From positions 1 through 64,000 of the forward strand of contig JASTWF010000331.1 in NCBI GenBank assembly GCA_030390025.1: a DNA stretch of 64,000 nt, given 5' to 3'. This stretch comes from Squalus acanthias. Lineage: Eukaryota. Shown here piece by piece: positions 1 to 64,000 of the stretch. Each line of letters starts with the position of its first letter. Within the stretch, counting starts at the first letter, position 1. Under the pieces are notes generated by a model. The model was not told the origin of the DNA, ran no database searches, and saw only the letters and a list, made by a program, of their open reading frames with translations. A program made the translations under genes and the position numbers.

Positions 1-20
1 CCACATTTAGAAGATTTTAA

Positions 21-1180
21 ATGGGGGCTGGACTAACTTGGATCATCGTCCTCCAGCTTCACCTTCAGAGGCAGCAGAGGCGCAGATAGAGAGAGTGGCA
101 AACGTGGCCAGAGGGAGGAGGGCGAACAGGCCTCTGCACAGGAGACCTTACTCTCCCAGGGTATTCCGGCAGCAATTCTCCTCCTATATCCATTCGTCTG
201 AGGAGCAGTGTTTCAGAATGCTGTGCTTCAGCAAGGAGGTGTTCACTGAGCTCAGCCACCTACTGCAACCAGACCTGCAGCCTCAGCTCAGGATCAGGGC
301 ATCTCTGTCGGTGGCAGTGAAGGTGACGGTGGCTCTGAATTTCTATGCCAGCGGCTCCTTCCAGGCTTCAACTCGGGACATAGCGAATATCTCCCAGTTC
401 GCTGTCCAATGCTGCATTCGGGAGGTCACAAATGCTATCTACAAAAGGAGAAGTGAGTACATTCCTTTCCCCATGACCCGGGACAAACAGCGCGGACGTG
501 CATGTGGCTTTGATAGTCTAGCGGGCTTCCCCATGATTCAGGGTGCCATTGACTGCACCCATATGGCATTGCAGGTACCTCATGAGAATGCAGAGGTGTT
601 CCGACATTTGTAGGGCTTTCACTCACTGAATATCCAGTTGGTGTGTGACCGAATTAGCGCTTCCTCGCCCTCACTGCCCGCTATCCTGACAGCCGCGACG
701 ATACTTTTATCCTGTACCAGACCGGTGTCAGAGACCTCTTCCAACCACTGCATCAACCTCGTGGATGGCTCCTCGGGTAAACGGGTTATCTACACTGCAC
801 CTGGCTGTTGTCACCGCTCCTTAACACCAACAGTCCTGCTGAGCTCCAATACAATCCAGAATGAGCCCAGCATTCTGAGCCATAGCGCCACCAGGAACCT
901 CATTGAGCAGACGTTCGGCGTCTTGAAACAATAGTTCCGAGGCCTTGATCACTCTGGAGGAGCCGTGCAGTAGTCCCCCGAGCGAATCTCGCTTTTCATT
1001 GTTGTGTGATGTATGCTTCACAACCTTGCAATCATTAGGACCCAGCCATTGCCACTAGGGATTGCTGCACTACCTCTGGAGGAGGAAGAGGGGGAGGAGG
1101 AGGAGGACGAGGAGGTGGAGGATGAAGAGGAGGATCAGCAGCACCAACGTGGGATGTTCCCCCTGAAAGGGCCTGATAAG
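21..1180 (+). pseudogene. Harbinger/PIF transposase (HARBI1-like DDE nuclease), decayed
   Basis: Motifs ALNFYASGSFQ and GFPMIQGAIDCTH, then (stop)GFHSLNIQLVCD, GWLLG, HSATRNLIEQTFGVLK and CMLHNLA across several frames. In-frame TAG at 611-613 plus further stops and frameshifts. Acidic E/D tail at ~1078-1140 and AATAAA at 1307-1312. Confidence 0.9.
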
Positions 1181-1500
1181 ACACCACTTCTGATGAAAGA
1201 CAGAGAAGATGGCTTCTGGGCTCAAGAAACACATAATCGCAACATCCCGCAGCCCCTATGGCCGGGCATGCTCCAATGAGTCAAATCAGCAAAGTTGTAA
1301 AGTTACAATAAATGTTTTTATTTATACCAGAATCTGTGTCTTATTTATTCAGGACAAACAATTAGAAACAAATACAAGAATTCATACACTAACAAAACTC
1401 GTTCTTACCACATCAAGATAAGCATCGAAACAGTAAACACATATATTTAGATTAACATCAAACTTTGCCACAAGCATTCCCCCCATTTATTGCATAATTT

Positions 1501-2365
1501 TTAGTTTTCGGCATTCGAGGGTGATCTCCATCCCCTGCACACTTCCCTCCTTCCCACCCTACTGCTCCTCTGTAATGTGGCCCCAGTGGTTGCAGCAAGG
1601 CTGGCGGAAGGCTGCTGAATGCTGGATCCAGATACTACAGATGGCCTTGAAGGACGCCCTCGACGAGCTCTGGGCCTGGAGGGCCCGGCTGTGGACTGCA
1701 CCAACTCTGCATGGGCGGCAGCAGTCTGGGCTGTCCGGGTTACAGGCCGTGGCAAGTGCAATGGGGAAGTGGCAGTGGTGCGAGCAGGAATGCTGTCATC
1801 TTGAGAAAGGACAGCACCTTTCTGCTCGACCGACACACTGTCACTCCCACGGGGAAGTAGCTCAGCATCCGGAGCATAGATTGCTCTTCAAGCGGTACCG
1901 TGAGATCCCCGGTGGATTGTTGTGACCCAGCGAGGATGGCAACAGTCTGAGACTGGATGGCACCAGCCAATGACTTAATTGCTGAAATAAGCCATTGTGT
2001 TGCGTTGGACTGCAATAGATCCTGTCACCTCACCCATTACACGCGGCATGGGCTCTGGATCCCCACGGTCTCCCTGCAATTTAACCATCCTCTACAACAA
2101 GGCAAGGATGGGTTCAAGGGTTTGTGCACAGATGACAGTTGTGCTACTCTCAGATTCCTCAACTCTCCTAAACAGTGCAACGATGCTGTCGGGCATTCTT
2201 TCCATTGCACCCATGAGCTCCGTGTGCCTATTCATCAGCTGCGTATTCATGGTCGCTATATCGAGATCTGCCTCCGAATCCTGTGCAGCAGAACTCGTGC
2301 ATGCACTCACCACCCGCGGAGATCATCCCCGAGCTTCCCTTCCCACATTGCATTGCTGCAGTCCG
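1501..2365 (-). pseudogene. C-terminal part of the Harbinger second (Myb/SANT-type accessory) gene, convergent with the transposase and cut by a CR1
   Basis: Consecutive minus-strand ORF pieces (2092-2313, 1740-2015, 1501-1836) with a coiled-coil-like segment and a basic S/P/R-rich tail (AGPSRPRARRGRP). Convergent arrangement with minus-strand AATAAA signals at ~1317-1350 and ~1486. The Myb domain itself is not seen. Confidence 0.55.
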
Positions 2366-3590
2366 CTGGAATCTTTTGGGGATGTAACTGGTACAATAGA
2401 TAAGGGAGAACCAGTGGATGTGGTGTATTTGGACTTTCAGAAGGCTTTCAATAAGGTCCCGCATAAGAGATTAGCATGCAAATTTAAAGCACATGGGGTT
2501 GGTGGTAAGGTACTGACTAGGATAGAGAACTGGTTGGCAGACAGGAAGCAAAGAGTTCGTATAAATCGGTCTTTTTCAGAGTGGTAGGCAGTGACTAGTG
2601 GGGTACCGCAGGGATCGGTGCTAGGACCCCAGTTATTCACAATATATATTAATGATCTAGACGAGGGAACTAAATGTAATATCTCCAAGTTTGCACACGA
2701 CACAAAGCTGATTGGGCAGTGTGCTGTGAGAAGGATGCAGAGAAAATCCAGGATGATTTGGACAGGTAGGGTGATTGGGCAGATGCATGGCAGATGCAGT
2801 ATAATGTGGATAAATGCGAGGTTATCCACTTTGGTGGCAAAAACAGGAAGGCAGATTATTATCTGAACGGCAATAGATTGTGAAAAGGGGAGGTGCAACG
2901 AGACCTGGGTGTCCTGGTGCACCAGTCGCTGAAGGTAAGCATGCAGGTGCAGTAGGCGGTTAAGAAGACAAATGGTATGTTGGCCTTCATAGCGAGAGGA
3001 TTCGAGTACAGGAGCAAGGATGTGTTGCTGCAGTTATACAAGGCCTTGGTGAGACTACACCTTGAGTATTGTGTGCAGTTTTGGTCGCCATGAAGGGAGT
3101 GCAGCGAAGATTCACCAGACTGATACCTGGGATGCCAGGAATGACGTATGAAGAGAGATTAGGTCGATTGGGCTTGTATTCGCTAGAGCTTAGAAGAATG
3201 AAAGGGGATCTCATTGAAACTTATAAAATTCTAACAGGACTAAACAGACTAGATGCAGGGAGGAAGTTCCCGAGAACGGGTGAGTCCAGAACCAGATGTC
3301 ACAGTCTAAGTATTACGGGTAAGCCATTTAGGACTGAGATTAGGAGGAATTTCTTCACCCAGAGAGTGGTGAACCTGTGAAATTCTCTACCACAGAAGGC
3401 AGTTGAGGTCAATTCATTAAATATATTCAAGAAGGAGATAGATATATTTCTTAAGGCTAAAGGGATTAACGGATATGGGGATAAATCAGTGACAGGGTAT
3501 TGATTTTGGATGATCAACCATGATCTCATTAAATGGCGGAGCAGTCTCGACGGGCCGAATGGCCTACTCCTGCTCCAATGTTCTATTCTC
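2366..3590 (+). mobile_element. CR1 LINE, 5'-truncated (RT C-terminus and 3' UTR)
   Basis: [29 protein letters not shown] and RRNFFTQRVVNLW motifs. CR1 3' end ggccgaatggcctactcctgctcc. Confidence 0.95.
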
Positions 3591-3597
3591 TTCTGCT

Positions 3598-4155
3598 TCT
3601 ATGCACTCCCAAATGGCAAGAACATCCTTCCTCAGATAAGGTGACCAAAACTGCACACAATACCAAAGGTGTGGTCTCACCAAGGCCCTGTATAACTGCA
3701 GCAAGACATCCTTGCTCCTGTTCTCGAATCCTCTCGCTATGAAGGCCAACATAGCATTTGCCTTCTTAACCGCCTGCTGCACCTGCATGCTAACGTTCAG
3801 CGATTGGTGCACAAGGACACCCAGGTCTCGTTGCAGTTCCCCTTCTACCAATCTTTTGCCGTTGAGTTAATAATTTGCCCTCATGTTTTTGCTACCAAAG
3901 TGGATAACCTGGCATTTATCCACATTATACTGCATCTGCCATGCATCTGCCCAATCACCCAAACTGTCGAAATCATACTGGAGTTTCTCTGCATCCACCT
4001 CACAACATGCACGCCCACCCAGTTTTGTGCCGTCTGCAAACTTGGAGATATTGCATCTAATTCCCTCGTCTAGATAATTAATATATATTTTGAATAGCTG
4101 GGGTCCTAGCACCGATCCCTGCGGTTCCCCACTAGTTACTGCCTGCCATTTCGCA
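3598..4155 (-). mobile_element. CR1 RT fragment, inverted relative to the preceding copy
   Basis: LGPQLF...SKFADGTKLGG, LVRPHLWYCVQFWSPYLRKD. Confidence 0.9.
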
Positions 4156-4454
4156 AGACCTTCTAACTGATCCTCATTCCTATATATAAAATTATCTCCT
4201 TACTCCGTTTACCGCATAGTTTGCATTAACAGAATAAAATATAATTGGAGCCGAAAGCAAGATTCTAAATGCCAAGAAAACTTAGCTGGGTCTTTACCCT
4301 TATAAACTGTTCCTTAGGCTAAAGAGTTGAGAGCTTCAGATACGTACCTGACATGATCCTACATTTCTCTGATGGCGTTTCTTTCTGAATCCAATCCCTT
4401 TGCTTACAGCATAGCCCAAACTCTTATTCAATTCGGCAGACACTTGGTAGATAT

Positions 4455-5243
4455 TATTTAACACAGAGAATTGTGAAGTTAAAAATGAGAAGAGGCAATG
4501 TGATCTCAATGGTACAATTTTAAAGGGGTTGCAGTACATAGGGACCTAGGCATGTATGTACACTAATCTTTGAAGGTGGAGGATAATTTGAGAAGTATGT
4601 TAATAAAGCATACGGGATCATTCGCTTTATTAATAAGCAGTAGAGAACAAAAGCAAGGAAGTTATGCTAAAACTTTATAAAGCACTGATTAGGCTTCAGG
4701 TGGAGTATTGTGTCCAATTCTGGGCACCGCACTTTAGGAAAATGTCAAGGCCTTGGAGCGAGTGAAGAAGAGATTTACGAGAATGGTACCACGAACAAGG
4801 AATAAGTTATGTGGAGAGACTGGAGAAGCTGGGGTTGTTCGGATTAGAGCAGAGAAGGTTAGGTGGAGGTTTGATAGAGGTGTTCAAAAGCCTAAATACA
4901 TTTAATAGAATAATTAAGGAGCAACTCTTTCGAGTGGCAGTGGGGTCGATAACCAAAGGACACAGACTTAATGTGATTGGCAAAAGAACCAGAGACAACA
5001 TGAGGAGGATTTTGTTTTACACAGCGAGTTGTTTTGATCTGGAATGCACTCCCTGAAAGGGTGGTGAAAGCAGATTCAATAGTAACTTACAAAGGGGATT
5101 TGGAAAAAAAATACTTGAGATAAAATAAAATACTGAGGAAAGAGCAGAGGAGTGGGATTAATTGGAAGATTCTACCAAAGACCCGGCACAGGTACGGTGG
5201 GCCAAATGGCCTCCTTCTGTGCTGTATCATTCCATGATTCTAT
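4455..5243 (+). mobile_element. Older CR1 3' fragment
   Basis: ERLEKLGLFGLEQRRLGGGLIEVFK. 3' end ggccaaatggcctccttctgtgctgt...tctat. Confidence 0.85.
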
Positions 5244-5249
5244 AATCAC

Positions 5250-6420
5250 CGATACCTTAGAAAATAAGAAACTGAACGTGGCAGAAGAGCAAAGGGCTCT
5301 AGAGCTACAGGTGAACAAATAATTAAAGGCAGTATCACTGGACAGCAAAGCAATTAAAATGCTAACAATGAATTGGGATTTATTTCTATGGCGAAAGAAT
5401 TCAAAAGAAGTGAAGTTGGCCAATGGTGGGAAGTGGTGTTCCACAAGGATCGGTGCTGGGAACACTTTTGTTCACCATTTACTTAAACAATTCGGACACA
5501 GAAATCAGAAGTGCAATTTCAAACATTGTGGATGCCACCCAAATGGGGTTTTATAGTTAATACAGAGGAGGACTGCGACAAAATCCAGGAAGACCTTATG
5601 AAACTGGCAAAATGGGCGTGTAACTGGCAAATGAAACTCATATAGAGAAATGTGAGGTAGTGCATTTTAATAGGAAGAATACGGAGGTCACAGACTCCTT
5701 GGAAAATTAGTTTTAAACGGGGTTGAGGGAAAGAGGGGTGTGATGGTACAATTACATAAATCACTAAAAGTTGAAATGCAGGTTGATAAGGCCAAAAAAC
5801 AAAGAAATCACAGGGGTTCATTTCGAGAGGGATAGAATTGTAAAGACTAGAAGTTATGTTAAACTTGTATGGAACCTTGGTTAGAACACACTTGGTGTAC
5901 TGTGAACATGGTCTCCATCCTATAAAAAGGACATAGAGGGACTGGCGAAGGTACAAACAGTATTTACTAGAATTATACCAGAACTGAGAGGTTATACCTG
6001 TCAGGAAAGACTGAACAGGCTGGGGGTCATTTCTTTAAGAAATTGAATACTGAAGGATAATCAGATAGTGTTCTTTGATATTATGAAAGGGTGTCATAGG
6101 GTAGATAAGAAAACGTGTTTCCACTTGCTGGACAGACCAGAACTTGGGGTCATAGATTTAAGATAGTCCTCAATAAATCTAATACGGAATTCAGGAGAAA
6201 CATGTTTAACCAATGAATGGTCAGAATGTGGAACTCGCTACCACAAGGAGCAGTTGATGCGAATAGCACAGACACATTTAAAGGGGATTAGGAATAGAAC
6301 GATATTTTTAGTGGGTTAGATGAAAGACAGTGGGTGGAGGCTCGTGTGGAACATCGACACCAACATGGACATTTTGAGTCAAATGGCCTGTCTCTGTGCT
6401 ATAAATACTTTGTAAATTGT
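5250..6420 (+). mobile_element. Degenerate CR1 RT and 3' UTR
   Basis: Decayed ccacaaggatcggtgctggg (PQGSVLG) and tgtgaggtagtgcatttt motifs. CR1-type 3' end aaatggcctgtctctgtgct. Confidence 0.8.
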
Positions 6421-6530
6421 ATTAAACATGTATAGGACACGGGTCAGCTCACATTTAGAGAACTGTGTATAGTTATGATCTCCATAATATAAAAAGGACA
6501 TAGAAGAACTGGAGAAAGTGCAAAAATACT

Positions 6531-7345
6531 TACAACAACAACAACGTTTATGTATATAGCACCATTAACAAAGTAAAATAGCAAACGAGTCACGGGAGCG
6601 TTATTGAACAAAATCTGACCCTGAGCCACATCAGGAGATATTAGGAATGATGAACAAAAGGTAGTCAAAGAGGTAAGTACTAAGCAGCATCTTAAAGGAG
6701 GAGGGAGATATAGAGAAGCAAAGAGGTTCAGGGACGGGATTCCTGAGCTTAGGGCCCAGGCAGCTGAAAGCACAGCCTCCAATGGTGGAGCGGTTACAAT
6801 CGGGGATGTGTAAGAGGCCAGAATTAGAGGAGCACAGAGATCTCGGGAGTGTTGAGGGGCTGGTGGAGCTTGCAGAGGTAGGGAGGGCGAGGCCATGTAG
6901 GGATTTGAAAGCAAGGATGATCATTTTAAAATGGAGGCATTGCCGGAACGGGAGTCACTGTAGGTCAGCGAGCACAAGGGTGGTGGTTTACCGGGATTTG
7001 GTGTGGGTTAGGTTACGGGCAGAAGAACTTTGGATGAGCTCAAGTTATGGAGTGTGGGAGATGGGAAGCCGGCCAGGAGAGAGTTGGTGTTATCAAGTCC
7101 AGAGCTACCAAAGGCTTGGATTATGGTTTGAGCAGCAGATGAGTTCAGGCAGGGGCGAAGTTCGGCGATGTTACTGAGGTGGAAGTAAGCCGTCCTGGTG
7201 ATGGAGTAAATATCTGGTCGGAAGATCATCCCGTTGTCAAATACGACACCAAGGTTGCAAACAGCAAACTGGTGCTAAGGCGAGGGTTGGAGCCGCTGGC
7301 TTGGCAAAGGAGTTTGTGAAGGGGGCCAATCGCTTCGGTCTTACA
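6531..7345 (-). mobile_element. L2-clade LINE 3' fragment nested within an old plus-strand CR1 (6425-6530 / 7355-7830)
   Basis: TAYFHLSNIAELRPCLNSSAAQTIIQAFGSSGLDNTNSLLAG and ILAFKSLHGLA, typical L2 RT C-terminus. (CAA)n tail at ~6532-6545. Confidence 0.8.
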
Positions 7346-7354
7346 CATATTTAG

Positions 7355-7830
7355 TTGGATGGCACCAGAACTGAAAGATTGCAGCTATCGGGAACGATTG
7401 AACAGGTTGGGCCTTTCCGCTATAGAAGTGAGAGGACTTAGATGAGGCCTGATAGAAATATTGAATATCATGAATGGGTTGGACAGGGTAGATGTGGAGA
7501 GAATGTTTACACTTGTGGGCGAATGCAACACTTGTGGTCATAAATACAAGATAGTTACTAATAAATTCAATGGGGAAATAAGGAGCACTGTCTGTACTCA
7601 GATAGTGGATAGAATGTGGAACACACTAGCACAGGAAGTGGTTGAGGAAAATAGTTTAGATTTTTTCAGAAAGAAATTATACGAGTAAATGCTAGAAAGG
7701 GCAAAATAAAGATATTCTGAGAGGCTGAGATGATGTAGATACAATGAGAGGAGACTGGTGTGGAGCATAAACACCAGCACAGAGTGATTGGGCCGAATGG
7801 CCTGTTTGTGTGCTGTATATTCAATGAAAT
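7355..7830 (+). mobile_element. Old CR1 3' end (continuation of the element split by the L2)
   Basis: IMNGLDRVDVERMF...RMWNTL. 3' end ttgggccgaatggcctgtttgtgtgctgt. Confidence 0.75.
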
Positions 7831-8163
7831 ATAATCTCCTGAACTGCAGCTCAGATCTGTCTGCCTACCTACTGACCAGGCTCTTACTCATGAAGCTGCG
7901 AATGATTTGCTGGCCTCAATCGCTGAAGGGCCTCTTTGCAGAAGAGCTCAGAGTGAAAGCAGCAAACTAGAGGTCGTGTCCCGAAAGACAATGTGGGAAA
8001 TGTCAGCCAGAAACAGTCCCGAGTCCTAAACACAGTGCTCCCCACGCCGCTGGCTGTATCTTCAGATCTCCAGCGATTGCTGGTGTAATTCAGTGGGTGG
8101 CAGTCTGGGGATGAATATTACATTCCTCGGCTGGACAAACTGGGAGGCGCCTCTAGGCTGCGA

Positions 8164-9074
8164 TCATTTTTTCTGATTATTACTGAATTGAATAATTGAG
8201 GTAAGCGGATATTTCACCGCCCTCTTCACCTGCTCTCTGAACTTGGACTGGGTCACCCCATAAATAAATGTGTTTGTGCAACAACTTAAATTCCGCAGCA
8301 TATATCCGACTTTTCTAAAGATAAATAAAGAACCAGTGTAATAAAAGGGATTTGTGCCTGCAATGTTATAATATAAGAAATCTATAACATTCACCAGCCA
8401 CAGCAGTATGAAGCTGGCGGATAAGGTGAAGAGTAAAATCACAGACTTCCTTCTGCTCTCCATCTCTGGGTCTCTGCCATTCTCTCCCTTGCTCTCACCC
8501 CTCAGTCCCTTACGGACTCGACTGGCCACTAAAATGTGTCTGACTGTCAGAGCGTTGAGCAACAGAATTAAAGCGAATGGGAGCAGTGGGTTTAAAACCG
8601 CAAGAAACCAGGTAAATCCCACCCACCCGGGCTCAGTAAAAAAGTGTGTGATTGGGAAACAGTCCCTCGGCACATTGTCGATTATCCATCTGGGTTGAAA
8701 TGCAAAGTAGAGGGGAACGTTTCTTAAACAGAGCAGAATTCCGGTTGTTGCCAGAACCACAGCTGCAGTTTTCTCGTTGCAATATTTTGTTTTCAGCTTC
8801 TGGCAACAAATGGCCACAAATCGATCAAAGGTGAAAGTAACGGTGAACCAGACAGAACAGTCTGTGGCTGCATAGGTCAGGACAATCAGAACACTGCACA
8901 CAGGGGTGATGGACAGGAAACTCAATGGCAATTCATGATAACTGATCCGTTTCAGTATGACCTCAGTGACAATGAGCAGGAGATCCGCCGCTGCCATGCC
9001 CACCAGGTACCGAGTGGTGCAGGTGGAGAGCCCGCACTTTCCCCGGGACAGGATCATAATCGCCAGCAAATTCA
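8164..9074 (-). CDS. Class A GPCR, GPR139/GPR142-like, coding exon 2 (TM1 end to TM7 and C-tail), copy 1
   Basis: Uninterrupted 303-codon frame with AADLL (TM2), C3.25 (PVCS), FDRFVAICC (DRY-like), ECL2 Cys, LLP (TM5), SFILLW (TM6) and NTFIY..TQSKFR (TM7/H8). Acceptor ttctgtgttttacag at 9075-9089, phase 1. Confidence 0.93.
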
Positions 9075-9519
9075 CTGTAAAACACAGAAGGGAAAATAGA
9101 TTGGAAATTACTGATCACACGTTCCCCATGTCTGAGCCCAGACAGTAAGGGCTGGATTTTAACAACCCAAAAACTGGCGGACTGGGTTCAAGTCAGAGGG
9201 GAAAATTGAAGAATATCCCCCCGAACCCAACCCGCCTCCAACCCGCCCGCTTCCGAGTTTAACAGAGATGGGACAGGGGGCGGGCAGCGAACCGCTCCCA
9301 GGAGGCTGGATGTCAAGTTAAATAATTTAATGGAGCGGGCAGCCTCTGATTTAACCTGTTTTACAGGTTTAACTGCGGCTGGACTGGCTTCCTGGGCCAC
9401 GGTAATGATTTCACCCCATACTCCCAATTTCTACCCATCGCCCGAGCCCCCCATTGATAGAAAGCTGGGGTCGGGTTCGGACATCCCCAATACTGGGGAA
9501 TGGACACCGACCCGGGACT

Positions 9520-9775
9520 AGTCACAGCCCGGGACCGGTCACACCCCCGGGACCGGTCAAACCCCCGGGTCCGGTGAAACCCGCGGGACCGGTCACACAC
9601 ATGTGACCAGTCAAACCCCCAGGACCGTTCAAACCCCCGGGGCCGGTCAAACCCCCAGCACTGGTCAAACCCCCGGGGCCGGTCAAACCCCCGGGACCGT
9701 TTGAATCCCCGGGACCGGTCAACACCCGGGTGACCGGTAAAACCCCAAGAACCGGTCAAATCCTCGAGTCCATGA
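9520..9775. repeat. GC-rich 18-bp minisatellite (ACCGGTCAAACCCCCGGG), ~14 units
   Basis: Directly visible tandem units. Confidence 0.9.
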
Positions 9776-9822
9776 TCGGACGCACCGCGAGATCAGGCAG
9801 CCCATCCAACCCAGTTTCACAA

Positions 9823-11412
9823 AAACATAGAAACATAGAAGATAGGAGCAGGAGTAGGCCATTCGGCCCCTCGAACCTGCTGCGCCATTTAATGAGAACA
9901 TGGCTGATCATCCAAATTCAGTGCCCTGTCCCTGCTTTCTCCCGATATCCCTTGATCCCTTAAGCCTTAAGAAATATATCTAACTCCTTCTTGAATATAT
10001 TTAATGAATTGGCCTGAACTGCCTTCTGTGTTCGAGAATTCCACAGGTTCACCACGCTCTGGGTGAAGAAATTCCTCTTTATCTCAATCCTAAATGGCTT
10101 ACCCCTTTTCCTTAGACTGTGACCCCTGGTTCTGGACTGTTCCGCCATCGGGAACATCCTTCCTGCATCTAGTCTGTCTATTCCAGTTAGAATTTTATAA
10201 GTTTCAATGAGATCCCCTCTCATTCTTCTAATCTCTAACGAATACAAGCCCAATCGTACAAATATCTCGTCATACGTCATTCCTGCCTTCTCAGGTATCA
10301 GTCTGGTGAATCTTCGCTGCACTCCCTCCATGGCAAGAACACCCTTCCTCACATAAGGCGACCAAAACTGCACACAATACTCAAGATGTGTTCTCACCAA
10401 GGCCCTGTACAACTGCAGCAAGACATTTTTGTTCCTGTAGTCGAATCCTCTCGCTATGAAGGCCAAAATACCATTTGCCTTCTTAACCGCCTGCTGCACC
10501 TGAATGCTTACCTTCAACGACTGGTGCACAAGGACTCCGAGGTCTCGTTGCACTTTCCCTTTTCCCAATCTATTGCCGTTCAGATAATAATCTGCCTTCC
10601 TGTTTTTGCCACCATAGTGTATAACCTCGCATTTCTCCACATTATGCTGCATCTGCCATGCATCTGCCCAATCACCCAACTTGTCCAAATTATACTGGAG
10701 TTTATCTGCATCCTCCTCACAACACACACGCCCACCCAGCTTTGTGTCGTCTGCAAATTTGGAGATATTACATCTAGTTCACTCGTCTAGGTCATTAATA
10801 TATATTGTGAATAACTGGGGTCCTAGCACCGATCCCTGCGGTACCCCACTAGTCACTGACTGCCACTCGGAAAAATACCCTTTTATTCAAACTCTTTGCT
10901 TCCTGTCTGCAAACCAGTTCTCTATCCAAGTCAGTACCTTAACCCCAATCCCATGTACTTTAACTTTGCACGGTAATCTCTTATGCGGGACATTATCGAA
11001 AACCTTCTGCAAGTCCAAATACACCACATCCACTGGTTCTCCCTTGTCTATTCTACCAGTTACATACTCAAAAAATTCCAGTCGATTAGTGAAGCATGAT
11101 TTACCTTTTGTAAATCCATGTTGACTTTGTTCGATCATGTCACTGTTTTCCAAGTGCTCTGCTGTTACATATTTTATAACGGATTCTAGCAATTTCCCCA
11201 CTACCGATGTCAGGCTTACTGGTGTATACTTCACCGTTTTGTCTATCCCACCTTTTTTAAATTGTGGGGTAACATTAGCTGCCCTCCAATTCATGGGAAC
11301 TGTTCCAGAGTCTATAGAATTTTGTAAGATGACCAGCAATGCATCTATTATTTCTAGGGCCACTTCCTTAAGTACCCTAGGATGTAGATTATCAGGACAT
11401 GGGGATTTATCG
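9823..11412 (-). mobile_element. Young 5'-truncated CR1 LINE
   Basis: RT ORFs 9960-10727 and 10887-~11410. (catagaaa)n tail at 9825-9840. Confidence 0.95.
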
Positions 11413-11696
11413 GACCTACCTGGTGCTGCTCCGGTGTCCCCACACCCCGAACGACTTGAAGCCCTACTGTCAATCAGACTGACTTCCGGGGTGGGGAACC
11501 AGTCAAGGACAAAGGACGTACGCTGTGGAGTTAAGACACCCCAACGTCCGGGAATACCTGGACTTCCAGGTATCCTGTCTGATATTCCGCATCCACCCCG
11601 TACCCTCCGGCCATCGTACATAACCCGCCTCTATTAATATCCAGGCGGAAGTATATGAGCAAATGCAAAATACTGAGACTGCTGTAAATCTGATCA

Positions 11697-13680
11697 GAAC
11701 ATAAGAACATAAGAAATAGGAGCAAGAGTAGGCCATTCGGCCCTTCGAGCCTCCTCCACCATTCAATGAGATCATGGCTGATCTTCTGCCTCAACTCCAT
11801 TTACCGGCCCTATCGCCATATCCCTTGCTGCCCTTACTAGTCAGAAATCTATCGACTTCTGTTTTGAATATACCCAATGACTGAGCGGCCACAGCCCTCT
11901 GGGGTAGAGAATTCCAAAAATTCACCACCCTCTTTGTGAAGAAATTTCTTCTTATCTCAGTCCTGAGGCTGTGGCCCCTGGTTCGAGACTACCCAGCCAA
12001 GGGAAACATTCTCCTAACACTCACCCTATCAAGCCCTGTAATAATTTTGTTTGCTTCAATGAGATCTCCTCTCATTGTTCTGAATTCTAGAGATTACAGG
12101 CCTAGTTTACTTAATCTATTCTCATACGAAATTCCTGCCATCCCAGGAATCCATCTCGTGAACGTTCGTTGCACTCCCTCTATGGCAAGTACATCCTTCT
12201 TATGTACAATTGTACACAGTACTCCAGGTGTAGTCTCACGAAGGCCCTATATAAATGGAGTAGACTTCTTTACTCCTCTACTCAAATCCTCTTGTAATGA
12301 AGGCCAGCATACCATTTGCTTTCCTAATGGCTTGCTGTACCTGCACATTCACTTTCAGTGACTCATGTACAAGGACACCCAGAGCCATTTGAGCATCTGC
12401 AGTTCCCAAACTTTCAACATTTAGGAAATACACTGCCTTTCTGTTTTTTCTACCAAAGTAGATTACTTCACATTTATCCTCATTATATTCCATCTGCCAT
12501 GTACTCGCCCACTCACTGAGCCTGTCGAGATCCCCTTGAAGCCTCTTCACATCCTCTTCACAAATGACACTTCAACCTAGCTTCGAATCATCAGCAAATT
12601 TGGAAATGTTACATTTAGTACACTCATTCAAATCATTGATATAGATTGTGAATAGTTGGGGCCCAAGCATCGATCCTTGCGGTACCCCACGAGTCACAGC
12701 CTGCCATCCTGAAAAAGACTCGTTTATCCCTACTCTTTGTTTTCTGTCTGTTAAGCAATTCTCAAACCATATCAGTGTATTAACCCCAATTCCATGTGAG
12801 CTAATTCTGTTTACCAACCTCTTGGGTGGGAACATATCGAAGGCATTCTGAAAATCCAAATACACCACATCTACCGTTTCCCCTTTGTCAACTCCACTAG
12901 TTACTTCCTAAAGAACTCGAATAGATTTGTCAAACAGGACTTCCCTGTCATAAATCCATGTTGACTCTGTCCAATATTACTATTAATTTCTAAGTGCCCA
13001 GTTATTGCATCCTTTATAATAGGTTCCAGCATTTTCCCAACTGCTGATGTGAGACTAGCAGATCTGTAGTTTCCCGTTTTCTCTCTCCCTCCTTTCTTAA
13101 ATACTGGGGTTACATTTGCTATCCTCCAATCTGCAGGAACCGTTCCAGCATATATAGAATTTTGGAAGATGATAACCAATGCGTCCACTATCCCAATGGT
13201 CACCTCTTTCAAAACGCTAGAATGTAGGTCGTCCGGACCTGGAGATTTATCGACTTTTAGTCTCATTCATTTTGCTGGTGCTGTTTTTTTACGAATAATA
13301 ATTTCTTGAAGTTCCTCATTCTCTCCACACCCTTGGTTTTCTCGTATTTCTGGGAGGTTTTTCGTGTCTTCCTCCGTGAAGACAGAAACAAAGTATGTAT
13401 TTAATTTCTCAGCCATTTCCTCATTCCCCATTATACATTATCCCGTCTCTGACTGTAAAGGACCTATATTTACTTTCGCCAGTCTTTTCATTTTCACATA
13501 CCAATAAGAAGCTTTTACAATCCGTTTTTATATGTTTTGCCAGTTTGTGCTCATATTCCATTGTCCCTTTCTTTGTCAATTTCTTGGTCCCCCTTTGCAG
13601 ATTTCTAAAAACATCCCAATCCTCAGGCTGATCGTGTTTTCTGGCAACTTTATAAGCTTCCTCCTTTTACTTAATACGAG
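11697..13680 (-). mobile_element. 5'-truncated CR1 LINE
   Basis: RT fragments (KSPGPD, YLDFQ, PQGSMLGP, FADD). (aagaacat)n tail at ~11697-11716. Confidence 0.93.
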
Positions 13681-13689
13681 CTTTAATTT

Positions 13690-15090
13690 ATTAGAAAAGA
13701 CAATGCTGAAAACACTCAGCGGGTCAGGCAGCAGCGGTGCAGAGGGAAACAGAGTTAACATTTCAGATCGATGACCTTTCATCAGAAATGGAAGATCTCA
13801 GAGATTAACAGTATTAAAGCAATGATAGAGTCAGAGAAAATTGCGGTTGCATAAGGAAAGAACAATGTCTGTGATTGGCTGGAGGGCAGGAGTAACTCAA
13901 TGACAAAAGGGATGAAGGTGCAAGGCGAATGGGACAATGAAAGAAACAGAAGATGGTTCTACAGGAGGTGTAAATGGTTACAGCAGAATAACCAGGGGGA
14001 GGGGTAGTAGGGCACATATGGCAGAGAAAGTTGGGTAGACCCCAGGTGTTTGGACCAGCCCGCTGGCCGTGTACCGATATCGCCACTCCATGCCCCAGCC
14101 CACACCTCCTCCACTCCCAGTGGCTCTGGTTGAAACGTCCTCCATTACCAGCACATGTCGTCCGAGAAAACGGGAGCGGAAGTTATGATTTGAAGTTTTT
14201 AATCTAAGTGTTGAGTCCGGAAGGCAATAAAATGCCTAACCAAAAAATACGGTGATGTTCCTCATTTGAGGAGGCCCAGAACAGAGAGTTCAGAGTGTGA
14301 GTGGGATGTAGAATAAAAGTGGCAAGTGACCTGAAGCTCAGGATCAAACTTGCGGACTGAACGGAGGCGTTCAGCAAAGCAATCACTCAATCTGCATTTC
14401 GTCCACCCAATGTACAGGAGACTGGATCGTAGGCAACGAATATGATACACTAAATTGGAAGAAGTACAAGTAAATTAATCTTTCACGTGGATGGAATGTT
14501 TGGGGCCCTTGCTGGAGGGATGGAAAGACTGGAAAGGGCGTAAGTTGCATCACCTGCACTTGCACAGGAAGGTGCCGGGGAATGGGAGCAGATCTTCGGG
14601 GTGACGGAAGAGTGGATCAGGGTGTCACGAGGGCCGGGAGGACAGTAGGGCAGGTGGCCTTAACTGGACATGACGGAAATGGCAGAGGATGATCCGTTGA
14701 ATGTGAAGTCTGGTGCAGTGAACGCTGAGGACAAGTGGAACCCTATCTAGGTTCTAGCAGGGATGACAGGGGTGATGGCAGCAACACAGGATTGACACGG
14801 TCGAGGTACCTGTCAATCACAATGGAGCTGAATATCCGGCTGAGGAAATATGAAGACATTTCGGAAGCACTGTTGTGGAAGGTGATATCGTTAGAACATG
14901 TGCAACTGAAGCGGAGTAACTTTGAGAATAGAATAGACACCTTAGAGGAAGCTGCGTGGTAGGAGGTCTACACAAGATTCCTGTGGGAGCCGGTGGGTTA
15001 TTGTAGATATTGGTGGGCGGCCTAGCCCCTGAAATGGAGATAGAGAAGCCGAGTAAGGGAAGGGAAGACCACTGTGGTTCACCATTTCCA
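13690..15090 (-). mobile_element. Penelope-like retroelement remnant (GIY-YIG endonuclease and 3' region)
   Basis: YHIRCLRSSLLYIGWTKCRLSDCFAERLRSV...VTCHF...LSVLGL (14262-14450), a Penelope-type GIY-YIG domain. Confidence 0.85.
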
Positions 15091-15183
15091 TGTTATTCCT
15101 GTATTTAAAATCGATGATAGAACAATTCCAAGGATTTACAGGAGACTGGATCGTGGCCAGCGAATATGATATACTAAATTGGA

Positions 15184-16486
15184 AACATAGAAATATAGAA
15201 ACATAGAACATAGAAGATAGTAGCAGGAGTAGGCCATTCGGCCCCTCGAGCCTGCTGCGCCATTTAATGAGATCATGGCTGATCATACAAATTCAGTACC
15301 CTGTCTCTGCTTTCTCCCAATATCCCTTGATTCGTTTCGCCTTAAGAAATATATCCAACTACTTCTTTAATATATTTAATGATTTGGCCTCAAATGCCTT
15401 CTGTAGTAGAGAATTCCGCAGGTTCACCACTCTCTGGGAGAAGAAATTGCTCCTCATCTCAGTCCTAAATAGATTACCACTTATCCTTTGACTGTGACCT
15501 CTGGTTCTGGAATGCCCCGCCATCGGGAACATCCTTTCTGCATCTAGTCTTTCTAGTCCTGTTAGAATTTTAAAACTTTCAATGAGATCCCCTCTCATTC
15601 TCCTAAACTCTAGCGAATACAAGCCCAATCGACCCAATCTCTCTTCATACGTCATTCCTGCCATCCCAGGTATCAGTCTTGTGAATCTTCGCTGCACTCC
15701 CTCCAAGGCAAAAACATCCTTTCTCAGGAGGGGACCAAAACTGTACACAATACTCAAGGTGTGGTCTCACCAATGCCCTGTACAACTGCAGCAAGACAGC
15801 CTTGCTCCTGTACTCGAATCCTCTCGCTATGAAGGCCAACATACCATTTGCCTTCTTAACCACCTGCTGCACCTGCATGCTTACCTTCAGCGACTGGTGC
15901 ACAAGGACATCCAGGTCTCGTTGCACTTCCCCTTTTACCAATCTATTGACGTTCAGATAATAATCTGTCTTCCTGTTTCTGCCACCAAAGTGGATAACCT
16001 GGCATTTATCCACATTATACTGTATCTGCCCAATCACGCAACCTGTCCAATTCATGCTGGATTTTCTCTGCTTCCTCCTCACAGCACACACGCCCACCCA
16101 GCTTTGTGTCATCTGCAAACATGGAGACATTACATTTGTTCCCTAGTCTAGATCATAAATATATATTGTGAATAGCTGGGGTCCGAGCACCGATCCCTGC
16201 GGTACCCCACTAGTCACTGCCTGCCATTCGGAAAAATATGCGTTTATTCCAAGACTGCTTCCTGTCTGCCAAACAGTTCTCTATCCAAGTCAGTACCTTA
16301 TCCCCAATCACACGTGCTTTAACTTTGCACGCTAATCTATTATGCGGGACATTATCGAAAGTCTTCTGAAAGTCCAAATACACCATATCCACTGTTTCTC
16401 CCTTATCTATTCTAACAGTTACATCCTCAAGTCATTCCAGTAGATTATTCCAGCACGATTTACCTTTTGTAAATACATGTTGACTT
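15184..16486 (-). mobile_element. Young 5'-truncated CR1 LINE
   Basis: RT ORFs 15359-15757, 15645-16130 and 16210-16392. (catagaa)n tail at 15186-15215. Confidence 0.93.
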
Positions 16487-17130
16487 TGAAGAAGTACAAA
16501 TAAATTAGTCTTTCACGTGGATGGATTGTTTGGGGCCCTGGCTGGTGGGATGGAAAGAGGGGAAAGGGCAGCTGTTGCATCTCCTGCGCTTGCATAGAAA
16601 GGTGCCGCGGAAGGGGAGCAGATGTTAGTGGTGACGGAAGAGTGGACCAGGGTGTTGCGAGGGCCGAGGGGACGGGAGGGCAGGGGAAGATAATTTTGTT
16701 TCTGGCCTTAGCTGGACACGATGGAAATGGCAGAGGATGATCCGTTGAATGTGAAGGCTGGTGCAGTGGAATCTGAGGACAAGGGGAACCCTGGGTTCTA
16801 GCTGGCAAGTCAAGGGGTGATGGGTGCAATGCAGGATTGACACGGTCGAAGGCTCTGTCAATCACAATGGAGGTGAATACTCGGCTGAGGAAATATGAAG
16901 TCTTTTCGGAAGCACTGGTGTGGAAGGTGGCATCGTTAGAACATATGCAACGGTGGTGGAGAAACTTTGAGAATAGAATATAGCCCTTCCAGGAAGCCGG
17001 GTGGAAGGATCTCTCCTCAAGATTCCTGTGGGAGTTGCTGGGATTATAGTAGATATTTGTGGACGGCCTAGCCCCTGAAATGGAGATCGAGAAGTCGAGG
17101 AAGGGAAGGGAAGACCACTGTGGTTCACCA
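16487..17130 (-). mobile_element. Duplicated Penelope-like segment (copy of ~14458-15085)
   Basis: Collinear similarity to 14458-15085, e.g. gcagaggatgatccgttgaatgtgaa and ggaagaccactgtggttcaccattt. Confidence 0.85.
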
Positions 17131-17134
17131 TTTA

Positions 17135-19270
17135 CATGTTATTCCTGTATTTAAAATGGATGATAGAACAATTCCAAGGATTTACAGACCAGTTAGCATA
17201 ACCTCGATGGTAGTAAAGATAGTGGAATAATTACTCAAAGATGTAACAGAAAACCATATACAAACAGAAAATATAAGAACGAGTAGTCAACAGCTATTCC
17301 AAAAGGGAATCATAGAATGGTTACTGCACAGAAGGAGGCCATTCGGCCCGCCGAGCCCGTGCACACTCTCTGCACATGCACTGCAGCTAATCCCAATCCC
17401 CGCCCTTTCCCCGTAGCCCTGCAATTCTTTTCCTTCAGGTATTTATCCCATTTCCTTTTAAAAGCCAAAATTGAATCTTCCTCCTCCACCCTTTCAGAAA
17501 CTGCATTCCAGATCTCAACCACTCACTGCCTTAAAAAGTTTTTCCTCATGTCACCTCTTGGACCATCAGCACATCACCTAAATCCTCTGCTCGCTGGTTC
17601 TCGTCCGTTCCACCAATGGGAACAGCTTCTCTCGATCTACTCTGTCTACTCTGTTGCGAACCCTCATGATTTTGATCACCTCTATCAAATCTCCTCTCAA
17701 ACTGCTCTGCTCTAACGACAACAACTCCAGCTTATCCAGTCTATCCACGTAAGTGAAGTCCCTCATCCCTGGAACCATTCTTGTAAATCTTTTCTGCACC
17801 CTCGCTAAAGCCTTCATGCCCTTCCTAATGTGCAGAGCCCAGAATTAGACACAATACTCCAGTTGTGGCCGAACCAATGTTTTATAAATGCTTATCATAA
17901 CTTCCTTGCTTTTGTACTCGTTGCCTCTATTTATAAAGCTCAGATTCCCGTAAGCATGTTTAACCGCTTTCTCAACCTGCCCTGCCACCTTCAACGATTT
18001 TTGTACTTGTACCCTCAGGTCACTCAGTTCCTGCACCCCCTTTAGAATGTCTTGCTTGAGTATACTTAGTGAATTCTTTGAATAAGTACCAGAAAGAGTA
18101 GATAAGGGTAATGCAGTAAATGCAAAAGACTTTGGTTTTTTAAAGCCATTCGATAAGGTACCACATAGCAGACTGAATCAGAGAGCAAGTGGAGTTCGGA
18201 GACAAGCAGCAAAATGGATAGCAAGATGGCTGCAAGAACAGAAAATAGGGAGTAGTGGATAAAGTTATTTAATCAGATAGGTGGATGGTGAGAAGTGATG
18301 TTCCACAATGATCGGCGTTGCGAACCCTGTTGTTCACCATTTAGATAAACGATATTGATTCGGGAAGCAGAAGCACAAATTCAAAATGTGCAGATGAATT
18401 CAAATTGAGAATAAAGTTAATGCAGAGGAAGAATGCAACACAATACCTGAAGACATTAATAAACTTGCAGAAAGGGCGTTTAAATGGAAAATTTATTTCA
18501 ATATAATTAAGTGAGAGGTACTGCATTTTGGTAGGAAGAATAAGGTTCCCAAATACTCCTTGGAAAATCAGAGTGGGAATGGGGTAGAGGGGTACCGATT
18601 AACAAATCATTTAAAGTAGCAATGCATGTTAACAATGCCAGAACATGCAAACAAAACATTGGCTTCATTTCTCGAAGAGTAGAATCGTAAAGAAACGAGG
18701 TTAGCTTAAACTTATACAGAACCTTGGTTATACCACACTGAGCGAACTGTGTGCAGTTCTGATCTCCATATTACATAAAGGATATTAAGGCTCTGGAGAA
18801 AGTGCAATTTTTTTTACAAGGATGTCACCAAAACTGAGACATTATAATCATCAGGAAAGATTGAACAGGCTGGGGCTCCTTTCTTTACCAAAGAGAAGGC
18901 TGAGGGGTGGCCTAATAGAGGCCTTTAAATTCTGAAGGGGTAACATAGGGTAGATGTTTATACTTGAGACGTGAGTGCAAAATTGGTGATTATCGATAAA
19001 AGATAGTCACTAATAAATCCAATACGGAATTGTGGAGAAATGTCCTTACTCTCAGAGATAGGTTAGAATGTGGAACTCGCTACAACTTGGAGTACTTGAG
19101 GCGAATAGCAGAGATGCATTTAAGGGGAAGCGAGAGAAGTACACGAGGTAGAAAGCAGTAGAATGTTATGCTGATAGGGTGAGATGAAGAGGGGTGGGAG
19201 AAGGCTCCTGTGGAGCATAAACACTGGCATAACCTAGTAGGGCCGAATGGCCTGTTTGTGCTGTAAATTC
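17135..19270 (+). mobile_element. Old CR1 (shared with the copy 2 intron) interrupted by a minus-strand CR1 at 17311-18044
   Basis: Decayed RT and 3' end ggccgaatggcctgtttgtgctgt. Collinear with 52290-53730. Confidence 0.8.
17311..18044 (-). mobile_element. Nested CR1 3' fragment
   Basis: KTLVRPQLEYCV and LEQSSLRGDLIEV motifs. Flanked by GAAT on both sides. Absent at the paralogous site (~52500). Confidence 0.85.
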
Positions 19271-19867
19271 TAAAGAGTTCTCCGTAACTTGAGTACAAAT
19301 TAATCACTTTCATCAGATCATTTAATCATTGCGGATATTGAAGCGTTTTATTTATTGAAGTATTGCCCTATATATTACATTTTTATACATTTATTAATGA
19401 TCTGTGTATTATGAAAACCGGATATGCATGTTCTTCAGTTATACGTGTCTCTCCTCGCAGGGACTCACCTCACTGAGCTAAGGCCAGAGTTCGGTGCAGG
19501 TTACCTGTGTCGAGACTCTGAATCAGAGATAAGAACTGGTTCGTCAATTCTTAATCAGTTACAGAAGTGGAATAAACAATAACCACAGCCCAATATTCAT
19601 CCCGTCTAACGGTAACATAATGACATTTAGCACTCATGACCCACAGATTCTCAGGACTGTGTTGGGGGAAGGGGATTAATCAGCACCAAAATAATTAAAG
19701 TGTTTACAATAACTATACATAGAGTAAGAATAAGTCATTATACAGAAGATTTGAATATTGTAACACTGCTGTCCTGCTGTTTACCCGTCAGTAATTAGTT
19801 AACATCTGTTTATGTTTGTGCAGTTCAATAGGAAACAAAGCATTATCAGTACAAGAACCTTATATAT

Positions 19868-20368
19868 GAACATAAGAAAATAAGAAATAAGAGCAGGAGT
19901 AGTCCATACGGCCCCTCGAACCAGCTCCGCCATTCAATAAAATCATGGCAGATCATCGACCTCAAAAGCCCTTTCCTGCCTGATCTCTTTATCACTTGAT
20001 TCCCGTGGAGTCCAACAACCATCTATCTAAGTCTTGAATATAATTAAAGACACAGCATTCACAGGCCTCTGGGGCAGGGAATTCCAAAGATTCACAAACC
20101 TCTGAGTGACGAATATCCTTCTCCTCTCAGGTTCAAAAGGCCCACCCCTTATCCTGAGCCTATGCCCCCTAGTTCTAGACATGCCTACCAGGGGAAACAA
20201 CCTCTCAGCATCTAATGCTGGCAATTCACTTCAGAATCTTGTATGTTGCAATGAGATCACCTCTCATTCTTCTAAACTGCAGAGAGTACAGGCCCATTCT
20301 ACACAATCTCTCATCATAGGACTACCCTTTCATCCCAGAAATCAATATCGTGAACCTTCGCTGCAGCG
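19868..20368 (-). mobile_element. CR1 3' fragment
   Basis: LDAERLFPLVGMSRTRGHRLRIRG...VNLWNSLP with a tail at ~19868-19890. Confidence 0.88.
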
Positions 20369-20512
20369 CGTCATATGCTTCTAACGAAACTTCTTCAACC
20401 AACAACAAAAATCTTCCCATTTGCCATTGATTCCATTGAGAAAACACGAATGCAGCTCCCTGAAGGAGAGAGATCAAAAATCTAAAATAATAATTTAAAA
20501 TTGGAACCGACT

Positions 20513-20990
20513 TGTTCCACTCCGGTTAGTTACCCACACTCAGTACAATTCTACAGTGAGCGATACACTCAGTAATAAATGGCCACTGGGGTCAGGTTTT
20601 ACAATCCGGTTAGTGACACACAATCAGCAGTTCTACAGTGACAGATACTCCGAGTAATACATGATCACTGGGGTCAGGTGTTCCACTCCTGTTAGTGACC
20701 CACACTCAGTACAATTCTACAATGACAGATACTCCCAGCAATACATGGCCAATGGGGTCAGGTGTTCCACTCCGGGTAGTAACCCACACTCAATAGTTCT
20801 ACAGTGACAGATATCCCAGTAATACATGGCCACTGGGGTCAGGTGTTTCACTTCGGTTAGTGACCAACACTCAGTACAGTTCTACAATGACAGATACTCC
20901 GAGTAATACATGGCCACTGGGGTCAGATGTTCCACTCCGGTTAGTGAACCACACTCAGCAGTTTTACAGTAACAGATACTCCCAGTAATA
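20513..20990. repeat. ~84-bp minisatellite, ~5-6 units (copy 1 intron)
   Basis: Unit ggccactggggtcaggtgttccactccggttagtgacccacactcagtacaattctacagtgacagatactcccagtaatacat, recurring at ~20581, 20662, 20747, 20828 and 20912. Confidence 0.9.
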
Positions 20991-21055
20991 CCTTCTCTCA
21001 GCGTGTTACTTACACTGAGCTCTGATTCAACAGTACACAATATTACTGTAAAGGC

Positions 21056-21797
21056 AATGGCCCAAAAATTCGTGAGGAAGCCTTCGTGCGAGGGTAAGGC
21101 CTCCCCGCGATCTCTCACTCCGCGTTGGCTTTTTCAGTTCCAGCTCGCACGAACTTGATGTTCTGGACAGCTGCTGTGCTGGGCTTGCGTATCCCACCGG
21201 CGTAGTTAATTCGTGCGAGCTGTGGGATCACGTGACTCAGTTAGAGCCAATGGCAGCACACCATCTTCCATTCATAACTTTCACATAAGTGCTGTGAAAG
21301 TTATGAATACTATAGCCCCCCAAAAGAACCGCTAAACCTCAATTAATTTAAAAAAACCATCACATTAATAAAATAAGTATAATTAAATAAATTAACCATT
21401 TTAAATAAAAAATTTAATTTTTGAAAAAATTTAAAATCTTTTAAAAAGTTATAAAAATAAACTTACCTGTCTTTAAAGTCTCTAAAAAAGATATACCTGT
21501 TAAAAAAAATCAAATTAATACTTAATTCACTGCTTACCTTGTTAAAAGTGGGTCTTACTCCTTTTTTTATGTGTAGAATCTTCCGTACTTACCTGCGCGT
21601 TGAAACCACTAAGTGCACAGCGTGCGCGCAGACTGTAGCGCGCACGCGGTTCACCTAGGACCCGCCCCCTTTTCCATTCACCAAGTGCCGGTTTTCAGCG
21701 CATGCGCAATGCATGCAGAAATCCGGCAATTGGAGACAGAATACGCGAGAGTACGCAGTGCGTACTCTCGCGTAGCGGCACTAATTTTTGGGCCATT
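21056..21797. mobile_element. MITE with perfect 15-bp terminal inverted repeats
   Basis: aatggcccaaaaatt (21056-21070) and aatttttgggccatt (21783-21797), with an AT-rich core. The empty site gcaataactt is at ~55269-55278 in copy 2. Confidence 0.85.
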
Positions 21798-22033
21798 AAC
21801 TTCTTAACACAGCGAGCCCGTGAGTTACAAACAGAGTTTTACTTTCAGTTGAGGCAATGGAATAAAACCTCAGAGGTAATTCAGGTCATTTGACTAAACG
21901 AAATGTTATCACTGATCGTGTATCTGTATAACGGTGACGACTAGATCAGGATGCAACATTATCAGACACAGAGTAAAACCAGAGACCCGGACACACAGAG
22001 ATTGACACAACTTCAATAGTTATAATCACTTAC

Positions 22034-22100
22034 CAGGAACACCGATGACGGCAATGATCACGTAGCATATTTTCTGCACACTGAGATATGTGCCAATCAT
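22034..22100 (-). CDS. GPR139-like GPCR coding exon 1, copy 1 (MIGTYLSVQKICYVIIAVIGVP)
   Basis: ATG at 22098-22100, 22 codons + 1 nt, then donor GTAAGT. The leftover G joins TG AAT of exon 2 to give ...IGVP-VNLLAI, restoring TM1 with N1.50. A paralogous exon of identical length is at 55504-55570. Confidence 0.88.
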
Positions 22101-22186
22101 TTTCTGTGTGAAGCGATGTGTCCCTTTGTGCTGCAGGCAATCTCTCTGAATTAAACTCTGAGGCGGGACATTCCCAGAGCCTTTCA

Positions 22187-22192
22187 TTTATA
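22187..22192 (-). promoter_or_regulatory. TATA box (TATAAA) of GPCR copy 1
   Basis: 87 bp upstream of the exon 1 ATG. The same motif occurs at the same distance in copy 2 (55657-55662). Confidence 0.6.
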
Positions 22193-22616
22193 CACTGCGG
22201 GATCTCCACGGGGAAATTGAGGTTGCAACATCGCTGAAAATGCTATTTAAAAAAAAATTTGAACAAACAGATGACAGCCGAGTTAATTCCCTGTTATGAT
22301 GGAATATATTTTGTGCTGAGATTGTAATTGAAAACCCCAAAGACCGAAGAATTCTGATCACATGAATTAACTATTGGAAATTGCCAGCTGTATTCTCCCA
22401 GCAATGGGGTTGTTTTTGCAAACACCACCAGGCCCATCTCTAGACCTCATATTGTTTCGGTGATGTCCTTCACTCTGCTGTGGCCAGTCAGTAATTAAAT
22501 TCCAAATGTTAGAGTGCACTCTCAGGGCTTTTCTGCTGCACTCTGGGATGCGGCTGTCCGCCTTAACTGTGGCCATTTAGTTAAACAATTCAACAGGGGA
22601 ATTTGTATCAATGGAT

Positions 22617-25600
22617 CCTCAAATTAATAGAGTACCTCAAATAATACAGTCCCTCAAACTAATGCAGCCACTCAAACTAATAAAGCTCCTCAAACTAATC
22701 AATCCCCTCAAACTAATACAGTTCCTCAAACTAATACAGCCCCTCAAACTAATACAGCTCCTCAAACTAATACAGCCCCTCAAACTAATACAGTTCCTCA
22801 AACTAATACAGACCCTCAAACTAATACAGCCCCTCAAACTAATACAGCTCCTCAAACTAATACAGACCCTCAAACTAATACAGCCCCTCAAACTAATACA
22901 GCCCCTCAAACTAATGCAGTCCCTCAAACTAATACAGCCCCTCAAACTAATACAGTCCCTCAAACTAATACAGTTCCTCAAACTAATACAGTTCCTCAAA
23001 CTAATACAGACCCTTAAATAAATACTACCCCTCAAACTAAAACAGGCCCTCAAACTAATACAGCCCCTCAAACTAATACAGCCCCTCAAACTAATACACC
23101 CCCTCAAACTAATACAGCCCCTCAACCTAATACTGCCCCTCAAACTAATACAGCCCCTCAAACTAATACAACCCCTCAACCTAATACTGCCCCTCAAACT
23201 AATACAGCCCCTCAAACTAATACAGCCCCTCAAACTAATACAGCCCCTCAAACTAATACAGTACCTCAAACTAATACAGCCCATCAAACTAATACAGCCC
23301 CTCAAACTAATACAACCCCTCAACCTAATACTGCCCCTCAAACTAATACACCCCCTCAAACTAATACAGCCCCTCAAACTAATACAGCCCCTCAAACTAA
23401 TACAGCCCCTCAAACTAATACAGTACCTCAAACTAATACAGCCCATCAAACTAATACAGCCCCTCAAACTAATACAGTACCTCAAACTAATACAGCCCCT
23501 CAAACTAATACAGTACCTTAAACTAATACAGCCCCTCAAACTAATACAGCCCCTCAACCTAATACTGCCCCTCAAACTAATACACCCCCTCAACCTAATA
23601 CCCCCTCAAACTAAAACAGGCCCTCAAACTAATACAACCCCTCAACCTAATACTGCCCCTCAAACTAATACAACCCCTCAACCTAATACAGCCCCTCAAA
23701 CTAATACAGTACCTCAAACTAATACAGTACCTCAAACTAATACAGACCCTCAAACTAATACAACCCCTCAACCTAATACTGCCCCTCAAACTAATACACC
23801 CCCTCAAACTAATACAACCCCTCAACCTAATACTGCCCCTCAAACTAATACACCCCCTCAACCTAATACCCCCTCAAACTAAAACAGGCCCTCAAACTAA
23901 CAGAGTCGCTAAAACTAATACAGCCGCACAAACGAATACAGCCCCTCAAACAAATACAGCGCCTCAAACTAATAGAGCCCCTCAAACTATTACAGCCCCT
24001 CAAACAAATACACCACCTCAAACTAATAGAGCCCCTCAAACTATTACAGTCCACTCAAAATAATACAAAACCTCAAGCTAATACAGCACCTCAAACTAAT
24101 ACACACCCTCAAACTAATACAGCCCATTACACTAATACAGACCATAAAACAAATACAGACCCTCAAACTAATACACCCCCTCAAACTAATACACCTCCTC
24201 AAACTAATACAGCCCCTCAAATTAATACAGTCCCTCAAACTAATACAGCTCCTCAAAATGATACAGTCCCTCAAACTAATACAGCCTCTCAAACTTATAC
24301 AGCCCATCCAATTACTACAGCACATCAAACTAATAGAGCCCCTCAAACTATTACAGCCACTCAAACTAATAAAGCCCCTCAAACTAATAGAACCCCTCAA
24401 ACTAATAAAAACCCTCAAACTAATAAAGCCCCTCAAACTAATACAAACCCTCAAACTAATAAAGCCCCTCAAACTAATACTACCCCTCAAACTAATACAA
24501 CCCCTCAAACTAATACAAACCCTCAAACTAATACAAACCCTCAAACTAATACAAACCCTCAAACTAATACAAACCCTCAAACTAATACAGACCCTCAAAC
24601 TAATACAAACCCTCAACCTAATACAGCCCCTCAAACTAATAAAGCCCCTCAAACAAATACAGCCCCTCAAAATAATACAGCGCCTCAAACTAATAGAGCC
24701 CCTCAAACTATTACAGCCACTCAAACTAATACACAACCTCAAGCTAATACAGCCCCTCAAACAAATACACCACCTCAAACTAATAGAGCCCCTCAAACTA
24801 TTACAGCCACTCAGAATATTACAAAACCTCAAGCTAATACAGCCCCTCAAACTAATACACACCCTCAAAATAATACAGCCCATTACACTAATACAGACCA
24901 TAAAACTAATACAGACCCTCAAACTAATACAGTTCCTCAAACTAACACAGCACCTCAAACTAATACAGACCCTCAAGCTAATACAGACCCTCAAACTAAT
25001 ACACACCCTCAATTATTACAGCCCATTAAACTAATACAGCCTCTCAAACTAATAGAGAACCTCAAATTAATACACCCCCTCAAACTAATACACCCCCTCA
25101 AACTAATACAACCCCTCAACCTAATACTGCCCCTCAAACTAATACACCCCCTCAAACTAATACAGCCCCTCAAACTAATACAGCCCCTCAAACTACTACA
25201 GCCCCTCAAACTAATACAGTACCTCAAACTAATACAGCCCATCAAACTAATACAGCCCCTCAAACTAATACAGTACCTCAAACTAATAAAGCCCCTCAAA
25301 CAAATACAGCCCCTCAAAATAATACAGCGCCTCAAACTAATAGAGCCCCTCAAACTATTACAGCCACTCAAACTAATACACAACCTCAAGCTAATACAGC
25401 CCCTCAAACAAATACACCACCTCAAACTAATAGAGCCCCTCAAACTATTACAGTCCACTCAAAATAATACAAAACCTCAAGCTAATACAGCACCTCAAAC
25501 TAATACACACCCTCAAACTAATACAGCCCATTACACTAATACAGACCATAAAACTAATACAGACCCTCAAACTAATACACCCCCTCAAACTAATACACCT

Positions 25601-28600
25601 CCTCAAACTAATACAGCCCCTCAAATTAATACAGTCCCTCAAACTAATACAGCTCCTCAAAATGATACAGTCCCTCAAACTAATACAGCCTCTCAAACTT
25701 ATACAGCCCATCCAATTACTACAGCACATCAAACTAATAGAGCCCCTCAAACTATTACAGCCACTCAAACTAATAAAGCCCCTCAAACTAATAGAACCCC
25801 TCAAACTAATACAAACCCTCAAACTAATAAAGCCCCTCAAACTAATAAAGCCCCTCAAACTAATACAAACCCTCAAACTAATAAAGCCCCTCAAACTAAT
25901 ACTACCCCTCAAACTAATACAACCCCTCAAACTAATACAAACCCTCAAACTAATACAAACCCTCAAACTAATACAAACCCTCAAACTAATACAGACCCTC
26001 AAACTAATACAAACCCTCAAACTAATACAGACCCTCAAACTAATAAAGCCCCTCAAACTAATACAACCCCTCAACCTAATACAGCCCCTCAAACTAATAA
26101 AGCCCCTCAAACAAATACAGCCCCTCAAAATAATACAGCGCCTCAAACTAATAGAGCCCCTCAAACTATTACAGCCACTCAAACTAATACACAACCTCAA
26201 GCTAATACAGCCCCTCAAACAAATACACCAGCTCAAACTAATAGAGCCCCTCAAACTATTACAGCCACTCAAAATATTACAAACCCTCAAGCTAATACAG
26301 CCCCTCAAACTAATACACACCCTCAAACTAATAAAGCCCCTCAAACTAATACAACCCCTCAACCTAATACAGCCCCTCAAACTAATAAAGCCCCTCAAAC
26401 AAATACAGCCCCTCAAAATAATACAGCGCCTCAAACTAATAGAGCCCCTCAAACTATTACAGCCACTCAAACTAATACACAACCTCAAGCTAATACAGCC
26501 CCTCAAACAAATACACCACCTCAAACTAATAGAGCCCCTCAAACTATTACAGCCACTCAAAATATTACAAAACCTCAAGCTAATACAGCCCCTCAAACTA
26601 ATACACACCCTCAAACTAATACAGCCCATTACACTAATACAGACCATAAAACTAATACAGACCCTCAAACTAATACAGTTCCTCAAACTAACACAGCACC
26701 TCAAACTAATACAGACCCTCAAGCTAATACAGACCCTCAAACTAATACACACCCTCAATTATTACAGCCCATTAAACTAATACAGCCTCTCAAACTAATA
26801 GAGAACCTCAAATTAATACACCCCCTCAAACTAATACACCTCCTCAAATTAATACACCCCCTCAAACTAATACACCTCCTCAAACTAATACAGCCTCTCA
26901 AATTAATACAGTCCCGAAACCTAATACAGTGCCTCAAAGTAATACAGACCCTCAAACTAACACAGTCCCTCAAACTAATACAGCCCCTCAAACTAATACA
27001 GTCCCTCAAACTAATACACACCCACAATTATTACTGCCCATTAAACTAATACAGCCTCTGAAACTAATACAGCCCCTCAAACTAATACAGTCCCTCAAAG
27101 TAATACAGGCCCTCAAACTAATACAGCCCCTCAAACTAATACAGTCCCTCAAACTAATACAGCCCCTCAAACTAATACAGTCCCTCAAATTAATACAGCC
27201 CCTCAAACTTATACAGCCCCTCAAACTAATACAGTCCCTCAAAATAATACAGCCCCTCAATCTAATACAGTCCCTCGAACTAATACAGTCCCTCAAACTA
27301 ATAAAGCCCCTCAAACTAATACTGTCCCTCAAAGTAATACAGTCCCTCAAAGTAATACAGCCCCTCAAACGAATACAGCTCCTCAAACTAATACAGCTCC
27401 TCAAACTAATACAGTACCTCAAACTAATACAGCACCTCAAACTAATACAGCCCCTCAAACTGATACAGTCCCTCAAACTAATACAGCACCTCAAACTGAT
27501 ACAGCTCCTCAAACTAATACAGTACCTCAAACTAATACAGCACCTCAAACTAATACAGCCCCTCAAACTAATACAGCCCCTCAAATTAATACAGCACATC
27601 AAACAAATAGAGCCCCTCAAACTAATAGAGCCCCTCAAACTATTACAGCCTCTCAAACTAATACACAACCTCAAGCTAATACAGATCCCTCAAACTAATA
27701 CAAAACCTCAAACTAATAAAAACCCTCAAACTAATACAAACCCTCAAACTAATACAGCCCCTCAAACTAATAAAGTCCCTCAAACTAATACAACCTCTCA
27801 AACTAATAAAACCTCTCAAATTGATACAGCACATCACAATAATGCTACCCCTCAAACTAATAGACCCCCTCAAACTAAGATATCCCCTCAAACTAATGCT
27901 CCCCTTAAACTAAAATAGCACGTCAATCTAATACAGCCAATAAAAGTAATACTGCCCCTCAAACTAATAGAGTCCCTCAAACTAATACAGCTCCTCAAAC
28001 AAATACAGCGCCTCAAACTAATACATCCCCTCAAACTAATAGAGCCACTCAAAGTAATACTCACCCTCAAACTAATACAGCCCCTCAAAATTATCCAGCC
28101 CCTGAAACTAATACACCCCCTGAAACTTATACACTCCCTCAAATTAATACATCCCCTCAAAATAATACTGCCCCTCAAACTAATACAGCACCTTAAACTA
28201 ATACAGCCTCTCAAACTAATACACCACCTCAAACAAATCCAATCCCTCAAACTAATAAAGTCCCTCAAACTAATCCAGCCCCTCAATCTAATACAGCCCC
28301 TCGAACTAATAAAGCTCCTCAAACTAATACAGCCCCTCAAACTAATACACCGCCTCAAACTAATACAGCTTCTAAAACTAATAAAGCCCCTAAAACTAAT
28401 GGAGCCCCTCAAACTTAAGCAACTCCTAAAACTAATACAGACCCTCAAACTAATACAGCTCCTTCAAAACTAATACACCCCCTCAAACTAATACAGCCCC
28501 TCAAACTAATACAGACTATAAAACTCATACAGCCCCTCATACTAATACAGCCCCTCAAACTAATACAGCCTTTCAAACTAATACAGCTCCTCAAACTAAT

Positions 28601-31600
28601 ACTCCCCCTCAAACTAATACACCCTCTCAAACTAATAGAGCCACTCAAAGTAATACACACCCTCAAACTAATACAGCACCTCAAAATAATCCTGCCCCTG
28701 AAACTAATACACCCCCTGGAACTTATGCACTCCCTCAAATTAATACATCCCCTCAAAATAATATAACCACTCAAACTAATACAACCCCTTAAACTAATAC
28801 AGCACCTCAAATTAATGCAGCCCCTCAAACTGATCCAGCCACTCAATCTAATACAGCCCCTCGAACTAATACACCACCTCAAGCTAATCCAGTCCCTGAA
28901 ACTAATACATCCCCTCAAACTAATACAGCACATCAAATGTATACAGCACATCAAACGAATACAGCCTCTCAAACTAATACAGCCCCTCAAACTAATACAG
29001 TACCTCAAAATAACACAGCCCCTCAAACTAATACAGCTCCTCAAACTAATACTGCCCCTCAAAGTAATACAGCCCCTCAAACTAATACAGTACCTCAAAC
29101 TAATACAGCCCCTCAAACTAATACAGCCCCTCAAACTAACACAGCCGATCCAACTAATACAGCTCCTCAAACTAATACAGCCCCTCAAACTAATACAGCC
29201 CCTCAAACGAATACAGTCCGCCAAAATAACACAGCTCCTCAAACTAATACAGTACCTCAAACTAATACAGCCCCTCAAACTAATACAGTATCTCAAACTA
29301 ATACAGCCCCTCAAACTAACACAGCCGATCCAACTAATATAGCTCCTCAAACTAATACAGCCCCTCAAACTAATACAGTCCCTCAAACTAATACAGCCCC
29401 ACAAATTAATAAAGCCCCTCAAACTAATACAGCTCCTCAAACTAATACAGTACCTCAAACTAATACAGCCCCTCAAACTAATACAGCCACTCAAACTAAT
29501 AAAACCTCTCAAACTAATACATCACATGAAAATAATACAGAAACTCCAAATAATAGATCTCCTCAAACTAAGAAATCCCCTCAAAATAATACAACCCATT
29601 TAACTAAAATAGCACATCAATCTAATACAGCAAATCAAAGTAATACTGCCCCTCAAACTAATAAAGACGCTCAAACTAATAGAGCACCTCAAACGAATCC
29701 AGTCCCTCAAACTAATACAGCCCTTCAAACTAATACACCCCCTCAAAATAATACAGCACCTCAAATTAATACAGCACATCAAACTAATACAGCCCCTCAA
29801 AATAATACAGCACCTCAAATTAATACAGCACATCAAACTAATACAGCCCCTCAAACTATACAGCAACTCAAACTAATACAAACCCTCAAACTAATACAGC
29901 CCCTCAAACTAATACAGCACCTCAAACTAATACACCCCCTCAAACTAATAAAACCTCTCAAACTGATACAGCACATCACAATAATGCATCCCCTCAAAAT
30001 AATAGACCCCCTCAAACTAAGATATCCCCTCAAACTAATGCACAACCTTAAACTAAAATAGCACGTCAATCTAATACAGCAAATAAAAGTAATAGTGCCC
30101 CTCAAACTAATAGAGTCCCTCAAACTAATACACCCTCTCAAACTAATAGAGCCACTCAAAGTAATACACACCCTCAAATAATACAGCACCTCAAAATAAT
30201 CCAGCCCCTGAAACTAATACACCCCCTGAAACTTGTACACTCCCTCAAATTAATACATCCCCATAAAATAATATAACCACTCAATCTAATACAACCCCTT
30301 AAACTAATTCAGCACATCAAACTAATATACCCTCTCAAACTAAAACAGCACATCAAACTAAAATTGCACATCAAACTAATACAGTCCCTCAAATTAATGC
30401 AGCCCCTCAAACTAATAGAGCCCCTCAATCTAATACAGCCCCTCAAACTAATCCAGCCACTCAAACTAATACAGCCCCTCAAACTAATACAGCCCCTCGA
30501 CCTAATACACCACCTCAAGCTAATCCAGTCCCTCAAACTAATACAGCCCCTCAAAGTAATACAGCACATCAAATGAATACAACACATCAAACTAATACTG
30601 CCCCTCAAACTAAAACAGCCCCTCAAACTAATACAGACCCTCAAACTAATAAAGCTGCTCAAACTAATACAGCCCCTCAAACTAATACACCGTCTCAAAC
30701 TAATACAGCTTCTAAAACTAATAAAGCTCCTTAAACTTATGCAGCCCCTCAAACTTAAGCAACTCCTAAAACTAATACAGACCATCAAACTAATACAGCC
30801 CCTTAAACTAATACAGCTCCTCCAAAACTAATACTCCCCCTCAAACTAATACATCCCCTCAAACTAATACAGACTATCAAACTAATACAGCCCCTCATAC
30901 TAATACAGCCCCTCAAACTAATACAGTCTTTCAAACTAATACAGCTCCTCAAACTACTACTCCCCCTCAAACTAATACAGCCCCTCAAAGTAATACACCG
31001 CCTTAAAATAATACACCCCCTCAAACTAGTAACCCTCATCAAACTAATACACCCCCTCAAACTAATAAAGTACCTCTAAATAACACAGCCCCTCAAACTA
31101 ATACAGCTCCTCAAACTAATACTGCCCCTTAAACTAATACAGCCCCTCAAACTAATACAGTACCTCAAACTAATACAGCCCCTCAAACTAATACAGCCCC
31201 TCAAACTAATACAGCCCCTCAAACTAATACAGTACCTCAAACTAATACAGCCCCTCAAACTAATACAGACCTCAAACTAATACAGCCCCTCAAACTAATA
31301 CTGCCCCTTAAACTAATACAGCCCCTCAAACTAATACAGCCCCTCAAACTAATACAGCCCCTCAAACTAATACAGACCTCAAACTAATACAGCCCCTCAA
31401 ACTAATACAGTACCTCAAACTAATACAGCCCCTCAAACTAACACAGCCGATCAAACTAATACAGCTCCTCAAACTAATACAGCCCCTCAAACTAATACAG
31501 CTCCTCAAACTAATACAGCCCCACAAACTAATACAGTCCGCCAAACTAATACAGTTCCTCAAACTAATACAGCTCCTCAAACTAATACAGTTCCTCAAAC

Positions 31601-33255
31601 TAATACAGCTCATCAAACTAATTCAGTCCCTCAAACTAATACAGACCCTTAAATTAATACCACCCCTCAAACTAAAACAGGCCCTCAAACTAATACAGCC
31701 CCTCAAAATAATACAGACCCTCAAACTAATACAGACCATCAAACTAATACAGTACCTCAAACTAATACAGCCCCTCAAACTAATACAGCCCCTCAAACTA
31801 AAACAGCTCCTCAAACAGATACAGCACCTCAAAATAATACAGCGCCTCCAACGAATACACCCCCTCAAACTAATACAGCCCCTCAAACTAACACAGCCCC
31901 TCAAACTAACACAGCCCCTCAAACTAATACAGACCCTCAAACTATTACAGCCCCTCAAACTAACACAGCCCCTCAAACTAATACAGCCCCTCAAACTAAT
32001 ACAGCTCCTCAAACTAATACACACCCTCAAACAAATGCAGCCCCTCAAACTAATACAGCCCCTCAAACTAATACAGCCTCTCAAGCTAATAAAGACCCAC
32101 AAACTAATACAGCTCCTCAAACTAATACAGCACCTCAAACTAATTCAGCTCCTCAAACTAATACAGACCCTCAAACTAATACAGCCCCTCAAACTAATAC
32201 AGTACTTCAAACTAATACAGCCCCTCAACTTATACAAACCCTCAAATTAATACAGCTCGTCAAATTAATAAAGCCTCTCAAACTAATAAAGCCTCTCAAA
32301 TTAACACAACCCCTCAAACTAATACAGCTCCTCAAACTAATACAATACCTCAAACTAATACAACCTCTCAAACTAATACAGCCCCTCAAACTAATACAGC
32401 CCCTCAAACTAATACAGCTCCTCAAACTAATACAGCCACTTAAATTAATACTCCCCCTCAAACTAATACAGCTCCTCAATCTAATACAGTACTTCAAACT
32501 AATACAGCCCCTCAACTAATACAGACCCTCAAATTAATAAAGCTCGTCAAATTAATACAGCTGCTGAAACTAATACTGTACCTCAAACTAATACAACCTC
32601 TCATACTAATACAGCCCCTCAAACTAATACAGACTATCAAACTAATACACCGCCTTAAACTAATACACTTCCTTAAACTAATACAACCACTTAAACTAAT
32701 ACAGCTCCTCAAAATAATTCAGCCCATTAAACTAATACATACCATAAAACTAATACAGACCCACAGACTAATACAGCTCCTCAAACTAATACAGCACCTC
32801 AAACTAATACAGACCCTCAAACTAATACAGCCCCTCAAACTAATACACACCCTCAATTATTACAGACAATTAAACTAATACCGCCTCTCAAACTAATAGA
32901 GAACCTCAAACGAACACAGTACCTCAAACTAATACACCCCTCAAACTAATACAGACCCTCAAACTAAAAGCACTCCTCAAACTAATACAGCCTCCCAAAA
33001 TAATACAGACCCTCAAACTAATACAGCCCCTCAAACTAATACAACCCCTCAAACTAATACAACCCCTCAAACTAATACAGTACCTCAAACTAACACAGCC
33101 CCTCAAACTAATACAGTACCTCAAACTAATACAAACCCTCAAACTAATTCCACCCCTCAAACTAATACACCCCCTCAAACTAATACAGCATATCAAACTC
33201 TTACACCCCCTCAAACTAAATCAGCCCCTCAGACTGATACAGTACCTCAACCTAT
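22617..33255. repeat. 18-bp satellite (CTCAAACTAATACAGCCC)n, ~590 units
   Basis: Directly visible. Gives the LKLIQP/PQTNTA/RGCISL pseudo-ORFs. Confidence 0.98.
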
Positions 33256-33479
33256 TACGGATCCTCTAACTTGTTGTCAGACCCGCCCACCACCTCTCTG
33301 GTCAAAAGTCGTGTAATCTCTTGTTCCCACAAACTCACAGTGCCCGGGATCTCACTTGCCAGACACTATGAGGTCATTACCAGACTAACAAGAACTGATT
33401 ATACAGATTATTTGAACAGCTAAACAATGCGAATTCTAAATCTATATTTAATGTCTTAAGTTTATTTCTGTTAAGTTAG

Positions 33480-34371
33480 TAATGGTCTGTTAAATAAAAG
33501 CATTGAAGGGCACCTCATTCACGTTGTATGCACATCTTGTGCCATGTGGGAACTCCAGTACGCTTCCCGTGTACTGGACAACCACCTGTGCAGGAGGTGT
33601 CGTCAGCTGGAGGTGCTCGTACACCGGGTTTAGGAGCTGAGCAGCAACTGGGGTCAGTGCGGTGCATTCTTGAGGTTGAGAGCTACGTGGATAGCACGTT
33701 TCAGGAGGTGGTCACCCCGCACCTTAAGAGTATGCAGGCAGAGAGGGAATGGGTAACCGACAGACAGAAAAGGAAGACCAGGCAGGGAGTGCAAGTGACC
33801 CCTGAGTGCATCTCACTCTCTAACCGCTATTCAGTTCTGAATACTGGAGAGAGCTATGGTTCATCTGGCGAGTACAGCCAGAGCCAAGTCCAGAGCACCA
33901 CGGGTGGCTCAGATGCACAGTGTGGGGTGGGGTGGGGTGGGATGTGGTGGGGAGGAGGAGGAAGATCAGGAAAGCAATAGTGAGACGGGATTCCAAAGTT
34001 AGGGGAATAGACAAGCGTTTCTGCGGCCGCAGATGTGAATCCAGGATGGAATGCTGCCTCCTTGGTGCCAGGGTGAAGGATGTCACTGAGCGGCTGAAGA
34101 ACATTCTGAGCGGGGAGGTTGACCAGCCAGAGGTGGTTGTCCATATCGGTACCAATGACATATGTAGAAAGAGGGATGAGGACCTGCAGGCAGATTTTAG
34201 CGGGCTAGGGAAGTGATTCAAATCAGGACCTCAATGGTAGTAATCTTCGGATTACTTCCGGTGCCTGTGCTGGTGAGTATAGAAATAGGAGGCTAGAGCA
34301 GATGAATGCGTGGCTGGAGAGATGGTGCAGGAGGGAGTTCTTTAGATTCCTGGGACATTGGGACCGGTTCT
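33480..34371 (+). mobile_element. CR1 5' part: ORF1 (Cys-rich knuckle and SGNH esterase), truncated at the 22-bp satellite
   Basis: CTSC...CRRC motif, SNRYSVL, RDSKVRGIDKRFCG, VVVHIGTND and NAWLERWCRREFFRFLGHWDRF. Confidence 0.88.
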
Positions 34372-37300
34372 CGGACAGCTCCATCACAGAAACAGACAGT
34401 TCCATGCACAGACCCAGAGAGTTCCATTCACAGATCCAGACAGTTCCATTCACAGATCTAGACAGATCCATTCACAGACCCAGACAGATCCATTCACAGA
34501 TCCAGACAGTTCCATTCACAGATCCAGACAGCTCCATTCAAAGACCCAGACAGATCCATTCACAGACCCAGACAGATCCATTCACAGACCCAGACAGCTC
34601 CATTCACAGACCCAGACAGATCCATTCACAGACCCAGACAGATCCATTCACAGACCCAGACAGATCCATTCACAGACCCAGACAGATCCATTCACAGAAA
34701 CAGACAGAAACATTCACAGACATGGAAAGCTGAATTCAAAAACCCAGACAGCTCATTTCAGAAACACAGTAAATTCATTACACAAACCGACACAGCTCCA
34801 AACGCAGACTCAGACAGAGCAATTCACAGACCCAGACATCCCCATTCACAGACGCAGACAAATCATTTCACAGACCCAGACAGCTCAAGTCACAGACCCA
34901 GATATCTCCATTGACAGAACTAGACATCACCATTCACAGACTCTGAAAGCTCCACTCACAGACACAGACATCTCTATTCACAGACCCAGACATCACCATT
35001 CACAGACCAGGACAACTCATTTCACAGACTCAGGCAGCTGCATTCACAGACACAGAGTGCTCCATTCACAGACACAGACATCTCCATTCACACACCCAGA
35101 GAGCTCCATTCTCAGACCCAGACAACTCTATTCACAGACACAGAACATTCATTTCACAGACCGCGACAGCTCCAAACGCAGACTCAGACAGATCAATTCA
35201 CAGACCCAGACATCTCCAGCCACAGACGCAGACAAATCATTTCACAGACACAGACAGCTCAAGTCACAGACCCAGATATCTCTATTGACAGACCTAGACA
35301 ACACCATTCACAGACTCAGAAAGCTCCATTCACAGACACAGACATCTCTATTCACAGACCCAGACATCACCATTCACAGACCAGGACAACTCATTTCACA
35401 GACTCAGGCAGCTCCATTCACAGACCCAGAGAGCTCCATTCACACACCCAGAGAGCTCCAAACTCAGACACAGACAACTCTATTCACAGACTCAGCAAGC
35501 TCATTTCACAGACCCAGAGAGCACCATTGACAGACCCAGACAGCTCCATTCACAGACTCAGCAAGCTAATTTCACAGACCCAGACAGCAGCATTCACAGA
35601 TTCAGACAGATCATTTGACAGACCCAGACATCTCCATTCACAGAAGCAGACAGCTCCATTCATATACCGAGACAGCTGCATTCACAGACTCAGACGGCTC
35701 ACTTCAAAGATTCAGAAAGCTGAGGTGACAGACCCAGACAGCTCCATTCACAGACTCTGACAGCTCTATTCACAGACCCAGACAACTCCATTCAAAGACC
35801 AAGACAGCTCGGTTCACAGATCCAGCGAGCTACATTCACAGACTCGGAAACCACATTTCACAGCTCCATTCAGAGACCCATCAGCTCCATTAACAGACCC
35901 AGACTGCTCCATTCACAGACCCAGACAGATGATTTCGCAGACTCTGGCAGATCATTTCACAGACCCAGACAGCACCATTCACAGAGCAAGACAGCTCAAT
36001 TCAAAGGCTCAGACAACTCCATTCTCAGACCAAGACAGCTCTTATCACAGATCCAGACAGCTTCATTCACAGACCCATCAGCTCCATTCACAGACACAGA
36101 AATCTCCATTCGCAGACCCAGACTGTTCCATTCACCGACCCGGACAGTTCCATTCACAGACCCTGACAGCTCCATTCACAGACCCAGACAACTCATTTCA
36201 CAGACTGAGACAGCTCCATTCACAGATCCAGGCAGCTCCATTCAGAGACCCATGCAGCTCCATTCAGAGACCCAGAGAGCAACAATCACAGACCCAGGCA
36301 ATTCCATTCACAGACTAGACATCTCCATGAACAGACACAAACAGCTCCATTCACAGACCCAGACAGATGATTTCACAGACCCAGACAGCTCCATTCAGAG
36401 ACCCAGACAGCTCCATTCACAGACCCAGTTAACACTATTCACAGATTCAGCAAATTGATTTCACAGACCCAGGTCGCTCATTTCACAGACTCACACAGCG
36501 CCATTCAAAGACACAGACAGCGCATTTCAGAGACCCAGACAGCACCATTCAAAGACACAGACAGCACATTTCAGAGACCCAGACAGCACATTTCAGAGAC
36601 CCAGAGAGCTCATTCACAGACACAGACAGCTACATTCACAGAAACAGACAGCTCCATTCACAGACCCAGACAGTTCCATTCACAGTCCGAGTAGCTCATT
36701 TCACAGACTCTGGCAGCTCCATTCAGAGATCCAGACAGATCCATTCACAGACCCAGAAAGCTCCATTTACAGACACTGGGAGCTCCATTCAAAACAGAGG
36801 CAGCTCCATTCACAGACCCAGACAGCTCCATTTTCAGACTCTGGCTGCTCCATTCACAAACCCAGACAGCTCCATTCACAGACCCAGACAGCTACATTTA
36901 CAGACCTAGGCAGCTCCATTCACAGACCCAGACAACCCATTTCAAAGACTCAGTCAGATCAATTCACAGACCCATAAATCTCCATTCACAGACCAAGGCA
37001 GCTCCATTCACAGACTCCGAAAGCTTAATTCACATACCCAGACAGCTCCATCCACAGACCCAGAGATGTCGTTTCACAGAAACTGACAGCTCTATTCACA
37101 GAAGCAGACAGCTCATTTCACCGACCCAGACTGCTCCAGTCACCGACTCAGAAAGCTCATTACACAGACCCAGACAGCTCCATTCACAGACTCCGAAAGT
37201 TAATTTCACATACCCAGACAGATCCATTCACAGACTCAGACAGCTCCATTCACAGAAACAGACAGCAACATTCACAGACATGGAAAGCTGAGTTCAAAAA

Positions 37301-40300
37301 CACAGACAGCTCATTTTACAAACTCAGAAAGTTCATTTCACAGACACAGACATCTCCATTCACAGACTCAGACAACTCATTTCACAGACCGAGACAGCTC
37401 CAATCGCAAACTCAGAGAGCTCCATTTACAGACTCTGGCAGCTAAATTCACAGACCAAGACATCTCCATTCACTGACCCAGACAGCTCATTTAACAGACC
37501 TTGATATCTCCATTCACAGACCTAGACAACACATTTCACAGACACATACAGGTACATTCACAGACCCAGACAACTCACTTCACAGACCAAGACAGCGATA
37601 TTCACAGACCCAGGCAGCTCCATTCACAGACCCAGAGAGTTGCATTCTCAGACACAGACAACTCTATTCACAGACTAGCAAGCTCATTTCATAGACACAG
37701 AGAGCACCATTCACAGACTCAGACAGTTTATTTCACAGAGCCAGAAAGCTCCATTGACAGACCCAGACAGCTCCATTCACAGACTCAGCAAGCTCATTTC
37801 ACAGACTTAATCAGTTCATTTGACAGACCCAGACAGCTCCATTCACAGCCACATACTGCTCTATTCACAGATTGAGAGATCTCCATTCACAGACCCTGAC
37901 ATCTCCATTCACAGACATAAACAGATCCATTCACAGAACGAGACAGCTCCATTCACCGACCCAGACTGTAACATTCACCGACACAGATAGTTCCATTCAC
38001 AGACCCAGACAGCTCCATTCACAGACCCAGACAGCTCCATTCACAGACCCAGACAGCTCCATTCAGTGACCCAGGCAGCTCCATTCACAGACTCAACAAG
38101 CTCATTTCATAGACACAGAGAGCACCATTCACAGACTCAGGCAGCTGCATTCACAGACACAGAGTGCTCCATTCACAGACACAGACATCTCCATTCACAC
38201 ACCCAGAGAGCTCCATTCTCAGACCCAGACATCTCTATTCACAGACACAGAACATTCATTTCACAGACCGTGACAGCTCCAAACGCAGACTCAGACAGAT
38301 CAATTCACAGACCCAGACATCTCCAGCCACAGACGCAGACAAATCATTTCACAGACACAGACAGCTCAAGTCACAGACCCAGATATCTCTATTGACAGAC
38401 CTAGACAACACCATTCACAGACTCAGAAAGCTCCATTCACAGACACAGACATCTCTATTCACAGACCCAGACATCACCATTCACAGACCAGGACAACTCA
38501 TTTCACAGACTCAGGCAGCTCCATTCACAGACCCAGAGAGCTCCATTCACACACCCAGAGAGCTCCAATCTCAGACCCAGACAACTCTATTCACAGACTC
38601 AGCAAGCTCATTTCACAGACCCAGAGAGCACCATTGACAGACCCAGACAGCTCCATTCACAGACTCAGCAAGCTAATTTCACAGACCCAGACAGCAGCAT
38701 TCACAGATTCAGACAGATCATTTGACAGACCCAGACATCTCCATTCACAGAAGCAGACAGCTCCATTCATATACCGAGACAGCTGCATTCACAGACTCAG
38801 ACGGCTCACTTCAAAGATTCAGAAAGCTGAGGTGACAGACCCAGACAGCTCCATTCACAGACTCTGACAGCTCTATTCACAGACCCAGACAACTCCATTC
38901 AAAGACCAAGACAGCTCGGTTCACAGATCCAGCGAGCTACATTCACAGACTCGGAAACCACATTTCACAGCTCCATTCAGAGACCCATCAGCTCCATTAA
39001 CAGACCCAGACTGCTCCATTCACAGACCCAGACAGATGATTTCGCAGACTCTGGCAGATCATTTCACAGACCCAGACAGCACCATTCACAGAGCAAGACA
39101 GCTCAATTCAAAGGCTCAGACAACTCCATTTTCAGACCAAGACAGCTCTTATCGCAGATCCAGACAGCTTCATTCACAGACCCATCAGCTCCATTCACAG
39201 ACACAGAAATCTCCATTCGCAGACCCAGACTGTTCCATTCACCGACCCGGACAGTTCCATTCACAGACCCTGACAGCTCCATTCACAGACCCAGACAACT
39301 CATTTCACAGACTGAGACAGCTCCATTCACAGATCCAGGCAGCTCCATTCAGAGACCCATGCAGCTCCATTCAGAGACCCAGAGAGCAACATTCACAGAC
39401 CCAGGCAATTCCATTCACAGACTAGACATCTCCATTCACGGACCCAGACAGCTCCATTCACAGACCCGGACAGTTCCATTCACAGACCCAGACAGTTAAA
39501 TTCACAGACCCAGCCAGCTCCATGAACAGTCCCAAACAGCTCCATTCACAGACCCAGACATATGATTTCACAGACCCAGGCAGCTCCATTCAGAGACCCA
39601 GACAGCTACATTCACAGACCCAGTTAACTCTATTCACAGATTCAGCAAACTGATTTCACAGACCCAGGCAGCTCATTTCACAGACTCACACAGCGCCATT
39701 CGAAGACACAGACAGCACATTTCAGAGACCCAGACAGCACCATTCAAAGACCCAGACAGCACATTTCACCGACCCAGAGAGCTCATTCACAGACACAGAA
39801 AGCTCCATTCACAGAAACAGACAGCTCCATTCACAGACCAAACAGTTCCATTCACAGTCCGAGTAGCTCATTTTACAGACTCTGGCAGCTCCATTCAGAG
39901 ATCCAGACAGATCCATTCACAGACCCAGACAGCTCCATTTACAGACACTGGGAGCTCCATTCAAAACAGAGGCAACTCCATTCACAGACCCAGACAGCTC
40001 CATTTTCAGACTCTGGCAGCTCCATTCAAAGACCCAGACAGCTCCATTCACAGACCCAGACAGCTACATTTACAGACCTAGGCAGCTCCATTCACAGACC
40101 CAGACAACCCATTTCAAAGACTCAGTCAGATCAATTCACAGACCCATACATCTCCATTCACAGACCAAGGCAGCTCCATTCACAGACTCCGAAAGCTTAA
40201 TTCACATACCCAGACAGCTCCATCCACAGACCCAGAGATGTCGTTTCACAGACACTGACAGCTCTATTCACAGAAGCAGACAGCTCATTTCACCGACCCA

Positions 40301-43300
40301 GACTGCTCCAGTCACCGACTCAGAAAGCTCATTACACAGACCCAGACAGCTCCATTCACAGACTCCGAAAGTTAATTTCACATACCCAGACAGATCCATT
40401 CACAGACTCAGACAGCTCCATTCACAGAAACAGACAGCAACATTCACAGACATGGAAAGCTGAGTTCAAAAACACAGACAGCTCATTTTACAAACTCAGA
40501 AAGTTCATTTCACAGACACAGACATCTCTATTCACAGACTCAGACAACTCATTTCACAGACCGAGACAGCTCCAATCGCAAACTCAGAGAGTTCCATTTA
40601 CAGACTCTGGCAGCTAAATTCACAGACCAAGACATCTCCATTCACTGACCCAGACAGCTCATTTAACAGACCTTGATATCTCCATTCACAGACCTAGACA
40701 ACACATTTCACAGACACATACAGGTACATTCACAGACCCAGACAACTCACTTCACAGACCAAGACAGCGATATTCACAGACCCAGGCAGCTCCATTCACA
40801 GACCCAGAGAGTTGCATTCTCAGACACAGACAACTCTAATCACAGACTAGCAAGCTCATTTCATAGACACAGAGAGCACCATTCACAGACTCAGACAGTT
40901 TATTTCACAGAGCCAGAAAGCTCCATTGACAGACCCAGACAGCTCCATTCACAGACTCAGCAAGCTCATTTCACAGACTTAATCAGTTCATTTGACAGAC
41001 CCAGACAGCTCCATTCACAGCCACATACTGCTCTATTCACAGATTGAGAGATCTCCATTCACAGACCCTGACATCTCCATTCACAGACATAAACAGATCC
41101 ATTCACAGAACGAGACAGCTCCATTCACCGACCCAGACTGTAACATTCACCGACACAGATAGTTCCATTCACAGACCCAGACAGCTCCATTCACAGACCC
41201 AGACAGCTCCATTCACAGACCCAGACAGCTCCATTCAGTGACCCAGGCAGCTCCATTCACAGACTCAACAAGCTCATTTCATAGACACAGAGAGCACCAT
41301 TCACAGACTCAGAAAGCTCCATTCACAGACACAGACATCTCTATTCACAGACCCAGACATCACCATTCACAGACCAGGACAACTCATTTCACAGACTCAG
41401 GCAGCTCCATTCACAGACCCAGAGAGCTCCATTCACACACCCAGAGAGCTCCATTCTCAGACCCAGACAACTCTATTCACAGACTCAGCAAACTCATTTC
41501 ACAGACCCAGAGAGCACCATTGACAGACACAGACAGCTCCATTCACAGACTCAGCAAGCTAATTTCACAGACCCAGACAGCAGCATTCACAGATTCAGAC
41601 AGATCATTTGACAGACCCAGACATCTCCATTCACAGAAGCAGACAGCTCCATTCAAATACCGAGACAGCTGCATTCACAGACTCAGACGGCTCACTTCAA
41701 AGATTCAGAAAGCTGAGGTGACAGACCCAGACAGCTCCATTCACAGACTCTGACAGCTCTATTCACAGACCCAGACAACTCCATTCAAAGACCAAGACAG
41801 CTCGGTTCACAGATCCAGCGAGCTACATTCACAGACTCGGAAACCACATTTCACAGCTCCATTCAGAGACCCATCAGCTCCATTAATAGACCCAGACTGC
41901 TCCATTCACAGACCCAGACAGATGATTTCGCAGACTCTGGCAGATCATTTCACAGACCCAGACAGCACCATTCACAGAGCAAGACAGCTCAATTCAAAGG
42001 CTCAGACAACTCCATTTTCAGACCAAGACAGCTCTTATCACAGATCCAGACAGCTTCATTCACAGACCCATCAGCTCCATTCACAGACACAGAAATCTCC
42101 ATTCGCAGACCCAGACTGTTCCATTCACCGACCCGGACAGTTCCATTCACAGACCCTGACAGCTCCATTCACAGACCCAGACAACTCATTTCACAGACTG
42201 AGACAGCTCCATTCACAGATCCAGGCAGCTCCATTCAGAGACCCATGCAGCTCCATTCAGAGACCCAGAGAGCAACATTCACAGACCCAGGCAATTCCAT
42301 TCACAGACTAGACATCTCCATTCACGGACCCAGACAGCTCCATTCACAGACCCGGACAGTTCCATTCACAGACCCAGACAGTTAAATTCACAGACCCAGC
42401 CAGCTCCATGAACAGTCCCAAACAGCTCCATTCACAGACCCAGACATATGATTTCACAGACCCAGGCAGCTCCATTCAGAGACCCAGACAGCTACATTCA
42501 CAGACCCAGTTAACTCTATTCACAGATTCAGCAAACTGATTTCACAGACCCAGGCAGCTCATTTCACAGACTCACACAGCGCCATTCAAAGACACAGACA
42601 GCACATTTCAGAGACCCAGACAGCACCATTCAAAGACCCAGACAGCACATTTCACCGACCCAGAGAGCTCATTCACAGACACAGAAAGCTCCATTCACAG
42701 AAACAGACAGCTCCATTCACAGACCAAACAGTTCCATTCACAGTCCGAGTAGCTCATTTTACAGACTCTGGCAGCTCCATTCAGAGATCCAGACAGATCC
42801 ATTCACAGACCCAGACAGCTCCATTTACAGACACTGGGAGCTCCATTCAAAACAGAGGCAACTCCATTCACAGACCCAGACAGCTCCATTTTCAGACTCT
42901 GGCAGCTCCATTCAAAGACCCAGACAGCTCCATTCACAGACCCAGACAGCTACATTTACAGACCTAGGCAGCTCCATTCACAGACCCAGACAACCCATTT
43001 CAAAGACTCAGTCAGATCAATTCACAGACCCATACATCTCCATTCACAGACCAAGGCAGCTCCATTCACAGACTCCGAAAGCTTAATTCACATACCCAGA
43101 CAGCTCCATCCACAGACCCAGAGATGTCGTTTCACAGACACTGACAGCTCTATTCACAGAAGCAGACAGCTCATTTCACCGACCCAGACTGCTCCAGTCA
43201 CCGACTCAGAAAGCTCATTACACAGACCCAGACAGCTCCATTCACAGACTCCGAAAGTTAATTTCACATACCCAGACAGATCCATTCACAGACTCAGACA

Positions 43301-44320
43301 GCTCCATTCACAGAAACAGACAGCAACATTCACAGACATGGAAAGCTGAGTTCAAAAACACAGACAGCTCATTTTACAAACTCAGAAAGTTCATTTCACA
43401 GACACAGACATCTCTATTCACAGACTCAGACAACTCATTTCACAGACCGAGACAGCTCCAATCGCAAACTCAGAGAGTTCCATTTACAGACTCTGGCAGC
43501 TAAATTCACAGACCAAGACATCTCCATTCACTGACCCAGGCAGCTCATTTAACAGACCTTGATATCTCCATTCACAGACCTAGACAACATATTTCACAGA
43601 CACATACAGGTACATTCACAGACCCAGACAACTCACTTCACAGACCCAGACAGCGATATTCACAGACCCAGGCAGCTCCATTCACAGACCCAGAGAGTTG
43701 CATTCTCAGACACAGACAACTCTATTCACAGACTAGCAAGCTCATTTCATAGACCCAGACAGCGATATTCACAGACCCAGGCAGCTCCATTCACAGACCC
43801 AGAGAGTTGCATTCTCAGACACAGACAGCTCCATTCACAGACTCAGCAAGCTCATTTCACAGACTTAATCAGTTCATTTGACAGACCCAGACAGCTCCAT
43901 TCACAGCCACATACTGCTCTATTCACAGATTGAGAGATCTCCATTCACAGACGCTGACATCTCCATTCATAGACATAAACAGATCCATTCATAGACCGAG
44001 ACAGCTCCATTCACCGACCCAGACTGTAACATTCACCGACACAGATAGTTCCATTCACAGACCCAGACAGCTCCATTCAGAGACCCAGACAGCTCCATTC
44101 ACAGACCCAGACAGCTCCATTCAGAGACCCAGGCAGCTCCATTCACAGACTCAACAAGCTCATTTCATATACCCAGAGAGCACCATTCACAGACTCAGAC
44201 AGTTCATTTCACAGAGTCAGAAAGCTCCATTGACAGACCCAGACAGCTCCATTCACAGACCCAGCCAGCTCCATTAACAGACCCAGACAGCTCCGTTCAA
44301 AGACCCAGACAGCTCCATTC
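34372..44320. repeat. ~22-bp satellite (CAGACAGCTCCATTCACAGACC)n, ~450 units, with ~2.9-3.2-kb higher-order repeats
   Basis: Directly visible. Near-identical pseudo-ORFs recur at 35929/39036/41922 and 37501/40673/43559. Confidence 0.97.
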
Positions 44321-47300
44321 ATAGAAACATAGAAACATAGAAGTTAGGAGCAGGAGTAGGCCATTCGGCCCCTCGAGCCTGCTCCGCCATTCGATGAGAT
44401 CATGGCTGATCATCCAAACTCAGTACCCTGTACCTGCCTTCTCCTCATATCCCTTGATACCTTTAGCTTTAAGAAATATATCTAACTCATTCTTGAATAT
44501 ATTTAATGACTTGGCCTCAACTACCTTCTGTGGTAGAGAATTCCACAGGTTTACCACTCTCTGGGTGAAGAAATTCCTCCTCATTTCTGTCCTAAATGGC
44601 TTACCCGTTATCCTTAGATTATGACCCCTGGTTCTGGACTCTCCGACCATCAGGAACATTCTTCCTGCATCTAGTTTGTCCAGACCTGTCAGAATTTTAT
44701 ATGTTTCGATGAGATCCCCTCTCATTCTTCTATACTCCAGCGAGTATAAGCCCAATCGACCCAATCTCTCATCATATGTCATTCCTGCCATCCCAGGTAT
44801 CAGCCTTGTGAATCTTCGCTGAACTCCTTCTATGGCAAGAACATCCTTCCTCAGATAAGGCGACCAAAACTGCACACAGTACTCAAGGTGTGGTCTCACC
44901 AAGGCCCTGTACAACTGCAGCAGGACATCCCTGTTCCAATACTCAAACCCTTTCGCTATGAAGGCCAACATCATCTTCTTCACCGCCTGCTGCACCTGCC
45001 TGCTTACTTTCAGCGACTGGTGCACAACGACACCCAGGTCTCGTTGCACTTCCCCTTCTCCCAATCTATTGCCATTCAGATAATAGTCTGCCTTTCTGTT
45101 TTTGACACCAAAGTGGATAACCTCGCACTTTTCCACGTTATATTGCATCTGCCACGCTTCTGCCCACTCAGCCAACCTGTCCATATCATCCTGGAGTTTC
45201 TCGGTATCCTCCTCGCAGCACATACTCCCACCCAGCTTTGTGTCATCTGCAAACTTGGAGATATTACATTTAGTACCCTTATCTAGATCATTAATGTATA
45301 TTGTGAATAGCTGTGGTCCAAGGACCGATCCCTGCGGTACCCCACTAGTCACTGCTTGCCACTCGGAAAAAGACCCATTAATTCCTACTCTCTGCTTTCT
45401 GTCCGCCAACCAGTTCTCTATCCAAGTCAATACATTGCCCCCAATCCCATGTGCCTTAACTTTACACGCTAATCTCTTATGCAGGACCTTATCGAAAGCC
45501 TTTTGAAAGTCCAAATACATCTACTGGTTCTCCCTTATCTATTTTCCCAGTTACATCCTCAAAAAATTCCAGTAGATTAGTCAAGCACGATTTACCTTTT
45601 GTAAATCCATGTTGACTTTGTCCGATCCTGTCACTGTTTTTCAAATGCTCAGCTATTACATCCTTTATAATGGACTCTAGCATTTTCCCCACTACCGATG
45701 TCAGGCTTACCGGTCTGTAATTCCCTGCTTTCTCTCTACCACCCTTTTTGATTAGTGGGGTAACATTAACTACTCTCCAATCCATGGGTACAGTTCCAGA
45801 TTCCATCGAATGTTGGAAGATGATCAGCAATGCATCTACTATTTCTAGGGCCACTACCTTAAGTACCCTACGATGTAGATTATCAGGCCCTGGGGATTTA
45901 TCGGCCTTCCATACCGTCAATTTCCCTAACACGATTTCCCTGCAAATACTGATTTCATTCAGTTCCTCCCTTTCATCAGACCGTATGTTCTCCAACATCT
46001 CTGGGAGCTTATTTGTGTCCACCTTTGTGAAGACAGAACCAAAATATGCATTTAATTGGGCCGCCATTTCTTTGTTCCCCATTATAACTTCCCCCGCTTC
46101 TAACTGCAAGGGACCTACACTTGATTTCACAAATCTTTTTCTCTTCACATATCTATAAAAGCTCTTACAGTCAGTTTTTATTTTCCCAGCAAGCTTACTT
46201 TCACATTCTATTTTCCCCTTCTTAATTAATCCCTTTGTCCTCCTTTGTTGAATCATAAACTGCTCCCAATCCTTAGGGCTAAAGCTTTTTCTGGCCAATT
46301 TATATGCCCACTCCTTGGATCTTATGCTATCCCTAATTTCCCTTGTTAGCCACGGTTGAGTCACCCTTTTTGTTTTATTCTTATGCCACACTGGGATGTA
46401 CAAATTCTGTAGTTCATCCATGCAGTCTTTGAATGTTTGCCATTGCCTATCCACAGTCAACCCCTTGAGTGACATTCCCCAATCAATCCTACCCAATTCG
46501 CGCCTCATACCATCGTAGTTTCCTTTATTTAAATTCAGGACCCTAGTCTCTGATTCAACTACTTCACTCTCCATCCTAATGAAGAATTCTATCATATTAT
46601 GATCACTCTGACCCAAGGGGTAACGTACAACAAGATTGCTAATTAATACTTTCTCGTTACATAATACCCAGTCTAAGATGGCCTGATCTCTGGTTGGTTC
46701 CTCGACATATTGTTCCAGAAAACCATCTCGTAAACATTCTAGGAATTCCTCCTCCACAGTATTTTTACTAATTTGGTTAGCCCAATCTATATGTAAATTA
46801 AAGTCACCCATGATGACTGCTGTGCCCTTACTGCATGCTTCTCTAATTTCCCTTTGAATGCCGTGCCCAACCTCCGTATTACTGTTTGGAGGTCTATATA
46901 CAACTCCCACTAACGTTTTCTGCCCCTTGTTATTTCTCAGTTCTACCCATATAGATTCCGCATCATCAGAGCTAATATCCTTCCTTTCAATTATGTTAAT
47001 CCCCTCTTTAACCAGCAATGCTACCCCACCTCCCTGTCTTTTTTGCCTATCTTTCCTAAATATTGAATAACCCTGGATGTTGATTTCCCAGCCTTGGCCA
47101 CCCTGGAGCCATGTTTCTGTAATCCCATTCAAATCGTATTAATTTACCTCTATTTGCACAGCGAATTCATCCACCTTGTTCCGAATGCTCCTTGCATTAA
47201 GAGACAAAGCCTTCAGGCTTGTTTTTTTTAACGCTTTCAGACCTATATGAATTATTATTTACTATGACCATGTTTGATTTAAACCGTTGAGTTCTTTGCC

Positions 47301-48157
47301 TTCTACTTTTGTTTTTCTTCTTCCTGTCTTTAAGTTTTATCCTTATTTCCCTTTCCTCTGTCTCCCTGCTCAGGTTCCCAACCCCCTGCCACTTTAGTTT
47401 AAACCCTCCCCAACAGCACTTGCAATCACTCCGCCTAAGACATCGGTCCCGGCCCTGCCCAGGTGCAGACCGTCCCGTTTGTACTGGTCCCACCTCCTCC
47501 AGAACCGGTTCCAATGTCCAAGGAAATTGAATCCCTCCCCCGTGCACCATTCCTCTAGCCAAATTTTCATTTGAAACATCCTCCTATTTCTACTCTGACT
47601 TGCACGTGGCACTGGTAGCAATACTGAGATTACTACCTTTGAGGTCCTATTTTTTAATTTACCTCCTAACTCCCTATATTGTGCTTTTAGGACCTCATCC
47701 CGTTTTTTACCTATATCGTTGATGCCTATGTGCACCACGACTACTGGCTGTTCGCCCACACCCTCCAAAATGTTCTGTAGTCGCTCCGAGACGTCCTTGA
47801 CCCTTGCACCAGGGAGGCAACACATCATCCTGGAGTCCCGTTTGCGGCCGCAGAAACGCCTGTCTATTCCCCTTACAATTGAGTCCCCTATCACTATAGC
47901 TCTTCCACACTTTTTCCTCCCAGCCTGTGCAGCAGAGCCACCCCTGGTGCCAGGAAGTTGGCTGCTGCTTCCTTCCACTGATAAGTCATCCCCCCAACAG
48001 TATCCAAAGTGGTATATCTGTTGGAGAATGGGATGGCCACAGGGGACCCTTGCACTACCTGCCTGCTCCTCTTACTCTGCCTGGTGGTCACCCATTCACT
48101 TCCTGCCTGTACACCCTTTGCCTGCGGTGTGACCAACTCGCTAAACTTGCTATCCAC
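44320..48157 (-). mobile_element. Near-full-length CR1 LINE (ORF1 esterase; ORF2 APE endonuclease and RT), inactive
   Basis: ORF1 47394-47978 (IVIGDSIVRG). ORF2 45489-47132 (GITETWL, GDFN, SDHNMI) and 44420-45520 ([16 protein letters not shown]). Frameshifting deletion at ~45520 and an in-frame stop near the ORF2 start. (catagaaa)n tail. Confidence 0.97.
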
Positions 48158-48508
48158 GAGACAGAGCAGAGTGCAGGTTGTTGCTAGAACCACAGCCGCA
48201 GTTTTATCGGTGCAATATTTTGTTTTCAGCTTCTGGCAACAAATGTTGACAATTCCATCAAAGTGAAAATGACGGTGAACCAGACAGAACAGTCTCTCTG
48301 GCTGCAGCGGTCAGGACAAAGATAACACTACACATAGGGGTGATGTCCAGGAAAGACAATGGGAAATAATACGCATTGATCTGCCTCAGTATGACCTCAG
48401 TGATAATGACCAGTAGATCCGTCGCTGCCATGGCCATCAGGTAGCGAGTGGTGCAGTTGGAGAGCCCGCACTTTCCCCGGGACAGGATCACAATCGCCAT
48501 TAACTTAA
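48158..48508 (-). pseudogene. GPR139-like GPCR copy 2, exon 2 remnant (TM1 to TM4)
   Basis: Acceptor tcttttttacag at 48509-48520. Reads VKLMAIVILSRGKCGLSNCTTRYLMAMAATDLL..., paralogous to copy 1. N1.50 is changed to K, there are frameshifts at ~48295 and ~48260, DRF is degraded, and the exon is truncated by a CR1. Confidence 0.92.
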
Positions 48509-49094
48509 CTGTAAAAAAGAATCGGGGAAAGAGATTGGAAATGACTGATTAAACATTCTCCGTGTCTGAGACAAGACAAGTTCCTAAAAGCCGCTGGGTT
48601 GGTGTCGGTGCAGAGTTTAAAATTTAAAAAATCCCCAACTGGAGCCAGCCCCCAACCCACCCACCCACGTCCGAGTTTAACGGAGGCGGGACAGGGGTGG
48701 GTGGCCAACATACAGGAGGCCGGTTGGCAATTTATATATTTTATTGTTGCTGGCATCCTCTGAGTTAACCTGTTTTACGGGATTAACTGTGGACGGTGGA
48801 GTTTCTCAGGCCACGGGAAAGCCAGCTGCTGAAGGGAGGCGAGGTTAGTTTCGGGTTGATGTGAAATGCCTTCAGAGCAGTGCTTATGGGCAAGGAGGAG
48901 CAGGAGTGCTTCCCCCGGCCTCCCAATCTCCCCACCCATCAGAGCCAACCCATAAAGAAAGACACCCAAGGCCCGGGGAATGCTCCGGTATTGAATACCA
49001 CCCGGGGTCAGGGATCGCACCTCCAGCCGGACGGGATGCAGACCCCCACGGGTTCGGAGACCCTCTTCCGAGTTCGTGGATTGCAAAAAAAAAC

Positions 49095-51215
49095 AGGATC
49101 AGACACCCACTCTCCGGGGATGGGGTATCAGAACAGCCAGGATCAAACAACCCCTCCCCCGTGATGGGGTATCGGAACACCCAGGATCAGACAAACCCTC
49201 CCACGTGATCGGGTATTGGAACAGCCAGGATCAAACAACCCCTCCCCCGTGATGGGGTATCGGAACACCCAGGATCAAACAACCCCTCCCCCGTGATGGT
49301 GTATTGGAACAGCCAGGATCAAACAACCCCTCCCCCGTGATGGGGTATCGGAACACCCAGGATCAAACAACCCCTCCCCCGTGATGGGGTGTCGGAACAC
49401 CCAGGATCAAACAACCCCTCCCCCGTGATGGGGTATCGGAACACCCAGGTTCAGACACCCCTCCCCCGTGATGGGGTATCGGAACACCCAGGATCAAACA
49501 ACCCCTCCCCCGTGATGGAGTATCGGAACACCCAGGATCAAACAACCCCTCCCCCTTGATGGTGTATTGTAACTCCCAGGATCAAACAACCCCTCCCCCG
49601 TGATGGGGTATCAGAACACCCAGGATCAGACAACCCCTCCCGCGTGATGGGGTGTCGGAACACCCAGGATCAAACAACCCCTCCCACGTGATGGGGTATC
49701 GGAACACCCAGGATCAGACAAACCCTCCCACGTGATCGGGTATTGGAACAGCCAGGATCAAACAACCCCTCCCCCGTGATGGGGTATCGGAACACCCAGG
49801 ATCAAACAACCCCTCCCCCGTGATGGGGTGTCGGAACACCCAGGATCAAACAACCCCTCCCCCGTGATGGGGTATTGTAACTCCCAGGATCAAACAACCC
49901 CTCCCCCGTGATGGGGTATCGGAACACCCAGGATCAAACAACCCCTCCCCCGTGATGGGGTGTCGGAACACCCAGGATCAAACAACCCCTCCCCCGTGAT
50001 GGGGTATCGGAACACCCAGGTTCAGACACCCCTCCCCCGTGATGGGGTATCGGAACACCCAGGATCAAACAACCCCTCCCCCGTGATGGGGTATCGGAAC
50101 ACCCAGGATCAAACAACCCCTCCCCCGTGATGGTGTATTGTAACTCCCAGGATCAAACAACCCCTCCCCCGTGATGGGGTATCAGAACACCCAGGATCAG
50201 ACAACCCCTCCCGCGTGATGGGGTGTCGGAACACCCAGGATCAAACAACCCCTCCCACGTGATGGGGTATCGGAACATCCCAGGATCAGACAAACCCTTC
50301 CCCGTGATGAGGTATCAGAACACCCAGGATTAAACAACCCCTCCCCCGTGATGGGGTATCGGAACACCCAGGATCAAACAACCCCTCCCCCGTGATGGGG
50401 TATCGGAACACCCAGGATCAAACAACCCCTCCCCCGTGATGGGGTGTCGGATCACCCAGGTTCAGACACCCCTCCCCCGTGATGGGGTATCGGAACACCC
50501 AGGATCAAACAACCCCTCCCCCGTGATGGGGTATCGGAACACCCAGTATCAAACAACCCCTCCCCCGTGATGGGGTATCGGAACACCCAGGATCAAAGAA
50601 CCCCTCCCCCGGGGTGGGGTATCGGAACTCCCAGGATCAAACAACCCCTCCCCCGTGATGGGGTATCGGAACACCCAGGATCAGACAACCCCTCCCCCGT
50701 GATGGGGTATTGTAACTCCCAGGATCAAACAACCCCTCCCCCGTGATGGGGTATCGGAACACCCAGGATCAAACAACACCTCCCCCGTGATGGGGTATCG
50801 GAACACCCAGGATCAGACAACCCCTCCCCCGTGATGGGGTATTGTAACTCCCAGGATCAAACAACCCCTCCCCCGTGATGGGGTATCGGAACACCCAGGA
50901 TAAAACAACCCCTCCCCCGTGATGGGGTATCGGAACACCCAGGATCAGACACCCCTTCCCACGTGATGGGGTATCGGAACACCCAGGATCAGACACCCCC
51001 TCCCCCGTGATGGGGTATCGGAACACCCAGGATCAAACAACCCCTCCCCCGTGGTGGGGTATCGGAACACCCAGGATCAGACAAACCCTCCCCCGTGATG
51101 GGGTATTGTAACTCCCAGGATCAATCACCCTTCCACGGGGTAAGTTATCGGAACACCCAGGATCAGACACCACTCATCCGGGAATGGGTATCGGAACACC
51201 CAGGATCAGACAATA
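49095..51215. repeat. 44-bp minisatellite (GGATCAAACAACCCCTCCCCCGTGATGGGGTATCGGAACACCCA)n, ~48 units
   Basis: Directly visible. 44-bp period (gatc at 49141 and 49185) and an internal 571-bp duplication (49363/49934). Lies inside the paralogue of the 9149-11647 MITE. Confidence 0.97.
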
Positions 51216-51464
51216 CTCTCCCGAGTCATGCATCGGACCTACCTGGTCCTGCGACCTGCACCGCAGTCCTCCCCGTTGAACTGTCAATCTGGTTGACTTC
51301 CGGGTGGGTAACCTGTCCAGGACAAAAGACCCACACGATGGAGTTAACCCGTCCGAAATTCCTCCCACCCCCGCACCCCCGCCGATATAACCCGACCTGT
51401 TAATATCCAGACCTACATATTTGAGGGAAAGCAAAATATTGAGACTGCTGTATATCTGAGGGAA

Positions 51465-52250
51465 ATAAAAGAGAATGCTGAGAAAACTCAGCGGGTCAGG
51501 CAGCGTCTGTGGAGAGAGAAATATGGCCTCCAGGTAGCGAGTGGCGCTAGTGGAGAGCTCGCACTTTCCCCGGGACAGGTTCTGAATCGACAACAGGTCG
51601 ATAACTTTTCGTGAGAACTGCATGATATCAGAGATTAACAGTTTAAAAGCAATGATAGAGAATGGAGAAATTGGCATGGAGGAGCAAAGTACAAAGAGGA
51701 AGGACTGTGATCGGCCATAGGGCCCGTATGATTCAATGACAAGAGGGATGATGGTACAAGGCGAATAGGACAATTAAAGATACAAAAGATGGGACCAGGG
51801 GAGGTGCAAATGGTAACAGCACGGAGAGAAGCCTGGGAAATCTAGCAAAGAGGAGAAGGAGGGGGAGATTTGTTTGATGGCTGCCTTAGCTGGACACGGA
51901 TTAAATGGCAGAGGATGATCCGTTGAATGTGGAGGGGGGTGGAGTGGAAGGTGAGGACAATGGGAAACCTATCTTCTTTCCGGCTTGCAGGGTAAGGGGT
52001 GATGTCAGTAACACGGGAAATTGGATTGACACGGTCGAGGGCCCTGCCTACCACAATGGAGGGGAATCCTCAGCTGAGGAAAAATGAAGGCATTTCAGAA
52101 GTACTGGTGTGAAAGGTGGCATCGTCAGAGCAGATGCATCGGTGGCAGATACACCTGGAGAGTGGAATAGATTCCTTCCAGGGAGTGGGGTGGAAGGATA
52201 TATAATCAAGATAGCTGTGGGAGTCGGTGAGCTTATAGAAGATATTGAAG
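51465..52250 (-). mobile_element. Penelope-like remnant, paralogous to 13690-15090 with internal deletion
   Basis: Shares actcagcgggtcaggcagc, gagattaacagt..aaagcaatgatagag and gcagaggatgatccgttgaatgtg. KLTDSHSYLDYISFHP RT-thumb motif. Confidence 0.8.
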
Positions 52251-52289
52251 AACATACTAAAAAATATTATACATTCGTAAACAAACATT

Positions 52290-53730
52290 AGAAAAGGGAA
52301 TAGTGCCATCGGACTTCCGGACAGCTAATGTTATTCCTGTATTCAAAACGGAAGATAGAACAAGTCCATGGAAGTATAGGCCAGTTAGCATAACGTTGGT
52401 GTTATCAAAGATAATGAAATCCTTACTCAAAGATGCAATAGAAAAACATATCTATAAACACAAAACATAATAAAGAGTAGTCAGCAAGTATTACAAAAGG
52501 AATGTCATGCTTGATCAACCTTCGTGAATTCTTTGAATAATTATCAGAAAGTGTAAATAAGGGTAACGTAGTAGATGTAATATACTTTGATTTTCTAAAG
52601 CTATTCGATAAGTTAGCAAATAGCAGACTCATGAATAATCACAGAACAAGCGGAGATGGGGAACAAGCAGCAGAATTGATAGCAAGCTGGTTACACAAAC
52701 ATAAAACAGGTAGTAGGGGTTAAAGGTTTTCACTCAGATTGGCGGTTGGTGAGAGGTGTTGTTCCCGAAGGATAGCCGCTGGAACCACTGTTATTCACTA
52801 TTTGCATAAACGATATGGACTCGGGAGGCAGAAGCACAAATGTAATATTTAAAGACGAATTCAAATTGGGAGTGCAGGTAACACAGAGGGAGATAGCAAC
52901 ACAACACAATACAATATTAATTTCAATACAGCTAAATGTGAGGTGCTGCATTTTGTCGGAAGAATAAGGTTCTCGATTAGTCCTTCGAAAGTAAGAGTTT
53001 GAAAGGGATAGTGGGGAAAAGGGTTTCAGGGTTACAGCTTCACAAATCATTGAAAGTAGCAACACAGCTTGACAAGCCCATAAACAGGCAAACAAAGCAC
53101 AGCGGTTAATTTCTACAGGAATGGAATTGAAAAGCAAAGAGGTTATATTAAAATTATATCGAACCTTGGTGATACCACACTGAGCGCACAGTGTACAGTT
53201 CTGGTCATCCGATTAAAAAAGAATCGTGGCATTGGAGACAGTCGAAATATTTTACAAGGATGATACCAGAACTGAGAGATTATAATTATCAGGAAGGATT
53301 GAAATGTCTGGGGCTCTTTTCTCCAGATAAGAGAAGGCTGAGGGGTGGCCTAATACAGGCCTTTGGAATGATGAAGGAGTTTGATGGGATAGACGTAGAA
53401 AAGATAATTCCACCTGTGAATGATTCGAAATCTGGAGTTCATCCATATAAGACAGTCACTAATTAATCCAATCAGGAATTCAGGAGAGACTTCTTTAAAC
53501 AGAGAGTGGTTAGAATATGGAACTTACTACACCATGGAATAGTTGAGGTGAACAACATAGATACATTTCAGAGTAAGGTAGGTAAGTACATGAAGGAGAT
53601 AGGGTTATAAAGATACGCTGATAGGGTTAGTTGGGCTGGGAAGGGGAGAGACTCGTGTGGAGCATAAGCACAGACTCAATCCACTTGGTAAGAATTGCCA
53701 GTTTCTGCACTGTAAATACTATGTTATTCT
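52290..53730 (+). mobile_element. Old CR1, paralogous to 17135-19270
   Basis: Collinear decayed RT (FTRMIPELR...KRRLRGGLIQAF) and 3' end. Confidence 0.8.
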
Positions 53731-54299
53731 CTTTAAAATGAGTAGTAATTAATCACGTTCATCATTTCTTACATAATACTGCAGAATTTGAAGTAGTTTA
53801 TTATGTAGCAGTGCACACTTTAAGTCATTATTAACAGTTTACTAATGTTGTTAGTTATTAACACTGGACTGATTTCTGTATCCTGATTCAGAATCTCTGC
53901 ACAGGAAACCTGCACCGATATGTATGTTCTTCAGTGTCTCTCCTCGCAAGGACAGACCTCACTGAGCTAATGGCAGAGATCGATGCAGGTTACCTAAGTA
54001 GAGATTCTGAATCATAGATAAGAACTGGTCCGTCAAAACTTAATCAGTCACAGAATTGTAAAAGTGATGTCCTGCTGGATACAGGTCAGCAAATAGTTAA
54101 CACCTGGTTGTGTTGGTGCACTTCAATAGGAAACAGAGCATTATCAATGCATTTCACTTTGTAAGTGTATTATCAAATGTCATCAATCAACAACTGAAAT
54201 CTTCCCATTTGCCATCGCTTACATTCGTAAAACACGAAGGAAGTTCCATGGAGGGGAGAGATCCGTACCTTAAACCAATGATTTCAAAGTAGAACCAGC

Positions 54300-55200
54300 T
54301 TGTTCCATTCCGGGGAATGACACACACAGAGTACAATGCTACAGTGACAGACACGCCCAACAATACATGGCCACTGGGGTCAGGTGTTCCACTCCTGTTA
54401 GTGACCAACACTTTGTACAATTCTACAGTGACATACACGCCCAACAATAAATGGCCACTGGGGTCAGGTTTTCCACACCCGTTAGTGACCTACACTCAGT
54501 ACAATTCTACAGTGACGGATACTCCCAGTAATACATGGCCACTGGGGTCAGGTGTTCCACTCCGGTTATTGACCCTCACACAGTACAATTCTACAGTGAG
54601 CGATACTCCCATTAATACATGTCCACTGGTGACAGGTGTTCCACTCCGGTTAGTGACTCATTCTCACTACAATTCTCCAGTGACAGATACTCCCAGTAAT
54701 ACATGGCCACTGGGATCAGGTGTTCCACTCCGGTTATTGACCCTCACACAGTACAATTCTACAGTGAGCGATACTCCCATTAATACATGTCCACTGGTGA
54801 CAGGTGTTCCACTCCGGTTAGTGACTCATTCTCACTACAATTCTACAGTGACGGATACTCCCAGTAATACATGGTCACTGAGGTCAGGTGTTCCACTCCG
54901 GTTATTGACCCATTTTCAGTACAATTCTACAGAGACAGATACTCCCAGTAATACATGGCCACTGGGATCAGGTGTTCCACTCCGGTTAGTGACCCACACT
55001 CAATGCAATTCTACAGAGACAGATACTCCCAGTAATACATGTCCACTGGGATCAGGTGTTCCATTTCGGTTAGTGACCCACAGTCAGTACAATTCTACAG
55101 TGACAGATAATCCTAGTAATACATGTCCACTGGGATCAGGTGTTCCATTTCGGTTAGTGACCCACACGCATTACAATTCTGCAATGACAGCCCCTTCCAC
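54300..55200. repeat. 84-bp minisatellite, ~11 units (copy 2 intron)
   Basis: Exact 84-bp period (~54369, 54453, 54537 ... 55125). Same unit as 20513-20990. Confidence 0.95.
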
Positions 55201-55503
55201 TATTACCTTCCCTAAGAGAGTGGCCCGCACTGAGGACTGATTCAACAGTGCAAGATATTCCACGAAAAGCAATAACTTGTTTCAGCGATCCTATAAGCTA
55301 CATGTATAAATTTACTTTCACTTGAGGCAATGGAACAGAACAGCAGATGTAATTCAGGACATTTGATTTAACGAAATGTCACTGATCGGGTGTCTGTATA
55401 ACGGTTACCAAAAGTACAGCATGTAACATTATCAGTCACAGAGCAAAAACAGATGTCAACTCACCTACAGATTTACACAACATCAATGGTTATAGTCACT
55501 TAC

Positions 55504-55570
55504 CAGGAACAACAATGATGGCAAGGATAATGTAGTATATTTTCTCGACAAATTGAATTGGTCGATGCAT
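55504..55570 (-). pseudogene. GPR139-like GPCR copy 2, exon 1 (MHRPIQFVEKIYYIILAIIVVP)
   Basis: ATG at 55568-55570, 67 nt, donor GTAAGT, paralogous to 22034-22100. The exon is intact, but its exon 2 is broken. Confidence 0.85.
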
Positions 55571-55656
55571 TTTCTTTGTAGAGCAATCTGTCCCTTCGTG
55601 CTGCAGGCAATCTTTCTGAATTAAACTCTGCAGCAATACATTCCCAGTGCCTTTAA

Positions 55657-55662
55657 TTTATA
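55657..55662 (-). promoter_or_regulatory. TATA box of GPCR copy 2
   Basis: TATAAA 87 bp upstream of the ATG, conserved with copy 1. Confidence 0.55.
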
Positions 55663-56176
55663 CCCTGCGGGATCTCCACCGGGACAGTGAGGTTGCAACA
55701 TCGTTCAAAATAGATTTAAAAACAAATTAAACAAACAGATTACGACAGACGAGTTCAGTCCCTATTGTGACTGTAAATATTTAGCGCTGAGATTGAAATT
55801 GAAAATCCCAAAGACTGATCAAATTCTGATCACATTAATTAACTAATGAGAATTGCCAGCTGCATTCTCCCAGCAATGGGGTGTTGTTTCAAACACCATC
55901 AGACCCATCTCTAGATCTCATATTGTTTCGGTTATGTCCTTCACTCTGCTGTATTCATTCATTAATTCAATTTCAAATGTTAGAGAGTCCTCTCAGGACG
56001 GCTGTACGGCACTCTGGGATATGGCTGCATTCTTTAACAGTGGCCATTCAGCAATTAAATTTCATATGTTAGAGGACCCCTCCTAGTGCTGCTCTGCTGC
56101 ACTCTGGGATGTGGCTGCCCTCTTTAACTGTGGTCATTCAGTTAAACAATTAAAGTGAGGAATTTGCGTCGATGGT

Positions 56177-56455
56177 CCTCAAACTAATACATCCCCTCAA
56201 AACAATATACCCTTCAAACTAATTAAATTATTACATCTAATAAAAATAACTAATTTAATACAGCACCTCAAATTAATGCATCATCTCCAACTCATACTGT
56301 CCCTGAACCTAAGAGAGCACCTCAAACTCATACAGCGCTCGAATAAAGCAACTCAAAGTAATACAGCTCTTCATATAATACAGTCCCTCAAACTAATACA
56401 GAACCTCAAACCAATACAGCACCGGAAACAAGGTAACACATCAAATCAATACAGC
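56177..56455. repeat. Short degenerate array of the 18-bp satellite (~15 units)
   Basis: ctcaaactaatacatccc...ctcaaactaatacagaacc at the position homologous to 22617. Confidence 0.85.
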
Positions 56456-56459
56456 TAGA

Positions 56460-56915
56460 TAACATTCAGGCCAAAGCACCTCGCTTGATCGGCACCCAAT
56501 CCAGCACCTTAAACATTCACTCCCTCCACCACTGGCGCACAGTGGCTGTAATGTTTACCAGCTACAAGATGCACTGCATGAACAAGCCAAGGTTTATTCG
56601 ACAGCACCTCTCAAACCCGTGATCTCTACGACCTTGACGGATAAGGGAAGCAGGCGCATGGGAACACAACCACCTACAAGTTCCCCTCCAAGTTACACAT
56701 CATCCTGACTTGGAAATATATCACTGCCCTTTCATCGTCGCTGTGCCAAAGTCCTGCTATTTCCTGCCTAACAACACTGTGGGAGCACCTTCATCACAGG
56801 GACTATGGCGGGTCAAGAAAGCGGCTCAACAAAACCTTCTCAAGGGCAATAGGTGAAGGGCAATAAATGCTGGTTTTGCCAGCGACACCCAAATCCCGTG
56901 AATGTATAATTTAAA
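56460..56915 (+). mobile_element. 3' end of a non-LTR retrotransposon of undetermined clade
   Basis: Decayed reading (ARLIG..S.LNIHSLHH..TVA...YKMHC) resembling LINE C-termini, ending gggcaataaatgctgg...gccagcgac. Confidence 0.5.
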
Positions 56916-56959
56916 TAAACCTGACTATTTGCCATCAACCAAATTCAGCACCTTAACTG

Positions 56960-57560
56960 GTCAACTGACCACTACCTCATCGAGAACAAAGAAATGAGTT
57001 GTCTAAGCACCCAGAAACTGACCAACTGACCAGAAACTGACCAAGCACCCAGAAACTGGCCACATTCTGATTGAGCAACCAGAAACTGACCAACTGCCCA
57101 GAACCTGACCAAGCACCCAGAAACTGACCACATTCTGATCGAGCACCCAGAAACTGACCAGCTGAACAGAAATTGAACAAACACCCAGAAACTGACCACA
57201 TTCTGATCGAGCAGCCAGAAACTGACCAACTGACCAGAACCTGACCAAGCACACAGAAACTGACCACATTCTGATCAAGCAGCCAGAAACTGACCACATT
57301 ATAATATCAGAACCCAGAAACTGGCCAACTGACCAGAAACTGACTGAGCACCGCAAACTCACCAACTGATCACAATCTGATGGAACATGCAGCATCTGAC
57401 CGAACGACCACTACCTGACTGAACATCCAGAAACTATCCAACTGACCACAACCTGACTGAACACCCAGAAACTGACCAACTGACCACAACCTGACTGAAC
57501 ACCCAGAAACTGACCAACTGACCACAACCTGACTGAACACCCAGAAACTGAACAATACCT
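56960..57560. repeat. Compound minisatellite built from CACCCAGAAACTGACCA / ACTGACCA modules
   Basis: Directly visible. Confidence 0.85.
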
Positions 57561-58804
57561 GATGGATGAAGGAAAGCATTAACTTTGCCCCGTTGGATAT
57601 TATATGCTGACATTTCAAGTTTAAAATCCAAAGGCAGCTGTTGGCAGAAACTTCGATCAGACTTTTAGTTCTCAAAACAATATTGCTTATCAAAGCAGCC
57701 GTCTTGGATAAACAGTACTGAGATAGTCAGAAATGCTTGAGAAAGACAATTAAATACAGTATCTGGGTCCACATGGTTTGAGTGGCCAGCCACTTTAATT
57801 CACACCTCAACTGAAAAAAATAATGTAAAATGGGAGATTGTGGCAGATTCTTTACTGAGTCTGAGGAGCCTTTAGAAGCGTCGCGTAGAGGCAAGACGAG
57901 CAGGAACAAAAATAAGAAACTTCAAGGCTGCGAGAGAGCTGATCACTCTTCTGCCTTGATGCTGAGGGACATTGTTTAAAGGTCATACACATTGCTTGAT
58001 GCTTATGTTAATTGTTTTAATGCTGTGTGAGACGTTTAAATCATTAAAGGTAACTTTGATTAATGAATACACAGAGTAGAGTGACTTTCTCTGGCTGGTT
58101 ACTCTCCAGGTTCACGAATCACTGCAACATCTCTATTCCTACTGATGGAGTAGCATCGGAACAGGGACCTGACTTATGAAACAAAGAAAGGTTATCCCGG
58201 GTGGGTAGATCCCAGTGAATATGGTGTTCACGTCACAGCAGAAACAGGGTTTTCTGGGCAGAGGTGGGGAGGGTAAGCCGGGTGGAATGTGGAAGTAGCA
58301 ATCCAAGAATACACAGCGGTGAAGTTACCATGGAGAGAGGAATGGGTCCAGGTAGAGGACCTTCAGCCAAACCCCTTTGAAGCATGTGCTGATCAGTGGG
58401 TGTGCCTGTTAGAAGAACGGCCAAAGATAGTGATGAGAAGGAGGGGAAAGGTTTGGAAACAGAGGTTAACATCAGTCCTGTCATAGCTGGCAGATGCTGT
58501 TGTTTGTGGTTTCAGTGTGTAGGGAAGTGTGTGTGAATGTGTAAAAGAGCTGAGGGCTTCACATTAAGAATACTCAGAATGTTTCTACTTCATTTCTGTT
58601 GTTGTAAATCTGTTAAAATGTGTCAGTGTGATGTTCATTTCCGGGTTCAGTTTCTAGAAGCACGTGCTGCTTTAAGTGTGTTAATTTATTTCTCGATGTT
58701 TGTGTACACGTGTATGTTACTTTGAGCCCAGTTTTGGTTTTTAACTGATTTGCACTGTGTGAATAGTACTTTGGCTCGCAACCTAGGATTAACATGCATA
58801 ATAT

Positions 58805-59980
58805 TATCATAGAATTATAGAAATTTAATGCACAGAAGGAGTCCATTTGGCCCAGCGTGTCTGTGCCGGCCGACAAAGAGCTCTCCAGCCTAATCCCACT
58901 TTCCATCTCTTGATCCGTAGCCTTGTAGGATACAAATCTCCAAGTGCAATCTAAGTATTTTTTACATGTGGTGAGATTTTAAGCCTCTACCACACTTTCA
59001 GGCAGTTAGCTACAGCACTCAACACCCTCTGGGGGAAGAATTTGTTCCTCATTTCCCCTCTAATCCTTCTACCAATTACTTGAAAACTATGTCCCTGGCT
59101 GTTGACCTCTCTGCTAAGGGATATAGGTCCTTCCTGTACAGTCCATCAATCCCCTCATAATGTTATACACCTCAATTTTAATATCATTTCAGCCTCCTTT
59201 GTTCAAATGAAAGCAACTCCAGTCTATCCAATCTTTCCTCATAGCTACATTTCTCCAGTCCTGGCAACATCCTCGTAAAACTCCTGTCCACCCGCTCTGG
59301 TGCAATCACATCCTTCCTGTAATGTGGTGACCAGAATTGTACAAAGCACTCCAGCTCTAGCCTAACTCGTGTTATATAGAGTTCAAGCATAACGGCTCTT
59401 TTCTTATATTCTATGCCTCAACGAATAAAGGAAAGTATCCCGTCTCTCTTCATAACCACCTTATCTACCTGTCCTGCTACCTTTAGGAGTCTGTGGACAT
59501 GAACTCCAAGGTCCTACTAATCCTCTACACTGCTCACTATCCTACCATTTATTGTGTACTCGCTTGTTAGCCCTCCCAAAATGCATTACCTCACACTTCT
59601 CTAGATTTAATTCCACTTGCTTCTCATCTGCCCACCTGACCTGCCTATTGATAGCTTCCTGCAGTCTACAGCTTTTGTACTCACTATCAACCACATGGAC
59701 AATTATTGTATCAACTGTAAACTTCTTCATCAATCCCCCTGCATTGGAATTTAAAACATTAATACATACAACAAAAGGAAGCTAGGACTGAGACCTGTGG
59801 AACCCCACTGGAAACAACATTCCATCACATGGGACAAAGTTATATGGAGTAAGGTCGCAGATCAGACATGATCTCATTGAATGGCCGAACAGGCTCGAGG
59901 GGCTGAAACGCCTCCTCCTGTTCCAGTGTCACTATGTTCCATCACAAAACAGCCGTCGACCTTTACCCTTTGCTTCCTTC
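58805..59980 (-). mobile_element. Old CR1 3' portion, with a short plus-strand CR1 3' end nested at ~59830-59940
   Basis: CFVQFWSPHYRKD, EKCEVMHFG and CR1 tail at ~58805-58860. Confidence 0.8.
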
Positions 59981-59984
59981 CATA

Positions 59985-61100
59985 TGTGGTAGATAAGGGA
60001 GAGTCTGTGGATGTTATTTATATGTCCTTGCAGGAGGTAATTGATAAGGTTACAAATAAGAGACTGTTAACAGAAATTAGAGCCCATAGAATTGGCGGGA
60101 ATTTATTGCCCTGGTAGATAATTGGTTTGGAGGTAGGAGACAGAGAGTGGGAATAATTGGTAAGTACTCAAATTGTCAGGATGTGAATAATAAGTACTGG
60201 GGATCAGCTTTTCACTATATTCATAAATGACTTGGAGGAAGCAGTAGAGCGCCATATATCCAAGTTTGCTGACAACACCAAGTCAGATGGCACAGTAAAT
60301 ATTGTAGCTGGGAGCAGAAAGTTGCAAAGAGACATTAATTGTGTGAGTGGGAAAACACTGTGCAGATGGAGTTCAATGTGGGGAAGTGTGAGCTCATCCA
60401 CTTTGTACATAGGAAAGACAAATCAGGGCATTTTCTCAATGGTGAGATGTTAGGAACGGTTGCGGAGAAGCGAGATTTAGGGATCCAAGTACAGAAATTA
60501 CTAAATGCTCGTGGACAGGTGTCAAAAATAATTTAAAAGGAAAGCTAATACCCTTTATCTCAAGCCGCTGGAATATAAAGGAACATAAGATATGCTACAG
60601 TTATAAAAAGATCTGGTTAGACCCCATTTAGTGCCCGGCTTTCAGTTCTGGGCGCCGCAGATTCACCAGACTGATACCATAAGAACATAAGTACATAAGA
60701 AATAGGAGCAGGAGTATGCCTTTCGGCCCTTCGAGCCTGTTCCGCCATTCAATGAGATCATGGCTGATCTACTGCCTCAACTCCATTCACCGGCCCTATC
60801 GCAATATCCCTAATCAATAGGATTTGAAATGGTAAATAGAGAGAAATATATTGTTCTGGTGGGGTGTAGCGATCAAGGGAGGCACCATGTCAAAATTAGA
60901 GCAGGTACATTCATGGGTGACGGCAGGAAGCGATTCGTCACACAAAGGCTGGTGAAATCTGGAACTCTCCCCCCAAAACGCTGTTGAGGATTGGTTATCC
61001 AAAATTTAAACACTGAAATTGGTAGATTTTTGTTCAGCTAGGTTATTAAGGGTTATGGAAACAAGGCCAGTAAATGCAGTTAAGATACAGGTTTATATCA
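59985..61100 (+). mobile_element. Old CR1 RT/3' fragment with a nested minus-strand CR1 tail (60678-60812)
   Basis: VDKGESVDVIY, ISKFADNTK and EFNVGKCELIHF motifs. Confidence 0.8.
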
Positions 61101-62049
61101 TACAATGACAGATCAAGGAATCTTTGGATGTGATTCAAGTACATATATTCCTCATCTAAGCGTCTGGGGAATGCTTAATTCCAGTTAAATAGGAGAGGAA
61201 GCATGAGTGGAGATATTGTGAGGTGGGGGACATTGAATAGTGAGACCTTATATTAGGAGTTTGGGACACAAGATTCATAAAACCTAATATTGGGATCTGT
61301 GCTCTCTGGCTGGGGCGTCGATAGACAGGAGCTGGGGTCGGAGACAGGGCCATAACACAACTGGGCTGTTCCTGGAAACTGTTCTCCAGTCCAGTGAGAC
61401 TGCACCAGGAACAGAGCCTGGCTCAATGATCATGTCATCCCGCCAGTGGGCGGAGCTTGCGCTGGCTGCTGTGCGATTGGCTGCTGGCTCCCTTTGTGAT
61501 GTCACATGGAGACAGGTTGGAGCCCCTGGTTACAGTTCATCAGTTGCAGTTACCGTGGGCTGGAGCTGGAGTTGGCAGCTGACACTGTGAGTGAGTTTAG
61601 TCCATAGAAATAGGGGAAAGGACAGAACAGCACAATTTAATATTAAATTGATTCAGATGATATTAATTACAAGTAAATTGAAATAAATATAATGATAGTT
61701 ACAAATAGTCCTATTGTTTTCCAGCTACAGATTACTGATTCCAACCAGCCGCTCGGAGTTGTAGGGCAGCTGCCCACTATGTCTCGGCTGTGATGTTTCC
61801 TCCCTTCCTCTGGTAAGCAGCTTGCCATTCTGGTTTTCACTCTGATGAGGAGGGCAGCGGGTGCACCCAGGCCCTGCCATCCCAATATCTGGAGCATCAA
61901 CGCTCGATAGCACCAATCTGACATCTCACTTCAACCATGACAACTTAAATTAGTACAGTACCCTGCCCAATCCGAGAGATGGCGCAGGACATTGTACATG
62001 GCAGGGAGCACAGACTGGGCACCAAGTAGGTGTGCGAGAGGCTAAAGCG

Positions 62050-62990
62050 GGAAAGAGTGATGAATGCCTAGTGAGAGAGAAGGTTATTGAGGAGTGTTTT
62101 TAAGGCAGAGCGGGAGGGATCCAGCTGAGGGTGCGAGTTCGAAATGCCCAGGCCGCAGTTTTGTGATGAACGTCTGCCGATGGCGGTGCAGGATGAGCGG
62201 TTACTGAGGAGTAATGCTGGGCCGCAGGAGCGGAGAGAGGAGCGGAGAGTGCGCACAGTGATGTGTGGCTGGAAGAGATCGCTGAGATAGAGAGCAAGTC
62301 AGGGATGAAGGGATGGAAAGTGGCGGCAACGTTCTTCATATCAATTCACTGGCGCAGAAGGGGCGAGTGGAACTTCGCATGAAGGCAGAACACAGGAGTT
62401 TGAACTTTGTTCAGGTCAAGAACTTGCACTGAGGCATTCGGGATACCTTTTAGATTGTGGAGGCGGGTTAATGGGGAGATCGGTAGGGAGAGCATTGGAG
62501 AGATTGGGCATCGAGGTGATGAATGCTGGATTGGGGTTTTGGCAGCAGAGAGTGAGCAGGCAATGTTTGGGCGGTGAGAGATAGCAGGCTGGTAATGGAT
62601 TGCGTGTGGGGGGAGGAAGCTGATCTCAGGGTCGAGCAGGACACAAAGGTAACAAACCTCTGGGTCTGGCCTGAGTTTGCAGTGGGGAGACTAATAGAGT
62701 CGATGCTCGTATTGCGATGGTGCTTGTGGTGTCAAAGTGGACGGCTTCAGTTCACCCTTTATTTATCTGGAGTGGATTTTATCGTAGCGAGTTTTCACTG
62801 TTGGACACTCAGTTGGAGTGCAGCTACACCCTGGGTTCAGTGAAGGAGGCGGAGAGTGCCATTGGCTACTTGTGGAATCGGGTCACATGTTTTCTGATGA
62901 TGTCACAGAGGAATATCATGTGTATATAATGATCAGTGAACGAAGGACAATGCCCAGGATTGCATCATACATGGGCAGGAGGAGGACTCG
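62050..62990 (-). mobile_element. Highly degenerate L2-clade LINE fragment
   Basis: Minus-strand LCVLLDPEISF...SIT and LLSISA remnants, resembling the 6531-7345 element. Confidence 0.5.
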
Positions 62991-63177
62991 TTGGATGTGA
63001 TTCACGCCCCGGAATTCATCTTCTATGCGTCTGGAGATTACTTACCCAGGTGCAAAGCTGTCATCAAAGGGGTAGAGACCCGTGATGCAGTCCCTCCATT
63101 CCTAGGATTCCCAAGTCTTCCCCTGTGGAAGTGGGCTGCAGCATCTCTACCTACAACATGCAGAGACATTGTAATAC

Positions 63178-64000
63178 ATACATAGATACATAGAAGATAG
63201 GAGCAGGAGTAGGCCATCCGGCCCTTCGAGCCTGCTCCGCCATTTAATGAGATCATGGCTGATCCTCCAATTCAATATCCCGTCCCCGCCTTCTCTCCGT
63301 AACCCTTAACCCCTTTTGCCTGTAGAAATATATCTAATTCCCTCTTAAATATATTTAATGAGCTGGCGTACACTGCCCTCTGTGGCAATGAGTTCCACAG
63401 GTTCACCACCCTCTGAGTGAAGAAATTCCCCCTCATTTCTGTCCTAAATGGTTTAGCCCTTATCCTTAAATTATGTCCTCTAGTTCTGTTCTCACCCGCC
63501 AAGGGAAACATTCCTTCTGCATCTAGTCAGTCTAGACCTTTCAGAATTTTATACACTTCTATGAGGTCCCCTCTCAATCTTCTAAACTCCAGTGTGTACA
63601 TCCCTAAACTACATAGTCTCTTCTCATAGGTCAATCCCGCCATTCCTGGTATCAGCCTGGTGAATCGCCGCTGCACCCCCTCCATGGCAAGAACATCTTT
63701 CCTCAGATGAGGCGACCAAAACTGTACACAGTACTCGAGGTGTGGTCTCACCAGTGCCCTGTACAGCTGCAGCAAGGTATCCCTGTTCCTGTATTCCAAC
63801 CCTTTTGCTATGAAGGCCCGCATACCGTTTGCCTTCTTGACCGCCTGTTGCACCTGCATGCTCGCCTTCAGTGACTGGTGTACAAGAACACCCAGGTCTC
63901 TCTGTACTTCCCCCTCTCCCAATTTATTGCCATTTAAATAATAATTTGCCCTCCCGTTCCTGCACCCAAGGTGGATAACTTCGCACTTGTCCACATTATA
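63178..64000 (-). mobile_element. Young CR1 3' portion, running off the window
   Basis: ORFs 63527-63994 and 63272-63511. catagatacatagaagataggagcaggagtaggcc tail. Confidence 0.95.

Follow-up and report, generated by a model that had tools for sequence, protein, structure and literature searches.

The question raised by this locus is whether an open reading frame that begins in the middle of a first transmembrane helix belongs to an intact receptor gene and, if so, to what kind of receptor. We analysed a 64,000-nucleotide stretch of a Squalus acanthias contig (the window), in which the earlier note had joined a 67-nt first exon to the segment 9074–8164, giving an intact receptor of ~325 aa (gene A; Table 1). 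Coordinates, reading frame, the profile of the N-terminus and a colinear neighbour, paralogue B, all agree with that proposal, and the splice signals that it named (GTAAGT donor, phase 1, pyrimidine/CAG acceptor) are all present. The ATG lies at 22100 on the minus strand, the donor directly follows exon 1, and the pyrimidine tract and CAG of the acceptor end at 9075. Together the exons make 978 nt, or 325 aa and a stop, with no internal stops. Frame, splice sites and TATA spacing are all intact, the last being equal in gene A and paralogue B. Gene A is thus, as a predicted gene model, an intact two-exon class A GPCR gene.

Table 1. Features of gene A, paralogue B and the neighbouring repeats (positions in the window)
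Feature	Position	Strand	Remarks
Gene A TATAAA box	22187..22192	-	first base 92 nt 5' of ATG; putative promoter element
Gene A coding exon 1	22034..22100	-	67 nt (22 codons + 1 nt); encodes the short N-terminus and outer TM1
Gene A intron	9075..22033	-	12,959 nt, phase 1, GTAAGT...CAG
Gene A coding exon 2	8164..9074	-	911 nt with stop; encodes inner TM1 through helix 8
84-bp tandem repeat in gene A intron	20513..20991		counterpart in paralogue B intron, 54301-55190
18-bp satellite	22617..33258		~592 copies; begins ~520 nt 5' of gene A ATG
Paralogue B TATAAA box	55657..55662	-	spacing as in gene A
Paralogue B exon 1	55504..55570	-	67 nt, open, GTAAGT donor
Paralogue B exon 2 remnant	48160..48508	-	~116 codons, ends in TM4
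CR1-type LINE	44320..48158	-	adjoins and truncates paralogue B

The short first exon was compared with chance by means of a position matrix built from 61 homologue N-termini, three visibly mis-modelled ones being left out; a Met-started N-terminus of 21–26 aa is found in 64 of the best 120 of 2,607 homologues. Exon 1 of gene A scores 52.1, within the span of 32.6 to 62.0 given by the family members on which the matrix was trained. The sole other high match in the six frames of the 64-kb window is exon 1 of paralogue B (55570–55504, score 47.7); the third-ranked score is 5.2, and the maximum over 20 shuffled introns is 9.3. Between 9075 and 22600 there are five open ATG...GT[AG]AG phase-1 candidates, and the four besides exon 1 sit in LINE fragments.

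Other arrangements of the gene were rejected. An alternative first exon within the intron would score at most 3.4 on the matrix, and colinearity with paralogue B excludes the possibility that exon 1 belongs to some other gene. Exon 2 is not an intronless gene, as the 13 open codons 5' of the acceptor are the pyrimidine tract itself; a similar read-through end occurs in 18 of the 120 database models that match best among the 2,607. An in-frame ATG 87 nt further upstream overlaps the TATA box and is missing from paralogue B, and is therefore probably not transcribed. A scan over 2.4 kb from the stop found no poly(A) hexamer, which is not diagnostic.

Within the window, 87% of the gene A intron has matches elsewhere, the paralogue B intron included, and 52% is LINE-coding-like, its contents being CR1/L2-type LINE fragments. 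It runs colinear to that of paralogue B, which is 6,995 nt long, and a short degenerate form of the 18-bp satellite lies upstream of B (~56177–56455). The two copies are 80% identical in the exon 1 region and 78% in the exon 2 region, with colinear intron blocks and intron flanks that have diverged by 0.26–0.31 changes per site. The whole promoter–exon–intron–exon unit has been tandemly duplicated, and one neighbour, B, is dead. Its exon 2 remnant has two frameshifts (near 48298 and 48263) and an altered R3.50 codon, and the 3' half of this exon was not found within the window. The LINE that truncates it carries a GDSL esterase ORF1, an endonuclease, a reverse transcriptase and short 3' TTCTATGT repeats. 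Between A and B, dN/dS is 1.18 overall, 1.97 for the outer part (53 codons) and 0.74 for the inner part (82 codons), values drawn from small counts with one dead partner and lacking a clear purifying signal.

The predicted product is a class A (rhodopsin-like) GPCR, with seven transmembrane helices, helix 8 and a 7tm_1 domain. Exon 2 matches Pfam 7tm_1 (E=1.1e-19) and no other Pfam family, and its AlphaFold2 model (pLDDT 87.6) contains the TM helices, helix 8 and an ECL2 hairpin; the outer part of TM1, which exon 1 encodes, was assigned by hydropathy and alignment. Transmembrane prediction on the spliced product, which the earlier note had put forward as a check, bears it out for TM1–TM6, which exceed the hydropathy threshold; TM7 falls under it, yet is a helix in the predicted structure. 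Gene A has the class A residues N1.50, D2.50, C3.25 with the ECL2 cysteine, D/E-R3.50, P5.50, W6.48, N7.49 and Y7.53. Canonical DRY, CWxP and NPxxY are absent throughout the family, with DRF, no P6.50 and NTFIY instead. The same three motifs vary among bona fide class A members, the TM7 of GPR139 included.

The FDRF and NTFIY motifs and the very short N-terminus, which had been singled out as oddities, are indeed there, but they are not special to gene A. Both motifs occur in 54 of 55 close paralogues, and the short N-terminus is common to relatives as far as amphioxus. Of 118 clade I models from bony vertebrates and sharks, 33 lose the exon-1 pattern up to exactly the junction residue of gene A, which points to the same intron position in these genes. 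The mid-TM1 intron is ancestral and, as the N-terminus and motifs are family-wide, the ‘hidden exon’ is therefore ordinary. Gene A does have R for W in ECL2, at a position invariant across the 55 paralogues, and deviates in the ECL1 YYF motif. It is no outlier for loss of conserved residues, having lost 9 compared with a family median of 7 (at least 9 in 19 of 56 rows).

A search at E<=1e-20 returned 2,607 homologous proteins among 4,988 candidates, a count which mixes species and alternative gene models. Details were taken from the best 120, of which 119 come from named sharks or rays (64 Heterodontus and 31 Pristiophorus by hand count), and the family is present across sharks, skates and rays. 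Gene A has its 22–23-residue first exon, FDRF, NTFIY and length of ~325 aa. In our careful tree (36 rows, canonical GPR139/GPR142 not among them), gene A nests among shark and ray paralogues, in a 100/99 subclade within a 95/89 clade of 18 rows; a 64-row quick tree gave the same nesting. The sister of the expansion in the 36-row tree is a gene that amphibians and sturgeon have in single copy (clade II, support 100/99), with one match per species (20 amphibian proteins and one from sturgeon); an alternative topology that joins the expansion to clade I could not be rejected (p-AU 0.058). A single coelacanth protein was found, and it groups in clade I and not with gene A. Judged by sequence, gene A is one member of a large elasmobranch GPR139-like expansion. 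The earlier view of it as a lineage-specific paralogue and not the GPR139 orthologue holds, given the many copies and low identity, with one refinement: rather than a recent GPR139 duplicate, it would belong to an old GPR139-like branch, to which the single-copy amphibian/sturgeon gene is the nearest relative outside sharks.

Clade II (e.g. XP_069092602.1 from Pleurodeles, 30% identical to gene A over 300 residues) shares with the expansion FDR[FY] and a DPE-containing ICL3/TM6 motif, but is single copy in each species with a nearly invariant pocket. Clades I and II both have the short N-terminus of gene A, and clade I also the apparent intron position. The same broad branch, of GPR139-related orphans of fishes, coelacanth and amphibians, appears to include GPR210A and GPR210B (Rinne et al. 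2019), non-mammalian GPR139-like orphans treated in passages of PMC6504862 as bony-vertebrate genes, and the ‘Orphan 139-like’ genes of Table 1 of PMC5207463, likewise bony-vertebrate. The passages on these genes do not name the shark expansion, and the words ‘shark’ and ‘cartilaginous’ are absent from PMC6504862. No paper describing the expansion was found in a literature search that covered mainly freely available papers.

How these receptors differ among themselves bears on what they might do. Pocket positions and helix halves were assigned manually, guided by motif anchors and a list of class A contact positions. Across the 55 paralogues, entropy is 1.17 bits in the outer half and 0.41 in the inner half (p=1e-16, optimistic, as are the p-values below, because columns and sequences are not independent), and 155 of 302 columns are at least 90% conserved. 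The skew is absent from 40 clade I orthologues (1.22/1.21) and reversed in 18 clade II orthologues (0.37/0.62). When 28 pocket positions were set against 41 other outer-helix positions, the pocket was the more variable in 30 Heterodontus paralogues (1.35 vs 0.71, p=0.0006), 20 Pristiophorus paralogues (1.07 vs 0.67, p=0.013) and 22 divergent members (2.50 vs 1.94, p=0.001), and the less variable in the two single-copy sets (0.68 vs 1.17 and 0.10 vs 0.49). Among shark paralogues, then, the cytoplasmic (G-protein) half is conserved and the predicted ligand pocket is hypervariable. The single-copy sister clade retains F3.33, W6.48, K6.51 and N7.39, close to the GPR139 Trp/Phe site, which hints at an ancestral ligand of amino-acid or peptide type.

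We tentatively favour the reading that gene A is one copy in a tandemly expanded elasmobranch family working as a ligand-diversified receptor repertoire, most likely chemosensory. A TATA promoter would give rise to a short-leader mRNA, from which the 13-kb intron would be spliced out. The receptor, nearly devoid of an ectodomain, would bind a small ligand inside the helix bundle, below the ECL2 hairpin. One G protein, presumably Gq or Gi by analogy with GPR139, may serve all members, each being separately tuned to its ligand. The ligands would most likely be amino-acid-like or short-peptide chemical cues from outside the animal, and the cells reading them sensory or epithelial. The OR, TAAR, V1R, FPR and MRGPR repertoires are likewise tandem clusters with pseudogenes, short N-termini, a conserved inner face and a variable pocket. 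The expansion follows this chemoreceptor-type pattern as a large tandem family with pseudogenes and a hypervariable pocket; it is unlike those repertoires in that only 7tm_1 was matched and the coding sequence is split by an intron. According to PMC11979771, no GPCR is among the 50 most specific genes of a catshark brain and olfactory epithelium library, which counts against a chemosensory role.

A broader proposal, less probable again, is that sharks and rays possess an undescribed large chemoreceptor family, separate from OR, TAAR, V1R and V2R, which arose when a single GPR139-like orphan was tandemly duplicated on a large scale and of which gene A is one tuned member. If so, the ancestral ligand could be approached through the single-copy amphibian gene and would be testable in laboratory animals, since Xenopus and salamanders carry this sister gene. 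A sensory role would change the picture of shark chemical sensing. Gene A alone is one further member of an automatically annotated family, many of whose models have this first exon, and an Atlas search with it merely returned the automatic name again. PMC8455134 describes cartilaginous fishes as poor in GPCRs and olfactory receptors; in contrast, the expansion gives each species dozens of copies or more, whose divergence centres on the pocket. In one genome paper, families of >100 copies were removed before the expansion analysis (PMC12361510), which suggests how the expansion could be overlooked.

The main rival to a chemosensory role is immune sensing, which we consider possible but rather unlikely. 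The family would then be a host-defence repertoire of leukocyte or barrier-epithelium receptors for microbial or damage peptides, as sensed in mammals by formyl-peptide and MRGPR receptors, and the expansion an unrecognised innate receptor repertoire. A hypervariable pocket, gain and loss of tandem copies, and conservation of the cytoplasmic face fit this equally well. Pocket divergence among the paralogues shows that their specificities differ but does not indicate what they sense, and an immune repertoire would be expected to have the same appearance. Peptide and chemoattractant receptors are among the closest folds, although all class A receptors score alike; by sequence, however, FPR, MRGPR and chemokine receptors do not rank above GPR139 and neurotensin receptors.

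It is unlikely that the family has grown mostly by drift in repeat-rich, recombination-prone clusters, leaving gene A open but silent or redundant. The LINE-cut pseudogene next door, the satellites flanking the units and the A–B dN/dS near 1 would all suit such a history, as would the many database models without exon 1 (the short form being limited to 64 of the best 120 of 2,607), which may reflect scarce transcript support. Against this, about half of the columns (the 155 of 302 given above) are at least 90% conserved among the 55 paralogues and variation tracks the pocket rather than being evenly spread, gene A has kept its frame, splice sites and TATA spacing while the intron flanks diverged from B, and the family has been kept across sharks, skates and rays.

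Less likely still are receptors of endogenous signals such as metabolites or neuropeptide fragments. GPR139, the nearest characterised relative, has ligands of this kind, responding to Trp, Phe and POMC-derived peptides (passages of PMC7318219), and the frozen pockets of the single-copy clades are what a fixed endogenous ligand would lead one to expect. However, a few endogenous ligands would hardly account for the dozens of copies, differing in their pockets, that each species has, and gene A retains only one of the six residues of the GPR139 Trp/Phe pocket: the agonist site E3x32, F3x33, H5x43, W6x48, R6x51, N7x38 reads T, Y, L or A, W, N, Y.

That gene A is itself the shark orthologue of GPR139 is highly improbable: 117 of the best 120 of 2,607 homologues are named ‘probable/putative GPR139’ and GPR139 likewise has two coding exons, but gene A matches the human protein at E=1.3e-8 and 21% identity (structural alignment), compared with the ~70% seen even in zebrafish orthologues (both GPR139 statements from passages of PMC7318219); human GPR139 is matched with better scores by clade I of the coelacanth (E=1.8e-18) and clade II of amphibians (2.6e-13); and GPR139 is a single conserved gene, whereas the family of gene A is a large expansion with many copies per genome (paralogue B in the window, many in Heterodontus and Pristiophorus). 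GPR139 (human; PDB 7vug, 9m42), a relative of GPR142, is the best characterised match of gene A by sequence and profile, heading the PDB profile matches at E=5.4e-30, followed by the neurotensin receptor at 9.8e-24. In Foldseek it is only rank 4, with peptide receptors all at E ~1e-8 and no separation. The two proteins share the class A fold, W6.48 and, in alignment, a TM7 lacking the NPxxY proline; they differ in that GPR139 has DRY, P6.50 and, in the same alignment, no 3.25 cysteine in TM3, whereas gene A has DRF, V6.50 and the C3.25/ECL2 cysteine pair.

Gene A, the GPR139-like receptor gene under study, is real and looks intact. The earlier note had proposed that a hidden 67-nt exon completes it, and this model is upheld by the 325 codons plus stop that the joined exons give, by the exon-1 profile score and by the duplicated unit of paralogue B, a second, broken copy at ∼48–56 kb. 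From the sequence we infer that exon 1 is spliced to exon 2 across an intron of 12,959 nt, 87% of which is similar to other sequence in the window, the paralogue B intron included, and 52% of which is LINE-coding-like.

Features of the two gene copies and of nearby repeats (window coordinates)
Feature	Position	Strand	Details
Exon 1, gene A	22100-22034	minus	ATG at 22100, 67 nt open frame, then GTAAGT donor
Exon 2, gene A	9074-8164	minus	911 nt, stop at 8164
Acceptor, gene A	CAG ending at 9075	minus	preceded by pyrimidine tract
Exon 1, paralogue B	55570-55504	minus	67 nt; donor and TATA spacing as in gene A
Exon-2-like piece	51523-51595	minus	73 nt, inside B intron, ∼84% identical to exon 2 start
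18-bp tandem array	9528-9760		GC-rich, near gene A acceptor
44-bp tandem array	49094-51213		48 copies, in B intron
38/68-bp tandem arrays	57005-57555		upstream of B
22-bp satellite	34374-44325		∼452 copies
ORF1 (esterase) fragment	33686-34370	plus	CR1-type, inverted, between 18-bp and 22-bp satellites

Among the best 120 of 2,607 homologues (E≤1e-20, from 4,988 candidates), 64 have a Met-started N-terminus of 21–26 residues before exon 2, and 18 models end in an apparent translated pyrimidine tract at the exon-2 boundary. On a matrix built from 61 of those 64 (three mis-modelled rows were left out), exon 1 of gene A scores 52.1, and the family, which is the matrix's own training set, 32.6–62.0. 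When all six frames of the window were scanned, the second high score (47.7) fell on exon 1 of paralogue B and the third was 5.2; the maximum in 20 shuffled gene A introns was 9.3. The exon structure is an ordinary one, already present in database gene models.

The paralogue B intron (6,995 nt) is colinear with that of gene A in at least six blocks, the greater length of the latter coming mainly from additional LINE copies, two of them 85–86% identical to the 44–48 kb element. Exon 2 of B carries two frameshifts and is truncated in TM4 by a CR1-type LINE. The two copies were duplicated as one unit, and exon 1 therefore belongs with exon 2, independently of protein similarity. The promoter-side flanks (22101–22580 and 55571–56051) differ by 0.16 changes per site and the intron flanks by more, 0.26–0.31; the slower divergence would be consistent with constrained regulatory sequence.

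The gene A protein matches Pfam 7tm_1 and no other family, and the exon 2 model (pLDDT 87.6) has the TM helices, an ECL2 hairpin and helix 8. The best 120 homologues are 61–77% identical to it; by hand count, 119 are from sharks or rays, 117 are labelled GPR139, and Heterodontus contributes 64 and Pristiophorus 31, with 27 of the listed Heterodontus proteins on a contig of a single size. At 50% identity, 116 representatives reach E≤1e-30. Nine of ten divergent representatives checked are from sharks, skates or rays, and no chimaera member was seen among these ten and the listed homologues. This make-up of the family points to a shark as the most likely source of the DNA. FDRF and NTFIY, which the earlier note had singled out, are indeed present, but each occurs in 54 of 55 close paralogues and both are thus family traits.

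The relatives found outside this expansion comprise clade I, with members in coelacanth, sharks, sturgeon, teleosts, amphibians and reptiles; clade II, with a single protein from each of 20 amphibians and one sturgeon; and, in addition, proteins of an anchovy (one) and of amphioxus. In a maximum-likelihood tree of 36 rows, with canonical GPR139 and GPR142 not among them, the 18 elasmobranch rows are monophyletic (support 95/89) with clade II as their sister (100/99); a topology that forces the expansion to join clade I instead fitted not significantly worse (p-AU 0.058). Sharks have a separate conserved clade I gene. Of 118 clade I models, 33 lack the pattern of exon 1 as far as the boundary residue of gene A, which indicates that the mid-TM1 intron is old; 58 are normal, 26 start later and one is otherwise. 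Databases list two clade I proteins, P0281 from a shark and P0379 from a frog or the reverse, as isoforms of TMEM183A, suggesting that this conserved single-copy gene adjoins TMEM183A, a possible synteny anchor. In the literature, genes of this branch go by the names GPR210A/B (PMC6504862) and 'Orphan 139-like' (PMC5207463), which fit the branch broadly rather than clade I or II in particular.

Conservation reaches ≥90% at 155 of the 302 columns in the 55 close paralogues, whose outer half has an entropy of 1.17 bits and whose inner half has 0.41 (clade I 1.22/1.21, clade II 0.37/0.62). At 28 pocket positions, a general class A list placed by motif anchors, entropy exceeds that of other outer-helix positions in sets hand-picked from full-length matches: 1.35/0.71 for 30 Heterodontus paralogues, 1.07/0.67 for 20 Pristiophorus paralogues and 2.50/1.94 for 22 divergent members. 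The order is reversed in the likewise hand-picked orthologues (40 clade I, 0.68/1.17; 18 clade II, 0.10/0.49). Among the sites that vary most are 3.29, 3.32, 3.33, the two residues that follow the ECL2 cysteine, 7.35 and 7.39. Judged from sequence, the pattern is that of a repertoire, whose members would share one conserved signalling face and have diverged into many binding pockets.

Neither dosage gain alone nor drift alone accounts well for this pattern, which would fit sensory or immune use equally well. We tentatively favour chemosensory receptors, a reading that may well be right but falls short of probable; against it, no GPCR appears among the top-50 genes of catshark brain and olfactory epithelium in the available part of PMC11979771. 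Immune sensing is rather unlikely. Expansion by drift, or a silent gene A, is improbable, since variation tracks the pocket and so many columns are conserved. Two points do count against a repertoire: gene A deviates at nine conserved columns, one invariant in the other 55 paralogues, though within the family range of 1–13, and dN/dS between A and B is 1.18 over 135 codons (outer half 1.97, inner 0.74), from small counts and with B dead. Gene A is ordinary within its family. Receptors for endogenous ligands are decidedly improbable. Clade II retains F3.33, W6.48, K6.51 and N7.39, a set that resembles the GPR139 site and makes an amino-acid or peptide-type ancestral ligand plausible. That gene A is the shark GPR139 orthologue can practically be dismissed, as the earlier note had held: human GPR139 is its best solved relative, yet at only E=1.3e-8 and 21% identity in structural alignment, against 96% (mouse), 92% (chicken) and 70% (zebrafish) among true orthologues, and of the six agonist-site residues only W6.48 is retained (identities and site list from the available part of PMC7318219).

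The family is a large receptor repertoire, apparently undescribed. Literature searches found no paper describing it, and a term search of PMC10620051 gave no match; nor did 12 of the 24 supplementary files of PMC8455134, whose available text discusses GPCR paucity. The term searches also covered the available parts of PMC12361510 and PMC12294341 and the reference list of PMC7270403. This window newly contributes a sister group that is single-copy in amphibians and sturgeon, and a controlled test of the pocket positions.

Elsewhere, two frames at 11–934 (plus strand) look like a broken transposase, by motif of Harbinger type; they have no Pfam match at E≤0.001. The exon-2-like piece in the B intron is lacking from the colinear gene A intron at ∼13750–13764, and is either a short stretch of gene sequence inserted there or what is left of a third copy. 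Reading frames in the 22-bp satellite, which occupies the expected place of the B 3′ half, repeat every ∼3.1 and 2.9 kb, suggesting higher-order duplications. The inverted ORF1 fragment resembles the LINE end cutting paralogue B, and may belong to the rearrangement in which that 3′ half was lost.
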